From a virus: 64,000 bases of DNA. This document shows positions 1-64,000 of the stretch, one piece after another. The position numbers and the translations under genes were made by a program. The stretch lies in the IMG/VR virus record IMGVR_UViG_3300002835_007523, positions 35,094-99,093 of that record; one strand, 5' to 3'. The notes under the pieces were generated by a model. The model saw only the letters and a list, made by a program, of their open reading frames with translations, did not search any database and was not told the DNA's origin. Position 1 is the stretch's first letter; the number at the start of each line of letters is the position of its first letter.

Positions 1-25
1 TCGGCTCTGAGATTTAGGGGCTACT

Positions 26-595
26 GTGGCTATAACTAATAATGGCCAGCCTCAAGGCCCAATACAATTTACAGACGCTGCCTCCGGAGCACGAGTATTT
101 ATTGGAGGCACAACTCCAACAACTCCTGCCCCAGGAGATATCTGGATAGATTCTGATGTACAGAATAATGCTGGAAAAAACACTATATCTGAAACCACAT
201 TATCAACAGCCTCTGTGTCTCTTACAGTCCCAAACTCTTATAAAGACGTATGCCTAGTACTAAAAAACGTACAGCTATCTACAAACGGAGACATACTTGT
301 CAGATTAAATGCTGACTCTACCGGAGCCAACTATCTTGGCGGATCAGCTCTACACACAATTAGTTCTGTAAAAGCTGGCGGTAACAACCTTATAGTAATA
401 ACCATACAGGAGAGCCAGGCACTTACTCCTAAATTTTCAAGAATAGAGGGAGTATACGTAAACTCCTCTAATGCTTTAGCCTCTGTAACTGCTGCAGGTG
501 GGTATAGTCAAACTACCGCATTAACAACAATTAATTTAGCAACCTCAACCGGCACCTTTGCTGGCGGAACTGCAACCGTATATGGAGTTAACTAA
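26..595 (+). CDS. tail-fibre-associated/minor tail protein
   Basis: 189 aa; TTPTTPAPGDIWID motif typical of phage fibre proteins; Thr/Gly/Ser-rich beta character; upstream of tail module. Confidence 0.6.
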   Translation: MAITNNGQPQGPIQFTDAASGARVFIGGTTPTTPAPGDIWIDSDVQNNAGKNTISETTLSTASVSLTVPNSYKDVCLVLKNVQLSTNGDILVRLNADSTGANYLGGSALHTISSVKAGGNNLIVITIQESQALTPKFSRIEGVYVNSSNALASVTAAGGYSQTTALTTINLATSTGTFAGGTATVYGVN

Positions 596-831
596 TGGCA
601 ATTAAAAGATGGAATGGAACAACTAGCTCCTGGGAAGCATTTGGAAGTCCCCAGGTAAACATTGCTGCTTTAGGTATAACCGCAGAATCTATTGGCGCAG
701 TATCAAAAACTAATGGATCTATGACCTCTTCAAGCACTAGCTTGACCGCAGTTAGAAATATGACGGTATCCACAAGTGCTCCAACATCTGGTCAAGGATC
801 TGATGGAGACGTCTGGCTGCAGTACGTATAG
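595..831 (+). CDS. small tail-fibre-associated protein
   Basis: IKRWNGTTSSW and STSAPTSGQGSDGDVWLQY fibre-type motifs; TAATG coupling to upstream gene. Confidence 0.6.
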   Translation: MAIKRWNGTTSSWEAFGSPQVNIAALGITAESIGAVSKTNGSMTSSSTSLTAVRNMTVSTSAPTSGQGSDGDVWLQYV

Positions 832-840
832 GACTAACAA

Positions 841-2508
841 ATGCCAGGTTCTATTAAAAATGGCGGTATCTGGAGATCCGCAACCGGTCTATACATAAAA
901 GTAGGCGGTACTTGGCGTACCGTCACTTCAGCGTATGTAAAGGTTGGCGGACAATGGAAGCAGTGGTTTGCTTCTAAAATTCAAGACGCATTTAATAGGA
1001 CATCAACCGCTGCTGGTTTAGGCACTGCAGATAGCGGACAGGCTTGGAATGCTACTTCAGGAAACTGGCGCATTAACGGCTCTAATCAAGCACAGAGCGA
1101 TGATTCAGCAAGCAATTATCCAATAGTCTCTGCAAATCTTGGAAACACCGACGTAAAAGTTCAAGCGGATGTATCAGGTGGAGTTGGTCCAGCATTTTGG
1201 GTAAGCAGCGCCGGATCATGGTGGGCTGCAGTCCCTCGTTACACTACCGTTACAACAAACTCTACATCTATAGTATGTGATCAAAACTTGGCATCATGTA
1301 ACGGATCTGGATGTAGTCCTTCAGGAAGTTGTTGCTCAGGAGTATCTGAAAGCTCCTCCAGCAACTGCAATGGTGGGTACGTACAATGTTCAAACTCTTC
1401 ATGCAGCGACTATCCAAATAGATGTGCAGGACCTTTTAGCAGCACAAGCGGTGGCGGACAAACCTGTAATGCTGGTTGCAGTTCAAATCAAAGCGGATGT
1501 CCTGCTGGAAGTTGTTCGTGTTCTTCCTCTACTTCTGGTGGAACCCAATCCTGTACTGGTGGAAAAACAGACGTATTTCAAGGCTCTAACTGCTCTAGTC
1601 TTGGTGGAAACTGTGGTTCTGGGCCGTTTACTGAAACGGTAAATAGCAGCTATTGCGGTGGAAACGCTTGCTATGGAAGCGACTTTATGACTGCTCTTAC
1701 AGCACCAGGTTGCGGTCTTCCTGTCGATAACGGAAGTTACCAATGTTCTGGTGGACAAGTATACGGATCATTTAATGGACAGCCATTTGGATGCTATACA
1801 TATAGCTCTGGTGGAACTCAATATCAAGTAAATGATGGAGGAACCTGTTCAACTTTAGGGTCTGGTTGGTCACAAGTAGGGTGTTCAAACTGCGCTGGTA
1901 TGGGCCCTTGCGGTACTGGAGGATTTGTTTGCTGCTCTAAAAGTGGAACAGCCGGGTATACCTACGTTGGCCCAGGAACATATGTAACTAACTACTGTAA
2001 GGGAACTGGAGAAGTCCCATTTAGTTATACAAACTACTATTGTTATACTGCTCTTGTCGGCAGCCCATCAGTTACTACCTATAACTACTGTACGGGATAT
2101 ACTCAGAACCCAGTAGTAACCACGTACTATGCATATACTTCTTCTACAACAACAATTACTCGCTCATGCTATACGGGTACTAGAACTATTTCAAATCCAA
2201 TTACTAATTATAAGACTGAGTTAGTGCTACTAAGCTCTGTCTCTGGCTCTGTAGTTAGCTCAGCATCATCTACAATCTCTGATAATACCTCTGGGTTTAC
2301 AACTGTAGGGTCAGTGTACGTACAGACTGGAGGAAATGCCATATCTGCATATGCGTATTCCTCAGCAAACCTTGGTGGAAGCCAACTTGGCGCCACCCTT
2401 ACCCACACAGCCTCAAACCCTACTAAGGGAACTTCTGTTGGTATAATTAAGACGCCATCTACGGGAAGTCAAGGCTCTACAGCCGATAACTTCTTAGCCA
2501 CTATATAG
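841..2508 (+). CDS. cysteine-rich putative receptor-binding/tail fibre protein
   Basis: N-terminal YIKVGGTWR..YVKVGGQWK fibre motif; DAFNR..LGTADSGQAW lectin-like segment; central region with 32 Cys. Confidence 0.65.
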   Translation: MPGSIKNGGIWRSATGLYIKVGGTWRTVTSAYVKVGGQWKQWFASKIQDAFNRTSTAAGLGTADSGQAWNATSGNWRINGSNQAQSDDSASNYPIVSANLGNTDVKVQADVSGGVGPAFWVSSAGSWWAAVPRYTTVTTNSTSIVCDQNLASCNGSGCSPSGSCCSGVSESSSSNCNGGYVQCSNSSCSDYPNRCAGPFSSTSGGGQTCNAGCSSNQSGCPAGSCSCSSSTSGGTQSCTGGKTDVFQGSNCSSLGGNCGSGPFTETVNSSYCGGNACYGSDFMTALTAPGCGLPVDNGSYQCSGGQVYGSFNGQPFGCYTYSSGGTQYQVNDGGTCSTLGSGWSQVGCSNCAGMGPCGTGGFVCCSKSGTAGYTYVGPGTYVTNYCKGTGEVPFSYTNYYCYTALVGSPSVTTYNYCTGYTQNPVVTTYYAYTSSTTTITRSCYTGTRTISNPITNYKTELVLLSSVSGSVVSSASSTISDNTSGFTTVGSVYVQTGGNAISAYAYSSANLGGSQLGATLTHTASNPTKGTSVGIIKTPSTGSQGSTADNFLATI

Positions 2509-2516
2509 GAGCACAA

Positions 2517-2756
2517 ATGAGCGATAGACCAGCACGTCCCTGGGATTTGTTTAATAAAAACATAGGCCGGGTAGAAAGCGACATAGCCGTAAAGAGACTA
2601 GAAATCTGCAAAGGCTGTGAAAAGTTTATAAAAGCAACAACCCAATGTAAGGAGTGCGGCTGCATAATGAAGCTAAAGACTAAGCTACCAAATGCATCCT
2701 GCCCCCTACACAAGTGGGAAGCAGTATCCGACAAAATCTATAAGGAAGAAATCTAA
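2517..2756 (+). CDS. small Cys-rich protein (DUF6171-like)
   Basis: RLEICKGC..QCKECGC..KTKLPNASCPLHKW pattern; AGGAG RBS. Confidence 0.65.
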   Translation: MSDRPARPWDLFNKNIGRVESDIAVKRLEICKGCEKFIKATTQCKECGCIMKLKTKLPNASCPLHKWEAVSDKIYKEEI

Positions 2757-2983
2757 TGGCAGAAACAGTAGATAAAGCAAACATACCGCCTATTAAGATA
2801 GCTTTTGTAATTGATGGAGAAGTTGTAGACGTTCTTCATACTGATTCAAGACTTGCCGCTATCTTTTTAAGTGAACCTAAAATTGTAGACGTTACCGACC
2901 TTTATGAAGCAGGATCACCTGTATTTGTAGGAGCTATCGATAACGAGGATGGAACCTTTACAAATCCTGAGAAGAAGGACTAA
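2756..2983 (+). CDS. hypothetical protein
   Basis: 75 aa, TAATG-coupled to upstream gene. Confidence 0.7.
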   Translation: MAETVDKANIPPIKIAFVIDGEVVDVLHTDSRLAAIFLSEPKIVDVTDLYEAGSPVFVGAIDNEDGTFTNPEKKD

Positions 2984-2988
2984 TTTAA

Positions 2989-3579
2989 ATGCGTGGTGAA
3001 AGAAGGTTGGGACGTTTTGATATTAACCACGAACGTGGCTCAATCATTTCTGGCACCACACGAGAAGTGGTTCGTACAGTCGGATACATTATTGAGTGGT
3101 GGCTATATGATGAGGAAAACACTCTCATAGACCCAATTTATGATGTTGGATCTGACGGTGGCGGAAGAAGATGGCATGGACCACATCACATTCCAACAAT
3201 TAATGCTGCCCTATATCAGGGTGCTGCCCCTCAAAATGACCGAGGTCTCTATAACGCCGATATTTTGCGTGTAACTCTCAACATGGACATCATTGAAGGT
3301 AACAAGCGTACAGGCGGAGAAGCTTTAGTTATCCCAGAACTACGCAGCATGCCTACTAACCCAGATGCTTATCTGCGAGATCGAATAGTCTTTAGAAATG
3401 AAGTTTTCTCTATAAAGCAGCTTTATCCAAAAGGTATTATTACTGATGACTATACCCTTTTTACTATAGACTGCGTTCAGGTAAACCCTGAAGAACTTAT
3501 TAATGATCCTCAGTTTCAACAATACTCAACATATAGTCCATTTGGTCCTAAGGATCAATATGACTGGGAAGGACCATAA
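2989..3579 (+). CDS. putative head-tail connector/neck protein
   Basis: 196 aa upstream of neck/sheath genes; DRIVFRNEVF beta-barrel-like motif; positional inference. Confidence 0.5.
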   Translation: MRGERRLGRFDINHERGSIISGTTREVVRTVGYIIEWWLYDEENTLIDPIYDVGSDGGGRRWHGPHHIPTINAALYQGAAPQNDRGLYNADILRVTLNMDIIEGNKRTGGEALVIPELRSMPTNPDAYLRDRIVFRNEVFSIKQLYPKGIITDDYTLFTIDCVQVNPEELINDPQFQQYSTYSPFGPKDQYDWEGP

Positions 3580-3580
3580 A

Positions 3581-3721
3581 ATGGCAAAAAACAATCCATG
3601 CTGGGACGGCTATGTTCAGGTAGGATTTAAAAGTCAAGGTGGTAAAAAGGTCCCCAACTGTGTGCCGGAAGGTAAGGGAAAAGACAAGGTTCCGGCCCCT
3701 AAAAAGAAAAAAGGTAAATAA
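3581..3721 (+). CDS. small basic protein (PCWDGY..GKKVPNCV)
   Basis: ATG at 3581 just after the upstream stop; MAKNNPCWDGYVQVGFKSQGGKKVPNCVP..KKKKGK. Confidence 0.7.
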   Translation: MAKNNPCWDGYVQVGFKSQGGKKVPNCVPEGKGKDKVPAPKKKKGK

Positions 3722-3723
3722 AT

Positions 3724-3897
3724 ATGTGCGCTGTCTGTGGTTGTGGAAAGAAAAAGGGACAAGCCGGATACGGTAAGGGCAAGGCAGGAAAGAAAACCCT
3801 ATCTCCAAAGCAAAAGAAGATTGCCGGTGCTGTAAACCCTAAAGGAAAGATTACAGGAGCCGACTTTAAGGCTCTCAAGAACAGAAAGGGTATGTAA
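3724..3897 (+). CDS. small basic peptide starting MCAVCGC (57 aa, absent from ORF track)
   Basis: Hand translation MCAVCGCGKKKGQAGYGKGKAGKKTLSPKQKKIAGAVNPKGKITGADFKALKNRKGM; tiles the gap. Confidence 0.7.
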   Translation: MCAVCGCGKKKGQAGYGKGKAGKKTLSPKQKKIAGAVNPKGKITGADFKALKNRKGM

Positions 3898-3899
3898 CT

Positions 3900-4022
3900 A
3901 TGTGTGCTACCTGCGGATGTATGAAACCAAAAGACAAGCATGGCATGAAAACCCTTGCCGCCGCTAACAAAAAGTTTGCTAAAACTAAGAAAAAAGCGGC
4001 TAAAAAGAAAGAGAAGAAGTGA
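3900..4022 (+). CDS. small basic peptide starting MCATCGC (40 aa, absent from ORF track)
   Basis: Hand translation MCATCGCMKPKDKHGMKTLAAANKKFAKTKKKAAKKKEKK. Confidence 0.65.
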   Translation: MCATCGCMKPKDKHGMKTLAAANKKFAKTKKKAAKKKEKK

Positions 4023-4099
4023 CAGACCTACCTCTAGCGAAAGAACAATGCAAGTGTGGCAACTGCGCCTGTGGAAAGGGTCAAAATGAAGAAGCCTAA
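4019..4099 (+). CDS. 26-aa metallothionein-like micropeptide
   Basis: GTGA overlap with previous stop; MTDLPLAKEQCKCGNCACGKGQNEEA. Confidence 0.45.
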   Translation: MTDLPLAKEQCKCGNCACGKGQNEEA

Positions 4100-4376
4100 A
4101 GCTAAAATGATGAAGGGCAAATACGTCAAGTCTAAAGACGAACCAGTTGATGCCTATCTTACTCGAAATCTTGATGAAGAACAAAAAGAAGAGTTTGAGA
4201 AAAAAGATAAAGCTCATGGCAAAAAAGCCGACCCCAAAACTATGCGTAAAGACATATCTATCGATAAGAAGATTATCAAGGGGATAGAAAAGAAGGAAAA
4301 AGCCCACGAAAAGAAGGAAGGCAAAAAGGGCGAAAAAGCTGAGGAAAAACGAGAGAAAAAGAAGAAAAAGAAGTAA
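4086..4376 (+). CDS. Lys/Glu-rich small protein
   Basis: ORF 4056-4376; ATG 4086 preferred (GAAAGG upstream). Confidence 0.7.
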   Translation: MKKPKAKMMKGKYVKSKDEPVDAYLTRNLDEEQKEEFEKKDKAHGKKADPKTMRKDISIDKKIIKGIEKKEKAHEKKEGKKGEKAEEKREKKKKKK

Positions 4377-4383
4377 TGATTTA

Positions 4384-4405
4384 GCCCCCTATACGGGGGC
4401 TTTTT
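4384..4405 (+). terminator. rho-independent terminator
   Basis: GCCCCC-TATAC-GGGGGC followed by TTTTT. Confidence 0.8.
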
Positions 4406-4484
4406 CATTTATCCTTGGACTTGACGCCGGGGAAACCCGGAACCCTGCTGATTTACCCTGCAACCTCTATGGAGGATTTTTACG

Positions 4485-4658
4485 ATGATACTATTAGCCA
4501 AACGGCTAGCCCGTCAAGAAACTGATGCTGACAAAATTGAGTTTGTCAAAGGCATCACTGGTTTTACACCAGAAGAAGGAAGAAAGAAAGCCGTTAAAGG
4601 CTTTGTGGCTGGTTACTTGTTAACCACCGCTGCTCTTGCTTCTAAATGGCGTCGTTAG
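4485..4658 (+). CDS. hypothetical protein (57 aa, absent from ORF track)
   Basis: GGAGG at 4471-4475; MILLAKRLARQETDADKIEFVKG..LASKWRR. Confidence 0.65.
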   Translation: MILLAKRLARQETDADKIEFVKGITGFTPEEGRKKAVKGFVAGYLLTTAALASKWRR

Positions 4659-4969
4659 AACACTTCATCGTAAAAACAGTATCTCAGGGTCAGCAGAGAA
4701 CAGCAAAGCAACTAACAGCAAAACTCCGTCGTCGTGCGTATGACGCGGGGTGGCCTAGCCATGCCGGAAGACATTTGACTGTCGTTCCAGAAAATAAAGG
4801 ATTTGGAGTAACCTACCCAAAACAGCACGCTAGTCGAATTGAAGCTATGGAGTATGGAACTCAAGATACACCACCATCTCCGGTAGTTCGCCAGTTTTTA
4901 GCTGGAAGTAAGGACACCGATCTTTCTCGACATATTGGTAGCGCAATGCGGAAGGCTGGGTGGATCTAA
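4646..4969 (+). CDS. putative neck/tail-completion protein (HK97 gp10-like)
   Basis: MEYGTQDTPPSPVVR matches the EYGT..P.P..R motif; position. Confidence 0.55.
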   Translation: MASLEHFIVKTVSQGQQRTAKQLTAKLRRRAYDAGWPSHAGRHLTVVPENKGFGVTYPKQHASRIEAMEYGTQDTPPSPVVRQFLAGSKDTDLSRHIGSAMRKAGWI

Positions 4970-5574
4970 TGCCATTTATCATGAATGAAGACAAAGCCTT
5001 AAAGGCAAAGCTATCTGGCATAACTGTTGCAGATAGTGGAAACCCTACTCGTCCTGTTGGAGTGTGGTTTGGTCAACCAGATAAAGAAATTAGACATCAG
5101 TCTTATCCATATATAACTATAGATCTTATAGCTGTAAATGTTGGAAAAGAAAGAGAGCACAGGGGAGATGTAGTTTTAACTTATACCCCTGAAGGAGCAA
5201 ACCCAAATCAAGAATATAGAACCTATTTTCCAATACCTATAGATTTAGATTATCAAGTATCGACGTGGTCTCGTCAACCAAGGCACGATCGACAAATAAT
5301 GGCTGAACTGTTTAAAACAGATCGGCTTCCATTTAGATTTGGAGGGGTAGTAGTCGAAGAAGACAATACAATTCGTCGTCTAGACCTACTGAGCTTCGCC
5401 AAAAGAGACGCCACAGATCAGGACGGAAAACGTCTGTTCAATAACGTCTACACTGTAAGAATAAGTTCGGAAATTCTTCCGTACCCTCTCGAGCAGTTGC
5501 AGTACCAAGTAACCCAAAACCCAAACATATCGTTCACTTATCAAAATACCCCATTTACGGTCATAAACTCATAA
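4969..5574 (+). CDS. putative tail terminator
   Basis: YPYITID and LDYQVSTW motifs; immediately before sheath; TAATG overlap. Confidence 0.6.
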   Translation: MPFIMNEDKALKAKLSGITVADSGNPTRPVGVWFGQPDKEIRHQSYPYITIDLIAVNVGKEREHRGDVVLTYTPEGANPNQEYRTYFPIPIDLDYQVSTWSRQPRHDRQIMAELFKTDRLPFRFGGVVVEEDNTIRRLDLLSFAKRDATDQDGKRLFNNVYTVRISSEILPYPLEQLQYQVTQNPNISFTYQNTPFTVINS

Positions 5575-5618
5575 CAATACGGTCCCCCAAGTAAACTAAC
5601 GATTAAGGAGAATATCGA

Positions 5619-7184
5619 ATGGCTACATACAGTAGACCAGGCGTGTTTATTCAAGAAGTGGAGCTTCCACAAGCTATTGAGCTTGGCGAAGGCGGTTCTG
5701 CTATTGGAGCTTTTGTTGGCGCTCTAAATCAGGGTCCAACATCTGCACCGGTACTAGTAAGCTCTTGGTCAGAATTTACCAAGACTTTTGGTTCATTGAA
5801 TGACGCTTACCCAACAACCTGGGCTGCCTACAATTTCTTTGCAAATGGCGGCCGTCAACTATACGTTAAGAGAATTACTGGAAGCGGTGCTGCGGCAGCG
5901 AATGTAACTCTTACAGATAGAGCTCAAACCCCTCAAGACACATTAACTCTTACAGCAAAAAGTGCTGGTACCTGGGCAAATAGCCTTGCAGTATCTGTAA
6001 CTGCTGCTGGAACAGATACTCGCTTTAACCTAACTGTGTACGGTGCTCCTACAATTTCTGGAGTTGCAACATCTAATGTTCTTGAAACCTTCACAGATCT
6101 AAGCATGGATTCAACAGATCCTCGTTACGCAGTTACAGCAATCAATGCAGACTCAGCATATCTAGTAGCGGTAGATGAGCAATCACCTACAGTAGCACCA
6201 GATGATATGCCAGATATTTCTGGACTCGTTGCTTTAGCTGGTGGTTCAAACGGCTCTCAACCAGCCCTAAACGACTACACTTCAGGTCTAAACTCTTTAG
6301 ATCCAATTACTAGTCCACTAGTTATTAATATCCCTGCAGCTGCATATGTGTATACCACTTCAGGTACTGGTGCAGAAAGAACATTCTCACTAGATCTTAG
6401 TGCTGCTGCGGTAGCTTACGCACAAGGTCGTGGAGATGCATTTGCTGTTGTAGATCTTCCTCAAGGCCTAACTGTTGCTGAAGCAAAAACTTACGCATCA
6501 GACCTTAAGGCTAAGTACGCTGCTAACTCTGATGGTGGAGTTGCTGCAATGTACTACCCATGGGTACAGATTCCAGATTCACTAAAGGCATCCAGATCTG
6601 CACTTCGTAATCAAGCTCCTGGAGCAATTATGGTTGGACAGTATCTAGCTACAGATGCATCTAAGGGTGTATTTAAAACTCCAGCTGGATTTACAACTCG
6701 CCTAGCGCTTGCAGTTAATACTCAAAGACTGTTGACAAATGCTGAGCTAGATGCACTAAACACTGGAACTGAACCAATAAACGCTATTCGTCAGGTTCCT
6801 GGCGCTGGCATTGTTGTTATGGGCGGTCGTACCATGAACAATACTACAAACGACCGATACATCAACATCCGTCGTTCTCTTATCTACATCAAGAAAGAGC
6901 TTGAAGATCGAAGCTCTTTTGCAGTGTTTGAGAACAACGATTCAATTTTGTGGAACAGACTATCTGTGGCCCTATCTACGTTCCTACGTGGTTACTGGCA
7001 GCAAGGCGGTCTGCGTGGGGCTAGCCCTCAACAGGCTTTCTATGTAAAAGTAGATGCTACTACCACATCATTTGCAGACATACAGAACGGCCGAGTTAAC
7101 ATTGAGGTGGGAGTTGCGCTGCAATACCCATCTGAGTTCATTGTTATCAAGCTTGGTCAAATTACCGGAAACGCCACTGCGTAA
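5619..7184 (+). CDS. contractile tail sheath protein
   Basis: YSRPGVFIQE start, FFANGG, RYINIRR, VFENND, PSEFIVIKL. Confidence 0.95.
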   Translation: MATYSRPGVFIQEVELPQAIELGEGGSAIGAFVGALNQGPTSAPVLVSSWSEFTKTFGSLNDAYPTTWAAYNFFANGGRQLYVKRITGSGAAAANVTLTDRAQTPQDTLTLTAKSAGTWANSLAVSVTAAGTDTRFNLTVYGAPTISGVATSNVLETFTDLSMDSTDPRYAVTAINADSAYLVAVDEQSPTVAPDDMPDISGLVALAGGSNGSQPALNDYTSGLNSLDPITSPLVINIPAAAYVYTTSGTGAERTFSLDLSAAAVAYAQGRGDAFAVVDLPQGLTVAEAKTYASDLKAKYAANSDGGVAAMYYPWVQIPDSLKASRSALRNQAPGAIMVGQYLATDASKGVFKTPAGFTTRLALAVNTQRLLTNAELDALNTGTEPINAIRQVPGAGIVVMGGRTMNNTTNDRYINIRRSLIYIKKELEDRSSFAVFENNDSILWNRLSVALSTFLRGYWQQGGLRGASPQQAFYVKVDATTTSFADIQNGRVNIEVGVALQYPSEFIVIKLGQITGNATA

Positions 7185-7198
7185 GGAGATAAATACTA

Positions 7199-7825
7199 AT
7201 GGCTAATCTATTCGAGCTAAGTACTTTACAGACGGATCCGTTCCGTAATTTTAAGTTCTTAGTTAACTTTACCCTCAATGACGGTAAGAACGCTACCATA
7301 GGACCAAAGTTTGGAAGCATGGGATTTGTCTCTGTTTCTGGTCTAAGCGTTGCTACCGAAGCAATTAGCTACCGTGAAGGCGGCTACAACACAAACATGC
7401 ATCAGATTCCTGGTCAAAGCTCGTTTACCCCAATCACCCTTTCAAAGGGCATTGCTTTGGGTCAAAGCGAACACTCCCTATGGATGAAGAGACTATTTTC
7501 AGTACTAACTGGCGCACAGGGAGTAGCTGGAGTTGGAACTGAGTTCCGCTGCACAGTGGATATCTCAGTACTAAGTCACCCAAATCCAAAGGGCGTTTCA
7601 GGATCTGATTCAACAGCTACTGTAGCTGAGGCAAAAAACCAGCATACTGCTATGCGCTTCCGCGTATATAATGCATGGGTTACAAGTCTTGCATACAGCA
7701 ACCTTGACGCAGGCGGAAGCTCGCTAATGGTTGAAGAAATGACACTCGTCCACGAAGGATTTGACGTCTCATTTGCTACAGGATACAAGACAGCAGAAGA
7801 CGCCCCAGATCTACTCAGCGTATAA
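7199..7825 (+). CDS. tail tube protein (T4 gp19-like)
   Basis: DPFRNFKF, YREGG, PITLSKG, VYNAW, EEMTLVHEG. Confidence 0.93.
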   Translation: MANLFELSTLQTDPFRNFKFLVNFTLNDGKNATIGPKFGSMGFVSVSGLSVATEAISYREGGYNTNMHQIPGQSSFTPITLSKGIALGQSEHSLWMKRLFSVLTGAQGVAGVGTEFRCTVDISVLSHPNPKGVSGSDSTATVAEAKNQHTAMRFRVYNAWVTSLAYSNLDAGGSSLMVEEMTLVHEGFDVSFATGYKTAEDAPDLLSV

Positions 7826-7839
7826 CTAAAAAGAAATAG

Positions 7840-8676
7840 GTGAACTACATGACTACAGAAACGACAATTGCTGCGGCAGATAACCCTGGTCTTGCTAATA
7901 AGCTTGCATCAGAAGCTGTTGCATTAGCAGAACAAGAAAAAGCAGCTACACCGGTAAGGGCTGAGATTAGAAACCCAGCCAATCCGATAGTGGAGCTAGC
8001 AGTTGGATTAGATGTTCCATTTGAAGAGCGTATAACGACAGCCGAAATACGTGAGCTTAATGGAGCAGATGAAGAAGCTATTGCACGTCTAAATGACCCT
8101 GCAAAAGCCTTAATGTTAATCCTAGAGCGTGCTGTAGTCAAGTTGGGAAATAAACCCACTGAAAAAGACCTACTTGACGCGTTGCTGGCAGGAGATAGAG
8201 AACTTCTCCTGCTAGCAATTCGCAAGTTAACCTTTGGAAATGAAGTTAACCTAGAAGGAAACATTTGTCAGGCATGTGTTGAACCTCAAAAGATTCAAAT
8301 AGACCTAGATACAGATGTAGAAGTAAAAAAACTTAATATAGAAGATGTCGAGTTTACTGTGCCATGTAAGGCTGGAGAAGTTCGAGTAAAGCTTCCTACA
8401 GGATTTACACAAAAAGCATTAGTAGCCTCTACTAACAAGACTGCAGCTGAATTGGACTCCGTTGTATTAAAAAACTGCATCCTTAGTATTAATGATAAGC
8501 CCTTGTTAAATCAATCAGAGGTACTAAGGCTTAGCATTAAAGATAGACGTGACATTCTTAAAGAGATCTCTAATCGTAACCCTGGACCACAACTTAGTGA
8601 AATAAGTAAACCTTGCCCAAACTGCGGCCAGGAGGTGTCGCTACCGCTAACCCTAGCGGATTTGTTTCAGGAATGA
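7840..8676 (+). CDS. tail/baseplate-hub assembly chaperone (T4 gp26-like)
   Basis: IRELNGADEE, GDRELLLLAIR, two CxxC; between tube and tape measure. Confidence 0.75.
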   Translation: MNYMTTETTIAAADNPGLANKLASEAVALAEQEKAATPVRAEIRNPANPIVELAVGLDVPFEERITTAEIRELNGADEEAIARLNDPAKALMLILERAVVKLGNKPTEKDLLDALLAGDRELLLLAIRKLTFGNEVNLEGNICQACVEPQKIQIDLDTDVEVKKLNIEDVEFTVPCKAGEVRVKLPTGFTQKALVASTNKTAAELDSVVLKNCILSINDKPLLNQSEVLRLSIKDRRDILKEISNRNPGPQLSEISKPCPNCGQEVSLPLTLADLFQE

Positions 8677-8824
8677 AATAAGTTATGAGATCTTGGTAGA
8701 AGCCATAGATCTTTTATCTCAGTTCTATCCTGGATGGACACTAACAGAGTTAATGAATTTAAGCGTAAGAGAAAGAGTCAACTGGCTTAACAAAGCCTCG
8801 AGCAGACCAAGAATGGTTAAGTAA
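8657..8824 (+). CDS. second tail-chaperone frame, probably reached by +1 frameshift
   Basis: Open +1 frame ..SYEILVEAIDLLSQFYPGWTLTELMNLSVRERVNWL..; no RBS-backed start; ends 2 nt before tape-measure ATG. Confidence 0.6.
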   Translation, partial: RICFRNEISYEILVEAIDLLSQFYPGWTLTELMNLSVRERVNWLNKASSRPRMVK

Positions 8825-8826
8825 AC

Positions 8827-11808
8827 ATGGCAACTCAGCAGATCTTTTCAGCTAGTGATGATGAGAATCCCTTTTCATCACAAAGTGTTGATAAGTTCTT
8901 TAAGTCCATGGAAAAAGGACTGCAGCAGGACTTAAAACTTATTAAAGAATTCCGTAAAGTAACGGAAGATATTAAGAAAAACATGCAAGAAGCCCTCAAA
9001 GCTGGGGGCGGATCTAGCGCCGGATCAGGAAAAGTTGGTCTTGGTGCTATGCCAAATAAGGCAGTTGTTGGTGGTTTACTAGCCGCTGGAGCTGCCTATG
9101 GCGGAACAAAAATGTTTATGGGAATGGCGCCCAATACAATGGCCGCTGTTACCCAAAGAATGTCTGCTGACACCGTTGCTGGCATCAGTGGACTAAATGC
9201 ACGTCAAGTAATACTTCGTTCAAATGCTAGAGTAGGTAACGGCGCAACAAGCGCTATGGGCCCAACTATGGCTCAAATGAACATGTTGTACGGTGGTGGA
9301 TACACTGCAACTAGCCTAAGCTCTAGAAACGTAATGTCCCAACTAGGCGGACTAAGCGCAATAACTGGCGGAACAAATGAGCAGATGGCTCAAGGCATGG
9401 CGGGCATTAATGCTATGCGTTTCTTACGTATTGGTGTGCAAGCTCGTGACTCTAAGGGAAATCTACGTCCGCCAAACCAATTAATTAATGAAACTTATCG
9501 TTTCTTGTACGGTGGACGAAAAATAACCCCAGAGCAAGCAGCTATGGTTTTAAACCCAGGATCAAAGGGATATCAGACGATATCAATGATCGCTGGTGGT
9601 GATTCTAATCTTATGTCTATTTTGCAGATGGGTATTATTGCTCGTGCCAAAAAAGACTCACCATTAAGTAAAAAAGATTTAGGAAATGCTCAAAGATCAT
9701 TAGATGTAATGGGTGTAGGAAAAGAAAGTCCAATACGAAAACTCTTTAACTATAACACCAGTGAAGCTAGGAAACTACAGGCAACAGAAAAAGGATTAGT
9801 TGGCGGATATAACACAGCACTTAGCGCAACCACTGCTGTAAACAATGGTTTTAGTAGTTTAGCAGAAGCAACTGATGGGTTGACTCAAGCATTTATGGGA
9901 CTAAAAGGATTTTTACAAACCCTTCCTGGAGCGGGAAATACCGGTGCAACACTAGCGGGTATGGGAAGCTCGATAATGGGTATGGGATCAGCAGCCCTTC
10001 AATTTGGAATGCTTCGTATGATGATGGGTAAAAGCGCAGTGCCCGCTGCACTTACTGCAGGAGCCAGCCGGTTAGCCGCTGGAGCCGGACTTAGTGCTGT
10101 TGGTGCTGGAGCAACTGGCGCAATGTTTAGCAAAGGATCACTGTTAAAAAGAGGTGGTAGAGCTGCATTAGCTGCTGGTGCGTATTATGGGATGGAAAAA
10201 CTTCAAGGATTTTTAAATAAAGCTAATGTACCTAGCTGGCTTCGTAGAGGTGGAAACGTAGCTTTTGATGCTCTACAAGGAGGAGTAACTGGAGGAATTG
10301 CTGCAGGACCTTACGGTGCTTTAGCGGGCTCAGTTGTAGGCACAGGCGCTGGAGTAGTCAATCCTTATGGTCAAGGTGGAGGAGACTGCGCTCACGGAAA
10401 TATAGGCTCCCATAACTGTGGAGGAATGGGTGGTGGACAAGACAACATGGTCTTGCAAATGCCAGTTCCTCCAGGAACACGAGTAACTTCAGGTTTTGGT
10501 CCAAGAGACAATTCAAAAAACCCACAGATATCTAGAAACCACACAGGTATTGACTACGCGGTAAAGGTAGGTACGCCAATTGTTGCCGCCGGAGCTGGCG
10601 TAGTAACTGAAACCGGATTGCACAGACAATACGGAAACTATGTGATTATTAGACACGGATCAAGATCTACTCTTTATGCTCACTTAAGTAAAATCTTAGT
10701 TAATAAGGGCGAAAAAGTTGTTGCTGGACAGCAGATTGCACTATCTGGAGGTAAGAAGGGTGCTCAAGGAGCAGGAACCTCTACAGGTCCACACCTTCAC
10801 TTTGAGGTAAGAGCAAATGGTGGAGTTGGAGCTCAAGGAAGAAAAGATCCTCAAGGACTATTTGGAAAAGCATTTAGCTTTATAAAGGGCAAAGTAACCT
10901 CAGGACTTAACTTCTTAAAAAGAACTTCTAACAGGCTTTTTGGAACAAATTTTGCGTACTCTGATGCTGGAGATGACAAGTTTAACTTTAATGCAAGAAA
11001 GCACGATATAACAAAGAAAACGCTAGGTCAATATAACAGTGCTAGCGTCTCAGATATTATTGCTGGATTAAACTTTAGTCCTACGAGCTATTCAGAGCTA
11101 TCTAAGCATATAAATCCAAACGACCCCAAATTTGGAAAGATATTAAACCAAAACTATGACGAGGGTCATGGAAACGAAAAAGGCATTTATGGAGGAAGCC
11201 GACAGGCTCTCATGCAGGCCCTACATGCACAGGGGTTTAGAGGTAAATCCCTAAGAACCGCTTTTGCAGTTGCTCTTGCTGAATCCGGAGGAAGGCCATC
11301 AGCTATAGGAGACGTAGATCTACAAGATAAGAAGTGGGGCCCAAGCTACGGAATCTTCCAGATTAGATCTTTAAAGAATTGGCAAAATCATGATGGAAAA
11401 GGCTCATCTGATCCATGGAGAAATGCTAAAAAGCTTAGAGACCCTAAATTTAACATAGAAGCTGCCTGGGTAAAAAGCAGCAAGGGTAAAAAGTGGGAGG
11501 CTTGGTCTGCTTACAATAATGGGGCGTTTACTAAATTCTTAGATGATGCCGATAGAGTTGCCACTAAAGCAGGAATTGGTGGCGGTCCAGAAACAGCTGG
11601 CGGATTTAACATGGCTCATGTGGCACCAACAGAGACTAGTCACAGCCCTGGAGCTAGAAGCGTATCTTCAAACTCAAATGTAAACATAAAGGTAAATATG
11701 CAGGTAACTCTTGCCAATTCTGGGCCAGGTGAAGCTCAGAGGCTTTTGCGTACCTTTAAAGAGGGTATTGAAAAGGAACTAGAGATTAAAGGAATTGGTG
11801 GATACTAA
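8827..11808 (+). CDS. tape measure protein with M23 peptidase and lysozyme/SLT-like domains
   Basis: Ala/Gly-rich N-terminus; HTGID, YAHL, TGPHLHFEVR (M23); ALAESGG..YGIFQI..WSAY (lysozyme-like). Confidence 0.88.
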   Translation: MATQQIFSASDDENPFSSQSVDKFFKSMEKGLQQDLKLIKEFRKVTEDIKKNMQEALKAGGGSSAGSGKVGLGAMPNKAVVGGLLAAGAAYGGTKMFMGMAPNTMAAVTQRMSADTVAGISGLNARQVILRSNARVGNGATSAMGPTMAQMNMLYGGGYTATSLSSRNVMSQLGGLSAITGGTNEQMAQGMAGINAMRFLRIGVQARDSKGNLRPPNQLINETYRFLYGGRKITPEQAAMVLNPGSKGYQTISMIAGGDSNLMSILQMGIIARAKKDSPLSKKDLGNAQRSLDVMGVGKESPIRKLFNYNTSEARKLQATEKGLVGGYNTALSATTAVNNGFSSLAEATDGLTQAFMGLKGFLQTLPGAGNTGATLAGMGSSIMGMGSAALQFGMLRMMMGKSAVPAALTAGASRLAAGAGLSAVGAGATGAMFSKGSLLKRGGRAALAAGAYYGMEKLQGFLNKANVPSWLRRGGNVAFDALQGGVTGGIAAGPYGALAGSVVGTGAGVVNPYGQGGGDCAHGNIGSHNCGGMGGGQDNMVLQMPVPPGTRVTSGFGPRDNSKNPQISRNHTGIDYAVKVGTPIVAAGAGVVTETGLHRQYGNYVIIRHGSRSTLYAHLSKILVNKGEKVVAGQQIALSGGKKGAQGAGTSTGPHLHFEVRANGGVGAQGRKDPQGLFGKAFSFIKGKVTSGLNFLKRTSNRLFGTNFAYSDAGDDKFNFNARKHDITKKTLGQYNSASVSDIIAGLNFSPTSYSELSKHINPNDPKFGKILNQNYDEGHGNEKGIYGGSRQALMQALHAQGFRGKSLRTAFAVALAESGGRPSAIGDVDLQDKKWGPSYGIFQIRSLKNWQNHDGKGSSDPWRNAKKLRDPKFNIEAAWVKSSKGKKWEAWSAYNNGAFTKFLDDADRVATKAGIGGGPETAGGFNMAHVAPTETSHSPGARSVSSNSNVNIKVNMQVTLANSGPGEAQRLLRTFKEGIEKELEIKGIGGY

Positions 11809-13511
11809 TGGCTGCTCCGCTACCCGTATATTACACAATTAAAGCTTACGAAAAGATTGTAGAAAACTTAAACCCAACCGCAGAAGACCAGCAAGGATCT
11901 CAAGGTGGTTGGATTGAGATTACTACAGATAGCAAGCTAGTTAACTATAAGCATCCAGTCAAGTATGTTTTGCAGTTCTTTTTGCAGAGCGATATACTCG
12001 GCCTTAATCCACTAGAGGATAGCCAAGGCGTTAATATTGCTGGTGGTGATGGAACAGTTTTTAAGCAATGGGTAGACGATAATGCTGACAAACTAAAAGT
12101 TAAGGGTTGGAACACATATCAAGACAATAGGTTTGAGCTTATTGTTACAGCTAAAGTAAAAAGTGCTTCAGGTACCCCTAAGTTTAAAGCACAGACTGTT
12201 CCAAACTCAAACGTAAACTCTAGCCCTAATTATTATACCGTAAATATAAAAGCAGGAAAAAAGATTCCTTCAGTTAAGTTTACCGAGGCACAATCAGAGC
12301 CAAATAAACCAAATGAAGTAAAAAATGACGTGACTGAACAAGGTCAGGGATACACCCAGTGGAATGAGTGTAAAAAAGAATGGGTAGTAGTTACCTATGC
12401 TCAGACCACTAAAAATAACGTATTTGGATATGACGTATATTTAATAAAAAGAGACGTAAATGGCACACAGCTAAGTAGACAGCTATTAGGATTTGAGCCA
12501 TCTACTGCTACTAAACGACCTTATTCTGATATTGGAAGAAAAGCTCTTCAAGAAGCATATCAGTGCGTAAAGGCTTCAGAAGACGCCCCAAATGTTCCGA
12601 CACCCTCTGTTACGGTGCAGGAGTACCCACAAGACGAAAGAATAAACCCACCTAACCATAGAATTACTCGAGATGTCTCTTTATCTCAAAAACTTTATTA
12701 TTCTTTGTCTGAGGCTAAGCGACGAGGATCTAAGACAAATCCTGGACTTTATTTTGCTAACTCTACGGAAGAGGCTAGACAACGAGCTGAACAGCGTTAC
12801 TTAGACTCAACAGCTAGAGGACGTCTTGGAACTATATTTCAGGATAAAGATAGTGCTATAGCCCTAAACACCAACAATGACGATAAAAAGCCTTGGGGTT
12901 TTAGATTTATATATAACCCCCAAACTATTGAGTATTCTACCGGTGCAGATATGTCTGTAGACTGGATGCTAAGCTCTAAAGATCCTGCAAACTATATTGG
13001 TGGAAATACCGTTGTTAACTTTATGCTGTATTTAAACAGAATTGCAGACATGACTGAACTACGTCATTTAAAGTCTAATCCAACCGATTACATTAATGGA
13101 TACCCCAGAAAACTTACCGCAGAATCAGTTGCCGGACTACTAAACAGAGGCACGGAGTACGACATAGAGTTCTTATACCGGGTATTGAATGGAAGCCCAA
13201 GACCAAGCATAAATGGTCTTCTTACCTATACAGTAAACGGCAAACCAGCTGTAACTTCAGATTTTGGATATATAACTGGAACCCCTGTGTGGATAAGATT
13301 TCACGAAAACCTTAGGTATAAAGGCTCTATAAACAGTATTTCTGTAAATCACCTAATTTTTAATGAAGAAATGGTGCCTATGTTTTCAACAATGTCTGTA
13401 TCGTTTACTCGTTACCCAATTACCGGAGAAACAGACCCTGCAGTCATTGCAGCCTACTCAGAAAAGATTGCTAAAGACCTTAAAGCTGGAGAGGAGCCAC
13501 CTAGAACATAA
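11808..13511 (+). CDS. baseplate/tube-initiator protein
   Basis: C-terminal FRFIYNPQTI..GSINSISVNH..F..EMVP tube-initiator-like motif; position. Confidence 0.6.
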   Translation: MAAPLPVYYTIKAYEKIVENLNPTAEDQQGSQGGWIEITTDSKLVNYKHPVKYVLQFFLQSDILGLNPLEDSQGVNIAGGDGTVFKQWVDDNADKLKVKGWNTYQDNRFELIVTAKVKSASGTPKFKAQTVPNSNVNSSPNYYTVNIKAGKKIPSVKFTEAQSEPNKPNEVKNDVTEQGQGYTQWNECKKEWVVVTYAQTTKNNVFGYDVYLIKRDVNGTQLSRQLLGFEPSTATKRPYSDIGRKALQEAYQCVKASEDAPNVPTPSVTVQEYPQDERINPPNHRITRDVSLSQKLYYSLSEAKRRGSKTNPGLYFANSTEEARQRAEQRYLDSTARGRLGTIFQDKDSAIALNTNNDDKKPWGFRFIYNPQTIEYSTGADMSVDWMLSSKDPANYIGGNTVVNFMLYLNRIADMTELRHLKSNPTDYINGYPRKLTAESVAGLLNRGTEYDIEFLYRVLNGSPRPSINGLLTYTVNGKPAVTSDFGYITGTPVWIRFHENLRYKGSINSISVNHLIFNEEMVPMFSTMSVSFTRYPITGETDPAVIAAYSEKIAKDLKAGEEPPRT

Positions 13512-13801
13512 TGCCTAACATAAATAGACTATCTAGATATTATGATGGAAAACTTGCCCAGATCTATAACTCAAAAACCAAGCAATATGACATTGCTGTT
13601 TTTAAAGCAGAATCTGATGAAGTTACCTCTTCTTACATAAACTATACCTGGAAGTATGGAGATTCTCTTGCTGCCTTGTCCGATAAATATTTAGGTATTC
13701 CGGGATACTGGTGGAAGATTATGGAAATAAATCCAGAAATAACAGACCCCTTCTCAATAGAGCCAGGAACAGTTATAAGGGTGCCGTATGTCACAAGATG
13801 A
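13511..13801 (+). CDS. LysM-like baseplate wedge protein (P2 gpX/T4 gp53-like)
   Basis: GDSLAALSDKYLG..WWKIMEINP..PGTVIRVP. Confidence 0.85.
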   Translation: MPNINRLSRYYDGKLAQIYNSKTKQYDIAVFKAESDEVTSSYINYTWKYGDSLAALSDKYLGIPGYWWKIMEINPEITDPFSIEPGTVIRVPYVTR

Positions 13802-14639
13802 TCGTAATAACTTTACCTTTACTCAAAACTATACCTGGGAGTCAACTGCTCGTTGGTCTGATTATAAGGCGTACTTTCCATCTACACCAAAGCACGAAAT
13901 GATATTAATGGGTGCTGAGCTTTATCAAGTTGTTGAGGCCCACGATGTGCTTGTCCTAACCTTTAAAGGTAAGCCAGAGAGTGATTTGACTAACTTTGTT
14001 TCTGGAGATCCCGTGGTATTTAGCTATTCTAGTGGAGCTAATAAAAGCAAGTTTAATGGGTACATTTATAAAATACGTCCGGTAACTGATATGAAAACCC
14101 ACATGGTACGTATCATATGTGTGTCTGCATCCTACGTGCTAAAGAATGGTGCTCAAAAGATTTTTAAGAATGTTACAGCAGATCAGGTCGTTTCTAAGGT
14201 GTGCGCTCGCCACGGCTTAGCTACGGTCACTCAAAGACACCCTAGATTAAGAGATAACGTCTCACAATCTGGAGAAACAGACTGGCAGCTGCTACAAAGA
14301 CTAGCTAGACAAACAGGGTTTGCATTAAAGTGTGAAAATACTACTGTATTTTTTGTAAGCAAGTCTAAGATATATAATGCCAAGAAAAAGGGTGCTCCCT
14401 ACTTTAAGTATGTAGACGGTAAAAACCAAAAACAAAGAACTACTGGAACTTGTCTATATTTTGAGCCAGTTGTTTCAGATGAGGTTTTAGAGCTCGGCAC
14501 AAGAGTTGATAGAATTATTACAGGCATAAGCAGCACTACTGGTGAAGTAATATCTGCTACTCACTCACTAAAGGACTTTACTAAACCTGAACTTGGTGTA
14601 GTAACTGTGCCGGATGAGGATTACCTAAATGACATCTAA
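13788..14639 (+). CDS. baseplate hub protein, N-terminal part (P2 gpD-like)
   Basis: FKNVTADQVV, QSGETDWQLLQRLARQTGF. Confidence 0.8.
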   Translation: MSQDDRNNFTFTQNYTWESTARWSDYKAYFPSTPKHEMILMGAELYQVVEAHDVLVLTFKGKPESDLTNFVSGDPVVFSYSSGANKSKFNGYIYKIRPVTDMKTHMVRIICVSASYVLKNGAQKIFKNVTADQVVSKVCARHGLATVTQRHPRLRDNVSQSGETDWQLLQRLARQTGFALKCENTTVFFVSKSKIYNAKKKGAPYFKYVDGKNQKQRTTGTCLYFEPVVSDEVLELGTRVDRIITGISSTTGEVISATHSLKDFTKPELGVVTVPDEDYLNDI

Positions 14640-15225
14640 GTTTTCTAAACAAAAAGCAAAAGCTAAGTGGAAGTCCTATAACCCTTATGAGGTAGCCGAT
14701 AGCCTTACCGACTCTAAGCTCATTGCTTCAGACATTTCGGATGCTCGTAGATATGCACACCGTGCAAAGGCTACAATAGTTGGAGACTCTAGAGTTAAAC
14801 CATATGAACCCATTTATTTAGATGGGCTACCTAACGGCATGTCTGGATACTGGACAGTCCTATCTGTAAAGCATATCTTTGGATCAGAGCTTGCTAGATA
14901 CATGATTGAGGTGGAACTGGGGACCGATGTTTTAGGTGAAACGGACCCTAACGCATATAAACAGCAGCAATATCGAGACGTAAACAGTGAGATATCAAAG
15001 CAGGCGATACGTACATCTGACTCTAGATTAGTTGATTATTCTTTGTCCGTAAACTCTTCAGCTTTAACAACCCCCAAGGTTTCTTCTCCCGCTATTTCAA
15101 CCCCGGCAAGAGCCTTATCTCCTGACCCAACATCTCCAGATCTGTATCAAACAGCTGTGCCAGATTTTTCATCTATATCTCGTACAACTACTTGGGTTGC
15201 AAATAGCTCTAGGACAGTACTATGA
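14629..15225 (+). CDS. baseplate hub protein, C-terminal part
   Basis: AKATIVGDSRVKP..IYLDGL..SGYWTVLSVKH gpD C-terminal signature; own GAGGA RBS. Confidence 0.7.
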   Translation: MTSKFSKQKAKAKWKSYNPYEVADSLTDSKLIASDISDARRYAHRAKATIVGDSRVKPYEPIYLDGLPNGMSGYWTVLSVKHIFGSELARYMIEVELGTDVLGETDPNAYKQQQYRDVNSEISKQAIRTSDSRLVDYSLSVNSSALTTPKVSSPAISTPARALSPDPTSPDLYQTAVPDFSSISRTTTWVANSSRTVL

Positions 15226-15839
15226 GCACAAGTTCATTTTTAGACTATGGGATGGACCCTCAAGGTCGTCACAGGTTTTATGGCATATACGAGGGCAAAG
15301 TGGTATCTGTTAATGATCCCCTAAAAAGAAACAGAATACAGGTAAAGGTGTTTCAAACTACGGGGCAGGAGACTACCGCTTGGGCAAGAGCTTGCCTTCC
15401 AATAACTGATTCATCATACCATCCAGATCATGCTCCCCACACTGCAGCTCAAATAGCCGCTATGCTGACAACTACCCCCGTATCGGTTACCGACTCCAGA
15501 GGGGATACGGAGACTGTACCGGCCCTAACTATTGTTCCAAAATCTCCAGGAAATCAACAGCTTAATCATCAACACGTGGTTACTAAGAAAAAGACAAAGA
15601 TTAAAGGCAAAAGCATATTTGTAGATAATGCGCCCACATCTACGACAGACTCAAAAGAAAATAGTCTTTATACTACAGCTAGTGGATTAAGTGCCCCAGG
15701 AACAACCACTACAGACACCTCTATAAAGGCTCCAGAGCATACCTTTCATAGAAGCGTCCCTGTAGTAGGCCAAATGGTTTGGGTTATGTTTGTTGCGGGA
15801 GATCCAGAATATCCGGTATGGGTTGGAGTACAGCAATGA
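15222..15839 (+). CDS. baseplate spike OB-fold protein (gpV/gp5-like)
   Basis: YGIYEGKVVSVNDPLKRNRIQV..WAR..P and PVVGQMVWVMFVAGDPEYPVW. Confidence 0.85.
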   Translation: MSTSSFLDYGMDPQGRHRFYGIYEGKVVSVNDPLKRNRIQVKVFQTTGQETTAWARACLPITDSSYHPDHAPHTAAQIAAMLTTTPVSVTDSRGDTETVPALTIVPKSPGNQQLNHQHVVTKKKTKIKGKSIFVDNAPTSTTDSKENSLYTTASGLSAPGTTTTDTSIKAPEHTFHRSVPVVGQMVWVMFVAGDPEYPVWVGVQQ

Positions 15840-16228
15840 TATCTATAAGCTATCCCTTTACACTAGACGCCTTTGGTAAAACAGACTCTACATATAGAGA
15901 GTCAAAAATTTACTTAGATAAATTAGTTACCCTGTTGTCTACCCATATTGGGCAAAGACCTATGCTTCCAGAATATGGAACAGATATAGCAACCGCCTTA
16001 TTTGAGAACGATAATGATTTTGTTGCGGCAGTCCGTGCTGCAATAACTACTGCAGTAGCTAGGTGGATACCGGCTATTACAATTAGCAGTGTTGATATCT
16101 CCACCCCTGATTTTGATGGTTATTCAAGTATTATTTTAGGAATAGAGCTTCCAAACGATACTACAACATCAATCACTGTAAATTCAGCTATTTTTGGAGC
16201 TGACGGATCCGTTAGCAGATTAGGATAA
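15836..16228 (+). CDS. gp25-like baseplate wedge/sheath initiator
   Basis: LLSTHIGQRPMLPEYGT..LFE..RWIP; ATGA overlap. Confidence 0.88.
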   Translation: MISISYPFTLDAFGKTDSTYRESKIYLDKLVTLLSTHIGQRPMLPEYGTDIATALFENDNDFVAAVRAAITTAVARWIPAITISSVDISTPDFDGYSSIILGIELPNDTTTSITVNSAIFGADGSVSRLG

Positions 16229-16230
16229 AA

Positions 16231-17769
16231 ATGAGCCAAATAGACTATACCTCAAGAGACTTTGAATCTCTAAAACTGGATCTTATAAATCTTGTAAATG
16301 TTAGGACTGGATATGACTGGGTTGTTGATGACCCGTCTGATTTAGGCTCAGTTCTTCTAGAAGCTGTTGCATATATGGGAGACGTCATGTCTTACTATAT
16401 AGACCGAGTCGCAAATGAAACCTCTGTAGAAACAGCAGTAAAACGAGAGACCTTACTTAAATTTGCAGAGCTGTACGGCTATAGGCCTTCTGGTCCTATT
16501 CCGGCACAGGTAAGCGTTGCTTTTACAAATATAAGCACCGAAACTCTAGACCTACCTATTGGTACGCAGGTTATGGCCCCATTAACCTATGGTCCATTTA
16601 CCGAAGTATTCTTTGAAACAACTCAGGCTGTAGTTCAATTACAGCCCGATCAAACAATCACAGTTACAGCTAGAGAAGGAAAGACGGTAAATACAGATCG
16701 TCCAGACCTTATTAATCCAGCTACTAATAAACCCCTACCTGTTAACTTGGGAACATCGTCAGGACTAGCCAACCAAGAATTTTACATTTATGAGCCTGGA
16801 GTTGTAGATAACTCTCTTGTAGTATACGTTGGTCAGGGAGTAGCTTTTGGTTCTTGGAGGTATGTAGATAGCTTAGCTGATTATGGTCCAAACTCACTAA
16901 TTTTTACGACAAGAATTGACGAAGATGGGTCTACTACCGTTGTATTTGGAGATGGAGTTAATGGAGCAATACCTCCAGTCAATCAGTTGATTTCTGCACT
17001 GTATAAAAACAGTTTGGGCATAGCTGGAAACGTAATTGCTAACGCTATAAAAGAAGTGACATTTATTCCTGGAAACGGAAATCCGGAAGCACTCTCATAC
17101 CTTTCAGTGTCTAATGCTTCAGCCGCAATTGGAGGGGCAGACGCAGACTCCTTAGAGCAGCTTCGTAAAGGAATTAAGTCAGCAATCATATCAAGAAAAA
17201 GAGCAGTTACTTTAGAAGATTATGAAAAGCTTGCTATGCAGGTCTCTGGAGTAGCTAAGGTAAAAGCAGTTGCTGGAGTCTATAGCTCAGTAACCCTATA
17301 TGTACAGTCACCAGATGACGGAAGCACGACTCCTGGAATATATAATGGAAGCACCACTACTGCTTGGAATACGTCAGCTGCAGCAATTTCTGCGTATCTT
17401 GAAGATAAAATTCCAGTTGGAACAACAGTTACAGTTCAAAACCCAACATATGTACCTATCTATCTAACTGTAGCTTTAACCTTGGCAGACCAATATAAGC
17501 ACTCTGCTGTAAAACTTGCAGTATCTAAAGCCCTTTTAAATCCAGGTGGCCTATTCCACTACGACAAAAATGAGTTTGGAAGATCCATTCCTAAGTCCTC
17601 AGTTATTGCTACAATTGCGGGTATAGAGGGCGTAGTGTCCGTAGACATAACCAAAATGAATACGGATAATGGGGCTAGCTCAGCATCTATAACTTTAGCT
17701 GCTGGTCAAATACCATACCTGCTTCCAGCCAATCTAGTGTTCCCCACCCCAATCGGTGGAATAGCGTAA
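16231..17769 (+). CDS. baseplate J-like wedge protein (T4 gp6-like)
   Basis: IDYTSRDFES, YYIDRVANE, FGDGVNGAIP, RAVTLEDY. Confidence 0.92.
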   Translation: MSQIDYTSRDFESLKLDLINLVNVRTGYDWVVDDPSDLGSVLLEAVAYMGDVMSYYIDRVANETSVETAVKRETLLKFAELYGYRPSGPIPAQVSVAFTNISTETLDLPIGTQVMAPLTYGPFTEVFFETTQAVVQLQPDQTITVTAREGKTVNTDRPDLINPATNKPLPVNLGTSSGLANQEFYIYEPGVVDNSLVVYVGQGVAFGSWRYVDSLADYGPNSLIFTTRIDEDGSTTVVFGDGVNGAIPPVNQLISALYKNSLGIAGNVIANAIKEVTFIPGNGNPEALSYLSVSNASAAIGGADADSLEQLRKGIKSAIISRKRAVTLEDYEKLAMQVSGVAKVKAVAGVYSSVTLYVQSPDDGSTTPGIYNGSTTTAWNTSAAAISAYLEDKIPVGTTVTVQNPTYVPIYLTVALTLADQYKHSAVKLAVSKALLNPGGLFHYDKNEFGRSIPKSSVIATIAGIEGVVSVDITKMNTDNGASSASITLAAGQIPYLLPANLVFPTPIGGIA

Positions 17770-17778
17770 GGATAAAAA

Positions 17779-18321
17779 ATGCCAGCATCATTTCCCACTA
17801 CCGTAAGACAGTTTACGGCAAAAGTAGATCTACAAGATACGATTCTTGCAGATCACATTAACGCTCTACAAGATGAAGTTAGAGCTATAGAAATAACCCT
17901 AAATGGAACTACGGATGCAACAAACGGCCTACTTACGTCAAATTATTCGGGAACATTTTCATCTACAAGCACTTGGAACTCTTTAGACGATAGAATCTCT
18001 AATATTGAGGCTGGACTTGTAAATGGCTTAGCTATAAGCCCATACGTAAAAAAAGCTGGGGACAACATGTCTGTCTCCAATGCAGTTGCTTTAACATTAA
18101 AGAATACCAGTGCAACAACCACCTCTAACCTATTTGAGGCATATAACTCTGCAAATATTCTAGGGTTTGCTTTAAATGGTTCAGGTTTACCAAAAGTGGG
18201 AACTGCTAACGTACTATACGTTGGAAGCTCTGAGTACACAACTCTAGACAACAAAGCTCAAACAGCACTAGAAACAGCAGAGTCTGCTCCGTTTAATTCA
18301 TTTTTGTTAGCGGGTATGTAA
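17779..18321 (+). CDS. minor tail/structural protein
   Basis: ADHINALQDEVRAIE motif; in baseplate operon. Confidence 0.55.
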   Translation: MPASFPTTVRQFTAKVDLQDTILADHINALQDEVRAIEITLNGTTDATNGLLTSNYSGTFSSTSTWNSLDDRISNIEAGLVNGLAISPYVKKAGDNMSVSNAVALTLKNTSATTTSNLFEAYNSANILGFALNGSGLPKVGTANVLYVGSSEYTTLDNKAQTALETAESAPFNSFLLAGM

Positions 18322-18327
18322 CCTTAA

Positions 18328-20958
18328 ATGGCTAGATATTCGTTTGCAACATACGGTTCTCCTAACCTTAGATACGGTCAGGTAGAAAATAATAGAGCTT
18401 ACTATAACGTAAGCCTATTTGCATGGAGCTATACGTATAATGCTGTTTCTTTAATCTGGGGCTCAGTTTTAACAGACCCCCTAGATCCAGCCCCAACACA
18501 CTGGAAGCTAGTAAAGAACACTACTGGAAATCCAGACACTCCGTATGATGCCGAAGTTGTAGACCAGGGAACAATTTCTGAATATCGATTATCAGCAATA
18601 GATTCAGACCTAGTTGAGGGTCAACAGATAATTTATTCTTTTTGGATATTTAATGGAGTAAAGTGGATTAACTGTGGATACTCAGACGTAATAACAGTCG
18701 GTGATTCTGGAACTCTAGGTAAAGTAGAAAAATGGATTCCTTCAGCATGGCTAAATGCTATAGCTGGTACGGGAGACGCTACTGGAGAACCTAGCGATCT
18801 AGATCTAAATAAAATATTATCTGCCTATACATTTTTTTATGACTCTTTAAGAGCAAAAATTCAACTTTTAGAAAGCTCTATGTCTTATAAAGACATACCC
18901 ATACAATTTCTTAAGTCTAAGATACAGGATTTGGGATTTAATTATGAGCCAGTTTTGGGAGACATTTACCATAGAAGTCTTTACAGAATAGGTGATGAGG
19001 TAAATTCTGAAAAGGGAACAACAATCGGAATTAAAGAGTTTACTACCGCATTAACTCACTGGAATAGCAGGGTTTCTGTAGGAAAAAATCTACTATTAGA
19101 CTATAACGACTCTTCATTTGAAGAATCTGCTGGAAGATGGTCTACTACTGCCGGAACAGTTCAACACATTCATTTTACAGAGTCTCTTTCTACTGTTGGG
19201 GTTTTAGTAGCAGCACCTACTCCAACAATTAATTATAACTATGGACTTTTTGGTCCTAGATCTGTAGGTTTTGGATGGGTTCATGGGCATAATACCTCTC
19301 CAGTATTGACTTTACCAGCATCATCTTCAGACATAATTAAGTATGGTGTTCCAGTTAAACCTAATACTAGGTACTTATTTAGCGGATACTTTAGAGTAAA
19401 AGATACAACTAAAGCGGGGTCTGCTAAAGTAAAAATTAGTTGGTATAACCAATCCGGAACCCTAATATCAACAACTCTTGACGGAACAGCAGTTACTTTA
19501 ACTAGTTCTTGGCAACAAGTATTCTCTAAATCAGACTCTGGAACAAATGGACAACTTGCACCAAGCAATGCATATTACGCACAGCTAACAATAACATTTA
19601 CAAACTCAAGCAACCAAGCAGAATACATAATGGATATGTTTCAGTTTGAAGTTGTTAATGGATCATCTACCTATGAAGATGCAAGAAAAGCCATCGTATA
19701 TGTTGAGGGTGAGACCGTAAACTATATTCATAACCCATCTTTTGAATCAAATACAAACGGTTGGACAGCCCTAAACGGAACATTGACGACTGCAACTAGC
19801 CCATCAGGAGCAATAGTATTTGGGTCAAAATTTGCGAAACTTACCGCTAGTTCAGACGGTAGAACAGGCATAACCTCTGAGTGGATGCCTATAGATCCCA
19901 ATGAAAACTATACCTTTAGCGCACATGTGTCCTCAAATACAACAAAGGTTGTAAAAGCAAGAATTGAGTTTTCATCCGCCCTTAGTCAAGAAGAACAAAA
20001 CACAATACTTACTGACGAAGACGGAAGCTACTACTCAACCGCGGTTTACTATGTTGATTCAGATCCACTAACTTTAAGTGCTACCCCACAAAGGCTGCAC
20101 ATAACTGCTCTCGCCCCAGACTTCTCAACTGATGCTGGGTACCCCCTTGCTAAAGTATCTTTATATGTAGATGATGCAGTCTCTGGAGAAATGCTCTATA
20201 TAGACGCCCTACAGCTAGAGGATTCTTTAGAGCCTACTTCATATTTTGATGGGTCTGGAGCCCCAGCAATAACTAACCCACTTACTCAAGAATATATAGA
20301 TGCTTTTGACTGCCTTTGGGAAGACGAAACAAATTCTCACGGTAGAAGCTATCGTTGGCAGAACTACGCAAACAAGCTAGCTAGACTTGCAGCAAACATG
20401 GTAAAAGTTGTACCAAATGGATCTAGTTGGGAAATTAGGTCTGGATTCCCAACACCTGCATACCAAGAGCTATCCCCATCAGTTCTAACTGCTCCATCAT
20501 TTGAGCAGAGCACTACAGGTTGGAACGGCGGGAACGCAACAATCTCCAGAAGCGTAACTCGAGGCAGCTTATTTGATGAATACACTACTCATGGAAGCGC
20601 ATTTGGAAAAGTAACCTCTACAAATGGATCTTCAACATTCTCTGCATATACGGACAACACTCCTATAGTAACTAACGCTGGATACTATGCATCTATCGCT
20701 GTCAAACCAGAAAACGAAGACGCATATGGAAACTACACGTTAGAAGTAAAGTTTTATGACGATTTCAACATCGTAGTAACAACAAAAACAGCGTCAGCAA
20801 GAAACATAAGGTTTGATCGATGGGGATATCTGGGGGTATTTGCCCAGAAGTCAGAAATTTATGGAGCTACCTACGCCGTACTAAAAGTAACGTGTACTCC
20901 AGACTCCCCAGCAGCCGGTCGAGTGTTCTATCTTGACAGGGTTGTATTTAGGCAGTAG
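18328..20958 (+). CDS. baseplate wedge/fibre protein with carbohydrate-binding-like modules
   Basis: P2 gpI-like KGT..GI segment; three NxxxxPSFE..GW..DxxQ/VF CBM4/9-like repeats. Confidence 0.7.
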   Translation: MARYSFATYGSPNLRYGQVENNRAYYNVSLFAWSYTYNAVSLIWGSVLTDPLDPAPTHWKLVKNTTGNPDTPYDAEVVDQGTISEYRLSAIDSDLVEGQQIIYSFWIFNGVKWINCGYSDVITVGDSGTLGKVEKWIPSAWLNAIAGTGDATGEPSDLDLNKILSAYTFFYDSLRAKIQLLESSMSYKDIPIQFLKSKIQDLGFNYEPVLGDIYHRSLYRIGDEVNSEKGTTIGIKEFTTALTHWNSRVSVGKNLLLDYNDSSFEESAGRWSTTAGTVQHIHFTESLSTVGVLVAAPTPTINYNYGLFGPRSVGFGWVHGHNTSPVLTLPASSSDIIKYGVPVKPNTRYLFSGYFRVKDTTKAGSAKVKISWYNQSGTLISTTLDGTAVTLTSSWQQVFSKSDSGTNGQLAPSNAYYAQLTITFTNSSNQAEYIMDMFQFEVVNGSSTYEDARKAIVYVEGETVNYIHNPSFESNTNGWTALNGTLTTATSPSGAIVFGSKFAKLTASSDGRTGITSEWMPIDPNENYTFSAHVSSNTTKVVKARIEFSSALSQEEQNTILTDEDGSYYSTAVYYVDSDPLTLSATPQRLHITALAPDFSTDAGYPLAKVSLYVDDAVSGEMLYIDALQLEDSLEPTSYFDGSGAPAITNPLTQEYIDAFDCLWEDETNSHGRSYRWQNYANKLARLAANMVKVVPNGSSWEIRSGFPTPAYQELSPSVLTAPSFEQSTTGWNGGNATISRSVTRGSLFDEYTTHGSAFGKVTSTNGSSTFSAYTDNTPIVTNAGYYASIAVKPENEDAYGNYTLEVKFYDDFNIVVTTKTASARNIRFDRWGYLGVFAQKSEIYGATYAVLKVTCTPDSPAAGRVFYLDRVVFRQ

Positions 20959-20961
20959 GTT
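20956..20961 (+). promoter_or_regulatory. putative -10 box (TAGGTT) for a leaderless transcript
   Basis: TANNNT 6 nt upstream of ATG 20968, no SD. Confidence 0.4.
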
Positions 20962-20967
20962 CCTGCC

Positions 20968-21243
20968 ATGACTACTGTTTTAATTGCCGGACTTGCCTCT
21001 GCATGCGTACTTACCGCTGTAGAAGGTCTTTTAATATCTCTTGGAAAATGGCGGGGATTGCTAAGCCTAATAATGTCCACAACTGGAATACTGGTTATGG
21101 CTGGCTATAGTAAATTTACTATATTTGAGATCCTGGCCGCAACATTTGTTGGACTAGTCCTATCCCTTGCCGTAGAGCAGGTTTTTACGGGCGTATCCCT
21201 GCGTGAGGTACGCAATTTGCCAAAGAGGGTAGATAGGCTGTAG
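20968..21243 (+). CDS. small membrane protein
   Basis: About three hydrophobic segments and a basic C-terminal tail. Confidence 0.65.
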   Translation: MTTVLIAGLASACVLTAVEGLLISLGKWRGLLSLIMSTTGILVMAGYSKFTIFEILAATFVGLVLSLAVEQVFTGVSLREVRNLPKRVDRL

Positions 21244-21272
21244 AACTACACCATTGAGGCTAGGAGGGCCAA

Positions 21273-22184
21273 ATGAAAGCCGAAGTGTATGACAACCCAA
21301 TGTTGTCAATGAATGCTCGTTTCCTATATCTGTACTTCCTTCGTATAGGTCGAGTAGCCACAGTTGAAGAGCTAACAACAGCTCTTGCTGAAAGCGAATA
21401 CGCAATCAAGAATGCAATGAAGGAACTAAAGAAGCTTGACTACATACGGGCAGTCAAGTATCAGGTCAATGGTCAGTGGCGGACTTTATTGAAGTTTTCG
21501 GACGAGTCCCTTAATGTTACCGTAAAAACCATGCTTGAGATTCAGGCACCGACAGACGAAATACCGACGGTCGGTAAAACGCCTGTTCTATCTGTCTGCA
21601 ATACTAGTGATAAGTCTATTAGTGATATAGATAGCTTAGAAGTACTACGTACTTCTAATCTAGGAATTCATCCTGAATTCCAAGGAGATGAAATGAACTG
21701 GCCAATACTGGGCGATGAAACCCCCCGAAAAAAGACTGACGATGAAGTGGGCGTTGTTGGGAAGATCGATGATCAACAAAAGCGGATCAACTCAAAATAC
21801 AAACCAACCCGTTTTGAGGACACCCCTCAAAGCAAGCATCGATCTAACCGGCCCGAAGAGGACTGGACAACAACCGACCTTGTTGCGGAGTTTTATTATC
21901 TTTATCGGGAGAAGTGCGGTAATGTTCCGGCTCAAGTCAATGGACAGCAGTTTACTGTTTGGATCAACCGTCAAGTTGGCGAAGGTACCCATCGCACTGT
22001 TATCCTAAAGGCTATTCGTAAATTCTTTAATGATCGTAGGTTGTTAAAGGATCCCGGTGTTGGAGAACCCTTATGGCGAAAGTTTATAAAGTTCTACTAC
22101 ACTGTGTACGGAACAGTTTCTAAGGATACGAAGCAAGAGAATCTCTCAAACCAAGAGAAGATGCTAAAGCTTCTAGAGGGGTAA
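21273..22184 (+). CDS. putative replication initiator (N-terminal wHTH)
   Basis: LSMNARFLY..ESEYAIKNAMKELKKLDYI HTH; precedes DnaC-like gene; AGGAGG RBS. Confidence 0.65.
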   Translation: MKAEVYDNPMLSMNARFLYLYFLRIGRVATVEELTTALAESEYAIKNAMKELKKLDYIRAVKYQVNGQWRTLLKFSDESLNVTVKTMLEIQAPTDEIPTVGKTPVLSVCNTSDKSISDIDSLEVLRTSNLGIHPEFQGDEMNWPILGDETPRKKTDDEVGVVGKIDDQQKRINSKYKPTRFEDTPQSKHRSNRPEEDWTTTDLVAEFYYLYREKCGNVPAQVNGQQFTVWINRQVGEGTHRTVILKAIRKFFNDRRLLKDPGVGEPLWRKFIKFYYTVYGTVSKDTKQENLSNQEKMLKLLEG

Positions 22185-22187
22185 GTT

Positions 22188-22889
22188 GTGTACAGCTTAG
22201 AAGAAATATCTCCACGTACTAGGGCGCAAATAAATGCTGCACAGTTTCCATTAAAAACTATTGGCAGAGAATTTGAAGATCTAGATTCTTATTACCCAAA
22301 CAAAGAGCAAACATCTGTTGTAGAGATCGCTCATGATTGGATGCAAGAAGTTATCGATGGAGATGTTATTAGAGCTAAGGGTTCAGATACTTGTGGTCTT
22401 GGGCTGCTCTTGATTGGAGAGCCTGGCCACGGAAAAACAACTCTTGCATCTGTGATTGGTCAGACACTTATACGGTTATCTCCAAAAGAAGTTTGGGGAC
22501 CTACAGATCAAGTAATAACCCGACCAGTTTTCTTTGCGGATTATCCAAAGCTTCTTCGTTTACAAAAACGTCAATGGTCGGATGAAGACGAAACAGAAAA
22601 GTCTCTCATAGATTGTATTTATGGTGAGGCTAAACCCGGAGACAATGTTCGTCTGCTTATACTTGATGATTTAGGTAAAGAATATAGAACTGCTTCTGGT
22701 TGGTCAGAAAACACATTTGATGCTTTACTGCGTGCAAGGTACAACGCTGGGTTACCTACGATTGTAACTACCAATACACCTATGGGTGAATGGGCAGATA
22801 CATACGGAGATTCCATGGCGAGTTTCGCACACGAAGCGTTTGTTCCAATTGCAATAATATCTACTAGGGGGGACAGAAGAAGAAAATGA
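22188..22889 (+). CDS. DnaC/IstB-like AAA+ helicase loader
   Basis: GEPGHGKT, LLILDDLGKE, RYNAGLPTIVTTN. Confidence 0.9.
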   Translation: MYSLEEISPRTRAQINAAQFPLKTIGREFEDLDSYYPNKEQTSVVEIAHDWMQEVIDGDVIRAKGSDTCGLGLLLIGEPGHGKTTLASVIGQTLIRLSPKEVWGPTDQVITRPVFFADYPKLLRLQKRQWSDEDETEKSLIDCIYGEAKPGDNVRLLILDDLGKEYRTASGWSENTFDALLRARYNAGLPTIVTTNTPMGEWADTYGDSMASFAHEAFVPIAIISTRGDRRRK

Positions 22890-23194
22890 AAATGAAAGAG
22901 TTAAAGAACGTGCCCGCTTATGAATGGAAAACCATTCAGTTCTTTGTATCGTTGAATGGTATCTCTGAGGTACAGATATCTAACGATAATACTATGCGCT
23001 GCACTTGTGATGGTTACAAGTCTCGCAAAAAGTGTAAGCACATAGTCTTCTGTCTAAATGAAACTAATGACGATTTTGTATATCCAATAAAAATATCTGA
23101 GGCGACACCACAGGAATACATAGATCGAGCAAAAACATCCGCAGAGGAGTTTAGAAATCTACTCCTCAAATACGGGAGAATATTGGCTCTATAG
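22886..23194 (+). CDS. SWIM zinc-finger protein
   Basis: CTCDG..CKH motif. Confidence 0.75.
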   Translation: MKMKELKNVPAYEWKTIQFFVSLNGISEVQISNDNTMRCTCDGYKSRKKCKHIVFCLNETNDDFVYPIKISEATPQEYIDRAKTSAEEFRNLLLKYGRILAL

Positions 23195-23197
23195 ACT

Positions 23198-23602
23198 ATG
23201 AAGGGGGGCGATATCTCAAACGAAGTGCCGCAGAGAATTGCGGTTACTTTAGACTGCATTCTTGACAAAACACCGACATCAAAACGTGTGCTTGGAATTC
23301 CTGTCTTTTCTGAAGAGGTTTCTTATAACAGACAGGCTCTAGCTAGGTTCTGGAATTTTGCTCAAAAGTACGGCTACGTTATGGAGTTAGTTGGTTTTGG
23401 GTATACACGAAAAGAAATGAAAGAGATTATGGATGACCTAGATAATCTAGGAACAAATCCTTTTAACTATTCTGCGGCGTATAAGGTAATATCAGACTTT
23501 TCATCACAACTCCCATATAGACCAGAATTAAAACATGTGGTAGACATACCCACTCGCGGTCTTATGTACGGAAGTTGGTATCTAGAAATGGGGGCTCTCT
23601 AA
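23198..23602 (+). CDS. hypothetical protein, possibly degenerate HAD fold
   Basis: RIAVTLDCIL and HVVD resemble HAD motifs I and IV without the first Asp. Confidence 0.55.
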   Translation: MKGGDISNEVPQRIAVTLDCILDKTPTSKRVLGIPVFSEEVSYNRQALARFWNFAQKYGYVMELVGFGYTRKEMKEIMDDLDNLGTNPFNYSAAYKVISDFSSQLPYRPELKHVVDIPTRGLMYGSWYLEMGAL

Positions 23603-24828
23603 TGGCAGCAGATAATGAGATTCGCCTCCTGTCAAAAGCAATACGAGATAGGGATATATCTCCACTTTTAGATCGAGGCATTCAAGACGGTTGGTTTTAC
23701 GTAGATGAAAATAGGGCTGTTTGGAAGTTCCTACGGGAGCATGTAGCCAAGTATTCCGAGGTACCCACAGCAACTACCGTAAAGGATAATTTTCCTAACT
23801 TTAGGCTTTTAAACGTAGAGGACTCCCTGGAGTACCTGGTAGATCAGCTCTCTGAGTTTCGTATCCGCCAAAAGACCATAGAGCTGGTTCAGACGGCCGG
23901 AACCCTTATTGCCGACGGAGATCATAGGGGAGCCCTTGAACAGGTCTCTATGGGCCTTGCAAAGCTCCAGGACGAGGGCGTAGGAAAGTCCTCAGACATA
24001 GACCTGACCAAAGAGCCTCTAAGTCGCTTTGACGAGTACTTGAATATTAAAACCCGCCCTAACGGGCTCCTTGGCATGTCCACAGGATTTAAGGGTATAG
24101 ACGTTGCAACTGCCGGTTTACAGCCCCAACAGTTAGTGACAATTGTTGCTCCCCCTAAAACTGGTAAATCAGTGCTCTCAATGCAGATGGCAGTAAATAT
24201 TCATGAAGATGGTTTTGTTCCTATGTTTCAGTCTTTTGAAATGACTAATCTTGAGCAACAGAGACGACATGACTCAATGAGGGCGCACATCTCTCATTCT
24301 CGTTTAATTCGTGGAGCTTTGAAACCAGAAGAAGAAGAGCGCTATAGACTGATGTTGGAACGCATGGAAAAAATGCACAACTTCTATTTAACGGATTCTG
24401 TCTCTGCCCTAACTTTAACTTCATTGTCTATAAAAATAGACAAGATTAGGCCTGATGCTGTTTTTGTTGACGGTGTTTATTTGATGGTTGACGAGATGAC
24501 GGGTGAGTCAAATACCCCTATGGCGCTTACCAACATAACCCGCGGAATGAAGCGACTTGCACAAAAGCATAATGTTCCTATTGTCATGAGCACTCAAGCT
24601 CTTCGTCACAAAATGCGTGGAGGAAAAGTTACCTCTGACTCAATCGGTTATTCGTCTTCCTTTGTCCAAGACTCTGACATAGTTATGACTTTAGAGCGTC
24701 AGGACGAGGAAGACGATAGTTCAAGAGTTCTTAGAATAGATAAAAGCCGTAATAGCGCTCCTGCAGAGATAGAGCTTTTGTGGGACTGGGAGGAAGGAAA
24801 GTTCCAAGAGTATGGACAGTCCATTTAA
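23602..24828 (+). CDS. dnaB: replicative DNA helicase
   Basis: APPKTGKS, SFEM, VFVDG, IGYSSSFVQDSD, KSRN. Confidence 0.92.
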   Translation: MAADNEIRLLSKAIRDRDISPLLDRGIQDGWFYVDENRAVWKFLREHVAKYSEVPTATTVKDNFPNFRLLNVEDSLEYLVDQLSEFRIRQKTIELVQTAGTLIADGDHRGALEQVSMGLAKLQDEGVGKSSDIDLTKEPLSRFDEYLNIKTRPNGLLGMSTGFKGIDVATAGLQPQQLVTIVAPPKTGKSVLSMQMAVNIHEDGFVPMFQSFEMTNLEQQRRHDSMRAHISHSRLIRGALKPEEEERYRLMLERMEKMHNFYLTDSVSALTLTSLSIKIDKIRPDAVFVDGVYLMVDEMTGESNTPMALTNITRGMKRLAQKHNVPIVMSTQALRHKMRGGKVTSDSIGYSSSFVQDSDIVMTLERQDEEDDSSRVLRIDKSRNSAPAEIELLWDWEEGKFQEYGQSI

Positions 24829-25054
24829 CGGAACTCAACTTTGTTCTAAAGTTGATGATCCTGAAATTTTCTTTCCAGAAGATTACTTAGATACTAAGCA
24901 TCTTTCTATGGTAAGGGCTATTTGTAACGGGTGCCCAATAATTTCTGGATGTTTAGAGTATGCGATAAAGGATCCTTCTTTAGAGGGTATCTGGGCTGGA
25001 ACAACTCCTAGACAGAGATTAAAGATTCGTTCTAGAAGGAGACAGTCCGCATGA
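24812..25054 (+). CDS. whiB: WhiB-family Fe-S transcription factor
   Basis: C..DPEIFFP..CNGCP....C..GIWAG. Confidence 0.9.
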   Translation: MDSPFNGTQLCSKVDDPEIFFPEDYLDTKHLSMVRAICNGCPIISGCLEYAIKDPSLEGIWAGTTPRQRLKIRSRRRQSA

Positions 25055-25269
25055 GCTCTATACGACAGTTAAAGCCAGACTATACCGGCACGATGGAGTA
25101 TGAAAACCAGGTAATGCATGAGTGCCCGGTATGTGAGTCCACTATTTGGAATATAAAAGCGCAGTTTGAAGATTATGAAATATCAATGTACTTTTTAGAT
25201 ATGGAATGCGCTAGTTGTGGGACGTATGCAAAGGCGCCTACTCCTTTAGATAGGCCAAATCTTGTTTAG
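25051..25269 (+). CDS. zinc-ribbon protein
   Basis: CPVC..CASC. Confidence 0.75.
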   Translation: MSSIRQLKPDYTGTMEYENQVMHECPVCESTIWNIKAQFEDYEISMYFLDMECASCGTYAKAPTPLDRPNLV

Positions 25270-26206
25270 TGACGGCATAGTAGAGGAGGCTGCAAGACGC
25301 CTTGGCATAGTTACTTGGGGTAGGGGCGATGAGCTTCGCTCTAACTGTCCTATGCATCGTAAGCGCACAGGAAAAGAAGATGATAATCCCTCTTGGTCAA
25401 TAAACGCTGTGTCTGGAGCCCATCACTGTTTTTCTTGCGGGTATAAGGGCAACTTAATAACTCTTGTATGTGAAATAAAAGAGTTAGATTACGATGATGC
25501 ACGATCTTGGATATATTCAAACCTTGATGTAGATCTAGAAGCCTTATCTAAACAGCTTGAGGAAATAAAAGATTCTTATATACCTCCTGCTCAGCTTGTT
25601 CCTATGAGTGAGGCAAGGCTTGCTGTCTTTTCTACTCCGCCAGACTGGGCATTAGAGGCTAGGGGTTTGACTGAAGATGCATGCAAAAAGTATGGTGTTT
25701 TGTGGAACACCAAGTCAAATGAGTGGGTACTTCCAATACGTGAGCCAGATAGCAATAAGCTTTTAGGTTGGCAAGAAAAGGGGCAAGTAACAAGGTCTTT
25801 TTTTAACCGTCCTGTTGGAGTTCCTAAATCAAAAACTATGTTTGGTCTTAACGCCTGGCAAGGGGGAACAATGATCGTTGTTGAGTCTCCTTTGGACGCT
25901 GTAAAACTAGAGAGCGTTGGAGTTTCTGGAGGGGTAGCAATATACGGCGCCTCGTACAGTTTTCAGCAAATAGATCTTATGAGAAGAGCTGATCGTTTAA
26001 TCTTTGCGATAGATAATCCAGCCGTAGATCCTGCCGGTAAGAAGTCCTTCAATCAGTTTTTAGTTGACTCTAGAAAAAATGGGTTAGAGTTTCTTATGTT
26101 TAACTACTCAGATCAATCAAAAGATATTGGAGATATGTCCGCAGAAGCAATACGTTTAGGAGTAACAACCGCTACACATTGTGTGCTTTTAAAGGAATTA
26201 AAGTGA
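25262..26206 (+). CDS. DNA primase (CHC2 zinc finger + Toprim)
   Basis: CPMH..CFSC; VVESPLDA; KDIGD. Confidence 0.9.
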   Translation: MFSDGIVEEAARRLGIVTWGRGDELRSNCPMHRKRTGKEDDNPSWSINAVSGAHHCFSCGYKGNLITLVCEIKELDYDDARSWIYSNLDVDLEALSKQLEEIKDSYIPPAQLVPMSEARLAVFSTPPDWALEARGLTEDACKKYGVLWNTKSNEWVLPIREPDSNKLLGWQEKGQVTRSFFNRPVGVPKSKTMFGLNAWQGGTMIVVESPLDAVKLESVGVSGGVAIYGASYSFQQIDLMRRADRLIFAIDNPAVDPAGKKSFNQFLVDSRKNGLEFLMFNYSDQSKDIGDMSAEAIRLGVTTATHCVLLKELK

Positions 26207-27792
26207 CATTTACAGGAACTCTCCTTCCATATCAACCAGAGGCCGTAGACAAGATGTGCGATCGCGGCAAGGTTTTGGTTGCTTACGATTTAGGGCTAGG
26301 CAAGACAGTGTTGACTATAGCTGCGCTAGAGCGGTTGATGGACAACCGTTCCGTACGTGAGCCGGGTATAATCATCTGCTTGTCTAGCCTTAAATACCAA
26401 TGGGCAGACCAAATAAGGAGATTTACAAGTGATACTTCAAACCCTTTGGTCATTGATGGAACGCCAAAGCAAAGAGCAGCTCAGTATGCCAAAGCGCTCG
26501 ACTGGGCTAATTCAGGGGTTGATTACATCATTCTCAATTACGAGCAGGTTGTTAACGACTGGGCTACCGTGTCCAAACTGCCAAGAGGATTTATCGTCTG
26601 TGACGAAGCAACAGCAATCAAATCCTTTAGATCAAAAAGATCAAAATACATAAAGAAGCTATCCAGTAATTATAAGTTTGCTCTAACAGGCACTCCCGTA
26701 GAGAACGGTAAGCCAGAAGAGTTATATTCAATAATGCAGTTTGTTGACCCAACTGTTTTAGGAAGATTTGATCTTTTTGATAAAACATTTATAGTTAGAA
26801 ATCGTTTTGGTGGTGTTGAAAGATATAGAAATATAGACATCCTCAGTAAAACAATAAAAGACGCTGCAGTAAGAAAGCGTCAAGAAGATCCTGATGTATC
26901 TCCTTATCTTCCCGACGTTATTACAAAAGAACCAATACTTGTTCCTTTTTCTAAAGCTGCCAAAGAAATTTATACTAAGATAACTGATGACCTTTTACTA
27001 GATCTAGATGATGCTATGGAGTCCTTCGGTTCTTCATTTGACATATTTTCCCATTATGGTCAGGGAGATCAAGGCGGACCTATGGATGAACTCAGGGGAA
27101 GAATTATGTCAAAACTAACTGCCTTAAGAATGTGGTGTGATCATCCGGATCTGTTAATACATTCCGGCAAGATTTACAACCCTATGCAGGGAGTGGGGTC
27201 TAAATATGCGTTTGAGTGCATACAAGACGGTTTACTAGACGGTACTTGGAAGTCTCCAAAGCTTGAGATTTTAAAAAACTATGTAGACGAGTTCTTGTCT
27301 TTAGACGAAAGTAATAAAGTTGTTATATTTACTACCTACGTAAATATGGTTACTTTTATACAGCAGGCATTGCCGTATGAGTCTGTTATTTACACCGGCA
27401 AACTAAATGCAAAAGAGAAAGAGTTAGCAAAAACAAAGTTTCAAACTTCACCAGATTGTAGAGTTTTTATATCCTCTGACGCCGGTGGATATGGTATAGA
27501 TCTTCCTCAAGCAAATCTATTAATTAACTATGATTTACCATGGAATGCCGGGTTAGCGGTTCAGAGAAATGGTAGAATTAAGCGTGCCTCAAGCTCTTGG
27601 AAGAGCGTAGTTATTCAGGACATACTGATGGACGGATCTATTGAGCAGAGGCAACATGAGCTCCTAATACAAAAAGCCGCAGTAGCAAGCGCTGTAGTAG
27701 ACGGTGCAGGATTAGATGATCGAGGCGGAATAAAACTAACGGCTGGATCTCTGAGGGCTTTTTTAGTTAATGCTTCAACAATTATAGTTTAG
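26203..27792 (+). CDS. SNF2-family helicase
   Basis: DLGLGKT, DEAT, LTGTPVEN, NYDLPWN, QRNGRI; GTGA overlap start. Confidence 0.93.
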   Translation: MTFTGTLLPYQPEAVDKMCDRGKVLVAYDLGLGKTVLTIAALERLMDNRSVREPGIIICLSSLKYQWADQIRRFTSDTSNPLVIDGTPKQRAAQYAKALDWANSGVDYIILNYEQVVNDWATVSKLPRGFIVCDEATAIKSFRSKRSKYIKKLSSNYKFALTGTPVENGKPEELYSIMQFVDPTVLGRFDLFDKTFIVRNRFGGVERYRNIDILSKTIKDAAVRKRQEDPDVSPYLPDVITKEPILVPFSKAAKEIYTKITDDLLLDLDDAMESFGSSFDIFSHYGQGDQGGPMDELRGRIMSKLTALRMWCDHPDLLIHSGKIYNPMQGVGSKYAFECIQDGLLDGTWKSPKLEILKNYVDEFLSLDESNKVVIFTTYVNMVTFIQQALPYESVIYTGKLNAKEKELAKTKFQTSPDCRVFISSDAGGYGIDLPQANLLINYDLPWNAGLAVQRNGRIKRASSSWKSVVIQDILMDGSIEQRQHELLIQKAAVASAVVDGAGLDDRGGIKLTAGSLRAFLVNASTIIV

Positions 27793-27800
27793 GAGAGATA

Positions 27801-27944
27801 ATGCCAAACTCACCAAAGACTCCTACCCGCACAATTCGGGTTTCCAACGAGCTATGGGCTGCCGTTAAGGAGAGGGCTAAAATAGACGGGCGTACCGTCA
27901 CAGACGTGATTATAGAGGCCCTAAAGAACTATATAAAGGACTAG
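27801..27944 (+). CDS. ribbon-helix-helix DNA-binding protein (47 aa, absent from ORF track)
   Basis: AGGAG RBS; MPNSPKTPTRTIRVSNELWAAVKERAKIDGRTVTDVIIEALKNYIKD. Confidence 0.8.
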   Translation: MPNSPKTPTRTIRVSNELWAAVKERAKIDGRTVTDVIIEALKNYIKD

Positions 27945-27953
27945 GCTACCGGG

Positions 27954-27983
27954 TTGCACTTTGTCAGTGGGTGGGTATAAGCT
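27954..27983 (+). promoter_or_regulatory. putative housekeeping-sigma promoter
   Basis: TTGCAC-N18-TAAGCT in the intergenic gap before 28012. Confidence 0.5.
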
Positions 27984-28011
27984 ATAGCAAAACTTACCTA
28001 GGAGGGTAATC

Positions 28012-28449
28012 ATGGCAAAAGTTGCTACACCACCACGCAAACCGAGCTCTAATCCATTGATGGTTAAAGTTCGTGAATTTATTTCATATAAAAAGCAAAT
28101 AGATAAACTATCTAAAGCGCAGGACGAGATTAAAAAAGATCTCATGCAAACCGTTGAAGAAATTGGAGAGGTCGATGATGCTGGTCATCAGTGGCTTCAA
28201 CTTCCAGAAGAAGTAGACGGCTATGCTGCTCTACAGCGTCAGCGTCGTGTATCTCAAAAGCTTGATATGGATGCTGCTGAAGAGATCCTAAAGAAAAAGG
28301 GCCTATACGAAAAGTGCGTAACTATGGTTCCTATGATTGAAGAGGACGCTGTTATGGGCGCCCTATATCTTGGTGAACTTACTGAGGAAGAAGTAGATCA
28401 GATATTCCCAAAGACTATAACTTGGGCATTCGTTCCTAAGAAAGCTTAA
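28012..28449 (+). CDS. hypothetical protein (coiled-coil, replication module)
   Basis: 145 aa, AGGAGG RBS. Confidence 0.75.
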   Translation: MAKVATPPRKPSSNPLMVKVREFISYKKQIDKLSKAQDEIKKDLMQTVEEIGEVDDAGHQWLQLPEEVDGYAALQRQRRVSQKLDMDAAEEILKKKGLYEKCVTMVPMIEEDAVMGALYLGELTEEEVDQIFPKTITWAFVPKKA

Positions 28450-28455
28450 TATTTT

Positions 28456-28929
28456 ATGCCTGATGTAATTGACAAAATGTTCGGAGAGGTGGGAGAGTTC
28501 TACCCCGGCTCTAAGAAAAAGAGACGTCCAAAGTCAGGTGAACAAAAAAAAGTAAATAACGAAAAAGAACTCTGGCAAGAAAAGCCTCAAGTAAAGAAAC
28601 TTCCAAATGGAAAAGTAGTAGAGCTCTACAGCGTAGGCGCTTTATCTGTTGCATTAGGAAGACCTTTAGTTACTCTTCGTTTATGGGAGAGAAAGGGCTA
28701 TATTCCCAGAGCTCCATACAGACTAAAATCTGTAGTTGTTGGCGATAAAAAGAGGCCAGGCAATCGCATGTATAGCCGTGCTATAATTGAGTCAACAATA
28801 AAGAGTTTTCAATCTCGGGGACTTCTCGAAGCCCCCAGGATTGATTGGAATCGCTTTCCTGATCTTTCAATAGAACTATTGGAGAACTGGACAGAGATTC
28901 ACAAAAAAGAAACTACTAATGACCAATGA
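28456..28929 (+). CDS. MerR-like HTH DNA-binding protein
   Basis: YSVGALSVALGRPLVTLRLWERKGYIP..RMYS. Confidence 0.75.
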   Translation: MPDVIDKMFGEVGEFYPGSKKKRRPKSGEQKKVNNEKELWQEKPQVKKLPNGKVVELYSVGALSVALGRPLVTLRLWERKGYIPRAPYRLKSVVVGDKKRPGNRMYSRAIIESTIKSFQSRGLLEAPRIDWNRFPDLSIELLENWTEIHKKETTNDQ

Positions 28930-28961
28930 TCAATGATCCTATGAAGAAAGGAACCACCCAA

Positions 28962-29672
28962 ATGGGCGTTCAAGCAACAAACTCACTCCGCATCAAAAAA
29001 GATGCACCAAACGTAGATACTTATGTATCTGACATTCAAGAAGACGGCGTACTCGATGAGTCGCTGTTTGAAGAAGAAAATGAAGACGAAACTCCAGAGC
29101 GTTCGTCTGTAATTCAAACAGGATGGGCAGCAGCCCGTCGTTCTGACTCCGCTGACAAATCTTTCACACCAGACTTTAAGTTTGATGAGGATGTTCAGCT
29201 TGTTAAATTCCTATCATCTGAGCCAATGAGCTTCCTACAACACTGGGTACAACGCCCAGGTAAGAAGTCCTTTATTGGTTGGGAGAACGACCCACTATCT
29301 CGTGTAGGAAATAAGCCTGATCGTAAGTTTGCATTTACTGTTGTAAATCTTTCTGACGAAGAGCCAACTGTTCAACTAATGATTGCTGGTGTTCGTTTAG
29401 CTAAGCAGTTAGAGAAGTTGAATTCCGATAAGAGAACCGGCCCAATCGATCGTCCAGATATTTACTGGGCAGTAAGTAAGTCTGGTGTAGGCACCAAGAC
29501 TATTTACCACATTGAGTCTGTAAAAGAACGCGACCTTGCTCAAGACTTTGGTATTGATCCAGTCGCTGCAGGCAAGCTAATCTCAACACTTAAGCCCCTT
29601 GGACCTGAGGCTCTACGTGTATCAACCTCTGCTGAACTAGAGGAAATTGCAAAAGAAATTCTTGCAAGCTAG
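28962..29672 (+). CDS. putative single-stranded DNA-binding protein
   Basis: LVKFL..QHWV..WAVSKSGVGTKTIY gp32-like pattern; precedes polymerase; GAAAGG RBS. Confidence 0.6.
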   Translation: MGVQATNSLRIKKDAPNVDTYVSDIQEDGVLDESLFEEENEDETPERSSVIQTGWAAARRSDSADKSFTPDFKFDEDVQLVKFLSSEPMSFLQHWVQRPGKKSFIGWENDPLSRVGNKPDRKFAFTVVNLSDEEPTVQLMIAGVRLAKQLEKLNSDKRTGPIDRPDIYWAVSKSGVGTKTIYHIESVKERDLAQDFGIDPVAAGKLISTLKPLGPEALRVSTSAELEEIAKEILAS

Positions 29673-29683
29673 TTTAAAAATAT

Positions 29684-29730
29684 TGCTGGGGGGAAGTGGT
29701 TCCCCTCCCCATAGGTAACTCCCCCCAGCA
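29684..29730. promoter_or_regulatory. GC-rich stem-loop in the polA leader
   Basis: TGCTGGGGGGA/TCCCCCCAGCA 11-bp stem, no U tail. Confidence 0.6.
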
Positions 29731-29748
29731 TTCCAAAGAGAGGTTTAT

Positions 29749-31728
29749 ATGAACATTATTACGTCTAAAAAAGATTTAGATAATCTAGTTAAGTACTACT
29801 CTGACATGCCTGCATTTGCTTTTGACGTAGAAACTGTAGGAGATCATAGAGGAGATCCTAGAAGAAATACTATTACTTGGATATCTCTTGCTACTGATGG
29901 ACGAGTAGATGTAATTCCTATGGGACACCCAAACGGTGAGTATCTTCGTACTGAGTACCCCTTACTTGCTTCCGGCTCTTTGCGTGTAGAAAAAGGCCTA
30001 GAACTTAGACCACAGGACTATAGTAAAGACGACAAGAAGGCTGTCCGTATATTTGGAGACCCTCCAACACAGCTTACCCCGGCAGAGGTTTTTTCTGCTC
30101 TTAAGCCTTTACTTAACAGCGATAAGGTAAAGGTTGGCCACAACTTAAAATTTGATTTACAGAGCGTGACTAAGTACATTAAAAACCTTCCTTTGACCCC
30201 ATATTTCTGCACCTTAAATGCTGCCTTTATTTTGGATAACAGAAATAGAAATGCTTTAGGTCTTGATGATTGTTTGAAGAGGGAGTTTGGTTATGAGATG
30301 GTCAAGGGCGTCGGTAAAGAGGTAGAGAAGTACAGTTTTGAAGAGGTCGCTACTTATTCCGGTTTAGATGCTGAATGGACTTGGAAACTCTACAAGAAGT
30401 TTCATGAAGATCTAACTAAGGACGGGTTGATGGGGATATTTAGTCTTGAGATGGATGTTCTTGAGGTCATCTGTAGTATGGAGTTACGTGGGGCTGATAT
30501 CGATGTTGCTCAGCTTGCAAACTTAAAGGTAGATATAGAAAAGCAACTAGAAGATACCAAGGGTCAGATCTACGCTTTAGCAAAGCGTCCTTTTAATATA
30601 AATTCTGTACCAGAAAAACAATCTTTGTTATTTACTCCAAAAAAGGATGGGGGAAGAGGCATACGACCAAAGGTCATGACTCCAGCAGGGCAGAGAAGAA
30701 TTCAAGATGAGGGAAAAGAACCAACTGTTTACGATTTTTCTGTGGCTGAACCGGCTTTAGATCAGTTTAGGGGTAAAGACGAGTTAGTAGATGCTTTGCT
30801 TACATATTCAGATTTAAACAAGCTTATGACTACGTATGTAATGCCATACCTAGGTGGCGACATTACTCGCACTCTTGGTGGAAAGTCTAAAGTTATTGCA
30901 AAAGAAAGTTTGTTGTATAAGGGACGTATACATACCGACTTTGTTCAGTACGGAGCTGAGACCGGTCGTTTCTCGAGTAGAAATCCTAATCTACAAAATG
31001 TACCTGCTCCACACACGTTTAACGGAAAAGCTGTTCGTAACCTTTTTGTTGCTCCACCAGGTCATAAGTTAGTTGTAGCTGACTACTCTCAAATTGAGCC
31101 TCGAATAATTGCATCCTTTAGTCAGGATCGCATTATGTGTGAGGCATATAAAAAGGGAGAAGATATCTATACAACTATCGGAGACACCATGGGAGTAGAT
31201 CGTAAGGCCGGAAAGGTTTTAGTTCTTTCTTTAGCCTATGGAGTAGGTCCGGATAAGATTGCTACAGAAATAGGGTGTTCACTCCCCGATGCAAAAAAGC
31301 TTCTTGACTCTTTTGCTGCCCGATTTCCTTCCGTCAGCAGGTATAAAAAGCTTGTCATATCTGAGAGCAGAAGAAAGTCTCCAGTTCCTTACGTAAGCAC
31401 CATGCTACATAGGCGCCGGTATCTTCCAGATTTGAGATCAAAAGAGATGTGGAAGAGGGCTAGGGCTGAACGTCAGGCTTTTAATACCGTAATTCAAGGG
31501 TCTGCAGCAGACCTTATAAAGGTTGCTATGATACGGGCATTCCATATGATTCCAGATGAGGCAAGCCTAGTGTTAACTGTTCATGACGAGCTCGTAACCG
31601 TTACTCCTGACTATCTGGCGGAAGAAACGGCAGAGGCTATTAGATCTGCAATGGAAGGCATTACTGCTTTAAATGTTCCGGTAATTGCAGATATAACAAT
31701 AGTTCAGAGATGGGGAGAGGCAAAATGA
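29749..31728 (+). CDS. polA: family A DNA polymerase with 3'-5' exonuclease
   Basis: FDVET, GHNLKFD, TGRFSSRNPNLQN, ADYSQIEPR, QGSAAD, VHDE. Confidence 0.96.
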   Translation: MNIITSKKDLDNLVKYYSDMPAFAFDVETVGDHRGDPRRNTITWISLATDGRVDVIPMGHPNGEYLRTEYPLLASGSLRVEKGLELRPQDYSKDDKKAVRIFGDPPTQLTPAEVFSALKPLLNSDKVKVGHNLKFDLQSVTKYIKNLPLTPYFCTLNAAFILDNRNRNALGLDDCLKREFGYEMVKGVGKEVEKYSFEEVATYSGLDAEWTWKLYKKFHEDLTKDGLMGIFSLEMDVLEVICSMELRGADIDVAQLANLKVDIEKQLEDTKGQIYALAKRPFNINSVPEKQSLLFTPKKDGGRGIRPKVMTPAGQRRIQDEGKEPTVYDFSVAEPALDQFRGKDELVDALLTYSDLNKLMTTYVMPYLGGDITRTLGGKSKVIAKESLLYKGRIHTDFVQYGAETGRFSSRNPNLQNVPAPHTFNGKAVRNLFVAPPGHKLVVADYSQIEPRIIASFSQDRIMCEAYKKGEDIYTTIGDTMGVDRKAGKVLVLSLAYGVGPDKIATEIGCSLPDAKKLLDSFAARFPSVSRYKKLVISESRRKSPVPYVSTMLHRRRYLPDLRSKEMWKRARAERQAFNTVIQGSAADLIKVAMIRAFHMIPDEASLVLTVHDELVTVTPDYLAEETAEAIRSAMEGITALNVPVIADITIVQRWGEAK

Positions 31729-32201
31729 GTTGGTTTAGAAGAAAGAAACGTCGTAAGATAGAAACTCGTATTATAGATGTGCCACTACCTATACTCATTA
31801 GACAAAATGTCTATGACTCTGTATTTGATGATGTAGAGCTTATATCCAATCGTATGGGGTTACCCCCAATATCTGCTGAAGTTTCGGATATGGAAAAAGA
31901 TGCAAGCTTCAATAGGATCTCTAGATTTTCTCCACTTTTGCCATTCATAGATGCCCACGCAGATATATCTGCTCGTGTATCCGCCACAGCTTATCTTTTA
32001 ACCCTTAGTGATGGAGATGAAGATAGGGATCTTCTTGAGAAAGAACTAGAAGAAATAATTTCTTTATTTAAGCTAGTTTCTGTTTCAGCGTCTGTATCCT
32101 GCATATCCACTCTTTTAAATCTAGGGTTATTAGACACTGATGTGGTGCCAAAAGACGACGAAATTACTCTTGAAGAAATGTACTTGGAGGAAGAACAATG
32201 A
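31725..32201 (+). CDS. hypothetical protein
   Basis: ATGA overlap with polA. Confidence 0.75.
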   Translation: MSWFRRKKRRKIETRIIDVPLPILIRQNVYDSVFDDVELISNRMGLPPISAEVSDMEKDASFNRISRFSPLLPFIDAHADISARVSATAYLLTLSDGDEDRDLLEKELEEIISLFKLVSVSASVSCISTLLNLGLLDTDVVPKDDEITLEEMYLEEEQ

Positions 32202-32581
32202 CAAACGCAGACTGGTATGCAAAAAAACTAAGCCAACAACCTCGGCCTTCTATGCCGCCAAGCGCTCCCCCTCAACCTCGTGTATACAGTCATACGCCTG
32301 GAAATCCAAATATTCCCGTAACTTATGATCAAAATAGCGATCAACTAGTCACTAAAGCACAAAGCGCAAGACAAGTTGACAGGTGTCCTGGATGTAATTC
32401 TGGAAATTATATGGCACCGACAGGTACTAATCTGAAGCGTTGCTATGACTGTGGATACCCACTAGTTCAGGCTGGAACAGGAGTTGGTGTTCCTACAGAT
32501 GGTGCACCCGCAAGACCTGCTAAGCAACCTGCTGTAGGATCTGGATTTAACCCAAACGTAATCGTAGATAGGATCGGATGA
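32198..32581 (+). CDS. Pro-rich zinc-ribbon protein
   Basis: CPGC..CYDC. Confidence 0.75.
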   Translation: MTNADWYAKKLSQQPRPSMPPSAPPQPRVYSHTPGNPNIPVTYDQNSDQLVTKAQSARQVDRCPGCNSGNYMAPTGTNLKRCYDCGYPLVQAGTGVGVPTDGAPARPAKQPAVGSGFNPNVIVDRIG

Positions 32582-33642
32582 TGCCCGTGATAAGCGCAGA
32601 CGTATTAAAAGTAGTTGCAAATCTAAACAAGAAGTTAGGACCTAATACTGTGGTTCCTGCAAGCACTGTTCAAATGCCAAAGAGAATAACATCAGGATCC
32701 TTAACTCTAGATGTAGTTCTTGGTGGCGGATGGCCAATGAATCACTGGGTAGAGATTGTTGGAGAGGCTTCTCATGGAAAAACTGCTATAGCACTTAAGA
32801 CTATTGCAGCTAATCAAGCTTTAGATCCAAACTTTACTGTTATATGGATTGCTGCAGAACAGTTTGATTCTGGTTATGCAGAGATGTGTGGAGTTGACAC
32901 AGAACGTGTCATTCTTGTAGAAACTAATAGCATGGAGGATGCATTCGATGCGGTTATTCAATTTTGCGAGAGTAAAGCGATTGATATGGTGGTCGTTGAT
33001 TCTCTCCCTGCCCTGGTTCCTAGCGCAGAAGATGAAAAAACAATGGATGAATTTACTGTTGGACGAGGAGCCCTTATCACCAACAAGTTTTTCAGAAAAG
33101 TGGGAGGAGCAACAAAGCGAGACTTGGTAGAGGCCGAGCGCCCAATGCTTGGAATTATTATTAACCAGTACCGAATGAAGATCGGAGTAATGCATGGGGA
33201 TCCGCGAACTACGCCGGGTGGACTTGGAAAAGATTACGCTTATTCAATCCGTTGTGAAGTCAAGAGAGACGAATGGCTTGAGGTCGGTACTGGGCAAGAT
33301 AAGCGACGTGTTGGGCAAACTATTCGCGTAAGAACCATTAAAAACAAGACTTTCCCCCCTCAGCAGACTGCTTATCTTGACTTCTACTTCTCGGATGGAG
33401 GAGTTATTGATAAAGGAGGGTATGATAAGGGCAAGGAAATTGTGGCTTTGGCCCTACTCAACGGCATCGTTGAGCGAAGAGGTGGCTGGATGTACTACAA
33501 GGACCGCAAATGGCAAGGAGCTCAAGCATTGATTGACTCTCTTCGTGAAGAGATTGATCTTGCTCAAGAGATAAGCAAGGCTGTTCTTGACTCGCTACGT
33601 ACTAGTCCTCTGATTGAAATGACTTCAGTGGATGAAGACTGA
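32578..33642 (+). CDS. recA: RecA-family recombinase
   Basis: GEASHGKT, VVVDS, INQYRMKIGVMHGDPRTTPGG. Confidence 0.95.
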   Translation: MMPVISADVLKVVANLNKKLGPNTVVPASTVQMPKRITSGSLTLDVVLGGGWPMNHWVEIVGEASHGKTAIALKTIAANQALDPNFTVIWIAAEQFDSGYAEMCGVDTERVILVETNSMEDAFDAVIQFCESKAIDMVVVDSLPALVPSAEDEKTMDEFTVGRGALITNKFFRKVGGATKRDLVEAERPMLGIIINQYRMKIGVMHGDPRTTPGGLGKDYAYSIRCEVKRDEWLEVGTGQDKRRVGQTIRVRTIKNKTFPPQQTAYLDFYFSDGGVIDKGGYDKGKEIVALALLNGIVERRGGWMYYKDRKWQGAQALIDSLREEIDLAQEISKAVLDSLRTSPLIEMTSVDED

Positions 33643-33949
33643 GGGACAAAAGCAGTCTAGAAAACATGAGAATAGACTAGCCAAACTAGTTGATGGTAAG
33701 CGTACAGCTGCGTCTGGAGCTTTTTGGTCACGGAAGGGTGACGTCCGAAACGATGATCTATTAATAGAGCATAAGTGGACGGGTAAAAAACAAGTAACCA
33801 TAAAGTCCGAAGTTCTTAAGAAGATTACTAAGGAAGCAATACTAGACAGTCGAATGCCTGTCTTAGGTATTCACTTAGACGGGGAGAACTACGTGATATT
33901 GGGAGAGGAGGATTTCTTTGAATTACGTAATACTATCCGAGGTGAATAA
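33632..33949 (+). CDS. PD-(D/E)xK nuclease, Holliday junction resolvase-like
   Basis: HENRLAK..SGA..KGDV..IEHK. Confidence 0.75.
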   Translation: MKTEGQKQSRKHENRLAKLVDGKRTAASGAFWSRKGDVRNDDLLIEHKWTGKKQVTIKSEVLKKITKEAILDSRMPVLGIHLDGENYVILGEEDFFELRNTIRGE

Positions 33950-34267
33950 TTGGAAATTGACAATCAAGTCCCATGGGCTTGGCGCTATGAGGCAAAGTGT
34001 CGTGGCGAAGACACTGAACTCTTTTTTCCACCACGAGACAAGGAACTGTACAAGCCGATAGCAGATTCTGCTAAGGCTATCTGTTGGGGTAGGGATGGAC
34101 GTCCAGAGTGTCCGGTGAGAAAAGAGTGTTTAAAAGAAGCTATAAAAAACGACGAGCTTCATGGAATTTTTGGTGGCATGAGTCACCGAGAAAGAAATGC
34201 GCTTAAAAGAAAATATACTAGACTGGGATACACTCTAGAGGAATGGTTAGATGAAAGGGAGCCTTAG
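33950..34267 (+). CDS. whiB: WhiB-family protein, variant
   Basis: AKCRGEDTELFFP..AKAIC(x8)CPVRKEC..GIFGG. Confidence 0.88.
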   Translation: MEIDNQVPWAWRYEAKCRGEDTELFFPPRDKELYKPIADSAKAICWGRDGRPECPVRKECLKEAIKNDELHGIFGGMSHRERNALKRKYTRLGYTLEEWLDEREP

Positions 34268-35124
34268 TGAGAAAGTATGCGGTTACAAGTACGGAGTTAA
34301 AAAACTTCTTATCTGCGACTAAAAAAGATACTAGGTTGATGGGGGCCGTAGAACGTCACATACTCTCTAGACCCGCCGATCCACGTGATCGAAAGGTAAT
34401 ACATCCCTCTGAGTTTATAAAAGACGACTGGTGTAAGCGTGCTGCTTACTATGCTCTTAAGGGCCAGTATGTAGAGACTTCAGATAAGCCTACTCTTAGA
34501 AAACAATCTATCTTTGATGAGGGGCACGCAATCCACGCTAAGTGGCAAGGTTACCTTAGAGATATGGGTGTTTTATATGGCCTATGGTCTACCGGTTCTT
34601 GGGACCTTTCTGCCAATGTAAAAAAGAGCGCAAAGTATAAAGAAGTTCCCCTAAGAAGTGACCGTTACATGATTTCAGGTCATTCTGACGGCTGGATAAA
34701 GGGTTTAGGAGAAGACTTTCTTATAGAAATTAAATCAATAGGAACTGGGACTATTAGGATGGAAGCGCCCAGCTTACTTACCGGCGACATAGAAAGCTCT
34801 TGGAAAAACATACGAAATCCATTTCCTTCTCACATATTGCAGGGTCAGGTTTATCTACATCTTGCTCACCTTATGGTTGAGGAGGGTATCTTGGAGTCAG
34901 CACCAAACGAGATAGTCTTTATATATGAACTAAAAGCAAATCAAGATTACAAAGAATTTGCTGTAGCTTATTCTCCAGACTCCGTGGCGCACCTTTTTGA
35001 TGCTGCACTTGACGTAGCCTGGGCTGTAGACAATAATCGTCCACCATCATGCTCTGTAGCTCCAAAGAGGGGTTACTGCAAAAAGTGTGAGCCATACAAG
35101 GAGGCAACTGATGTCACTAAGTAG
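34267..35124 (+). CDS. Cas4/RecB-like exonuclease
   Basis: HPSE..WCKR, GHAIH, GHSDG, IEIKS, QxxxY, C-terminal CxxC. Confidence 0.85.
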   Translation: MRKYAVTSTELKNFLSATKKDTRLMGAVERHILSRPADPRDRKVIHPSEFIKDDWCKRAAYYALKGQYVETSDKPTLRKQSIFDEGHAIHAKWQGYLRDMGVLYGLWSTGSWDLSANVKKSAKYKEVPLRSDRYMISGHSDGWIKGLGEDFLIEIKSIGTGTIRMEAPSLLTGDIESSWKNIRNPFPSHILQGQVYLHLAHLMVEEGILESAPNEIVFIYELKANQDYKEFAVAYSPDSVAHLFDAALDVAWAVDNNRPPSCSVAPKRGYCKKCEPYKEATDVTK

Positions 35125-35593
35125 GAAGGTTACAGAATCTCTTTTAGAGCTTGGCTTTACTTTATCTCCAAAGCCTAAGTATGAAATACCCGAGTTACCT
35201 AGAGATATAACAATGCTAGATGATGAGGGGTTGATGGATCTTTTTGTTCAGTTTACTCAATGGAATGATCATCTCTCCGGTATTAGAGCTGTTGCTGTGA
35301 TTAATGAGAGAGAAGCAGAGCGTTCTTTAGATACACGAGAAGCTCAGCTAATGCTTGAGGCCTGGGCAGAGGGCAGCAAACAAACAGTTACTTTACAAAA
35401 AGCCGCGCTTGCAGCTAACCCAGAGATTGTCTCTTTAAAGGATGAGGTTGACACCAAGTATGCCTATAGAAAAATTATAGAGACTAGGGCTGAAACTGTG
35501 GAGCGCGATTCTCAGGTAGTATCCAGAGAGTTGACTCGTAGAACTTCAGAGATCTCTGGATTTAGGGCTAGAACAAGGAAATTTACAACATGA
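35111..35593 (+). CDS. helical protein, possible recombination mediator (UvsY-like)
   Basis: Helical, ends VVSRELTRR; in recombination cluster. Confidence 0.5.
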   Translation: MSLSRKVTESLLELGFTLSPKPKYEIPELPRDITMLDDEGLMDLFVQFTQWNDHLSGIRAVAVINEREAERSLDTREAQLMLEAWAEGSKQTVTLQKAALAANPEIVSLKDEVDTKYAYRKIIETRAETVERDSQVVSRELTRRTSEISGFRARTRKFTT

Positions 35594-36123
35594 TTATCGG
35601 GCTTACTGGATACGCAAGAACTGGAAAAGACACTGTTGCTTCGGTATTAGTAAAAGATTTTGGCTTTGAGAGGATTGCTTTTGCTGATCCTATTCGAGAA
35701 TTGCTTTATGAACTTAATCCTAAAGTTAATGGGATATACCTCCGAGAGATGGTAGAAGAGCACGGTTGGGAAATAACTAAGAGTCAGATGGAAGTACGAC
35801 GACTTTTGCAAGATTTAGGGATAGGTGCTCGTAAGGTTTTTGGCTCTACTTTTTGGGTAGAGAGGGCTATGTTTAAAATGTCTATAGATAAGAATTATGT
35901 GATAACTGATGTGCGGTTTAGAAATGAAGCCGACGCAATTCGTAGTCTTCCATCTAAAATCTGGAGAATTCAGCGAAGCGGGGTTGTTGCAATAAATGAT
36001 CACGTTTCTGAACATGACATGGATTATTATAACGTGGACTATACGTTAATTAATGAGGGGCCAATAGAGTATCTGTCTATTCTTGTGCATGAGCAGATGG
36101 AGTTACTTGGTGTCAAGAAGTAA
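35590..36123 (+). CDS. deoxynucleoside monophosphate kinase
   Basis: GYARTGKDT, FADPIR, RRLLQDLG, ITDVRFRNE, HVSE. Confidence 0.92.
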   Translation: MIIGLTGYARTGKDTVASVLVKDFGFERIAFADPIRELLYELNPKVNGIYLREMVEEHGWEITKSQMEVRRLLQDLGIGARKVFGSTFWVERAMFKMSIDKNYVITDVRFRNEADAIRSLPSKIWRIQRSGVVAINDHVSEHDMDYYNVDYTLINEGPIEYLSILVHEQMELLGVKK

Positions 36124-36694
36124 TCCTAAAATAATTGACGGTGGATTATCCTTAGACGATCCTTGCGATAAATATGTGGGCATTGATCAGTCATATAGCG
36201 GGTTTGCTATAACTGTTTTATCTGCAAAAGGTACATTTCATACTGAGGTGTTTGAGGCGCCAGGCCGTGGTGTAGACCGCCTATCTGCCATTCAGCTTTT
36301 TATTGGGGACTTATTGGGTGAAAGAACTACTAATGTAAAGGGTTCTGCCATGGAAGGATATGCCTACGGAGCACAGATGGCCCATATGGCTGGAGAGCTT
36401 GGTGGCTTAGTAAAGATAGAGTTAAAGTGCTGGCTTTATTACGAAGATAATGCAAAATACCCCCTAATAATTCCACCCGCTATGTTAAAAAAGTACGTTA
36501 CGGGTAAGGGACAAGGGGTAAAAAAGAATCAAATACTCCTTAGTGTGTATAAAAAATGGGGGGTAGAGTTTATGGATGACAACGCTGCCGACTCATATGC
36601 CCTGGCTAGAATAGCTGCCGGTATAGCTGATTTAGAGTATGAGAAAGAGATAATAACAAAGACTTTAGACCCCAAATATAGGGAAAAACCCTGA
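36110..36694 (+). CDS. ruvC: RuvC-like Holliday junction resolvase
   Basis: VGIDQS, MEGY, LKKYVTGKG..K, DNAADS; start uncertain. Confidence 0.85.
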   Translation: MSRSNPKIIDGGLSLDDPCDKYVGIDQSYSGFAITVLSAKGTFHTEVFEAPGRGVDRLSAIQLFIGDLLGERTTNVKGSAMEGYAYGAQMAHMAGELGGLVKIELKCWLYYEDNAKYPLIIPPAMLKKYVTGKGQGVKKNQILLSVYKKWGVEFMDDNAADSYALARIAAGIADLEYEKEIITKTLDPKYREKP

Positions 36695-36742
36695 TACTAG
36701 TTCCTGAGGGCTCACACTAATTCGATCCCAAAGGAATAAAAA

Positions 36743-37024
36743 TTGACTACGGCACAAGAAGAAGAAAAGTTTTTACGCGTTGGGGCAGGTTCCAACGCTC
36801 AGTCAGTAGGCTCAGCAATTGCTCATGCCTTATACGAATCTCCACAGGTTAAGCTGCGAGCTGTTGGCGCATCAGCTGTAAATCAAGCTGTAAAAGCCAT
36901 CGCTATAGCCAGCGGTTACGTAGCCCCACGGGGAATGAGGTTAGCCTGTATCCCAGGATTTACCACTGTTGACTCCAGAGACGGACAAATCTCTGCGATT
37001 GTCTTTACAATCTTTGTTAATTAA
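36743..37024 (+). CDS. spoVS: SpoVS-family (Alba-like) protein
   Basis: SVGSAIA..LRAVGASAVNQAVKAIAIA.G..IPGF..ISAI. Confidence 0.88.
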   Translation: MTTAQEEEKFLRVGAGSNAQSVGSAIAHALYESPQVKLRAVGASAVNQAVKAIAIASGYVAPRGMRLACIPGFTTVDSRDGQISAIVFTIFVN

Positions 37025-37065
37025 AGTACCCTTAAGGTGAGATCTCAACTCGAAAAGGAATAATT

Positions 37066-37422
37066 ATGGCCAAATCATCAATTCCAAGCCCAGATGAGGC
37101 ATTGGCAGGAATGGCAAACTCTGGACGTACCCCAATGGGCAAGTCTGGTGCAAGCTTTACCTCACCATCTGCATCACCTAAGGCCGGTAAGCTTGTGAAG
37201 AAAACGGGAAACGCTAAAGGCGCAACCGATCCATATGCTCAACCAGTAGGCATTAGAAAGAATGTGCCAGATACTCACGGCGCAAGCTACGGTGTCCGAG
37301 CACGCTACATGCGTCAGACCTCTCCAGAAGCTGGGGCAACTCAGGCAAATGGACGAATGTTCAAGTCTGTAGTTAATAGGACAAACCCTAACTTTGAAGC
37401 GGGAAATAGCACGTCCTACTAA
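37066..37422 (+). CDS. hypothetical basic protein
   Basis: 118 aa, AAAGGA RBS. Confidence 0.75.
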   Translation: MAKSSIPSPDEALAGMANSGRTPMGKSGASFTSPSASPKAGKLVKKTGNAKGATDPYAQPVGIRKNVPDTHGASYGVRARYMRQTSPEAGATQANGRMFKSVVNRTNPNFEAGNSTSY

Positions 37423-37435
37423 AAGTGTGTATAGT

Positions 37436-37477
37436 AAGGCCGGTGTGGGGAACTACCTCATACCGGCTTTATGTTTT
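37436..37477 (+). terminator. probable intrinsic terminator
   Basis: AAGGCCGGTGTGGGG-AACTA-CCTCATACCGGCTTT then T-rich. Confidence 0.65.
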
Positions 37478-37491
37478 ACTGGGAGAAATAT

Positions 37492-37737
37492 ATGATCGGC
37501 AAAGCGTTTGCAGACTTTAAGCAACAGCAGGGACTAGATAAAAAGCGCTGTATAGTTGGTTCGTGGGTAGACTCTTTGAACGAAGAGGACAGAAAAGAAA
37601 TTAACACAATATTTTTTGATGATGGAGTATCAACAGCAAAGCTTCTTTCTTTTCTAAAAACGATTAATATAGACTCATTTAGTAATGAGGCGTTACGTAA
37701 ACATAGAGTAGGCGGATGTTCATGTCAGACAGCATAA
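37492..37737 (+). CDS. hypothetical protein
   Basis: GGGAG RBS; ends HRVGGCSC. Confidence 0.7.
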   Translation: MIGKAFADFKQQQGLDKKRCIVGSWVDSLNEEDRKEINTIFFDDGVSTAKLLSFLKTINIDSFSNEALRKHRVGGCSCQTA

Positions 37738-38909
37738 ATATATCTGAAGCAGTAAAAAGCTTTAAAGATGAACGAACAAACAAAGAAGCTTTAGGAATTA
37801 TTGCTGATCTACTAGATAGAAATAATATTGATGTAGATGAAGTAGGTAAGATAACTAGAGTAAGTCTTTATCAAACAGCTGCTAAAGATGCTGATGGAGA
37901 AATCCAAACAAAAGACCTTGTAGGAATTCAGATTAGCCCTAAATGGGAGCAAGGACCTGAGTGGCCTGTAGTACAACAAGCTAAACCAGTAGTAATAAAT
38001 GCTCCAAAGAAACCTAATAAAGCTCCAGCATTAATTGGTGGCTGGAAACAAGCGGTTATTCTTCCAGATCCACAAATTGGTTTTAGACAGTTTGATGACA
38101 AGTTAGATCCATTCCACGATGATGCGGCAATGAATGTAGCTTTACAAGTAACTGCAGCACTAGAGCATGAAAACGGTGTTGATCAAGTTGTAAATCTTGG
38201 TGATTTTTTAGATCTTCCTGCACAAGGAAAATATGAACAGGAAGCAGCGTTTGCATTCACTACACAGCAGGCTATAGATCGAGGACATCTATTCCTAGGA
38301 GAACAGCGAGCTGCTGCACCAAATGCAAAGATTGTTGTATTAGAAGGAAATCATGATCGTAGAATGCAAAAGTTTGTTCAAGCAAATGCATTAGCTGCTT
38401 TTGGTTTACGACGTGCAAATGTTCCAGATTCTTGGCCGGTAATGTCCTTGCCTTATCTTTTAAGGTTAGACGAATTAGATATTGAGTATATTGATGCCTA
38501 TCCAGCCGGTATGTGGTGGATTAACGACAGCCTTAGAGCAATTCATGGAGACAAAGTAAACTCCGGTGGAAGCACTGCTATGAAGTACACAAATGAGATG
38601 CCACATATTTCCACAGTCTTTGGGCATATCCATCGTCAAGAGATTCAGTCAAAGACTACTTTTGACCGAGCCGGTAAGATAAAAGCAATGGCAATTAGTC
38701 CAGGATGTCTTTGCCGGGTAGATGGCGCCGTACCAAGTGTTAAGGGTTCTGTTGGAATTGACGGACGTCCGGTAACTTACTATGAAAATTGGCAGCAAGG
38801 AATATCTGTCATTACATATAAGCCAGAAGGATCTTTCCATGTAGAGCTTGTACATATTGATGACGGAAAAACCCTTTTTAGAGGACAAGAGTTTAAAGCT
38901 GCCGTATAG
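37722..38909 (+). CDS. calcineurin-like metallophosphoesterase
   Basis: DPQ, GDFLD, GNHD, HG, GHIH motifs. Confidence 0.88.
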   Translation: MSDSINISEAVKSFKDERTNKEALGIIADLLDRNNIDVDEVGKITRVSLYQTAAKDADGEIQTKDLVGIQISPKWEQGPEWPVVQQAKPVVINAPKKPNKAPALIGGWKQAVILPDPQIGFRQFDDKLDPFHDDAAMNVALQVTAALEHENGVDQVVNLGDFLDLPAQGKYEQEAAFAFTTQQAIDRGHLFLGEQRAAAPNAKIVVLEGNHDRRMQKFVQANALAAFGLRRANVPDSWPVMSLPYLLRLDELDIEYIDAYPAGMWWINDSLRAIHGDKVNSGGSTAMKYTNEMPHISTVFGHIHRQEIQSKTTFDRAGKIKAMAISPGCLCRVDGAVPSVKGSVGIDGRPVTYYENWQQGISVITYKPEGSFHVELVHIDDGKTLFRGQEFKAAV

Positions 38910-38951
38910 TACGGACAGTATTTACAACTAGCCTCCTGGGGAAATATATAC

Positions 38952-39146
38952 ATGACTGATCTTCAAATAGGAATGTCCATAGTTCTTGGAACATTAACAC
39001 TCTTAGGTGTCGTAGAGCTTCGAATTGCAAAATTAGTAAAGCGACTAGTAAAAGAATATTTAACTGAACTTAAGCCAAACGGTGGAGGATCAGTTAAAGA
39101 CAAGGTTGATGAAATTCATCGCCTATTAGTGAACAAGGAGAAATAG
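38952..39146 (+). CDS. single-TM membrane protein (lysis-associated?)
   Basis: N-terminal TM, ELKPNGGGSVKD. Confidence 0.6.
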   Translation: MTDLQIGMSIVLGTLTLLGVVELRIAKLVKRLVKEYLTELKPNGGGSVKDKVDEIHRLLVNKEK

Positions 39147-39147
39147 A

Positions 39148-39342
39148 ATGGATTTAGAAACTCTAAAATCCATGGGTGGATCCTGGGTGCGTGCTTCTGC
39201 TGCCGCAGTCTTGGCTCTATACCTAAACGGAGAAACAGACCTCAAGGTACTTGCAACAGCTTTCTTGGCAGGTATCATTGGACCAGCAGCTAAGTTCCTT
39301 AACCCAAAGGACGCCTCTTACGGCCTTGGAGCTAAGAAGTAA
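39148..39342 (+). CDS. putative holin
   Basis: Two hydrophobic segments, SWVRA.. and LNPKDASYG tail. Confidence 0.65.
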   Translation: MDLETLKSMGGSWVRASAAAVLALYLNGETDLKVLATAFLAGIIGPAAKFLNPKDASYGLGAKK

Positions 39343-39356
39343 CAACAAAACTTAAT

Positions 39357-39397
39357 AAAAGCGGGGACAGAGCAAGTATCTGTCCCCGTTTTGTTTT
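39357..39397 (+). terminator. intrinsic terminator
   Basis: AAAAGCGGGGACAGA-GCAAGTA-TCTGTCCCCGTTTTGTTTT. Confidence 0.75.
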
Positions 39398-39408
39398 ATA
39401 CTGACTGC

Positions 39409-39951
39409 ATGCCTCAGTCACATCAAAACTGGCAATACCTAGGTGCCAATGGTTATATCGGTGCGTACACCACTACGGGTGGTGGCGGAACACCGGTCGT
39501 ACCACGAAGCGACCTAGACTTTTTACGTTTAGGTGTTGGTAGAGCTCCACAAGCCGAATATCCAGATGGCTACCTTGGAACAATTAGATCTCGTCGTGAT
39601 GATAAAGGTAAGCCCTATTCTGTTTCAGACACTGTTCTCGACTCATTAAAGAATCGTCAAAATCAAAGAGCCTATCAACGAGGAGTTCACAAGGGCGAGC
39701 GCATAGACGCTGCTCAATACATGTGGCCAGCCGGTTTAGCCCCAGATAGAAGATTAAAAGCTAGAGTTACCCCAGAGAATGTAGCTGGTGGAATAACTAT
39801 GAACATACTTCGTAGTGCACCAAAGATGAACCTTGCCCCAGCACCTAAGCTTATAAATGACGGAAAAGCCAACATTTCTGCAAATGTACCTGCTGAGTTT
39901 AATCCTCGCATAAGTCAGCAGTTCTCACACCTACGTCCAGTTTGGAACTAA
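39409..39951 (+). CDS. hypothetical protein (possible virion protein)
   Basis: ATG 6 nt after TATACT; YPDGYLGTI..RR, YQRGVHKGERID. Confidence 0.7.
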   Translation: MPQSHQNWQYLGANGYIGAYTTTGGGGTPVVPRSDLDFLRLGVGRAPQAEYPDGYLGTIRSRRDDKGKPYSVSDTVLDSLKNRQNQRAYQRGVHKGERIDAAQYMWPAGLAPDRRLKARVTPENVAGGITMNILRSAPKMNLAPAPKLINDGKANISANVPAEFNPRISQQFSHLRPVWN

Positions 39952-40311
39952 ATGAACTCACAAGATTCAATCTATGACCGCAGTAAGCCTCGAGGCATAG
40001 TTGCTGATCAAGAAGAGGTGGGCATTCGTTATGACTATATGGGCCCATTTGCCAACGTACAGGACGCATTAATTGGTCAGGCTTTAAACTCAGTTGTTAT
40101 GCCAAGAGAATCGCTTCCTGAGATTGTTCGGCCACGACTCCCTCAAGTAATGCTTTTTAGAGAACGCTTTGGTTATAGAACCAGGGCGTTAAATATTACA
40201 GACGTTATTAACGTGGATGAAGAGTTCCAGCCAACTCGGGTAGACTTCACCGGTGGTCAAGCAGGCTATCAAGGCACGCTACGAAACGCACAAGGTGGAG
40301 GATTTTGGTGA
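39952..40311 (+). CDS. hypothetical protein
   Basis: 119 aa abutting upstream gene. Confidence 0.7.
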   Translation: MNSQDSIYDRSKPRGIVADQEEVGIRYDYMGPFANVQDALIGQALNSVVMPRESLPEIVRPRLPQVMLFRERFGYRTRALNITDVINVDEEFQPTRVDFTGGQAGYQGTLRNAQGGGFW

Positions 40312-40562
40312 GCAAAGAGCTTTGGTATTTTTATGCAGACTGGTGTCCTTATTGCCAAAAACAAAAGCCAATTATGGAAGAGTACACTAAGTCTAATCCT
40401 GATGTAGAGGTTATTTGGCTTAACGAAGCTAGTGAAAAAGATGCTGTAGAGTTAAACGGAATAAGCGGATATCCAACCTTCATACCATTTAAAAATGGAG
40501 TTCCTTTAGAACGAGTAAACGGAGTTCAAGAAAAGGTTAAGCTAGAGGCTATATTTGCATGA
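40308..40562 (+). CDS. thioredoxin
   Basis: FYADWCPYC, cis-Pro YPTF, FKNG. Confidence 0.9.
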   Translation: MSKELWYFYADWCPYCQKQKPIMEEYTKSNPDVEVIWLNEASEKDAVELNGISGYPTFIPFKNGVPLERVNGVQEKVKLEAIFA

Positions 40563-40735
40563 GTATCGATACTGTATACCACGGAAGCATTGAGTGTCCT
40601 AAATGTGGGGCGCTCATGACTCCTATCGAGGCCGCTTTTTCTGGTGCATCTAAGTTCTGCCCAACCTGCAGAAATGTCATGTACAGAAAAAATGCTAAGC
40701 AAGCAATGGCAGGAGGATCTCGTGGCGAAAGGTAA
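40559..40735 (+). CDS. small zinc-ribbon protein (58 aa, absent from ORF track)
   Basis: ATGA overlap; MSIDTVYHGSIECPKCG..FCPTCRN.. Confidence 0.7.
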   Translation: MSIDTVYHGSIECPKCGALMTPIEAAFSGASKFCPTCRNVMYRKNAKQAMAGGSRGER

Positions 40736-41030
40736 AGCTCCCAAAGCCCCTAGACCTAAAGCACCGCCTAAGGCAATAAGTGGAAAAAGGTCCGCTCAAG
40801 TATCAAAAGCAAAACTATCACCTGGTGGCGCATCAATCGGGTCTATGAGTAGCGGATGGTCAAAACAAGCTCGCAGAGCCCCTTGGGTAGCCGGTCAGTC
40901 AATGAACATACATCCTGGAAATCCAGAGGCTATCTCCAGATATCGCCACTCAAAGAAGTTTGTAGCCCGGACCAAGAAGGTAATTCGTCCAAGAGTCCGT
41001 AAATATAGGAAGCCAGAAACCCCAAAATAG
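40722..41030 (+). CDS. Lys/Arg-rich basic protein
   Basis: AGGAGG before GTG 40722. Confidence 0.7.
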   Translation: MAKGKAPKAPRPKAPPKAISGKRSAQVSKAKLSPGGASIGSMSSGWSKQARRAPWVAGQSMNIHPGNPEAISRYRHSKKFVARTKKVIRPRVRKYRKPETPK

Positions 41031-41044
41031 GAGAAACTATAGGT

Positions 41045-41197
41045 ATGGCAATCTTAAATCCCCTGACTGGAAAGAAGCAAAAGGTTATAATTAAACCTGT
41101 TAAAGCTCTCAACCACGAAGATTTAGCTAAAGCTAAAGAGAAGGCCAAGCCAAAGGCAGAAAAGAAGAAGAAGAATGCTAAAGCCAACAAAAAGTAA
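41045..41197 (+). CDS. Lys-rich small protein (50 aa, absent from ORF track)
   Basis: MAILNPLTGKKQKVIIKP..KKKKNAKANKK. Confidence 0.6.
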   Translation: MAILNPLTGKKQKVIIKPVKALNHEDLAKAKEKAKPKAEKKKKNAKANKK

Positions 41198-41318
41198 AAA
41201 AGAGATGGCTACTGAGTCTAAAAAGACCGCTAAGTCAGTAGATAAGCATAAGTCTGCCATGGAAGCTTTGAGCAGAGCAACCTCAAAAAAAGGTAAGGAA
41301 AACAAAAATGGCCGTTAA
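41175..41318 (+). CDS. Lys-rich small protein (47 aa, absent from ORF track)
   Basis: MLKPTKSKKEMATESKK..GKENKNGR; start uncertain. Confidence 0.5.
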   Translation: MLKPTKSKKEMATESKKTAKSVDKHKSAMEALSRATSKKGKENKNGR

Positions 41319-41592
41319 TCAATCACGTTCTATGACCAATGATTTTAATGATGGGTCTACTGATGGTAAGTATCGCAAGGTACGTCCTAACACCGTAGTT
41401 GCTCCAGGAATGGGTGAGCAAATCGTAAGTGCTAACCGTAGCGATCTAAATCCATACTGGAACTATGACTTTATTGATCAAGAAGACACCTCTAAGGTTA
41501 ACCCTGCCGGTGATTCTGCAAAGACCTCTGTTCCAAAGAAGAGCGATCCTCTATCTTTTATTTGGAATGATCAAATGGGAGCTAACTACTAA
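41308..41592 (+). CDS. hypothetical protein
   Basis: 94 aa, TAAGGA RBS. Confidence 0.7.
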   Translation: MAVNQSRSMTNDFNDGSTDGKYRKVRPNTVVAPGMGEQIVSANRSDLNPYWNYDFIDQEDTSKVNPAGDSAKTSVPKKSDPLSFIWNDQMGANY

Positions 41593-42116
41593 TGATTCCA
41601 AATCCAGGGCAATTTATAAAGAAGGGGTCCTTACCACCTTCAAGCGGACCTAGACAATTAGTTCTTCCAGGCATGGAGACTATTCGCCCAAACATTAGAC
41701 GTCCTGAAGATAAGGACATACCTCGTCGTCCCGAAAAAAACCCACATATGCCAGCTATTGGTCCAACACCTAATGACCGTGCAAAAGAAAAAAGAAAAAT
41801 ACAGCCAGAAGACGTTCATCCTAGAAAAAAGGATTACATCAATAAAACACCAGTAGATAAGCAATTTCCACATACTAATGATGAGTATAAGAAGCGGCAT
41901 AAAGAGTATGAGTCTTATAAAAATAAAAGACAAAATACTATTAAAAAGAAAAAAGATGATGACGATGATAATAAGGGTGGCGCTGGTGGAGCTAAGGTTC
42001 CGCGTAAGCCTAAGCCAAGCCCTCAATCACCAGGAGAATATCGTCCTATAGAGCGTAGAGTAGATAAAGACTACGCACGTAGACAGGACAGATACCGCGT
42101 TACGTTAGCGAGGTAG
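41592..42116 (+). CDS. Pro/Lys/Arg-rich low-complexity protein
   Basis: TAATG-coupled, 174 aa. Confidence 0.7.
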   Translation: MIPNPGQFIKKGSLPPSSGPRQLVLPGMETIRPNIRRPEDKDIPRRPEKNPHMPAIGPTPNDRAKEKRKIQPEDVHPRKKDYINKTPVDKQFPHTNDEYKKRHKEYESYKNKRQNTIKKKKDDDDDNKGGAGGAKVPRKPKPSPQSPGEYRPIERRVDKDYARRQDRYRVTLAR

Positions 42117-42121
42117 TCTCT

Positions 42122-42379
42122 ATGGATGACAAGGTCGTTCAGTTCCCCGGAGAGAATACTCGAGAAATACGAGTAAAACTACGCACAGATCCCATTGCGG
42201 TTTCTGATATTCATGCTGCTCCTAGAGGTAAATCAAAATCTGTTCGTCAACGCTACATCACAGAGATGAAGAACAAGCAAATAGCTGAGCAGAAAAAGAA
42301 AGAGTTTTCTGTTGGTCGAGGTGAAAAAGCTTTATATCAGGCTGCTGATTACATACAAGGTAAGTTTAGGAAGAAGTAA
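42122..42379 (+). CDS. basic hypothetical protein
   Basis: 85 aa, GAGGT RBS. Confidence 0.7.
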   Translation: MDDKVVQFPGENTREIRVKLRTDPIAVSDIHAAPRGKSKSVRQRYITEMKNKQIAEQKKKEFSVGRGEKALYQAADYIQGKFRKK

Positions 42380-43377
42380 TGGCTGGAAAATCCATATTAG
42401 ACGGCAGAGCTAGTCAGGTATATAGCTCCTGTCTTGCTGATGGCTGTGAAGAGCCTGCACGTAAAATGACTAGCTTTTCTGGTCTTGGAGAGCTTAGAGT
42501 AGTTCCTAAACCTAATAAAGATGCAAAACCAGCGCCTGCTTCTAGAGAGCCGTATGATCCCCATACCATTCATTTTGCACCCCTCTGTAGAAAACACGCT
42601 GAGCGTGCTGGTTCAAAGGGAGCTAGATCTGTTAATCTTACAAAAAAAGTGGCTGAAACCTGGCGTCAAGGCGAAGCAAATATTAGTGCTATAGAGCCTG
42701 ATAAGGTTCCATTAAACCCTAGAAAAAAAGATAAGCCAAAAATGACTTTTATGTCTGGTAAGGCTACGGGAACATCAGATCCAATTCAAGAGTATATAAA
42801 TTACAACATTAAAACTGCAAAGACTAAAGAACAGAAAGACGAATTTAGTTCAATGAGTCATGAACGTGCAGTTAGCGCTCGCAGATCAGAGCATTGGAAA
42901 GACAGGTCTTTAAGTAAGGCTTTAGAACGTGTACGAAAGCCGGATGTAGAAAAAGAAAACCTTTTAAAAGAGCACCTTTCTGCTATTAAAGAAGATAATG
43001 AAAAGTACTTAAAAGATACTGGTTCTACAACTGAAAAGGGAAACTGGAACGCAAGATCTGCAGAAGAAAATCCTTTTTTTGCGAGTCATATGCGTAGAAC
43101 CACTAGAGATTATTACTTTAGACCTAGTAAAGATCCAAACAGAGAGGTCGTCCCTCATAAGCCTCCAAAGCCAAAATATGTTAGCTCTAGAGCCAAGTCT
43201 GCTGGACCACAAAAAAGTGGAGATGTTATTCTTACTGGTCGTCAAGCTGCTATGGAAAGAAGCTTAGAGCCTCGTCTAGAGAATATAGAAAAGGAATACC
43301 AGCAAAAGAAGCAGGCTAGAATTGCTGGAAAACAATTCAACAAACCGGCAACAGTTATTGTTACCCCCGGTAAGTAA
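42379..43377 (+). CDS. basic hypothetical protein
   Basis: 332 aa; N-terminal C-x4-C..C-x2-H. Confidence 0.75.
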   Translation: MAGKSILDGRASQVYSSCLADGCEEPARKMTSFSGLGELRVVPKPNKDAKPAPASREPYDPHTIHFAPLCRKHAERAGSKGARSVNLTKKVAETWRQGEANISAIEPDKVPLNPRKKDKPKMTFMSGKATGTSDPIQEYINYNIKTAKTKEQKDEFSSMSHERAVSARRSEHWKDRSLSKALERVRKPDVEKENLLKEHLSAIKEDNEKYLKDTGSTTEKGNWNARSAEENPFFASHMRRTTRDYYFRPSKDPNREVVPHKPPKPKYVSSRAKSAGPQKSGDVILTGRQAAMERSLEPRLENIEKEYQQKKQARIAGKQFNKPATVIVTPGK

Positions 43378-43405
43378 TCCTTTTTTATCCTGATAGACTC
43401 CCGGA

Positions 43406-43969
43406 ATGACTATTCTAGGACCAAATGGCGAGCCCGCAGACTCCTCAGGTGAGTACGTTCAAGTTGTTGACAACGGGCCAAAGATTCGCCTGCTTTATTG
43501 CTATCAATGTAAAACTATAGAGGAGCTACCTGATTTTGAGGGTCGTCCAGAAGACGATCATCTATTAGAGATTTTAGTTGAGAGGCATCAGTCTGCCGGG
43601 GTACCTCATACGGGGTTCCTATCTAAAATTGGACTTAAAACTTACACGAATCATCGTGAAGAGATCGTTAAAAATCTTAGAAACAAAGTTGGCGGAGGTT
43701 TAGCTGACTTAGATCCCGACTACTACACAACTAAAGCAACTTTTTATGATGATGCAATGAAATGCTATAACGCTCACTTGCGTCCCGAAGGAGCTTGTTC
43801 TGATTGGAAAGCCTCAAATAAGAAGTTAGTTCCAAATACTGTCAAGGAAAGAAAAGAGTTAGGTCTTTCTTTGAAAACAGCAGCTCATACCTTTTTGTGT
43901 GACTTTTGCCCAGTAAAAACTTATATGGTTACTAAGGCTCGTAAAGAAGCCGGAATGTACAACGAATAG
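43406..43969 (+). CDS. hypothetical metal-binding protein
   Basis: CYQC..H..H and C..H..C..CDFC; TAGACT 6 nt upstream. Confidence 0.75.
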   Translation: MTILGPNGEPADSSGEYVQVVDNGPKIRLLYCYQCKTIEELPDFEGRPEDDHLLEILVERHQSAGVPHTGFLSKIGLKTYTNHREEIVKNLRNKVGGGLADLDPDYYTTKATFYDDAMKCYNAHLRPEGACSDWKASNKKLVPNTVKERKELGLSLKTAAHTFLCDFCPVKTYMVTKARKEAGMYNE

Positions 43970-43978
43970 GAGAATAAA

Positions 43979-44224
43979 ATGGAAGAGCAAGTTCAAGAGA
44001 CTGTAGAAGACACAAAGCCTAAAATCGTAACTGGTTTTGCTGTTCTAATTGATGAGCGTGGAAATATGTTCGTAGAGCGTAATCCTGAGGTATTTGCGGT
44101 ACCTGTCGAGCGTCAAGCCTCTTTTGTAGAGATTCGTAGACACTGCTCCGAGATTATCCATGACCTAAATGCTCAAGCTTCCGCAGAATATGTTGCCTTA
44201 AAGCTCTCTGCAAAAGGAGAATAG
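43979..44224 (+). CDS. hypothetical protein
   Basis: 81 aa, AGGAG RBS. Confidence 0.75.
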   Translation: MEEQVQETVEDTKPKIVTGFAVLIDERGNMFVERNPEVFAVPVERQASFVEIRRHCSEIIHDLNAQASAEYVALKLSAKGE

Positions 44225-44262
44225 GCTGACATACACCAAAATAGGCTGAAGAATTAGCTATT

Positions 44263-45183
44263 ATGAGCGACTTGTCTAAATTTGGTGAGGTTCACCCACA
44301 TCAGGGTGACACTTCATACTTCAGCGCACCAGAAACAGATTTAGATCCAAATCTCTTTTTAGGTAATAAGCTGCGTCCCTGGATACGCAACAGCATAACT
44401 AGAATTTTATTTGACTATCTTGCTGTTAGATATACTCACCCAGAAAGATGGGCTCATGTATGGCTTGCTGGGTCGGGTGTCTCATATCAGTGGTCAGCTT
44501 CTCGAGATCCGGGAGATTTGGACTGCTTAATAGGTATAGATTATGTTGCCTTTAGAAAGTACAACCTAGAATATAGCGGCTTATCTGATCGTGAGATAGC
44601 CTCTACTTTTAATGAGGACTTTAACAAAGATCTTATGCCAAATACAAAGCGTTGGAATGGGTATGAACTAACCTTTTACGTAAATCCTCAAACAGATATA
44701 CGAGATATTAACCCATACGCAGCCTACGATCTAACCCGAGATGAGTGGACTGTTGAGCCTTCTCGTAGTCAAACACCTTTGTACACCAAGGCTTGGGAAC
44801 AAAAGGCAGAAAGAGACTACAAAGCAGCAAACGATATAATTAATCGTTACTCTCAAGCCCTTACTGATGTAAAAGCTACCGGCAATCCTGCGTACCGAAT
44901 AAATGCAGAACGACGCTTAAATGAGGCAATAGCTCAAGCCGTTGCATTTTATGAGGATATTCATGCCGGAAGAAAGATTGCTTTTAGTAAAATTGGGCAA
45001 GGATATGCTGACTACAACAATTATAGATGGCAAGCAGGCAAGCGTTCTGGGGTTGTCCAAGCACTGCGTGCAATCAAAGATTATAAAGATAAAGCGGACA
45101 AAGCAGAAGAGCTAGATACCTACGGAGTAGAACTTCCTACTTCTGAAACTTTAATAAGAAGGACGGCTATAAATAGGCGATGA
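44263..45183 (+). CDS. Pol-beta-superfamily nucleotidyltransferase
   Basis: hGS..DxD signature: LAGSGVSYQW..GDLDCLI. Confidence 0.75.
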   Translation: MSDLSKFGEVHPHQGDTSYFSAPETDLDPNLFLGNKLRPWIRNSITRILFDYLAVRYTHPERWAHVWLAGSGVSYQWSASRDPGDLDCLIGIDYVAFRKYNLEYSGLSDREIASTFNEDFNKDLMPNTKRWNGYELTFYVNPQTDIRDINPYAAYDLTRDEWTVEPSRSQTPLYTKAWEQKAERDYKAANDIINRYSQALTDVKATGNPAYRINAERRLNEAIAQAVAFYEDIHAGRKIAFSKIGQGYADYNNYRWQAGKRSGVVQALRAIKDYKDKADKAEELDTYGVELPTSETLIRRTAINRR

Positions 45184-45644
45184 CTGTTCTCATGTCTATG
45201 GAGGGAGTACTTCGTACAGAAACTGGCGACCCAATACATCAAGGATTAAAGCTATATAGAACTCTAGCTCAGTCCTATAGAATTATATTGGCCACTGATG
45301 GCCTAAAAGAAGAGGCAGAGCACTGGTTACGAGCTAACCTAGTTACTGGGTATGCAGATATTTTTGATGCTAGGTCTGCTTTTGATGGTCAAGATTTACG
45401 TTTACGTCAGCTAGCTAAAGCAAGGTCTTCAGGCCCTGTTGAGCTATTTGTTGACTGTGATGCTGATAGGTGTGCTCAAGCCTATGCCTCCGGGGTGCTG
45501 GTTATCTTATTTGCAGCCCCTAAATTTATAAGAACAAAGCGGGTAGTAAAGCCTTGGGAAGATATGAAGGTAGAGCTGCAAAAGCAAAAAGAATTAACTG
45601 CTAGGATCGTATTAGACGACAATTTCGACAAACAATGGGAGTAA
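45180..45644 (+). CDS. HAD-fold protein with degenerate motif I
   Basis: VLMSMEGVL (cf. DxDGVL), ILAT, LFVD. Confidence 0.55.
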   Translation: MTVLMSMEGVLRTETGDPIHQGLKLYRTLAQSYRIILATDGLKEEAEHWLRANLVTGYADIFDARSAFDGQDLRLRQLAKARSSGPVELFVDCDADRCAQAYASGVLVILFAAPKFIRTKRVVKPWEDMKVELQKQKELTARIVLDDNFDKQWE

Positions 45645-45647
45645 CAA

Positions 45648-47132
45648 GTGGATATAGTCTTTTTGGGCGGAGAAGTCCCCTCCCATAGAAAGCTATTAGT
45701 TGAAGCCGGTGTAAAACATATAGGTATTAACTATTGGCGACTAGTAAAGCGTGGCCTACCAAAAAACAAAGAGTACATACTCTCTGAGCGATTCCCAGAC
45801 GACGTATACATCTACCTAACCGGTGGCGCCCCACAGGCAGACGATAGCGGGATGAGCAATGTTGAGATTGAGGATTTTGCGGCAGACTATGAAGAGTTTG
45901 TAGCCCTTAATGATCAAAGATTATTCTTAGTTCAAGAGTTTGATTCAGAGAAGCTGGGCCCGGTATGGGTAGAGCAACAGCGTAGGTCTTTATGGGATGA
46001 GTTTGATCCAGAACGATTTTTGCCTATTTGGGACTTCCAATCTAGTCATGCAGCCCTATTTGCTCTAGCTGAGAGGTACCCAAACGTAGGTATTTTAGGC
46101 GACGATATAGAAGAAGATCTAACTCTCTCGGCTCGAGTTCGAGCTATGCAATCCCAGTTTCAGACCAGGTTTCACGGAATTGCCTGTGCAAAGCCCGACA
46201 ACCTTCGTCAGGTGCCCCTAGCAACCGCTAGCACGCTTGCCTGGGTTGCCCCAATGATTAGGGGAGAAACTATTGTCTGGGACGGGACTCAACTTGTTAG
46301 ATATCAAAAGAAGCAAAAAGATCAAGCTCGCCCAAGATACAAAGCGGTCATAGAACGGGCAGGTTTAGATTTTGACGCCATATTGGCCGATGACAGTAAT
46401 GAAGTTACAAAGCTCGCTGTTTGGTCGTATCTTCAGCTAGAACGTCATTTATCTAAAAATAATCTAATACTGTTATCAGATAACAGTGATGATAAGGATG
46501 ATCCAGGAAGTTCGGAAACAGGGGGTGTAGCACCTGATAATAGCGTCCCAGAAGTGAGAAACTCTAGAAATAAAATCTCTGTTAGAGACGCTTCAGAAAT
46601 GACTACACTGCCAGTTTTTTCAGTTAATACAAAGACTGTAATTGATAAGGATGAGGCTGGACGAGATACTATCAGAGACGTTCCCATTCTTGAAACTACT
46701 GGGGCGTCATTACGTCAATGCAATACTTGCTTTGTTGCAGCTAACTGCCCGGCTATGAAACCTAATTCATCTTGCGCTTTTAACCTTCCAGTAGAGGTCA
46801 AGACTAAGGAACAATTAAAGGGATTATTAAACGCAATTATTGAAATGCAGGGCGCTAGAGTGGCTTTTGCACGGTTTAGCGAAGAATTAAACGGCGGATA
46901 TCCAGATCCTAATACAAGCCAGGAAATAGATAGGCTCTTTAAAATTGTTAAGCAACTAAAAGAGTTGGAAGAAAACAAAGAGTTCATTAGAATAACTGCA
47001 GAGAGGCAAACGAGTGGAGGTGTACTGTCAGCGCTCTTTGGAGATAGAGCAAGTGTCTTAAAAGAGCTACCGAACGACGGGCTTTCCGAAGAGGAAACTA
47101 CTAGAATTATCTCCGACTCCCTAGAAAACTAA
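45648..47132 (+). CDS. TGT/DpdA-like barrel fused to a Cys4 and helical domain
   Basis: FLPIW, RFHGIA, VPLATASTLAW recall TGT-like motifs; C-x2-C-x5-C-x8-C. Confidence 0.5.
   Translation: MDIVFLGGEVPSHRKLLVEAGVKHIGINYWRLVKRGLPKNKEYILSERFPDDVYIYLTGGAPQADDSGMSNVEIEDFAADYEEFVALNDQRLFLVQEFDSEKLGPVWVEQQRRSLWDEFDPERFLPIWDFQSSHAALFALAERYPNVGILGDDIEEDLTLSARVRAMQSQFQTRFHGIACAKPDNLRQVPLATASTLAWVAPMIRGETIVWDGTQLVRYQKKQKDQARPRYKAVIERAGLDFDAILADDSNEVTKLAVWSYLQLERHLSKNNLILLSDNSDDKDDPGSSETGGVAPDNSVPEVRNSRNKISVRDASEMTTLPVFSVNTKTVIDKDEAGRDTIRDVPILETTGASLRQCNTCFVAANCPAMKPNSSCAFNLPVEVKTKEQLKGLLNAIIEMQGARVAFARFSEELNGGYPDPNTSQEIDRLFKIVKQLKELEENKEFIRITAERQTSGGVLSALFGDRASVLKELPNDGLSEEETTRIISDSLEN
46469..46487. repeat. 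palindrome ACTGTTATC-A-GATAACAGT
   Basis: Perfect inverted repeat; 17-bp core shared with 47136-47156. Confidence 0.8.
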
Positions 47133-47135
47133 AGT

Positions 47136-47156
47136 GGCTGTTATCTGATAACAGCC
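47136..47156. promoter_or_regulatory. operator-like palindrome GGCTGTTATC-T-GATAACAGCC before nrdJ
   Basis: Perfect inverted repeat in the 34-nt intergenic gap. Confidence 0.65.
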
Positions 47157-47166
47157 GTTATTTACC

Positions 47167-49200
47167 ATGAAAGGACACTTTGTGTTTTCGTTCAAATTAA
47201 CAGAAGATTTTGTATCCTCCTACCGTTCAAAGAGAGTGCCTTGGGGCTATACCGATGCAGGTGGAAATTCGGTAGGTGAGATAACTTTTATGCGAACATA
47301 CTCTCGCCTAAAAGAAGATGGAACCAAAGAAACCTGGGTAGATGTTTGCCGACGGGTTATCGAGGGAATGTACTCAATTCAAAAAGACCATTGCAAAACT
47401 AACCGCCTTCCTTGGAACGGTCAGCAGGCCCAGTCCTCTGCCCAAGAGGCTTTTGATCGCTTGTTCAACTTAAAGTGGACCCCACCCGGACGTGGTCTTT
47501 GGATGATGGGTACCCCGTTTGTAAATGAACACAGAAATTCGGCAGCACTTCAAAACTGCGCTTTCGTGTCTACCTCAGATATGTCAAAGCTAGATCCCGC
47601 TGCTCCTTTTGTATTCTTGATGGAAGCTTCAATGCTTGGAGTAGGGGTCGGTTTTGATACAAAGGGGGCGGATAAAGAGTTCACTATTTATGAGCCACAA
47701 AAAGGAGAAACCTATGTCGTCCCAGACACCAGAGAGGGGTGGGTCGAGTCGACCGCGCTCCTCATCAATGCTTACCTACGAGCAGATTCGAAAGCTCCAG
47801 TATTCGATTACAAAGAAATCCGTCCTGCAGGCACTCCGATCAAAACCTTCGGAGGAACAGCAGCCGGACCAGACCCATTAATTAGACTTCATAAAGCAAT
47901 AGATAAAATCTTTGTTAATAGGGCTGGAGATAGGATAACTACTAAGGACATTGTTGATATCGCAAACCTTATAGGCGTATGCGTAGTATCAGGAAACGTA
48001 CGTAGATCCGCTGAGCTGGCTTTAGGTCAACCAACAGATATAAACTTTGTTAATTTGAAGAACCCCGAAAAGTTCCCAGAACGCAATAGTTATGATCCAG
48101 AGAATCCTGGTTGGGGATGGATGTCTAATAACTCCCTTGAGGCTACAGTTGGGATGGATTACTCCCCATATGTGGAGGCTATTGCTTTAAACGGTGAGCC
48201 CGGGTTTATTTGGCTTGATGTATCTAGAAAGTATGGGCGCCTCAATGACCCAGAAAATAACAAAGATTATAGAGCGGCTGGTTATAACCCTTGCGCTGAG
48301 CAGACTCTCGAGAGCTACGAGTGCTGTACCTTGGTGGAAACCTATATCAACCGGCACGAAGATCTTAAAGACTATCTAAGAACTTTGAAGTTTGCCTATC
48401 TTTATGCCAAAACTGTAACTTTAATTCCTACACATTGGCCTCACACAAATGCCATCATGCAGCGCAATCGTAGAATCGGCTGCTCTGTATCTGGTTTGGC
48501 AGCTTTTGCTGATACAAAGGGACTACCCAAGTTAAGGGAGTGGCTAAACTCCGGGTACTCTGAGGTTCAAAAGTGGGACCATATGTATTCTGAGTGGTTA
48601 TGCGTCAGAGAATCGATCAAGACAACAAGTATTAAACCTTCAGGAACTGTATCTATTCTTGCTGGCGAGACTCCCGGAGTACATTGGCCAATCGGTGGGC
48701 AATATGTTCTTCGTTCAATACGCTTTGCAAAGATAGACCCAATGATTAAGCTCTTTAAGAAGGCCGGATACATAGTAGAAGACTCCGTTACAGATCCGGA
48801 AAACACAGCCGTTGTTTACTTCCCAATTAAGAGCATCCCGGTACGTCCTGAGAAGGAAGTAACAATCTTTGAAAAGGCAAACCTTGCCGCCCTTGCTCAA
48901 CAGTATTGGGCAGACAACTCAGTATCAGTAACTCTTAGCTTTGATAGGGAGTCAGAGGCTACCCATATAGGCACAGTATTACACATGTACGAAGGAAGAC
49001 TCAAGACTGTAAGCTTCCTTCCGCAGGGTAAGGACGTTTATCCTCAACAGCCTTATACTGAGATTACTGAGCAGGAATACTCTAAGTACGTAGGCAAACT
49101 AAAGCCAATAGATCTGTCTACAATTTACGGCGGTAATGCTGTAGAGGGTTCTGGAGAGGCTTACTGCACAACCGATGTCTGCGAAATAAAGATTGGATAG
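47167..49200 (+). CDS. nrdJ: class II (B12-dependent) ribonucleotide reductase
   Basis: PPGRGLW, NCAF, GNVRRSAE, NPCAEQ.L, KPSGTVS, C-terminal CTTDVC; no small subunit nearby. Confidence 0.93.
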   Translation: MKGHFVFSFKLTEDFVSSYRSKRVPWGYTDAGGNSVGEITFMRTYSRLKEDGTKETWVDVCRRVIEGMYSIQKDHCKTNRLPWNGQQAQSSAQEAFDRLFNLKWTPPGRGLWMMGTPFVNEHRNSAALQNCAFVSTSDMSKLDPAAPFVFLMEASMLGVGVGFDTKGADKEFTIYEPQKGETYVVPDTREGWVESTALLINAYLRADSKAPVFDYKEIRPAGTPIKTFGGTAAGPDPLIRLHKAIDKIFVNRAGDRITTKDIVDIANLIGVCVVSGNVRRSAELALGQPTDINFVNLKNPEKFPERNSYDPENPGWGWMSNNSLEATVGMDYSPYVEAIALNGEPGFIWLDVSRKYGRLNDPENNKDYRAAGYNPCAEQTLESYECCTLVETYINRHEDLKDYLRTLKFAYLYAKTVTLIPTHWPHTNAIMQRNRRIGCSVSGLAAFADTKGLPKLREWLNSGYSEVQKWDHMYSEWLCVRESIKTTSIKPSGTVSILAGETPGVHWPIGGQYVLRSIRFAKIDPMIKLFKKAGYIVEDSVTDPENTAVVYFPIKSIPVRPEKEVTIFEKANLAALAQQYWADNSVSVTLSFDRESEATHIGTVLHMYEGRLKTVSFLPQGKDVYPQQPYTEITEQEYSKYVGKLKPIDLSTIYGGNAVEGSGEAYCTTDVCEIKIG

Positions 49201-49207
49201 GAAATAA

Positions 49208-49372
49208 ATGGCACCAATTGACGAAGATGATTGGGACTGGGACAAGATACAGGAAGAATCAGATGGCCCAGATTTTGAAGAAGAGTACGACTCTATTGAT
49301 TGGGACGAAGACGCCCTTGATGAAGAGGAGTTGGAAGATTGGGACTTTGAAGAAGAGGACGAAGAGGTCTAA
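49208..49372 (+). CDS. extremely acidic 54-aa protein (absent from ORF track)
   Basis: MAPIDEDDWDWDKIQEESDGPDFEEEYDSIDWDEDALDEEELEDWDFEEEDEEV; AGGA RBS. Confidence 0.7.
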   Translation: MAPIDEDDWDWDKIQEESDGPDFEEEYDSIDWDEDALDEEELEDWDFEEEDEEV

Positions 49373-49412
49373 CTTCGCGGAATGGGCATACGTATGCCTG
49401 CCTGCCTGCCTG

Positions 49413-49426
49413 CCAACACAAACATT
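49413..49426 (+). repeat. CCAACACAAACATT motif, copy A
   Basis: Exact 14-mer also at 59153-59166 and 61688-61701 on the - strand. Confidence 0.85.
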
Positions 49427-49432
49427 TTAAGA

Positions 49433-49506
49433 CCAATCGCAAGAGAAGAACGGCACGTAACAACTCTTGCGATTGGCCCCTGTCTTGGTGGGAGAAGCCA
49501 CCAAGA
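49433..49506. terminator. two hairpins at the convergence of both arms
   Basis: CCAATCGCAAGAG/CTCTTGCGATTGG and TCTTGGTGG/CCACCAAGA. Confidence 0.6.
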
Positions 49507-49509
49507 ATA

Positions 49510-50139
49510 TTATGCTGTTGCTTCTTCTTGTTCTTTAGCTTTTGCTCTTAAGTCTGCATAGTAGGCTGTTGATTTATCCAGCCATTGCTGTGCAACGGCT
49601 AGGTTTTTTTCTGTCTCCTCATGGTCTGCCGGATCTATTTGAAGTTCCATAAACCTAGAGGGTGCTCTAGTAAGTGATTCAGAAGGGTCTAAGAAGATGT
49701 GCCTGTACGTATACTTTTCTGCGTCACTCCACGTAATTGTCGCAGCCTGTGTATACATGCGGCTATTTTCTATATAGTATTTCCAGCGCTCGCCATCTTC
49801 CCCAACCCATTCCATGCTGGAACCTTCAGTTGTCCATGGAGCCATAACCCCAATGAATAAATCTTCTTGACCGGTTTTGGAGTTGTATCCAACAAGTCTG
49901 AAGGTGTTAGGTTTAGTTCCAGGCTCTGTTTCAAAGCCTAGTTTATTAAATACTGACTCGACTGATTTTGCATTTTCTATGTCAGAGTCATTCATCCAAG
50001 AGAACCACTTGTCTCCGTTAGATGATCCGCCACGTTTGATGGCGTGATACTTCTTTGGCATAGATCTAATAGCTTGTAAAGATCTTGGATTATCCTCAAT
50101 CTCCCAATCAGAACTATGCAGCTCTACGTAGTATCCCAT
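49510..50139 (-). CDS. hypothetical protein
   Basis: 209 aa, AGGAGG RBS. Confidence 0.8.
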   Translation of the reverse strand: MGYYVELHSSDWEIEDNPRSLQAIRSMPKKYHAIKRGGSSNGDKWFSWMNDSDIENAKSVESVFNKLGFETEPGTKPNTFRLVGYNSKTGQEDLFIGVMAPWTTEGSSMEWVGEDGERWKYYIENSRMYTQAATITWSDAEKYTYRHIFLDPSESLTRAPSRFMELQIDPADHEETEKNLAVAQQWLDKSTAYYADLRAKAKEQEEATA

Positions 50140-50164
50140 TTCTTTCCCTCCTAGTTGGTTTTGT

Positions 50165-50404
50165 TTATAGCTTCACTTCAACTACACAGCTGAAGATCTT
50201 GTTGTCATCAGATGCTACCCAAGGTAAACGACCTCGGTTTAGAACACTGGCTGCCCAACGCTTTGCTGGAGCAAGGCTGCCCCAAGCTGAGTAACGGGTT
50301 GGGATGTCATCGGCTCCGCCCACTACCTTTACGTGTGCTAACCACGCTCCGCCCTTTTCCTGGTTTTTTTCTAGCATTACTTGATACTGCACTTTTGCTC
50401 GCAC
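50165..50404 (-). CDS. hypothetical protein
   Basis: AAGGAG before GTG; overlaps the tail of the upstream gene. Confidence 0.65.
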   Translation of the reverse strand: MRAKVQYQVMLEKNQEKGGAWLAHVKVVGGADDIPTRYSAWGSLAPAKRWAASVLNRGRLPWVASDDNKIFSCVVEVKL

Positions 50405-50873
50405 GTTTTGCTCCTTTTGTATTTTGTCTTGTTTTATATACTGTTACACGAAGAGTTCCATCTTCCTTTGGCCATTTGTATGGCAAGTCCTCTGGAACAG
50501 CAAACGTGTAGTGAAGAGGATCTTTACGTTTTAGGTTAGATTGATGGCTCTCGTGAAACTCTTGATTGCCCATCCACCATGGCCTTGATATATCCGGGGG
50601 GATCTCCTTCATTAACTCAGCAACCTGATTGGCTACTGAATCCTTATAACCTCGGTTAACCCACTCTACACACATGGCGAGTGTGTATACGCATAGGCTT
50701 CCCTCATGTCCACGCCACATTACTGCAGCGGGATGATTGCGCCAACCTTTTGTATAACCAAGATTGACCCGTAGTATTTGTAGTGCTTCTACACGCTGTT
50801 TGCCTAGACGTTTGTTGTCTAGGCTGGCGGCAGTCTTTGCATAGTCTGGATATGGAAGGAAAGTATTTACCAT
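50307..50873 (-). CDS. pyrimidine-dimer DNA glycosylase family (MSMEG_6728-like)
   Basis: TFLPYPD..LDNKRLGKQRVEALQI..HPAAVMWRG..HESHQSNL.RKDP.HY. Confidence 0.88.
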   Translation of the reverse strand: MVNTFLPYPDYAKTAASLDNKRLGKQRVEALQILRVNLGYTKGWRNHPAAVMWRGHEGSLCVYTLAMCVEWVNRGYKDSVANQVAELMKEIPPDISRPWWMGNQEFHESHQSNLKRKDPLHYTFAVPEDLPYKWPKEDGTLRVTVYKTRQNTKGAKRASKSAVSSNARKKPGKGRSVVSTRKGSGRSR

Positions 50874-51067
50874 TAGTCTTCCTCCTCAACCTCTGTAACT
50901 TCCCACGCTTCAGTGCCTTCCCACTCTAATGGTTCCGGCAGAGTAGCTTTTTCAAGAAGTAAAGATAGTTCTTCTTCACCAGCACCTCTGGCTTCGTAGT
51001 CATCTTCAGCTTCTATTGTAGTTTCATAGTAGACGGATGATTTTACCTGCACTGTGAACTTGGCCAT
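50873..51067 (-). CDS. small acidic hypothetical protein
   Basis: TAATG coupling. Confidence 0.7.
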   Translation of the reverse strand: MAKFTVQVKSSVYYETTIEAEDDYEARGAGEEELSLLLEKATLPEPLEWEGTEAWEVTEVEEED

Positions 51068-51306
51068 TATTCCTCCTCTCTTGCGTTAAAGCCAATCTTT
51101 TTAAGATCTTTGTAGATCTCAAGAGTTGTTCTATAGTCCGCACTTCTTCCTGAAGAGATTACTATAACTTGATTGGTTTTTGGATTTTTTATACGAATAT
51201 GACCTCTTGATGTTTGAGATATCTGAAGTCCGTTTTTCGAAAGCTTTGCTACTAGCTTTCTCATATCCTTGTCCTTCAGCCGTAGCGTAGCCATCTGGTA
51301 TATCAT
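51067..51306 (-). CDS. HicA-like protein
   Basis: LSKNGLQISQTSRGHIRIKNP..DLKKIGF with conserved GH. Confidence 0.6.
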   Translation of the reverse strand: MIYQMATLRLKDKDMRKLVAKLSKNGLQISQTSRGHIRIKNPKTNQVIVISSGRSADYRTTLEIYKDLKKIGFNAREEE

Positions 51307-51312
51307 TCATGC

Positions 51313-51507
51313 TCACCCCCCATCCTTCTCGTCCATGTTTGTTACGGAAAGCAGTTTGACATGCTCGCCGCCTCTGAGGAAGTCTTTGTTGATGCCGTTC
51401 TTAAGGAACTGGTCGTAGAACCATAAGTCCCATGCTTGCTGTTCGTATGGCTCATTTACACGGCCCTCATAGATTTGCACCTCAAAGACTACTTTTAGTC
51501 TAAGCAT
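51313..51507 (-). CDS. hypothetical protein
   Basis: TAATG coupling. Confidence 0.7.
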   Translation of the reverse strand: MLRLKVVFEVQIYEGRVNEPYEQQAWDLWFYDQFLKNGINKDFLRGGEHVKLLSVTNMDEKDGG

Positions 51508-52136
51508 TACTCGTCCTCTCCTTCTACTTGTAGTTTTTCATCTTTAAGCGCAGCTAAAGCAAGAAGACTGGAGAAACCTCCTTCCCCATCCATCTGTGCT
51601 TGAAACGATCTGTAGCTCATTGGATTGAACCAGCGCTTTAGCATCTTGCCAGCCTTGACTAGCAAGAAACCGCAGGTGTTGTGTTTATCTGTTGTGTCCA
51701 CGTCAAAGGACATATGAAACATTAAGTTAGGATGCTCTTCGCTAAAGCGTCGATATGCATGTAGCGGCGGGATACATTGAGTTACATAGCTGTACGCAAC
51801 GATCCTATTTGCAACCATGCCAGTGTTTAGATTTGCGGTTAGCATCTCTGTTTCTTCATCATCAAGCTCCACGTCGGCTGTAAGTTTTACCTCCATGAAG
51901 TCTTTGAATACACCCCAGTTTTCATCCTTCCAGGTCATAGGATCTATTGCCCCGTATTTCTCTAGCATTGATGGGGTTATTAGATTGGGATCCAAAGACT
52001 TTACTTCGTCTGGAATTGGGATTGCTTTTTCTAACGATATTGGCGATTCAGAAGTAGAGACCCAGTCCATAAACGACTGTATGTCTTCTTTGTTGCCAAG
52101 AACCGTCATCTTATTTTTACATGCTGGTTCGTGCAT
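51507..52136 (-). CDS. DUF1281/YubB-like protein
   Basis: CKNKMTVLG..F..IPIP..WKDENWG..PP. Confidence 0.55.
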   Translation of the reverse strand: MHEPACKNKMTVLGNKEDIQSFMDWVSTSESPISLEKAIPIPDEVKSLDPNLITPSMLEKYGAIDPMTWKDENWGVFKDFMEVKLTADVELDDEETEMLTANLNTGMVANRIVAYSYVTQCIPPLHAYRRFSEEHPNLMFHMSFDVDTTDKHNTCGFLLVKAGKMLKRWFNPMSYRSFQAQMDGEGGFSSLLALAALKDEKLQVEGEDE

Positions 52137-52372
52137 TATTCGTGCCCTTCTTCTAGATGTTTTATGGCTATTGCTTTTGTATGTTTGGCGGTCTGTTCTC
52201 TAGACCAATTGCCAACTATTTCAAACAGCGTACCCTCTTTCTCAAGTTCGTCAAGTACAACCATAGCTACGTGTACTGCTTGCTCGATTATCATGGGTTT
52301 GATCATATCTGGGACGTCAGACATATCCGGTAAGCAACCGAAGTTGTCGTTGTCCTTATTTTCTTCTGCCAT
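52136..52372 (-). CDS. hypothetical protein
   Basis: GAGG RBS, coupled to next gene. Confidence 0.7.
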   Translation of the reverse strand: MAEENKDNDNFGCLPDMSDVPDMIKPMIIEQAVHVAMVVLDELEKEGTLFEIVGNWSREQTAKHTKAIAIKHLEEGHE

Positions 52373-52395
52373 TTCTTTCCCCTCTCGTTGCTTTA

Positions 52396-52968
52396 TTAGT
52401 CTTCGACCGCAGTGTTTGTTGCGGTGACTAATTTGTTCTCAAGGTCAGTAACGAATATCTGTATGTCTTCGTAGAACTTAGCGTCAACATACTGTTCGTC
52501 TGAGATCTTGAGCAACTCGATCATTGCAGACATGCGGTCATACTTAGAGCCTAGGCTCTTGCCACGACCGTACTGCCCTGCGTTCTCTTCCTTCACCCAT
52601 TCCTGGATTATTTGAAGAGCTTCTTTGGATACCGGACTACCCTTTGGTTTCATTGGCCAGGTAGGTATATCTCTAGATTGGATAGTAAAGCTAACAGTTC
52701 CTGGACCCATACCATCACCGTTGTTTCTATAGTGATAGCGATCTATGTTGGTATTGATATCGATGCTACTAATTGTTGGTATAAGACTCAACAGATATTC
52801 TCTATTGCTCTCTGCCCAACGATCGTAGTCGAATCGCTCTACCTGCGTGCTCAAGGCTTTATACTTTTCTATAATTGCCTTGTTCTTTTCCATACGAGTA
52901 ATAGCATCTACTCGTCTAATCAGAAACGGTGCTGTAGACCGTCTCGTCCTCTGAGTCGTTGTTGACAT
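52396..52968 (-). CDS. hypothetical protein
   Basis: 190 aa, GAGGAG RBS. Confidence 0.75.
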   Translation of the reverse strand: MSTTTQRTRRSTAPFLIRRVDAITRMEKNKAIIEKYKALSTQVERFDYDRWAESNREYLLSLIPTISSIDINTNIDRYHYRNNGDGMGPGTVSFTIQSRDIPTWPMKPKGSPVSKEALQIIQEWVKEENAGQYGRGKSLGSKYDRMSAMIELLKISDEQYVDAKFYEDIQIFVTDLENKLVTATNTAVED

Positions 52969-53230
52969 CAGGTTCTCCTCTCTTGTATGATATTGGTTCT
53001 ACTTTAGGTGTTTCCTTTGTATTGCTTGCAGTGAGTATCTTGTCCATATCTTCTGTCTCTAGATTGTTGAGCGCCCATTCCTGAGGCTCAAGCAATTCAT
53101 GTATATCGAAGTTGGAGATATCACTATCTGCTACGAGGTCTGCTGCCTCTAAGCAGAATATGTATGCGTCGTGGTCTGTATCAAACGGACCTATTGCATC
53201 ATTTGTTAGTGTGTCTAGAACGATGTACAA
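52916..53230 (-). CDS. acidic hypothetical protein
   Basis: 104 aa in an overlapping gene chain. Confidence 0.65.
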   Translation of the reverse strand: MYIVLDTLTNDAIGPFDTDHDAYIFCLEAADLVADSDISNFDIHELLEPQEWALNNLETEDMDKILTASNTKETPKVEPISYKRGEPDVNNDSEDETVYSTVSD

Positions 53231-53703
53231 TCTGTTTCACTCCCATCTCCACTGAGCATACTAAGCTCTAGCTCTTCTGCTGCTATTTGATTTGGTAACT
53301 TGCAGTCGTTTACCATTTCTGCACGAGTGCTAAGCATGTCAACTCCCTTGACCGCTCCGATTTGCATACCGACTATAGCCTTGGCATATAGTTGTATGAA
53401 CTTGTGGTCGCTGTCAACGGCCATACCCATAGCCACGATTTCTTTTGCCTTATCTACGTCTGCTTTAGGACCACCTAGTAGGTATTGTCCTGCAGCAATA
53501 GATAGGGGAGATATTGCCATCTTTGGGTTGGATGAGTTGTTTTGTATGTCCTTGGCTAGGTTTTCCCAGAACAGCGGATCATACTTGTTGAAGTCAGCAA
53601 AGTCTCTGAAGGTTTCCTTATAGTTTATAAGAACTATCATTCGAGAGATGTCTTTGCTATCTGCTCTATCCTTGAGTCCATCAAGGATTATCTTTCTGTA
53701 CAT
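53215..53703 (-). CDS. hypothetical protein
   Basis: GGAGG RBS. Confidence 0.75.
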   Translation of the reverse strand: MYRKIILDGLKDRADSKDISRMIVLINYKETFRDFADFNKYDPLFWENLAKDIQNNSSNPKMAISPLSIAAGQYLLGGPKADVDKAKEIVAMGMAVDSDHKFIQLYAKAIVGMQIGAVKGVDMLSTRAEMVNDCKLPNQIAAEELELSMLSGDGSETDCTSF

Positions 53704-53713
53704 ATACCCTCCC

Positions 53714-55705
53714 TTATATTCTCTGTTTTTTCTTAATTGCTCCGACCACTACTTCCTTAGCCAAAGCAAGTAAGTCTTTGCTTGAGTTAACTCGCTTAAA
53801 CAATTCAGCACCATGTTGTAGCTCATACTCCGGGCTACCATACTTGTTGATTGCTTGCTGGTTTCTCTCTTCTATGGAGGCATAGTCTCTGTCACGCATG
53901 ATTAACACCATCGTGGTCAAGATACCCCGCTTGCTGATGCGTTTAATTACATCATCATTTTTATCAGAGTTAAAGACACCGTCCGTAATCATGAACAGCA
54001 TCTTATTCTTACGTTGAGATGACAGTAGTACTTTTTCTGCCATCAGTAACGACTCGTATGGATCGGTACCGCCATTGCCATAGATGAACTTGTACTTGGT
54101 ACGTTCAGCTTTCTGGGCTCTTGTGTATGCGATCTCTGTCTTGTCGTCAAATGCATAGACAGTTACTGGACAGTCTATGTGCTCTAAAGCACGTTTAATA
54201 GTCCAGCACATTAGAGATGCTTGACGATCGTTATTGTCACTGTTCATTGAGCCAGAACGATCGATCAAGATAACAGCTTCTATGTCTGTGCTGTCATCCC
54301 CTTCAGTCCAACGGTCAAAGGCTTCTTCGGCATTCCTATTGCGTATAAACCTACGCACATTCAGCTTGCCGGAAGATACTCCCCTGAACCAGTGTGGTTC
54401 TGAGTCATCTCTAAGCTTTTGTAGTTCGTGTGAGAATTTCTTGTAGTCTAGAAGATTAACTGGTGGGACAGGGACAGAGTCAAAGACTCCAGCCTCGGCC
54501 TCATCGAAATCTTCACGACCAGTTATGATTACTCGCTGCTTTCTGCGTATATCACGTAGAACATCTTTACGTGAATATATGTCTTCTAAAGCATCTTGTA
54601 TATCATCCATTAGATCATTGGGTATACCACCGAAACTCTTGTGGTGTCCGCTACCAGCATTCAAAGAGATCTGATCTTCTAACTCTGGGTCGAGTTGATC
54701 AATGCGTTCTTTGTTTTGCTGACGCAGTTCAAGAGCTTCTTCAGCATTCTGTGGAATTGTTGTAGAACTTATTGGTACTCCATTACCACCTTTTACGATG
54801 GATGATGATTCTTCCGAATCGTCCGGGCCAACTGGGAATCCACAGCCACCAGGCCATTCTTCTTGTTCCTCAGTAACGTCTTGCGGAGTTGCTGGGTCTT
54901 TGGGTGTATAGACTGACTCTCTTGTACCCATGTTTGCAGCAACCTTTGCGTCACGTTCTTGAGCTTTGCCTGGTTCTGGTCTACCCTTGATTAACGGTAG
55001 TCTGTCCATACATCCAGCATGTCCAGCATTCATCATCTCTTGATCTAGCTCATCAAGTACGAGCTTTTGAAACTCCTCGATCAATTGTTGAGCACGTTTG
55101 TAGTCTCTTGGAAATGCTAAGAGTCTGTACTCATCAATGATGCGTTGAATGTCTGGAATTAGTTCTGGTTTGTAGAACATATCTCTAAACGCTTCTCTGA
55201 TATGAACTGGCAAGTAACGTCTACCATAAAGCATTGGGTAGTTTGTCACTGCAGTATCTGGAGTTGCCGCTGCATGCTTGAGTGCAATCTCTTGCAAGTA
55301 GGGCATGACTGATGGATACCTTGCAATGAACAACGTCTCGCATCGTGCGTCCTCCAACAGGTTAAACGCCATGTAAAAACCTGTATCAATGACCCACTTG
55401 ATTATCGTTGTTCCTTTGCGAGGAGAATAGAAGTGATGAGCCAATTCGTGATAGTTAAGACCAGTCACGTTAGTCAGCGTTTCTATATCCATTTCGTCTA
55501 TCTTTGAAGCATTTAGCCAGATCGTTTCACCATCCGACCACGCTGCTGCGTGACCTTCTTTAACGACCTGAACAGTGATAGGATCGCCAGTTAGAACTCG
55601 ATCAGCACCCTCATACACTCTGGCAAGTGTTGAGAGTTGGAGTGCTCGAATCTGTTCTTTCTCAGATCGAAACTCTCCTTGTTCTATCTCATCTACATAT
55701 CCCAT
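53714..55705 (-). CDS. VWA-domain protein with N-terminal HExxH (CobT-like MoxR partner)
   Basis: NYHELAHH..FNLLEDAR; MIDAS DRSGS, GGT, ITDG. Confidence 0.88.
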   Translation of the reverse strand: MGYVDEIEQGEFRSEKEQIRALQLSTLARVYEGADRVLTGDPITVQVVKEGHAAAWSDGETIWLNASKIDEMDIETLTNVTGLNYHELAHHFYSPRKGTTIIKWVIDTGFYMAFNLLEDARCETLFIARYPSVMPYLQEIALKHAAATPDTAVTNYPMLYGRRYLPVHIREAFRDMFYKPELIPDIQRIIDEYRLLAFPRDYKRAQQLIEEFQKLVLDELDQEMMNAGHAGCMDRLPLIKGRPEPGKAQERDAKVAANMGTRESVYTPKDPATPQDVTEEQEEWPGGCGFPVGPDDSEESSSIVKGGNGVPISSTTIPQNAEEALELRQQNKERIDQLDPELEDQISLNAGSGHHKSFGGIPNDLMDDIQDALEDIYSRKDVLRDIRRKQRVIITGREDFDEAEAGVFDSVPVPPVNLLDYKKFSHELQKLRDDSEPHWFRGVSSGKLNVRRFIRNRNAEEAFDRWTEGDDSTDIEAVILIDRSGSMNSDNNDRQASLMCWTIKRALEHIDCPVTVYAFDDKTEIAYTRAQKAERTKYKFIYGNGGTDPYESLLMAEKVLLSSQRKNKMLFMITDGVFNSDKNDDVIKRISKRGILTTMVLIMRDRDYASIEERNQQAINKYGSPEYELQHGAELFKRVNSSKDLLALAKEVVVGAIKKKQRI

Positions 55706-55714
55706 TTATTGCTC

Positions 55715-57106
55715 CTAGTTCTTTGTCTTTAGCCAAGCGTCTACTTCATCTGCGACAGGAGTCTCAGATCCTTTATCTTGTACTAGCTGTACCTCATTGA
55801 GGTTGAACTCTTCACGAAGATTGTATTCGTGAGTTTGGAATACAAGCTGGACCTTGTCCTGCTCGTCCTTGTCAAAGTGTGCAATAAAGTTAGCTACTGC
55901 AAACTCATAGCCAAATGCTGGTATAAAGCGTTCAAGCTCCATTGCCATATTGGTTGAGATTGGAGTTTCAAACTCACCTTTTGCTGCTTCGTTACGCATT
56001 TGCTTGACGATAAGTTTGATGGTCTTAGACTTAATCAACTTATCCTCGACATCGTCGTCGTAGTCCCAGTGAATTTGAACTGAGAAACGATTACGCATAG
56101 CAAAATTGAGCGGCGTAGTACCGACATACTCTGGGTTCATGGTGGCAAAGATCATGAGGTCTGGATGAGCCTCAATTGTCTCGCCGTGATGATCCAATAG
56201 CTGAAGGACACGTCGTCCGTCAAGGAGTGAATATAGACTGGTGTATATCTTTGGCGAGATAAAGTTAAACTCGTCAAGGATGAGTACGCCACCGTTACGA
56301 ACAACGTCAGTAACAGGACCGTCAATCCAGGCAAAGCCACCTGTCTCATGGTCATATATATCTTTACCAAAGAGAGTAGATGTCTCTAGCGCTGCATTGC
56401 CAGACACTTGAGCAACACGCTGTCTGCGTGCAGATGCCCATGCTAGAACTGCAGTAGTCTTACCGGGACCGGTAGGGCCGTAGATAAGGACGTCTTCGCC
56501 CATTTCTTTGGCCTTGTCAAAGCGTTCAAAGTCGGACTTGCCGAATAGAGTGCGATTGACATACTTAGATGCAAGCTCAAGCGGCGGTATTGAAGCTAGT
56601 GCTAGTGATAACACTTTGCCGTGTGTCTGAACCTGTGTAACTGGCGATGTTTGTGTTGGAGCGGACTCTGGCTCATCTCTACGCAGATCGATAATGCTTT
56701 CTGCTAGGGATTTGTCCTCGACGGATACTTTGTCATACAGTTCTTGTATGGCTTCTGTAGCTGGTCTACCATCTACTGTCTTGGAATTCTTGAATGATGA
56801 CAACGCTTTGTTGCCAAGCACTGGAGAATATCCACGCTCACTGATCTGTGTGTAATCACCGTCAGTTACATAGACAGCGATTGGTCGATTAGTTACGGTC
56901 TCGTGTTCAGATACAACGTCCAATAACGAATAGAGAGTAGTCGGTTGCCACTTGTTATGTGGACCTTTTTCTCCATCAGTTACTCTGGAATAAACCAGAA
57001 CTGGAACAGATTCGTTGTTCAGATCATTGTTAGGAACAATAAGAGTTTGACGCTTATTTGCTCCCATAGACGGTGTATACGTCTCGACGAACATCGCTAT
57101 ATTCAT
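55715..57106 (-). CDS. MoxR-family AAA+ ATPase (CbbQ/NirQ/CobS-like)
   Basis: GPTGPGKT, WIDGP, LILDEFN, ATMNP.YVGT.PLN.A..NRF. Confidence 0.9.
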   Translation of the reverse strand: MNIAMFVETYTPSMGANKRQTLIVPNNDLNNESVPVLVYSRVTDGEKGPHNKWQPTTLYSLLDVVSEHETVTNRPIAVYVTDGDYTQISERGYSPVLGNKALSSFKNSKTVDGRPATEAIQELYDKVSVEDKSLAESIIDLRRDEPESAPTQTSPVTQVQTHGKVLSLALASIPPLELASKYVNRTLFGKSDFERFDKAKEMGEDVLIYGPTGPGKTTAVLAWASARRQRVAQVSGNAALETSTLFGKDIYDHETGGFAWIDGPVTDVVRNGGVLILDEFNFISPKIYTSLYSLLDGRRVLQLLDHHGETIEAHPDLMIFATMNPEYVGTTPLNFAMRNRFSVQIHWDYDDDVEDKLIKSKTIKLIVKQMRNEAAKGEFETPISTNMAMELERFIPAFGYEFAVANFIAHFDKDEQDKVQLVFQTHEYNLREEFNLNEVQLVQDKGSETPVADEVDAWLKTKN

Positions 57107-57258
57107 TGTTGCCTTTCCCTTCTTTAGTTGGTATTTCTACCTCACCACTTACACGGTGTAAGTGGCTAGCAAGATAACCAAACCTGTTGGTTACCCTACT
57201 AGCCACTAACTAAATGGGCAAGGGGCTAACGCCGATATGCAGACGCGTTAGCCCCCGG

Positions 57259-57445
57259 CACCGGTATAGGCAAAACTACTTACCGAAGCTACTTACTCGC
57301 AGGAAGGAGATGAATCCAGGTTCTCCGATGATGTAAGCGCTATGCACTTACGATATTCGGCCAGAAACAAGGATTGAGAGCTCTGGTCTACTTTCTTTAG
57401 AGGAAGCCTGTTTTGCCTACCCCTCCGTCAACCGGTGTTGACGAA
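57259..57445 (-). ncRNA. candidate structured RNA (multibranch, loop-loop contact)
   Basis: 10-bp closing stem and four internal stems; mismatches read as G-U on the - strand. Confidence 0.45.
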
Positions 57446-57447
57446 AT

Positions 57448-58173
57448 CTATACTTGCTCAAGAGTTATGGTTGAATCCCAAGCCGCTCTCAATATAGGTG
57501 CACTATCTAACAGTGTGGCTTTCCACTCTTTTGATATTGCCTCTGATATTTCTTTGGTTGATAGGCCCTGTTGTCTACCATCCATATGCCATCTATTGAC
57601 GCACTTCATATACAGAGATATAGACTCTGGCATTGGTTTACCGTTCAATAGTTTGGGGAACTCATTTGCTAGGTCAATAGATAGGGCTGTGTGTTTGTAT
57701 ATGCCTGCCATATTTATGGCAAGAGGACCGTAAAACTTTACGGCATGAGCAGGCCAGCCATTCCTCCAATTATACGTTGACATAATTCTGTATATTCGAA
57801 TTATCTCTACAAGATATCTAGGCCGTAGAGTTTGATTGTTGTACCACTTTATTTTCTTTATTAGTTCGGCTGCAACTAGTAGGGGATAGTCCTCGTATAG
57901 TTGTGTGTAATAACAGGGTAGGTACCCATATTTACCGTTGTAGATTGCTTTTGCTATTACTTCTGGGGGAATCTTTTCTGCAGTTTCATGGCCTTCTGTA
58001 AAATAAAACGGGGTATATAGCGGCCGTTCACCATCTGTAGATAACCACGATGGAACTTCATCTCTTATGAATTTACTGGCTTCATCGTGGTCGTCTTCTC
58101 CTAGTGTTAACACTTCAAGGTCTTGACTTGTGTCTTGATCTCTGTGAGTTAACATAGTTGTTTCATTGGTCAC
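57448..58173 (-). CDS. hypothetical protein
   Basis: 241 aa, AAGGAG upstream. Confidence 0.75.
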   Translation of the reverse strand: MTNETTMLTHRDQDTSQDLEVLTLGEDDHDEASKFIRDEVPSWLSTDGERPLYTPFYFTEGHETAEKIPPEVIAKAIYNGKYGYLPCYYTQLYEDYPLLVAAELIKKIKWYNNQTLRPRYLVEIIRIYRIMSTYNWRNGWPAHAVKFYGPLAINMAGIYKHTALSIDLANEFPKLLNGKPMPESISLYMKCVNRWHMDGRQQGLSTKEISEAISKEWKATLLDSAPILRAAWDSTITLEQV

Positions 58174-58885
58174 CTTTTTCTCCTTCCTTTTCTTTGACTA
58201 TATTTATTAGCAGTTTTGGTTTATGTACTTGAAGTATCTTTCCAGTAGCAAGATCAATAGTTAAAGGATCTCCATCCCACTGAAAAGCTTTTCGTTTACC
58301 GCCCAAATCTCTGTGCCCAACACCGTTGCAAAATCGACATTCGATTTTAGCTCTGTGATTATCTGGGTTGAGATTTGGATTGCTTTGCAAACAGTTACAG
58401 CCGTATACCGTGAAGGTTTGACCACTAAATGTTTTTACCTCTTGATATCTGAATCTGTTAGTGTTTTTATTTCTTGCTTTATCTTTTTGTCCATTGCATT
58501 GATACCAATGTACTCCTTTACCTACGCATTTGGGGCAAGGCACCTTTCTAGTGTCAGTAAAGGTGTCTCCCTCTTGAAGTAAATAGAGTTTATGATTCCT
58601 CTGTACAAGACCTTCAAGGTTTGCATATCTGATTAATACATCTCTTGTTGATGGATAACTAAAGGACCGATCCAAGGCTATAATTGCTAATCCATTTGGA
58701 AGATAGCGAATTAGATCAGGACCCCAGTTTTTGAAATGTATGCCAATAGATGCACCGTCATTTCTGTACGTTGCATACAGTCTTTTGTTGTAGAGAGTTC
58801 TAAAAATCTTTTTTCTACCTCTATCGATGTATGCTTTTGCTGAATCATAATCGTGGACAATTGCATTCCAACGATTACTTGTCAT
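58163..58885 (-). CDS. hypothetical protein with DnaJ-type CxxCxGxG motifs
   Basis: CPKCVGKG and CRFCNGVG; GAAAGGA RBS. Confidence 0.75.
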   Translation of the reverse strand: MTSNRWNAIVHDYDSAKAYIDRGRKKIFRTLYNKRLYATYRNDGASIGIHFKNWGPDLIRYLPNGLAIIALDRSFSYPSTRDVLIRYANLEGLVQRNHKLYLLQEGDTFTDTRKVPCPKCVGKGVHWYQCNGQKDKARNKNTNRFRYQEVKTFSGQTFTVYGCNCLQSNPNLNPDNHRAKIECRFCNGVGHRDLGGKRKAFQWDGDPLTIDLATGKILQVHKPKLLINIVKEKEGEKGDQ

Positions 58886-58965
58886 GGTTTCCTTTCATAT
58901 GTTTGAAGGCAGTTTATCCCTTCACATGCCTAGGTGACGAGCCTGCGTTATTACCTTAGGTAACC

Positions 58966-59065
58966 GGCCATGAAGACCAAGCTGCACCCCTTCCGATGCA
59001 GATAGTGACAACTACCGATGAATCAGGGTTTCGACGGCAAGGCGGTCTCCGTCCTAATGATGGCC
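58966..59065 (-). ncRNA. candidate pseudoknotted RNA 3' of the tRNA
   Basis: GGCCAT/ATGGCC closing stem, three internal hairpins, 8-bp alternative or pseudoknot pairing. Confidence 0.4.
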
Positions 59066-59073
59066 TGTTGTCG

Positions 59074-59147
59074 TGCGCTGTGTAGGACTTGAACCTACGA
59101 CGACCGGATTATGAGTCCGGGGCTCTAACCAACTGAGCTAACAGCGC
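59074..59147 (-). tRNA. tRNA with CAT anticodon (Ile2 or elongator Met); CCA not encoded
   Basis: GCGCTGT TA GCTC AGTTGGTTA GAGC C CCGGA CTCATAA TCCGG TCGTC GTAGG TTCAAGT CCTAC ACAGCGC A. Confidence 0.95.
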
Positions 59148-59152
59148 GGGGG

Positions 59153-59166
59153 AATGTTTGTGTTGG
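59153..59166 (-). repeat. CCAACACAAACATT motif, copy B
   Basis: 5 nt upstream of the tRNA 5' end. Confidence 0.85.
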
Positions 59167-59171
59167 TACGC

Positions 59172-59459
59172 CTATTTATGGCTATCACACGTGCATTCTT
59201 GCCCATCAGCAAGTGCGTATTTACTGTAGTCCACATTAGGTACGGCCATAGTAAATACTCTTATCATGCGTCTAACTTTCCACTCCATTAGTTGTGCAGG
59301 AAATGCTGCACCCCACATGGTGTCATAACTTTGTATCTGATCTACTCGTATGATGGACTCACTGGTCCTATGGCTTTGAGGCCAGTTGTAATTAGTTATC
59401 TTATAGATAACTGGGGTATCACAACGATACCTAACTGATTCATCTATCACTCCATGCAT
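59172..59459 (-). CDS. hypothetical protein
   Basis: TAATG coupling. Confidence 0.7.
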   Translation of the reverse strand: MHGVIDESVRYRCDTPVIYKITNYNWPQSHRTSESIIRVDQIQSYDTMWGAAFPAQLMEWKVRRMIRVFTMAVPNVDYSKYALADGQECTCDSHK

Positions 59460-59788
59460 TACTCATCTCTCTTTCGTGTTCTTCGTATCCGTATAACATA
59501 CAGTTCATCTTCGTCTAAACCTCCCCACACACCAAAGTCTTGACGAGTATTGACTGCAAAGTCAAGGCATTCTGTAGTTACGGTGCAGGTAGCACAGACT
59601 AGCTTTGCCTGTCGTGTTCTTTCATCCTTTTCCGGACCGCGTTCTTGGTCGGGATGAAAGAATAGTTCTGGATCTACAGTTCTACAAGCAGCATCCTCTT
59701 GCCACTGGTAATTCTTTAGCGTCGGTGTAGGTAATCGTTTGATTACTACATTTGTTTGAACAATAGTGCGTCGTATCCTAGAGGACAT
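59459..59788 (-). CDS. whiB: WhiB-family protein (WhiB3/WhiD-like)
   Basis: WQEDAACR..FFHPDQERG..AKLVCATC.V..EC..FGVWGG. Confidence 0.92.
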   Translation of the reverse strand: MSSRIRRTIVQTNVVIKRLPTPTLKNYQWQEDAACRTVDPELFFHPDQERGPEKDERTRQAKLVCATCTVTTECLDFAVNTRQDFGVWGGLDEDELYVIRIRRTRKRDE

Positions 59789-60149
59789 AGATCTTTCCCT
59801 TCTTTGCTAGTTGCTTACGCTTTCTTTTTGATATTGGTTCTATGTATACGCCCATAGATAATGCTTCTTCTAATGTGCGTGCGTTGTTTAGTGACAGCGC
59901 TTTGTGTGCCGGAACTATTACTCCAGTCACGTTCATACCTTCATTACCTACACGGTTGAATCCGTATGGGCTGAAGTAGACATATGGTTTTAGTCTAACC
60001 CTAACCATATATCCGGAGCCTAATCCGTCTGCCATATCTAGTCCGTGAGCAACAGTGCCGCCAGATATTCCAGGTGACTGGAGATACACTGGCTTTGATG
60101 CTTGGTTTAGTCTACGAAGCAGGCGTAGTGTTTCTACTGCCTTGTTCAT
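59778..60149 (-). CDS. hypothetical protein
   Basis: 123 aa, GAAGGG RBS. Confidence 0.7.
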   Translation of the reverse strand: MNKAVETLRLLRRLNQASKPVYLQSPGISGGTVAHGLDMADGLGSGYMVRVRLKPYVYFSPYGFNRVGNEGMNVTGVIVPAHKALSLNNARTLEEALSMGVYIEPISKRKRKQLAKKGKIYVL

Positions 60150-60160
60150 TGTTTCCCTTC

Positions 60161-60529
60161 TTATTCGTATGTTGCTTGAGTTGGGGAAATCAGTGTTATC
60201 TTAGATTCAAATGCGAACAGTTGTTCTATCTGTTGGTCTGTAAGGCTAAGGTATTCACCATCCAGATTAGAACCATTGGTTAGAAGAACATCTCCAACCA
60301 TTACATCATGTGGACCATGATTAGTGTGATAGAGGGCTGTTGCAATAGGGTTTTGATCTAACTGCAGCATCTTGCCCTCTTCATTGCATAGCATGTCTAC
60401 GTTTTGTTTAGGAAGATAGACGCACTCATACAGCCCACCAACAGCAGCCTGAATATCTTTCAGGGTTAGCTTTTCGTATGACTGTATTGTTTTAGAGCCG
60501 TCTGTCTTGAGTAAGACAGTCTTTATCAT
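60161..60529 (-). CDS. DUF3846-like protein
   Basis: LKDIQAAVGG..E..NEEGK..N..AT..D..VGD. Confidence 0.75.
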   Translation of the reverse strand: MIKTVLLKTDGSKTIQSYEKLTLKDIQAAVGGLYECVYLPKQNVDMLCNEEGKMLQLDQNPIATALYHTNHGPHDVMVGDVLLTNGSNLDGEYLSLTDQQIEQLFAFESKITLISPTQATYE

Positions 60530-60766
60530 TTACTTGCCCTTCTTAGTAGTTGTTTTCTTTACTGCTTTCTTTACTGTTTTCTTCTTTGCTGCTTTTTCTT
60601 CTAACTGCTTCTCGAGGTCATCAAGAGCAGAGTTATAACCATCTGTGTATCCTTGGTAGTAAGACTCTCCACTACCTTGGCGCACTCCGAACATCCAGCC
60701 TGTTGCTAAAGCAATGGCTATGAGTGCTACAAAGAATATAACTGTGTATGTATCCATCATCATCAC
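60530..60766 (-). CDS. small membrane protein with Lys-rich tail
   Basis: TM helix, YYQGYTDGY, KKTVKKAVKK. Confidence 0.75.
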   Translation of the reverse strand: MMMMDTYTVIFFVALIAIALATGWMFGVRQGSGESYYQGYTDGYNSALDDLEKQLEEKAAKKKTVKKAVKKTTTKKGK

Positions 60767-60790
60767 CTCCTTTCATTGGTGACTGGTCTC

Positions 60791-61636
60791 TTATAGAGAC
60801 TTGGCTTCTTCTAACTGCTTTGCTAACTCTGCGGCTTGAGCCTCGAGTTCTGCAACCTTTGCTTCTTTGATCTTGGTCTTTGCTGATGCAAAGAATGATG
60901 CCAACTCAGCAACCTCATCCATAGAAAAGTCTAGGGTTCTGAATCCCTTGGACACCTCTACAGACATAGAGTGTGGGTTGACGGTGTAAGTAAGTTCGCG
61001 GCTGCCGTTATCGCAGCAGCAACGACGCTTGTAGCAACGTCCGCACATATTGTAATCACCCCCTAAGTTGTTCTCTTTTTCGAACTCTTCTCTTCGTTTA
61101 TAATGGTCAAAGTCTCTGACCAGCTTGCGAATAGAGTTATCGAAATGACCTTCATTCCAACTGTGCTTTGTTATGAGTTCCTCGACGGACTCGAACCAGA
61201 AAGACATGAACGCCTTATCTGAAGTTACCGGAGCATCAAAGGCTTTGAAATGGAAGAACTTGTCGACTTCATCGTCATAGAAGATGCTGTCATCCCTCCA
61301 TGCATACCTGTATGAGTGCATATGGCTTGGATCAGTCAATACGCCGTATACATATTCCGGAGATACTTCTCGTATACATAGGAATTTGTCTGAATCACGA
61401 CGTACACCGCATGACATATCTACAATGTGAAAGCGTTCGTCATCATAGACTAGCGTTCTTGGATAGTCTGTCATGACTTTAGCGTACTTGTGCCAGTCCT
61501 CAGAGGCAGACACTTTGTGGTTACCTCTGTTTAGATAACTGCCGCGCTCACCATTTTTATAGTAGTAGAGATACATACTAAGTGATCGTTTTTGCGTTTC
61601 TGGTAAAAGGTCGAGAAGAGCGGAATTTCCGTTCAT
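60791..61636 (-). CDS. hypothetical protein
   Basis: Start moved to MNGNS (GAGGTG RBS); CGRC..CCC. Confidence 0.75.
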   Translation of the reverse strand: MNGNSALLDLLPETQKRSLSMYLYYYKNGERGSYLNRGNHKVSASEDWHKYAKVMTDYPRTLVYDDERFHIVDMSCGVRRDSDKFLCIREVSPEYVYGVLTDPSHMHSYRYAWRDDSIFYDDEVDKFFHFKAFDAPVTSDKAFMSFWFESVEELITKHSWNEGHFDNSIRKLVRDFDHYKRREEFEKENNLGGDYNMCGRCYKRRCCCDNGSRELTYTVNPHSMSVEVSKGFRTLDFSMDEVAELASFFASAKTKIKEAKVAELEAQAAELAKQLEEAKSL

Positions 61637-61687
61637 ACTCACCTCTCTCCTACCTGTTGGACAGGCAGGCAGCAGGGCATGGGCGCG

Positions 61688-61701
61688 AATGTTTGTGTTG
61701 G
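61688..61701 (-). repeat. CCAACACAAACATT motif, copy C
   Basis: Intergenic; enclosed by GGCATGG/CCATGCC. Confidence 0.85.
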
Positions 61702-61726
61702 CGACCATGCCTCACTGTCTGACTAT

Positions 61727-62050
61727 TCAGTCTGAGTAATACTCGTTCAAGAGTCTGTACTCTAATCTATCTTTGCCACGCATGAAGCGATACACATACT
61801 TTCTGTACCAGCCATTGAAGAAGCGTTGCTTTACAAAGTCTATGCATACGTCAAAGATCTCTGTATTGGGGTTGTATTCCTGCAGGGCATTTTCCATCGC
61901 ATCATTGAGGAAGCAACCATCGCCCTCTTCATCTTTGTAGTTCCAAGTAATAGGCTCATCACCGTAGTAATAGATGGTGGCCAATATAACCTTGCGTTTG
62001 AGCGGGATTAGATTGCCTTGCTCATCATCTCTGAATCGTTTTATTCTCAT
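61727..62050 (-). CDS. hypothetical protein
   Basis: Start moved to MRIKRF (GGAGGTG RBS, ATGA overlap). Confidence 0.7.
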   Translation of the reverse strand: MRIKRFRDDEQGNLIPLKRKVILATIYYYGDEPITWNYKDEEGDGCFLNDAMENALQEYNPNTEIFDVCIDFVKQRFFNGWYRKYVYRFMRGKDRLEYRLLNEYYSD

Positions 62051-62175
62051 TTCACCTCCCTGTTGAATGTTGGATCGCAATCTGGGCAAGAAGAAACCCA
62101 CCTTACTTGTGAGGCGCCGAAGCCCCCGAACATACTTCCTTCAGCACACTTGAGGCAGACAAATACAATACTCAT
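62047..62175 (-). CDS. 42-aa CxxC..CxxC protein (absent from ORF track)
   Basis: GGAGG RBS; MSIVFVCLKCAEGSMFGGFGASQVRWVSSCPDCDPTFNREVK. Confidence 0.65.
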   Translation of the reverse strand: MSIVFVCLKCAEGSMFGGFGASQVRWVSSCPDCDPTFNREVK

Positions 62176-62303
62176 TAGCCACCTCCTGTGGGCTTGTGCT
62201 TGACGCCACATGAGGGGCATGTAACGCCATTGAGAGTAAGTGCGTCAAGTGTTATCAACTTGCCACACTTACATTTGATGATGCGGGCGGGGATACTTAC
62301 CAT
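62175..62303 (-). CDS. 42-aa CxC..CxxC protein (absent from ORF track)
   Basis: MVSIPARIIKCKCGKLITLDALTLNGVTCPSCGVKHKPTGGG; TAATG-coupled. Confidence 0.6.
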   Translation of the reverse strand: MVSIPARIIKCKCGKLITLDALTLNGVTCPSCGVKHKPTGGG

Positions 62304-62557
62304 GTCCGCTCAGCAAACCTAGCAGCAGCCTCAGTCTGATTATCAAAGTAATCACCTGAATGGCAGGCACCGCTTATTTCGTTGTATGACCATACGACAT
62401 ACGGATGATGTGGGGATGCGGGGGCATGACAAAGCACTATTGTGCAATGTGGTTCATTATTGACTGGTTTAGACAACAATACTGTCGCCCCAGCAGAAGC
62501 CCCCTTACCCTGCAGAACAATACCTGTCTTGACAACAGATACTATTTGATCGCTCAT
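62297..62557 (-). CDS. hypothetical protein
   Basis: 86 aa, AAGGGAG RBS; PYVVW..GDYF. Confidence 0.75.
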   Translation of the reverse strand: MSDQIVSVVKTGIVLQGKGASAGATVLLSKPVNNEPHCTIVLCHAPASPHHPYVVWSYNEISGACHSGDYFDNQTEAAARFAERTW

Positions 62558-62586
62558 AGACTCTCCCTTCTCGGCCTAGACAGCCG

Positions 62587-62627
62587 TAGACCCCAGCGAA
62601 ACCGACGGAAAATTTCGCGGGGGCCTA
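62587..62627 (-). other. intergenic stem-loop
   Basis: TAGGCCCC.GCGAAAT/GTTTCGC.GGGGTCTA on the - strand. Confidence 0.55.
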
Positions 62628-62634
62628 AAGCAGC

Positions 62635-62922
62635 CTAGTCTGCTTCTCTAGAGGAAAACAGGGGAGTTACATTGTCAGGTACTGGAACACAGCAATCACC
62701 CTGACATTTAGTAGGGTCGAAAGTCCATTTGAACTCGCCCCCACACTCTGTCTTGAATAGAACACCATCATCTATCCAATCAAGAGCTTTAGCCATACCC
62801 TCACTGATCAGATGTCGTTTGGACATGTGAAATGTAGTCACACCAACTACACCTGCGATAATGAGGTCTATAAACAGATTGAAACCATTGTAAAACATGA
62901 TTTCACCACCCACGGGCATCAC
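62635..62922 (-). CDS. small membrane protein
   Basis: N-terminal TM segment; start uncertain. Confidence 0.65.
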   Translation of the reverse strand: MMPVGGEIMFYNGFNLFIDLIIAGVVGVTTFHMSKRHLISEGMAKALDWIDDGVLFKTECGGEFKWTFDPTKCQGDCCVPVPDNVTPLFSSREAD

Positions 62923-62926
62923 CTCC

Positions 62927-63157
62927 TTATGTTGTGGGAATATTCAGTTGCGTAGTAGAAGAATCGGCGGGAATCCAAGTTACTATTGAGTCAAGGAAGA
63001 GATGTTTGTGTTGGCAATCAGTGCATTGTGCGGTGACTGAGCAATCGTCGTTTTTAGTGAGATACTCCTCGTTGATACGAGGGTGTGCCGCGTATGTAAT
63101 GACATTAGGTGTCTTACACACAAGGCAGGTGTAATCGAGCCATATTGGGGCTCCCAT
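62927..63157 (-). CDS. zinc-ribbon protein
   Basis: CLVC..CTDC; AAGGAGG RBS. Confidence 0.75.
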   Translation of the reverse strand: MGAPIWLDYTCLVCKTPNVITYAAHPRINEEYLTKNDDCSVTAQCTDCQHKHLFLDSIVTWIPADSSTTQLNIPTT

Positions 63158-63166
63158 ATTTCCTCC

Positions 63167-63328
63167 TTAGTTAGATATGAGGGAAGACATATCACGTTTG
63201 ATAGTGATGTACGCAGCAGCGCATGGATAACAGTATTTGCCTGTCATCTGTATCTCAAAGATCATTGTGGCATCAACGCCAGAATGAACGAGATTTGTAT
63301 TACTACAGCCGGGTGTAGCACAACTCAT
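63167..63328 (-). CDS. 53-aa Cys-containing protein (absent from ORF track)
   Basis: GGAGGTG RBS; MSCATPGCSNTNLVHSGVDA..KYCYPCAAAY.. Confidence 0.7.
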   Translation of the reverse strand: MSCATPGCSNTNLVHSGVDATMIFEIQMTGKYCYPCAAAYITIKRDMSSLISN

Positions 63329-63537
63329 TTACTCACCTCCTTATGTTTAGACTCAAGTAGCAGATTAGCGTTCTTGAGACAGGTATCGCACCCACACGAG
63401 TCTCGTAGGGCATTTACAATCTCATAGAACTCCCATGTGCCTATCGTGATAGTCGTTTGACCGATGTCCATACAGACCCTCCTGTCGTATGTGATAACAG
63501 CATGACCCTCATGCCGAAAACCTGGTTGCTCTGCCAC
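63325..63537 (-). CDS. hypothetical protein
   Basis: CGCDTC; ATGA overlap with next gene; start uncertain. Confidence 0.55.
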   Translation of the reverse strand: MAEQPGFRHEGHAVITYDRRVCMDIGQTTITIGTWEFYEIVNALRDSCGCDTCLKNANLLLESKHKEVSK

Positions 63538-63716
63538 ACAGTTGAGTGGCGTGCGTCACAGTGGCCTATTCTTCTAACAGAGATGTTAGAGAACTAAGAT
63601 TATAGTTTCTCCATAGCGACACACAGAGGGCGGGAAAGTATAAGACCCCCTGTGTGCCACTAAAGAGAGAGAGACTATGCCCCTTCTGACATAGTCTCTC
63701 CCCTGCCTCTAGCGTC

Positions 63717-63998
63717 TTACGCTAGAAGTGTAGTTAGCAAGGCTTGAACCTTGACTAACTCAGCACGCTCAGCTGAATTGAGCGATGTGTCGACATTGGC
63801 AACGAGAACGTCTGCGAATGCTGGTGCTTGCTTGACAATGTCAATAGCAGCAGCATCACGAGCAGCGCTTCGTGCGTCAGCCTTAGCCTCACCCTCAAGA
63901 ATGAGTGCGTCGAACGCATCATTGAGGGCTTCGTCGGCAGTTGTCTCTAGGGCAGACTTGATGTCTTCCCATGAGACGAACTTGGCAGCAAGAGAAGC
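63717..63998 (-). CDS. Ala-rich hypothetical protein, 5' end outside window
   Basis: Open frame ASLAAKFVSWEDIKSALE..VQALLTTLLA* running to the window edge. Confidence 0.7.
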   Translation of the reverse strand, partial: ASLAAKFVSWEDIKSALETTADEALNDAFDALILEGEAKADARSAARDAAAIDIVKQAPAFADVLVANVDTSLNSAERAELVKVQALLTTLLA

Positions 63999-64000
63999 GG

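Follow-up and report, generated by a model that had tools for sequence, protein, structure and literature searches.

The gene analyzed here occupies nt 841 to 2508 of the window, i.e., the 64,000-nucleotide stretch of viral DNA that was analyzed, and its open reading frame translates into a protein of 555 amino acids (aa) followed by a stop codon. It belongs to the tail module of a 99-kb phage genome, the whole of which was covered, and is the single copy of its family there. Upstream lie two fiber-like genes (nt 26 to 595 and 595 to 831), and the tail sheath gene (nt 5619 to 7184; phrog_23, E = 2e-44) is found ~3 kb downstream. This position between fiber genes and sheath was kept in all related loci examined, and the location in the tail module beside fiber/baseplate genes is that of a tail fiber or receptor-binding protein. 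Judged from sequence, the gene product probably sits distally in the tail of an uncultured myovirus with a ~99-kb genome and acts as a receptor-binding protein. Two small genes follow, namely, one for a 79-aa Cys-motif protein of the DUF6171 family (nt 2517 to 2756; Pfam PF19668, E = 7e-7) and one for a 75-aa protein without a family match (nt 2756 to 2983), which is coupled to the DUF6171 gene and conserved with it downstream of the fiber gene. All of the genes and features to which we assign coordinates from the 555-aa gene to the 75-aa gene lie on the plus strand.

The N-terminal ~45 aa (nt 841 to 975) consist of short beta-hairpin repeats, as indicated by PHROG and AF2 analysis: PHROGs 25859 and 36019, neither of which has an assigned function, match aa 4 to 46, and AF2 predicts strands with pLDDT values of 77 to 90. 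This part is absent from some relatives and replaced by longer N-terminal parts in others, and it is probably the virion-attachment part. Database searches with the 555-aa protein returned no match in INPHARED (by DNA or by protein), no sequence match in the PDB, no usable match in the ESM Atlas, and a sub-threshold DUF7937 match alone in Pfam. The sole match among 185,579 species genomes was located on a 12-kb contig of a Bacteroidetes MAG. Relatives (443 cluster representatives at E <= 1e-3) come almost exclusively from metagenomic phage contigs. Family members in UniProt/BFVD (e.g., A0A6J5KM36 and A0A6J5RDN1; Foldseek E 2e-20 to 3e-10) are listed under "uncultured Caudovirales phage"; none is annotated or studied, and their inserts vary in module type, number, and tip. 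A JGI label, "TraN," on relative P0054 was taken as an artefact of Cys richness.

A lectin-like frame and its cysteine-rich insertion

The preliminary description had proposed that a lectin-like frame surrounds a Cys-rich insertion. The AF2 model bears this out, in that aa 46 to 145 (nt 976 to 1275; pLDDT >90) and aa 444 to 555 (nt 2170 to 2505; pLDDT 95 to 98) together form one ConA-like lectin/carbohydrate-binding module (CBM) beta-sandwich when analyzed by VIA-align. The best frame match was CBM66 4b1m (Z 17.0, rmsd 2.5 A, 153 aa), and the frame matches span model residues 52 to 555. Further matches with Z values of 10 to 16 comprised many lectins, GH43 C-terminal domains, and GH16 enzymes; the two-sheet jelly-roll of ~150 to 200 residues that characterizes the ConA-like lectin/glucanase (CBM66-like) fold was found in the frame alone. 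Phage receptor-binding domains ranked among the top matches; VIA-align paired the frame with the receptor-binding domain of TM4 gp23 (9n6a, Z 14.8), the baseplate protein of mycobacteriophage Douge (8zdo, Z 14.3), and the CBM2 of phage J-1 Dit (5ly8, Z 11.9), with 169 to 179 residues aligned and the frame alone covered. These three proteins share frame fold and tail location with the 555-aa protein, but they have no counterpart of its 298-aa Cys-rich insertion and no detectable sequence similarity to it. Because the N- and C-terminal halves form one sandwich, the chain must come back to the point at which it exits the frame.

Within the insertion (aa 146 to 443; nt 1276 to 2169), AF2 was confident at the base of the stalk (aa 146 to 205 and 420 to 445) and in the distal core, and its confidence fell below 50 at aa 211 to 264 of the outbound arm and aa 397 to 420 of the return arm. 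These two stretches are presumed partners, and strands are predicted in the return arm. In a model of the insert only, pLDDT reached 91 to 96 for aa 270 to 319, and the VIA match ranges on that model were nested (3 to 310, 64 to 300, 66 to 284, 95 to 267, and 186 to 230). No structural neighbor of the insert-only model was found among 48,161 chains (best Z 3.3), and Foldseek searches of the PDB yielded nothing significant for either the full or the insert-only model. Since the insert has no structural neighbor in the PDB, solving its structure by experiment would probably establish a new class of fold.

All 32 Cys residues were confirmed from the translation to lie within the insertion, as had been described, and the frame is Cys-free (0 Cys in aa 1 to 145 and 0 in aa 444 to 555). 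They occupy positions 146, 153, 158, 164, 165, 176, 183, 188, 195, 209, 213, 220, 225, 227, 238, 251, 258, 272, 277, 291, 302, 318, 336, 348, 351, 357, 364, 365, 386, 401, 417, and 443, in a sequence enriched in Gly, Ser, Thr, Cys, and Tyr. We also reproduced the earlier counts of 5, 4, 5, 3, 3, and 2 Cys in the outbound segments, 6 in the tip, and 0, 1, 1, 1, 0, and 1 in the return motifs (tip to base), in which odd and even follow the mirror of the outbound order. Within this single protein, mirrored parity is weak evidence (~1 in 15, with four Cys-bearing segments among six); the match gains significance from the family, where Cys totals are even in 170/188 complete relatives (p = 3e-32).

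Module boundaries had originally been drawn by eye. Those of modules 1 to 3 proved to be non-arbitrary, as they coincide with the tandem repeat unit of relatives, a loop closed by Cys residues with a CC doublet at its end and a Gly/Ser linker behind it, which is plain in P0010, P0017, and P0006. By homology to this repeat, the proximal outbound modules 1 to 3 (nt 1276 to 1551; 5, 4, and 5 Cys) span aa 146 to 175, 176 to 208, and 209 to 237. Modules 4 to 6 (nt 1552 to 1845; 3, 3, and 2 Cys; aa 238 to 271, 272 to 301, and 302 to 335) were delimited by conservation and AF2 and constitute a distal core, a conserved block kept in P0005-P0010 and P0006. Comparison with relatives places the apical 6-Cys knob at aa 336 to 371 (nt 1846 to 1953), and the Cys parse together with AF2 places the return arm, with its six short Thr/Tyr strands and residues C386, C401, C417, A431, and C443, at aa 372 to 443 (nt 1954 to 2169). 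Automatic gap-based segmentation was dropped because gaps within modules exceed those between modules; repeat homology and regex counts were used, and the regexes under-count degenerate units (e.g., in P0109 and L015).

Cysteine parity and copy numbers of the two arms

In complete family members, 98% of the Cys residues sit inside the insertion, and of the even totals, 86 are divisible by four (0 mod 4) and 84 are not (2 mod 4). Together with the parity itself, this split favors disulfides over Cys4 metal sites. We considered whether the Cys residues might bind metal (as Zn-Cys4, Fe-S, or metallothionein-like clusters) and form no disulfides. Phage tails assemble in the reducing cytoplasm, where this protein would be folded, and no Erv1/Alr sulfhydryl oxidase or DsbA-like gene was found in the genome, which has only one thioredoxin; CxC, CC, and CxxC spacings in the insert likewise suit metal ligation. 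However, metal-thiolate domains use three or four Cys per site and do not require the total to be even, whereas 90% of the members have even totals, among which those divisible by four are not favored, as predicted for pairs and not for Cys3/Cys4 sites. Moreover, Cys gains and losses within modules come two at a time (3 to 5), one loss is coupled across the arms (see below), the insert is rich in aromatics and beta-strands, unlike metallothioneins, and functional disulfides are present in the virion of the freshwater myophage Pam3 (PMC9942802). Metal binding was rejected as the main reading on the basis of parity, and we regard it as highly improbable.

If the chain runs out and back, outbound modules and return segments should be gained or lost in pairs, as the preliminary description had anticipated. 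We found equal copy numbers for four layer types, over a range of 1 to 11 layers, with one exception that is a deletion copy. More specifically, hand parsing of odd-Cys outbound versus odd-Cys return units (the latter carrying a single Cys, except for one 3-Cys unit in P0014) gave 2/2 in P0050; 3/3 in P0043 and P0049; 4/4 in P0001; 6/6 in P0011, P0013, P0015, and P0018; 7/7 in P0005, P0010, P0014, and P0017; and 8/8 in P0006, P0030, L004, L008, and L041. Similarly, four-Cys modules versus Cys-less returns numbered 1/1, 2/2 (three proteins), 3/3 (two proteins), and 4/4, and L015 has 11 four-Cys modules versus 10 to 11 Cys-less return strands. A 2-Cys/2-Cys layer type occurred at 2/2 and 3/3. 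Blind regex counts of outbound versus return units were correlated (rho 0.92, n = 57; rho 0.80, n = 12; not phylogeny-corrected), with L007 at 5 to 6 versus 7. A mismatch was observed in P0032 (6 odd modules versus 8 returns), which matches L041 at 100% identity elsewhere but lacks exactly two of its repeats (a 54-aa deletion); it was rejected as a true counter-example, being an exact two-repeat deletion of an intact twin.

The order of the units is mirrored as well. In the distant relatives P0050 and L015, modules with an even number of Cys are opposed, in mirrored order, by return strands that have none, and P0050 carries its odd modules as well as its Cys-bearing returns at the frame-proximal end of the arms. 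Swapped-arm forms (P0024, P0031, P0033, and L007) start with two single-Cys strands and end with two CC modules. Co-variation of Cys pairs, another expectation of the nested arrangement, was found in the window's own clade: the second return position, counting from the base, holds Cys in 52/56 sequences and Ala solely in P0001, P0003, and P0004, and the same three proteins carry C in place of the CC doublet of module 2, which is retained in 52/56 relatives. Loss of one Cys of the module 2 doublet and loss of the mirrored return Cys are thus confined to the same clade, and this coupled loss represents a single evolutionary event.

Alternatively, the insert could consist of small cystine-knot-like domains, strung or clumped together but independent of one another, whose Cys pair only locally and sequentially; no ladder would then connect the arms, and the Thr/Tyr region would serve as a mere linker. 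AF2 is indeed unconfident mid-way along both arms, and overall parity by itself requires just one inter-arm bond. Yet the canonical outbound modules all have an odd number of Cys and the canonical returns have one, in equal numbers over 2 to 8 copies, and even modules are paired one to one with Cys-less returns in up to 11 copies. Local pairing also gives no reason for the swapped-arm forms or for the coupled loss at module 2 and the second return position, and there is little chance that it describes the insert. The matched copy numbers of the arms, the coupled Cys loss, and the fold of the lectin frame instead support the core of the original proposal, i.e., an out-and-back antiparallel stalk of stapled layers.

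The apical knob and its probable role in host recognition

The knob contains Cys residues 336, 348, 351, 357, 364, and 365. The same knob type caps six different stalk types, and among close relatives the apex may carry it or lack it. Over 8,400 nt, the window and its near-clonal twin L001 show 126 differences, of which 82 fall within nt 1801 to 2000, i.e., in the knob, where they include indels and wholesale replacement; the neighboring proteins of the twin are all 100% identical to those of the window. Length variability, proposed from the single sequence, and an exchangeable tip are confirmed in the family by the 1 to 11 layers, the apex swaps, and the divergent knob of L001. Variation driven by a diversity-generating retroelement (DGR), which needs a reverse transcriptase and a template repeat and leaves adenine-specific changes, was rejected because the complete 99-kb genome encodes no reverse transcriptase (no RVT_1 match). 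The tip had been suggested to be knottin-like, a fold in which six Cys are linked I-IV, II-V, and III-VI to form a knot. The only structural echo of the knob was a non-significant similarity of aa 325 to 369 (insert-only residues 186 to 230) to plant defensins (Z 2.0 to 2.4).

Since variation is focused on the knob and tips are swapped, the pattern is that expected of a specificity determinant, and the knob is most likely an exchangeable cassette that sets host specificity, as far as sequence comparison can indicate. It is conceivable that the nested stalk is real without being a receptor binder; the frame, with a CBM fold that phage receptor-binding domains also have, would then bind a host glycan and the stalk would act as a spacer, strut, stabilizer, or decoy, or the protein would not be part of the virion, the N-terminal PHROGs carrying no known function. 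Against this stand the concentration of near-clonal variation in the knob and not in the frame (82/126), the swapping of tips among stalk types, and the position of the gene between fiber genes and sheath in all loci examined, so that we consider this reading unlikely.

Proposed architecture and relation to known systems

We propose, with a probability of roughly 0.65, that the protein is a receptor-binding tail protein in which a disulfide-laddered hairpin stalk with an exchangeable knob is mounted on a lectin frame. An N-terminal anchor would lead into the ConA-like sandwich, one loop of which would be replaced by the 298-aa insertion, which would leave the frame and return to it as a long hairpin stalk made up of layers. 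Every layer would comprise an outbound module and one short Thr/Tyr return strand. The outbound module would form a disulfide-closed loop with an optional second internal disulfide and a CC doublet at its end, and the doublet's spare Cys would form a staple with the one Cys in the return strand that mirrors the module. Modules without a spare Cys would face Cys-less strands, as module 2 would face Ala431 here. The conserved distal core and the 6-Cys knob would form the apex, and the number of stalk layers (1 to 11 in the family) would set the reach. We infer S-S bonds, their connectivity, and receptor binding on this basis.

Trimeric fibers, spikes, and loop variation on fixed folds are the usual explanation for how phages recognize their hosts, and the large unannotated family described here would represent a different solution, namely, a lectin domain with an extensible Cys-stapled stalk and an exchangeable tip. 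Literature searches retrieved no description of such a phage protein; one match, to CASP16, was irrelevant. The stalk-and-knob architecture has not been described for phages, whereas the fold of the lectin frame is already known in phage receptor-binding domains. A close likeness is the bovine ultralong CDR-H3, an insertion in the CDR3 loop of an immunoglobulin VH domain, in which a two-stranded stalk on a beta-sandwich carries a disulfide-rich binding knob of variable sequence with an always even number of Cys. Both have a long stalk that emerges from a beta-sandwich and bears a small Cys-rich knob, but this is analogy only and not homology: the phage frame is a ConA-like lectin and not an Ig V domain, and the phage stalk is itself built of repeated stapled layers in 1 to 11 copies. 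The single bovine antibody match (6e9i) was non-significant (Foldseek E 3.4). Rods of stacked disulfide-pinned modules are also known from the granulin hairpin stack, the Cys-rich domains of TNF receptors, and the beetle antifreeze beta-helix. These are single-pass structures; in the phage protein, one and the same chain would supply both the outbound module and the mirrored return strand that are joined in each layer. Foldseek and VIA-align searches of the insert gave no structural match to disulfide-ladder repeat proteins. Gly-rich-motif adhesins at fiber tips vary in their layering, with 12 motifs in four layers versus 10 motifs in three layers (PMC9942802). S16 gp38 and Pam3 gp24 resemble the present family in their variable number of layered repeat motifs (Gly-rich there) and in their hypervariable host-determining parts; in contrast, their lattices are neither held by disulfides nor arranged as out-and-back mirrored hairpins, and they show no sequence or fold match to the protein studied here.

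A recombinant knob could be used as bait, offering a testable route to the hosts of uncultured phages, and for protein engineers the family may provide a natural scaffold, modular and of the stalk-and-knob type, comparable to bovine knob domains. It also raises the question of how 16 to 32 disulfides form in a cytoplasm-assembled protein. Oxidation might take place after lysis, or might be aided by the adjacent small Cys-motif protein. A more far-reaching version, which we offer tentatively and hold to be rather doubtful, is an undescribed display scaffold in the form of a self-mirrored hairpin with a disulfide ladder, whose length is tuned by pairs of modules and return strands, whose knob cassette is swapped between otherwise identical genomes to retarget the host, and whose 16 or more disulfides need the DUF6171 protein. 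The latter is a candidate assembly/folding partner of the 555-aa protein. A DUF6171 homologue lies downstream of the fiber gene in 75/79 related IMG/VR loci, directly adjacent in most, and the remaining four loci end before the position concerned. A fiber-specific partnership is half supported by these gene neighborhoods, as the DUF6171 family also occurs away from fibers in Stenotrophomonas and Synechococcus phages.

Cysteine layout and lectin-like frame

The cysteine-rich fibre gene (841-2508, + strand, 555 aa) belongs to an IMG/VR virus record of 99,093 bp, judged complete by CheckV, of which the window is the final 64 kb. By script count, all 32 Cys of its product, P0001, fall within aa 146-443 (nt 1276-2169) and none in the flanks (aa 1-145 or 444-555), and the segment counts of the preliminary description were reproduced: the outbound modules hold 5, 4, 5, 3, 3, and 2 Cys, the tip holds 6, and the return strands hold 0, 1, 1, 1, 0, and 1 along the chain from tip to base, in an order mirroring that of the outbound modules.

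In a full-length AF2 model built from a 146-sequence alignment (mean pLDDT 80.8; frame, >90), VIA-align superposed aa 52..555, i.e., both frame halves together, on ConA-like lectin/CBM beta-sandwiches, including CBM66 4b1m (Z 17.0, rmsd 2.5 Å, 153 aa), the galactocerebrosidase lectin domain (Z 16.3), the receptor-binding domain of mycobacteriophage TM4 gp23 (Z 14.8), a Douge baseplate protein (Z 14.3), and phage J-1 Dit CBM2 (Z 11.9). The frame described earlier as lectin-like is thus real, and through it the protein is tied to phage receptor-binding domains of lectin fold. Since the 298-aa Cys-rich stretch is inserted into one domain, the chain must come back to its exit point.

The insert alone had no structural neighbour in Foldseek and, against 48,161 chains in VIA-align, reached a best Z of 3.3, with no chain at Z ≥5. 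The best echoes of the knob were plant defensins, whose Z scores of 2.0 to 2.4 are not significant, so that the term "knottin-like" is unsupported. The comparison with bovine ultralong CDR-H3 holds as a functional analogy, both being a stalk with a variable disulfide knob on a beta-sandwich, but not as kinship, and in the phage protein the stalk would itself consist of stapled repeats arranged as a ladder. We class P0001 as a putative receptor-binding protein, a kind already known from phages, whose insertion is structurally novel.

Matched and mirrored arms of the proposed stalk

In relatives, the outbound unit is a Cys-closed loop that terminates in a CC doublet (3 Cys; 5 in a variant with two additional Cys within the loop) followed by a Gly/Ser linker, and the return unit is a Thr/Tyr strand of 12 to 15 aa with one Cys. 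When arms were parsed by repeat homology, the numbers of odd-Cys outbound and odd-Cys return units were equal in all proteins tabulated: 2/2 (P0050), 3/3 (P0043, P0049), 4/4 (P0001), 6/6 (P0011, P0013, P0018, P0015), 7/7 (P0005, P0010, P0017, P0014), and 8/8 (P0006, P0030, L004, L008, L041). The odd return units each carry one Cys; only P0014 has one with three. In a second layer type, self-contained 4-Cys modules pair 1:1 with Cys-less return strands, i.e., 1/1 (P0107), 2/2 (P0085, P0104, P0124), 3/3 (P0048, P0074), 4/4 (P0109), and 11 versus 10-11 (L015, whose gene at L015:703-3162 encodes an 11-layer stalk with ~11 Cys-less return strands). A third type, with 2 Cys out and 2 back, gave counts of 2/2 (nine proteins) and 3/3 (two proteins). 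Regex counts without hand curation, uncorrected for relatedness, yielded Spearman rho values of 0.92 (n = 57) and 0.80 (n = 12), with 5-6 versus 7 for locus L007. The one clear exception to matched numbers is P0032 (6 versus 8). Since this protein is 100% identical to that of L041 save for a 54-aa gap removing exactly two outbound repeats, we rejected an evolved architecture; its sequence points to repeat collapse or a fresh deletion. Together with L015, the product of the L007 gene (L007:6001-8031) counts among the extremes of the family: its insert of 437 aa contains 64 Cys and is built of 4-Cys outbound layers and CxC return layers.

Order is mirrored as well as number. The outbound arm of P0050 begins with its two odd modules and the return arm ends with its two Cys-bearing strands; even modules and Cys-less strands lie in between. 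Swapped arms occur in P0024, P0031, P0033, L007, and P0034-41, whose insert starts with two single-Cys strands and finishes with two 5-Cys CC modules, around a similar apex. These forms resemble circular permutations in which the Thr/Tyr strands lead and the apex carries the same type of knob. At the second return position from the base, 52/56 sequences of alignment A1 have Cys, and the only ones with Ala are P0001, P0003, and P0004, the very proteins whose module 2 has a single Cys instead of CC. The proposed covariation of Cys pairs is borne out here by one evolutionary event, the coupled loss of both partners that the mirror rule predicts. Between P0001 and P0003, mirrored partners also diverge together (63% for m1 and 46% for r1; 90% for m2 and 92% for r2), a trend no more than suggestive at n = 5.

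Predicted connectivity and cysteine pairing

In the full-length model, the insert base is confident (aa 146-205 with 420-445), whereas pLDDT falls below 50 mid-arm, at aa 211-264 (modules 3-4) and 397-420 (strands with C401 and C417), which are presumed partners. A model of the insert only (aa 140-450, pLDDT 75.8) exceeded 90 across aa 270-319 and 370-389, the distal core, and its small-domain matches covered nested ranges of model residues (3..310, 64..300, 66..284, 95..267, and 186..230), so that in this model outbound pieces adjoin mirrored return pieces. Monomer prediction favours the nested out-and-back stalk proposed earlier.

Among 188 homologues that contain both halves of the frame in full, 98% of Cys fall in the insert and the total (6 to 46 per protein; up to 64 in L007) is even in 170 (binomial p = 3e-32); in several odd-count homologues, the extra Cys lies in the frame. 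Even totals divide into 86 that are 0 mod 4 and 84 that are 2 mod 4. Metal binding at Cys3 or Cys4 sites leaves both the parity and this lack of preference for multiples of four unexplained, whereas pairing, i.e., predicted disulfides as in the preliminary description, accounts for them. Freshwater myophage Pam3 provides a precedent for disulfides in a virion (PMC9942802). In P0001, module 1 would pair C146 with C164 or C165 and C153 with C158, leaving the remaining doublet Cys for C443; module 2 would hold C176-C195 and C183-C188, with no link to Ala431; module 3 would form two internal pairs and one link to C417; modules 4 and 5 would each send one link, to C401 and C386, respectively; module 6 would close through C302-C318; and the knob would contain three internal pairs.

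The 99-kb genome encodes a sole thioredoxin-fold protein (~40320-40553, + strand; PF00085, E = 1.4e-14), and no Erv1/Alr or DsbA-like gene was found in it. The two genes 3' of the fibre gene (2517-2983) encode a DUF6171 Cys-motif protein of 79 aa and a protein of 75 aa, an arrangement found in almost all 79 related IMG/VR loci (L001-L079), directly adjacent in most, and persisting even at ~33% fibre identity. Stenotrophomonas (Moby-like) and Synechococcus phages also encode DUF6171, at sites away from fibre genes, so a dedicated role in folding is no more than possible.

Distribution of the family and exchange of the knob

The phage is a myovirus. Its Cys-rich gene sits 3 kb upstream of the tail sheath gene (5619-7184; phrog_23, E = 2e-44), with genes for the tape measure, the baseplate wedge, and others beyond the sheath. 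Two small fibre-like genes precede the Cys-rich gene, at 26-595 and 595-831 (78 aa, matching a tail-fibre PHROG in the final ~25 residues of the latter only), and are kept together with it in closer loci.

The protein has no Pfam family, no sequence relative in the PDB, and none among 50,697 deposited phage genomes. The family is large in metagenomes, with 60 close clusters and 443 cluster representatives at E ≤1e-3. Only six significant structural relatives were found in BFVD, all "uncharacterized protein [uncultured Caudovirales phage]," and genomes of 185,579 prokaryote species (one each) gave a single match, located on a Bacteroidetes MAG contig of 12 kb. The homologue P0054, which has the same lectin frame, is labelled "conjugal transfer mating pair stabilization protein TraN" by JGI, probably reflecting only its Cys-richness.

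The 6-Cys knob of P0001 recurs on the apex of six different stalk types and is absent from the otherwise similar P0006 and P0010; other relatives carry 4- or 7-Cys tips at this position. In the near-clonal twin L001, the homologue of the 26-595 product, DUF6171, the 196-aa and 204-aa proteins, and the sheath match those of the window at 100% identity, whereas the insert reaches only 87%, with differences at aa ~320-372. Across 8.4 kb, 82/126 nucleotide differences fall in nt 1801-2000. A second cluster (17 differences at 8301-8400) lies in the region of the tail chaperone, immediately ahead of the tape-measure gene, and outside both the two phages differ at ~1 in 300 nt. The genome encodes no reverse transcriptase, so a DGR was ruled out as the source of the knob differences, which instead reflect cassette exchange. 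Such knob-focused variation is the pattern that would be expected of a host-specificity determinant.

Follow-up and report, generated by a model that had tools for sequence, protein, structure and literature searches.

A polar, evenly spaced 12-base word runs through one long gene block in a clade of uncultured lake phages

What reads a short DNA word that recurs along a phage gene block and points the way the genes do? The word is CCAACACAAACA, and we examined it in a window of 64,000 nucleotides (positions 35,094 to 99,093 of IMG/VR record IMGVR_UViG_3300002835_007523), in the whole 99-kb phage genome and in its relatives. The 13-mer form, CCAACACAAACAT, has five exact copies in the genome, all inside or bordering a leftward 15-kb block and 5/5 in the local gene sense (Table 1). 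With up to two mismatches allowed there are 6 matches where 0.6 are expected, a number that 0 of 100 shuffles reach, and the motif is the top-repeated non-collagen 13-mer of the 99,093-bp genome. The original prediction had listed an exact 14-mer, CCAACACAAACATT, at 49413-49426 (+), 59153-59166 (-) and 61688-61701 (-), a 13-mer at 63002-63014 (-) and a 12-nt core at 7387-7398 (+). All of these were found again, and the list was incomplete: it overlooked the exact 13-mer at 56647-56659 (-). The claim that the motif always runs in the sense of the local genes holds for the five exact copies here and without exception across ∼18 genomes, and the observation is stronger than first reported.

Table 1. 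Copies of the word and associated features. Positions are those of the window unless marked as genome positions.
Feature	Position	Strand	Remarks
Junction copy, CCAACACAAACAT	49413..49425	+	Sole inverted copy; convergent boundary, 40 nt past the last + gene
Leftward gene block carrying the array	49510..64000, running past window end	-	Extends to the predicted promoter, genome 551-543
Variant, CCGCAACAAACA	52413..52424	- (sense)	5 codons ahead of the stop of ORF 52396-52968
Decayed copy, CCAACCCAAAGAT	53519..53531	- (sense)	2 mismatches; ∼3.1 kb past the ATPase copy
Copy in MoxR-type AAA ATPase gene (55715-57106)	56647..56659	-	Exact 13-mer
tRNA-Met (CAT) gene	59073..59147	-	Immediately downstream of the copy at 59154..59166
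Intergenic copy	59154..59166	-	5 nt past the stop of ORF 59172-59459; 6 nt before tRNA-Met
Intergenic copy	61689..61701	-	Loop of GGCATGG/CCATGCC hairpin (61676-61711)
Copy in 76-aa four-Cys zinc-ribbon ORF (62927-63157)	63002..63014	-	Reads C-Q-H-K-H
Variant, CCGCAACAAACA	genome 349-360	sense	Leader of the same block
Near copy, ACAACACAAACAT (ACAAC...)	7386..7398	+	Tail-tube gene

The surroundings of the copies differ from site to site. The junction copy is preceded by a GGCATACGTATGCC palindrome and (TGCC)4, with a 13-bp hairpin 8 nt after it, and downstream of the copy at 61689 come TGCC repeats, a ribosome-binding site and an ATG at 61635. A GGCAT..ATGCC palindrome with (TGCC)n had been noted beside both of these copies; it is present there and is not a general context, and a stem encloses the motif as a loop at only 10 of 55 sites, which does not exceed the number obtained after shuffling the flanks. 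The 61689 copy itself does form a hairpin loop, as predicted (7-bp GC stem, -15.8 kcal/mol, z -3.3). The position before tRNA-Met recurs with an 11-12 nt gap in relatives G002 and G003, and not in L062. The decayed copy falls within ORF 53215-53703, which adjoins the gene for a VWA protein (53714-55705); its coordinates rule it out as the counterpart of the copy that relatives carry in the VWA linker. The tail-tube near copy lies within a conserved GYNTN coding stretch, where a relative has ACAACACAAACGT, and is probably a coding coincidence outside the array.

The 12-mer core or close variants are kept in at least 18 related lake-phage records, whose proteins are only 45-75% identical. Both flanks and proteins diverge around the kept word (ATPase 47-61% identical, capsid 57-75%). 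A genome-wide and cross-phage orientation scan, which had been proposed as a check, gave non-random polarity, with 114 sense copies and 0 antisense copies inside the block in 18 blocks; each of the 16 blocks that extend to the convergent junction has one inverted copy there, in the sense of the opposite block. Each genome has 5-11 sites within a single block of 10-15 kb and a further 1-4 outside it; in the present phage, site density is ∼10-fold higher across the 15-kb block than over the remaining 84 kb. The clade consists of uncultured 100-kb lake phages, probably of actinobacteria, that carry the word in gene direction through one such block. The motif holds ∼22 bits of information, and its variants are concerted within genomes: L061 uses CCGACACAAACA, the majority form in L063 is CCGCAACAAACA, and the junction copies of both carry their own genome's variant. 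The concerted variation and the information content together point to one specific, co-evolving reader.

Copies come every 1-2 kb, with a median spacing of 1.4 kb and a minimum of 608 bp among 75 gaps. In 13 of 13 blocks the spacing is more even than random placement gives (CV 0.14-0.47 vs 0.65-0.87; combined p ∼5e-15), which fits a machine travelling along the block, not gene-start signals. Genes hold about half of the copies, and all three reading frames are represented among these. The ATPase-linker copy is found in 17 of 18 relatives in differing codon phases; here it encodes an invariant PTQTS island in a linker that is otherwise gapped and variable. At the motif, the VWA linker is translated as PTQT or as NTN, depending on the genome. 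Such in-gene copies in any frame, in the MoxR ATPase and VWA linkers, argue for selection on the nucleic acid. Copies also occur above chance 0-14 nt past stop codons and 10-30 nt ahead of start codons, a clustering that a pure spacing model does not predict and that counts against the explanation we favor below. A weak C/G-rich, T-poor patch lies 3-7 nt downstream of the 12-mer (+15 to +19).

The block encodes WhiB, the MoxR ATPase, the VWA protein, a DenV-like glycosylase, a HicA-like protein, the tRNA-Met and many small ORFs. It has 16 sigma-70-like promoter matches vs 26 in shuffles. One promoter-like site precedes a leader of 200-300 nt, which makes transcription as one long operon plausible. 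The predicted promoter region carries three ACGGACA repeats and has no motif copy nearby, the nearest being the leader variant, ∼190 nt further downstream. In four genomes (G000, G002, G003 and G004), the first copy is found in the operon leader or close to it.

Which protein might be the reader? The protein-family and fold searches identified no candidate. The phage genome gave no NusG/RfaH homologue (PF02357), no sigma region 2 and no HTH_3 (Cro/CI-type repressor) match, and the ∼45 proteins scanned gave no Pfam/PHROG regulator match. No phage RNA polymerase was found with PF00940, a family that is also missing from the control genomes; no long ORF has a DxDGD motif, and the large unknown proteins have no polymerase-like matches and look structural. 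F2, a conserved basic zinc-finger protein, had no fold match. The phage appears to be virulent: neither a tyrosine nor a serine recombinase (integrase) was found in it, and a search of 185,579 species, each represented by one genome, turned up no related prophage. The word is not a host-wide signal: in 201 genomes (∼520 Mb) from the order of a Ca. Nanopelagicales MAG, taken as the probable host order (a host assignment that is itself inferred), it is not enriched, with ∼50 matches vs ∼25 for the reversed control, at most 3 matches per genome, and ∼0.25 copies per genome vs 0.12.

The explanation that we favor, at a probability of roughly 40%, is that the sites may be docking points for a phage-encoded factor acting on transcription complexes that move through the block. 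CCAACACAAACA and the weak downstream patch would be the word at which a factor specific to the clade, and probably encoded by the phage, docks; the factor would read it in one orientation only, whether in duplex DNA, on the exposed non-template strand or in RNA just emerging from the polymerase. We infer transcription as the process and a phage protein as the reader; by analogy with ops and RfaH, the 12-nt length and the GC-rich, T-poor patch would suit recognition in a paused elongation complex. With sites every 1-2 kb, any polymerase in the block would always be close to one. Placing the word in the flexible linkers of the two longest genes would keep the spacing even, and the inverted boundary copy would face transcription arriving from the other block. 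The direction of the effect could be either of two. Elongation might be stopped, which would give timed shut-off and insulation as with stoperators, or the polymerase might be kept loaded with a processivity or termination factor, as at ops or nut sites. A stop function is in conflict with the copy that lies between the leader hairpin and the head-gene ribosome site in 4 of 5 genomes, and an anti-stop function with the copies that lie 0-8 nt before strong terminators at convergent boundaries. A conserved hairpin at fixed spacing from a linear box, as in lambda-type nut (boxA + boxB), is absent: no enclosing or adjacent structure is consistent, downstream hairpins accompany a subset of copies only, and the enclosing-stem test was not significant. 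It would be a bolder and somewhat unlikely step to see here a new punctuation system of a virulent lineage for one long operon, with the CA-rich word set evenly through coding sequence in any frame, whereby a novel factor (with no NusG, sigma or HTH homology) would govern elongation or termination over 10-15 kb, reading the word on the transcription bubble or nascent RNA, with the inverted terminal copy as an insulator against convergent transcription.

The same facts can be read as an RNA-level tag, which we regard as unlikely: a word in the mRNA would be read by a site-specific endoribonuclease or RNA-binding protein of the phage (e.g., the HicA-like protein) or the host, and the long transcript would be cut, the tRNA released, or the messages of the block switched off on time, as by T4 RegB. 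Sense-only orientation is obligatory for an RNA signal. Many copies lie in TAA-motif-SD-ATG junctions or 6-12 nt before tRNA-Met, and others follow a stop codon and precede a terminator hairpin, the place required of a 3'UTR element. Compared with random 40-mers, the flanks form more structure (upstream p = 0.001), as is typical of single-stranded cleavage sites beside hairpins. However, the motif is no more accessible than it is with shuffled flanks; its opening energy of 3.1 kcal/mol vs 2.2 differs in the wrong direction. The 79-aa HicA-like protein (51067-51306) has a weak HicA_toxin match (E = 1.4e-3, below the cut-off), but its gene is present in only about half of the first ten blocks. 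In addition, the two longest conserved genes hold the best-conserved copies at mid-gene; ribosomes there would shield the word, and a cut would destroy the mRNA. Even spacing that includes the junction copy is unexpected for RNA sites on different transcripts, and twelve-base specificity is unusual for a protein ribonuclease. A complementary guide RNA was absent from the phage and was not found as a conserved gene in the probable host order.

A DNA signal unrelated to transcription is improbable, whether for replication (lagging-strand priming, polar fork barriers, or the handling of head-on conflicts in a counter-transcribed block), Chi-like nuclease protection, DNA entry or packaging. Even 1-2 kb spacing does resemble that of Okazaki fragments or barriers, the flip of orientation exactly at the convergent junction recalls fork traps and Chi or KOPS skews, and frame-independent copies inside genes suit reading as DNA. 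However, a signal for replication or packaging would be expected genome-wide, not at ∼10-fold density in one block, a Chi-like word should be enriched in the host, which CCAACACAAACA is not (201 genomes), and placement near stop codons, start codons and hairpins points to gene expression. More improbable still is a stand-alone promoter, at which host RNA polymerase redirected by a phage factor (divergent sigma-like, or WhiB with SigA) would start at the motif or just past it. The sense-only orientation would agree with this, as would the 18 of 100 sites that lie 10-30 nt ahead of a start codon with a ribosome-binding site (6.7 expected), the copies just ahead of the tRNA and of a head gene, and the scarcity of sigma-70-like matches in the block. 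In a distant phage group, the homologous block contains nine canonical TTGACA-N17-TATAAT promoters, similarly spaced. Against it, the phage yielded neither RNA polymerase nor sigma region 2, and a -10 or -35 partner is absent at every fixed distance. About half of the copies are mid-gene, with the nearest gene start ∼1 kb away; several have a strong terminator 0-8 nt after them or, at the junction, no gene ahead of them. In TAA-motif-AGGAGG-ATG junctions, a start 6-8 nt downstream would drop the ribosome site. The original prediction had proposed a polar signal, either a protein site on DNA or an RNA signal for processing or antitermination; our results support a polar nucleic-acid signal that is real and functional, and they narrow the choice between the two without settling it.

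How does the array compare with known systems? Cluster A mycobacteriophages have asymmetric 13-mer operators and stoperators whose orientation correlates with transcription direction (PMC9283540), known with L5 gp71 and the TipsytheTRex repressor (PMC9283540, PMC6550527). More than 20 sites are spread genome-wide, mostly in short intergenic spaces, with one copy as operator at the early lytic promoter; the immunity repressor is monomeric with two HTH-type domains, and the phages are temperate, with an integrase or partition system and prophages (PMC9283540, PMC6550527). Both systems have a short asymmetric repeated word (13 nt there, 12 nt here) whose orientation follows transcription, an actinobacterial host and one specific implied reader. 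In contrast, the present array is of unrelated sequence and has 5-11 evenly spaced sites in one block, about half of them in ORFs, and none at the promoter predicted from sequence. The phage has no integrase and no prophage relatives, and a two-HTH repressor was not recognised, although a divergent one is possible. Membership in the L5-type stoperator family is not supported. In E. coli, long operons carry ops, a strand-specific word of 12 nt that RfaH recognises on the non-template DNA of the paused elongation complex; an operon normally has one or two of them. The length, the strand specificity, the GC-rich patch after the word and a first copy in or near the leader are alike, whereas here there is an even array of many copies and no NusG-family gene in the phage; host NusG as reader is disfavored because the host copies of the word that it predicts are absent. 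The array resembles stoperators or ops in the logic of its layout but is a member of neither family.

Lytic Microbacterium phages have an 18-bp motif (Cluster EC), at a fixed distance of 21-30 bp ahead of start codons, and start-associated sequences, SAS (Cluster EF/K), at the ribosome site itself; both are found in intergenic gaps only (PMC7302621). These phages, too, are lytic and infect actinobacteria, and they repeat an asymmetric word 10-12 times in the same direction, likewise with no assigned function (PMC7302621). Some copies here are similarly just upstream of ribosome-binding sites, but their distance varies, half are in genes and some precede terminators. T4 RegB reads GGAG (4 nt) inside the ribosome-binding sites of early mRNAs. 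That too is a phage-specified repeated signal, often intercistronic, and the present word could in the same way time the inactivation of early messages; however, it is a CA-rich 12-nt word, and the phage has no RegB homologue.

To our knowledge, oriented repeat networks have been described in a few cultured actinophages, with a mechanism only for L5-type stoperators. The present array is unusually clean, with an invariant core, perfect polarity, measured even spacing and in-gene copies in different frames. It is carried by ∼20 uncultured lake-phage genomes, whose hosts are probably abundant freshwater actinobacteria. For annotation, it can mark the phage clade and the boundaries of the leftward block. 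The array offers a handle on how virulent phages control a long operon with the host polymerase and no recognisable regulators, and it may lead to a sequence-specific factor of a new class, acting in elongation, termination or RNA processing.

The phage record is 99,093 bp long with 43% G+C, the window being bases 35094-99093. Rightward transcription covers about 84 kb and takes in the head, tail, fibre and replication genes and nrdJ, and the leftward block occupies about 15 kb (window 49510-64000). Because the gene cut at the window end resumes where the record starts, the block extends to a promoter-like site at positions 551-543 of the whole record (genome coordinates). Here GAGATAATCT is the predicted promoter of the leftward block, and just upstream of its -35 position, and overlapping it, lie three direct ACGGACA repeats outside the window. 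They are not the 12-mer and form a candidate operator or activator site. The WhiB gene of the block marks an actinobacterial host. The last rightward ORF encodes an extremely acidic, Trp-rich peptide (MAPIDEDDWDWD...) that has no family match and may be a DNA mimic or a protein of the anti-restriction type.

The original prediction placed the CA-rich word correctly at every position on re-check, and overlooked a fifth exact 13-mer, within the ATPase gene. With up to two mismatches allowed, six matches were observed against 0.6 expected, and none of 100 shuffles gave six or more; collagen-like repeats aside, no other 11- to 13-mer occurs as often in the genome. The variants CCGACACAAACA and CCGCAACAAACA are in use among genomes, and the block leader holds the variant word CCGCAACAAACATT, whose place is shared by the genomes G000 and G004 (G004:C1, ~2852). 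The near-copy at 7386 belongs to a stretch of the tail-tube gene that is conserved at the protein level, and is probably coincidental.

Features of the leftward block and its borders (window positions unless marked as genome)
Feature	Position	Strand	Remark
Last rightward ORF	49208-49372	+	54 aa
GGCAT..ATGCC palindrome and (TGCC)3-4 run	49385-49412		beside a copy
Exact copy	49413	+	convergent junction, 40 nt past last rightward gene
HicA-like protein, weak match	51067-51306	-	79 aa
Variant CCGCAACAAACA	52413-52424	sense	in block
VWA protein	53714-55705	-	block
MoxR-type AAA ATPase	55715-57106	-	block
Exact copy	56647-56659	-	within ATPase gene
Zinc-finger protein F2	58163-58885	-	240 aa
tRNA-Met	59073-59147	-	block
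Exact copy	59154	-	5 nt after stop codon, 6 nt before tRNA
WhiB protein	59459-59788	-	block
GGCAT..ATGCC palindrome and (TGCC)3-4 run	61660-61683		beside a copy
Exact copy	61689	-	intergenic, hairpin loop
Exact copy	63002	-	within 76-aa zinc-ribbon ORF, 62927-63157
Pyrimidine-dimer glycosylase			block member
DUF3846 protein			block member
Many small ORFs without assigned function			block members
Block leader, 200-300 nt	genome 240-551	-
Variant CCGCAACAAACA	genome 349-360	sense	block leader
Predicted block promoter	genome 552-543
ACGGACA repeats	genome 567-600	-	600-594, 582-576, 573-567

Relatives from lake phages were retrieved via the ATPase and via the major head protein, and the blocks were scanned for matches to the degenerate word YCRMMACAAACA, with the reversed word as control. 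The prediction that the word always runs in the sense of the local genes was borne out across 18 blocks: the first ten hold 53 sense copies and the eight others 61, with no antisense copy inside any block, and the control gave 0-1 matches per genome. In all 16 blocks that reach the convergent junction, a single inverted copy lies at that junction, 0.9-3 kb past the final sense copy. The 11-mer core is invariant among these relatives even though their proteins are only 45-75% identical to those of the present phage and the motif flanks are unalignable. The word is restricted to this close clade and is essentially missing from 52 loci of more distant MoxR-bearing lake phages, in which comparison three related loci have a single copy each. 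These distant groups have repeated oriented words of their own: GTGAAAAAATGAATACA in L064-L068 (9 sites in L064, with a variant form in L110 and L079) and ATATTTTTTAGGGGA in L075-L077 (17 sites in L075). The homologous block of the L085 group has nine canonical TTGACA-N17-TATAAT promoters (TTGACAAATGT-N-TATAAT; in L085, e.g., at 4230, 6697 and 9335). A megablast search against the phages collection found no relative, and a literature search on the word itself found nothing relevant.

Outside the block, each 100-kb genome has only 1-4 copies, and two places recur. One, in 4/5 genomes, is in the leader of the head-gene operon, between its hairpin and the ribosome-binding site. In the present genome (L116, 19740-19840, compared with G001:57800-57900), the hairpin and 12-mer of G001-G004 are both decayed or lost, and the ribosome site and start are identical. 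The other is just 5' of a bidirectional terminator, at the meeting point of the rightward genes with a lone leftward gene.

Within blocks, the copies are evenly spaced. The gaps (n = 75) have a median of 1.4 kb, none being shorter than 608 bp, and the coefficient of variation was 0.14-0.47, compared with 0.65-0.87 under random placement, in 13/13 blocks tested (combined p ~5e-15, an upper bound on significance given that the genomes are related). Intergenic copies tend to begin 0-14 nt past a stop codon, many of them in compact TAA-motif-SD-ATG junctions; 18 of 100 sites, against 6.7 expected, lie 10-30 nt upstream of a start codon with a ribosome-binding site, at no fixed distance. About half of all copies are inside ORFs, with all three phases represented; even spacing is kept at the cost of writing the word through genes. 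A copy lies in the ATPase linker of 17/18 genomes, with position and phase varying among them; in the ATPase the word encodes an invariant PTQTS island amid gapped, variable sequence. The copy in the VWA gene, also in a low-complexity linker, reads PTQT in some genomes and NTN in others. Selection thus acts on the nucleic acid. A recombination hot spot in the ATPase linker was rejected, as the N- and C-terminal parts give the same relationships in nine genomes.

It is tempting to view such copies as tags for RNA cleavage or decay, which would explain the placements at the junction, beside the tRNA and in 3'UTRs. However, this is unlikely: it sits poorly with the spacing, with copies in mid-gene and with a word that is not kept accessible. 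Flanking sequence shows somewhat more structure than random 40-mers do, the opening energy is not lower than with shuffled flanks, and display of the motif in a loop is not significant as a general rule. The hairpin and TGCC context first noticed is therefore real for the local copies and does not extend to the array; at the relatives' junction site, GGGCATACGTAT followed by (CCG)3 takes its place. Rfam matched only the tRNA. Pairing with a complementary RNA in trans was also rejected, with no independent anti-motif in the phage sense transcripts and no conserved host copy. A replication or other DNA signal is distinctly improbable in view of the confinement to the block.

A stand-alone promoter is the least probable of these alternatives, given the mid-gene and pre-terminator copies and the finding of no polymerase or sigma. 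The logo, built from 95 non-redundant sites, consists of the 12-mer, W at +13 and, from +15 to +19, a patch rich in C/G and poor in T; nothing is conserved upstream, and a -10 or -35 partner is absent at every distance. As a -35 or UP element of a composite SigA promoter the motif fails, since TANNNT and TTG hexamers are unenriched at every fixed distance. An argument for leaderless mRNAs from copies abutting ATG was dropped: in G002 and G003 the first gene starts MSTQT (MSTKT in the G004 counterpart), and the copy most likely forms its codons 2-5. A search of the phage genome found no T7-type or two-barrel RNA polymerase, and a promoter for such an enzyme was rejected for that reason.

What, then, reads the word? 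Across 201 genomes (~520 Mb) of the probable host order, itself inferred and taken from a "Ca. Nanopelagicales" MAG, the word matched about 50 times and the reversed control about 25 times, and no genome had more than 3 matches. Phages of Nanopelagicales have been obtained as isolates (PMC10202952). The word is thus not host-wide, which speaks against its being a Chi-like word, a class of host promoter or a general ribonuclease site, and against pairing with a conserved RNA of the host. In the relatives L061 and L063, the variants within a genome shift together, and the junction copy shifts with them, a pattern that would suit a co-evolving phage reader. No candidate emerged from the phage proteins examined, and the phage genome yielded no sigma region 2, NusG or HTH_3, and no tyrosine or serine recombinase; among 185,579 species, at one genome per species, no prophage relatives were found. 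Two block proteins were considered and rejected. F2, a clade-specific basic protein directly downstream of the tRNA, has two DnaJ-type CxxCxGxG zinc fingers, and its AlphaFold model (pLDDT 77) gave no informative PDB match in Foldseek (E <= 0.001). The basic HicA-like protein (PHROG 2089), which might be an mRNA interferase of the phage or have a double-stranded-RNA-binding fold, matches PF07927 HicA_toxin weakly, with E = 1.4e-3 and 19 bits where the cut-off is 27, and its gene is missing from about half of the related blocks.

The array fits best with a signal for a machine that would travel the block in one direction: its polarity is perfect, it is co-extensive with one operon-like block, its copies are evenly spaced and high in information content, and an inverted copy faces the convergent block. 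The transcription elongation complex is the obvious candidate, and a phage factor may read the word on DNA, the non-template strand or the nascent RNA, with the effect of stopping or sustaining elongation; we tentatively give this reading a probability of about 0.4. Stopping is at odds with the copy in the head-gene leader, and sustaining with the copies close to terminators.

Among known systems, the stoperators of Cluster A mycobacteriophages (PMC9283540) are closest in logic. The array was originally called stoperator-like; however, of the six features that define Cluster A stoperators, four were looked for and not found, and thus it is not a member. It also recalls the loading sites of ops/RfaH and the oriented motifs between genes of lytic Microbacterium phages (PMC7302621), from both of which it differs in copy pattern and placement. 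Particular to the present array are its even spacing, its frame-independent copies inside genes, its restriction to one block and the terminal inverted copy.

Follow-up and report, generated by a model that had tools for sequence, protein, structure and literature searches.

In the thrS leader of Escherichia coli, two mimics of the anticodon arm are bound by the dimeric synthetase beside the Shine-Dalgarno (SD) sequence. The early region of phage T7 contains RNase III hairpins that serve as intercistronic processing sites, and the two hairpins of the actinobacterial 6C RNA share one C-rich loop sequence. A loop-loop kiss is also part of B12 riboswitches, and loop-loop pairing in pRNA was once supported phylogenetically by covariation between loop segments. 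A catalogue of candidate structured RNAs from IMG/VR (PMC10690425), which covary and lie in phage intergenic regions, many of them directly upstream of genes, shares its data source and its kind of object with the present study; its text mentions no ATPase-associated motif.

The window analysed here, a stretch of 64,000 nucleotides, belongs to an IMG/VR virus record of 99,093 bp with a GC content of about 43%. It contains a WhiB gene (59459-59788) and a tRNA-Met (59073-59147), the latter being the sole Rfam match in the whole window (as 59074-59147). GC content, WhiB gene and tRNA-Met together fit an actinobacterial phage. The element lies 1.6 kb downstream of the tRNA gene, in a 341-nt spacer (57107-57447) separating two minus-strand genes (Table 1). 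The nearest modules to the ATPase encoded downstream are MoxR, NorQ, CbbQ and midasin, and its family carries the PHROGs label 'porphyrin biosynthesis' (CobS-like). The VWA protein encoded after it had no TROVE match and no solved relative, for which reason an analogy with Ro and Y RNA was dropped.

Table 1. Features of the spacer, its flanking genes and related loci (window numbering unless a locus is named; CACCGGT, TAGGCAAAAC and AATCC rows in plus-strand coordinates)
Feature	Position or members	Strand	Remarks
Upstream gene	57448-58173	-	241-aa ORF, no family assigned
HP0	57424-57445	-	9-bp hairpin, starts 2 nt past the stop codon of the upstream gene
D1	57263-57423	-	closed domain of ~161 nt, core of the finding
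D1 helix P1	57410-57423 with 57263-57276	-	extended TAGGCAAAAC stem
D1 helix P2	57402-57407 with 57278-57284	-	
D1 helix P3a	57371-57375 with 57313-57317	-	pair earlier described as kissing
D1 helix P3b/c	57359-57368 with 57320-57326	-	irregular continuation of P3a
D1 hairpin P4	57344-57351 with 57333-57340	-	GTAAG hairpin
D1 motif AUAUCG	57351-57356	-	unpaired
D2 (hairpin B)	57216-57262	-	long stem, core 57222-57255; directly follows D1
Hairpin B loop	57233-57244	-	invariant 12-nt form GUCUG-N-UAUCG (11-12 nt among lineages)
D3	57107-57215	-	multi-hairpin module closed beside the ribosome-binding site
D3 hairpin I	57161-57207	-	21 bp, 5-nt loop, nearly perfect
D3 hairpin II	57143-57158	-	
D3 hairpin III	57130-57141	-	GAAA loop
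D3 closing strands	57208-57214 with 57123-57129; CCC 57216-57218 with GGG 57117-57119	-	
Shine-Dalgarno AAAGG	57112-57116	-	
Downstream gene	55715-57106	-	463-aa AAA_5 ATPase (MoxR/NorQ/CbbQ-like)
VWA gene	53714-55705		663-aa protein, after the ATPase
CACCGGT; ACCGGTG	57259-57265; 57431-57437		
TAGGCAAAAC; GTTTTGCCTA	57267-57276; 57410-57419		
AATCC; GGATT	57313-57317; 57371-57375		
Clade A	window, L043		ATPase 79% identical
Clade B	L002/L053, L045		long structured spacer
Clade C	L003/L108, L004/L109, L044, L052		long structured spacer
Clade D	L005/L046		long structured spacer
Other long spacers	L068 and a few other lineages		the other lineages with other inserts
Upstream gene, clades B-D	L002:1536-2198, L003:1501-2175		~220-aa protein with Cys-rich motifs
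tRNA-like minihelix	L002:2409-2451, L003:2397-2437, L100:1407-1446, L068:1404-1443, L058:1402-1441		~40 nt

A first-pass annotation had proposed, at 57259-57445, a novel structured RNA of about 190 nt containing a pair of kissing hairpin loops. All of its listed motifs were recovered where it had placed them or at most one base away, among them CCGAA/TTCGG, GGAGA/TCTCC, CCAGA/TCTGG and the GTAAG..GC hairpin, and the 187-nt stretch folded better than its shuffles (z -3.4 on the minus strand, -3.2 on the plus strand). Pairing was tested on a sequence-only MAFFT alignment of the window with the related locus L043 (n = 2), these being the only two sequences that carry the exact D1 of the window. 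RNAalifold on this alignment returned 47 pairs, 13 of which were changed on both sides. The nested model of D1 comprises 36 pairs, all standard in both sequences and including 11 double changes; when the partners were slid by 1-3 columns as a control, 0-1 double changes and 33-43% pairing were obtained. The closing stem TAGGCAAAAC/GTTTTGCCTA was kept in L043 with two base-pair flips, as was the GTAAG hairpin with one double change, and helix P2 also had support; the CCGAA/TTCGG stem was not conserved there. The outer stem, CACCGGT/ACCGGTG, had to be given up, its distal copy being absent in L043 and its site forming the loop of a local 9-bp hairpin, HP0, none of whose 9 pairs is broken in L043, where 2 carry double and 2 carry single compensatory changes. 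Thus the proposal of a structured RNA held for the gene-sense strand but not for its boundaries, since the closed domain is D1 itself, HP0 being a separate hairpin and D1 one module of a larger leader, which extends as far as the start codon of the ATPase gene.

The claim of kissing loops was sustained in one part and not in the other. The 5-bp complementarity of AATCC and GGATT covaries, reading ACUUG/CAAGU in L043 with three double changes in the five pairs, and this pairing (P3a) is robust because conserved flanks anchor the alignment columns. The hairpins that would present the two segments, however, were out of register in L043: in the alignment register CCAGA/TCTGG was 60% paired and GGAGA/TCTCC 80% paired, with register-shifted hairpins of 4-5 bp being possible, and in places a shifted alignment of this region was better by sequence. 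When the two folds were enforced, the nested and the hairpin forms of the window had energies of -49.5 and -49.6 kcal/mol, respectively, the kiss itself not being counted, as against -51.0 and -44.9 kcal/mol in L043, where the nested form is also the minimum-energy fold. A continuous nested helix would seem to fit these two sequences equally well or better than two kissing hairpins, and the 'kissing loops' may, on this modelling, be no more than the place where one long irregular helix begins. The same data bear on the notion of a self-cleaving ribozyme, or of an RNA that multimerises via complementary loops as does the phi29 pRNA (RF00044), which shares with the present element its phage origin, a length of about 170 nt and two complementary, covarying loop segments. 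While covariation of the two 5-nt segments is what such an RNA would display, no ribozyme or pRNA model matched, the presenting hairpins were not kept in register in L043, the nested helix explains the same covariation at least as well, and the 99-kb genome is of another type than that of phi29. This reading was therefore judged highly improbable.

Evidence for folding extended over the whole 341-nt spacer, which gave a z of -9.1 against shuffles and, between the window and L043, 97 consensus pairs with 19 double changes and none broken. The consensus energy was -48.95 kcal/mol in the minus (gene) sense versus -26.3 kcal/mol in the plus sense, and the first-pass annotation was correct in noting G-U pairs on the minus strand, several pairs being G-U solely in the gene sense. 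The two spacers were 71% identical, versus 60% at third codon positions of the ATPase gene. They had no ORF in common, and their substitutions were without 3-base periodicity; on these two grounds, a small ORF in the spacer of the window was dropped. The flagged stretch is a folded gene-sense RNA, real and under selection. A function at the level of DNA, as a replication origin, a packaging site or single-strand hairpins, might be suspected from the density of inverted repeats and the repeated motif in this non-coding spacer, but it is scarcely probable at all given the strand asymmetry of the pairing, the compensatory changes in long-range nested helices, and a motif that is not repeated elsewhere in the genome.

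No known RNA family was found to account for the element, in agreement with its claimed novelty. Rfam 15, with families of riboswitches, ribozymes, sRNAs, pRNA, tmRNA and GOLLD/ROOL among others, returned nothing in the spacer when run on the whole window at gathering thresholds, and when E was relaxed to 10 over 56900-57700, only miRNA and snoRNA noise far below threshold was seen, on hairpin I; the spacers of L002-L005 gave no Rfam matches either. Neither ARAGORN nor Rfam called a tRNA or tRNA-like structure in the spacer of the window, and this spacer had no blastn match among INPHARED phages. A covariance model built for the element (R1) matched, among the loci, only the window and L043, with one copy in the 99-kb genome and no matches in clades B-E. 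A structured phage leader is a familiar kind of object, and it is the family that appears to be new.

The suggestion of a riboswitch-like aptamer, ribozyme or sRNA made in the first-pass annotation fared less well, no riboswitch or ribozyme model having matched the spacer. A metabolite aptamer formed by D1 and coupled to an expression platform made up of hairpin B and D3 would agree with the closed shape of D1, its conserved junction bases and its position upstream of a helix close to the SD, and the two near-isoenergetic folds at the centre of D1 in the window could be taken for a switch. The cobalamin riboswitch (RF00174) might come to mind from the PHROGs label of the ATPase family, but its models gave no match at E up to 10 in the window region or in the spacers of L002-L005, and the ATPase is closer to MoxR, NorQ and CbbQ. 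No other riboswitch model matched at E up to 10, and MoxR-like ATPase and VWA genes suggest no ligand. Furthermore, the interior of D1 varies strongly between clades while the loop motif described below is kept, which is not the pattern of a ligand pocket. We regard a riboswitch as distinctly improbable.

The loop of hairpin B was the same in clades A-D and in L068 on stems of completely different sequence; in the window and L043, the extension of the stem (57258-57262 with 57216-57219) showed 2 double changes. In clades B-D, a second hairpin inside D1 bears the same GUCUG-N-UAUCG loop. Across these twin-loop hairpins (nine, from six lineages), 10 of 12 stem pairs had double changes and the loop was invariant. 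In clade A, the first copy has been remodelled, leaving CUG and AUAUCG unpaired at the apex of D1, beside P4. The motif was confined to the ATPase spacer in five complete genomes, and pattern scans of IMG/VR for the hairpin-B loop gave, among the matches listed, only known contigs and stemless chance hits. In L068, a 10-nt unit with GUCUGCAUA is tandemly duplicated (~1120-1145), ~250 nt upstream of its hairpin B; counting this duplication, its spacer has three half-motif copies. Hairpin B was also considered as an intrinsic terminator and rejected, no terminator being predicted on the minus strand and the loop being 12 nt long; in clades B-D, the pyrimidine run that follows it is part of the extended stem.

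In displaying one conserved loop on two hairpins with variable stems, within a 5' leader whose structure extends into the ribosome-binding region, the element resembles operators of the thrS type. It differs from them in that its loop of 11-12 nt resembles no tRNA loop, and in that the first copy has been remodelled into a larger domain in the clade of the window. The 6C RNA likewise has two hairpins showing an identical loop in an actinobacterial setting, but loop sequence, size and context differ, and there was no Rfam match.

Beyond the loops, the closing part of D1 appeared to be shared. On its 5' side, this consists of P1a, an internal loop, P1b, the dinucleotide AG and P2, and on its 3' side of P2', a single A and P1'. 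With different helix sequences, the layout seems to recur in clades A-D, although the comparison is weaker than the clade-A test because it relies on a manual, anchor-based alignment. RNAalifold on a MAFFT alignment of clades B-D found almost no consensus because that alignment misplaces the loop motif.

Downstream of hairpin B, D3 contains in hairpin I a structure of the size of an RNase III substrate, with 21 conserved pairs and compensatory changes between the window and L043. In five lineages, namely clades B and C and three others, this position is taken by a tRNA-like minihelix that resembles an acceptor stem with a T-arm and shows covariation at 8 of its 11 pairs. It consists of an acceptor-like stem of 5-6 bp, a linker of 11-14 nt and a second stem, of 5 bp, whose loop of 7 nt is like a T-loop. 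The minihelix adjoins the upstream side of the ribosome-binding site of the ATPase gene, and neither ARAGORN nor Rfam called it a tRNA. In every clade, the strand following hairpin B pairs with the purine block that precedes the SD, in differing sequences; against shuffles, the signal of this SD-proximal helix was modest (z only about -3 at best, in clade C). Like the RNase III hairpins of T7, the element places long irregular hairpins (~21 bp in hairpin I), in sense orientation, between the genes of a phage operon, but it is much larger, multi-domain and furnished with an invariant loop motif. The spacer could on these grounds be held to be mRNA punctuation only, providing RNase III or RNase P sites and exonuclease blocks that affect stability, with no regulatory ligand or factor. 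The long, nearly perfect hairpin I, the minihelix at that position in sister clades, and the two or three plain hairpins that occupy the same place in some related phages would all be in keeping with this. Such a function, however, leaves unexplained both the conserved junction nucleotides of D1 and an invariant loop of 11-12 nt that is borne on changing stems and duplicated in clades B-D, and is considered improbable.

Relatives were obtained through ATPase-seeded searches, which gave four IMG/VR loci, ten metagenome loci and, when a broader alignment was used, 64 IMG/VR loci from similar phages of ~100 kb. Several hundred homologues of the ATPase were found in ENA, JGI and Logan metagenome assemblies, the closest (P0001-P0003, 84-99% identical) being on Logan contigs; a scan of GTDB genomes with the ATPase alignment found no relative. 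Most related phages have 0-100 nt before the ATPase gene, and a long structured spacer is found in a subset, the element being confined to a small set of uncultured freshwater phages; it is therefore dispensable for the ATPase gene as such. Where present, it is without exception in sense orientation and immediately precedes the ATPase start. The gene on its other side in clade A is unlike its counterpart in clades B-D, from which it follows that the RNA travels with the ATPase gene and not with the upstream gene.

Other contents were noted at this position in other loci. In the more distant L086 (1002-1131; also in L087), whose ATPase is 52% identical, a 504-nt spacer holds a different domain of ~130 nt with a 12-bp closing helix, in which GUCUG occurs twice, once in a hairpin loop. 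Across 33 distinct spacers of related phages (at least 40 nt each), GUCUG was found 24 times in sense versus 7 times in antisense, with about 7 expected; counted over related sequences, this excess is only suggestive. In the lineage of L058, L059 and L095, the spacer of ~700 nt includes a conserved ORF of ~60 aa (~1230-1400), flanked by structured segments on one side and by the tRNA-like minihelix on the other. The stretch ahead of the ATPase gene has the look of an insertion hotspot for small elements.

A presence and absence of this kind resembles that of an inserted RNA gene, and it was considered whether D1-D2 might be cut from the polycistronic transcript as a stable, trans-acting non-coding RNA of ~230 nt, its loops serving as a sponge or decoy or as pairing seeds. 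D1 and hairpin B are compact, closed domains, plausible signals for processing occupy a matching position within D3 of different clades, and the tRNA gene lies nearby upstream. On the other hand, neither a sigma-70-type promoter nor an intrinsic terminator was predicted on the minus strand of the spacer, which is consistent with read-through transcription, and the upstream ORF of clades B-D shares its final ~15 nt with the 5' strand of P1. A search for complementary targets of the loop gave nothing convincing: loose matches across the window were near chance, with 19 observed and about 12 expected. A 13-nt site at 58619-58631 (plus strand), which belongs to the minus-strand mRNA of the second gene upstream, is complementary to the loop of hairpin B with 2 mismatches; pairing of the loop to this site or to the ATPase start region was dropped, as it was not above chance. 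A released trans-acting RNA is thus somewhat unlikely, though still to be taken seriously. Both this RNA and a cis-acting leader are likelier than a riboswitch, a ribozyme, a pRNA-like RNA or an element acting as DNA.

It is a cis-acting intercistronic leader that we tentatively favour, as a possible rather than a probable account. The spacer RNA would act on the ATPase/VWA message of which it is part, and the two copies of one loop motif would dock a trans factor that recognises their sequence, in the simplest case a hypothetical dimeric RNA-binding protein. Binding of this factor, together with the SD-proximal helix and the processing signal of D3, would then set the translation and/or stability of the ATPase-VWA message. 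The putative processing signal would be the 21-bp hairpin in the window and the tRNA-like minihelix in sister clades, the two being read as interchangeable; this interchangeability keeps the alternative of a released trans-acting D1-D2 RNA alive. A bolder proposal, which we consider unlikely, would be a new class of phage RNA whose repeated, invariant loops capture a specific factor of host or phage, whether to act as a regulatory sponge or decoy or to let the MoxR-VWA genes regulate themselves through an operator, and which is freed from the operon transcript by processing modules that are interchangeable between lineages (a tRNA-like minihelix or a hairpin of RNase III type).

To our knowledge, almost nothing has been learned of the control of gene expression in freshwater actinobacterial phages. 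These abundant phages have seldom been isolated or studied in culture (PMC10202952). The value of the element is limited by its narrow distribution among the relatives examined. Within that range, a conserved leader of several domains, in which an invariant loop is duplicated, precedes a widespread and functionally obscure ATPase/VWA gene pair. The loop could be used as bait for the putative factor, and the phage lineage could be recognised by the element.
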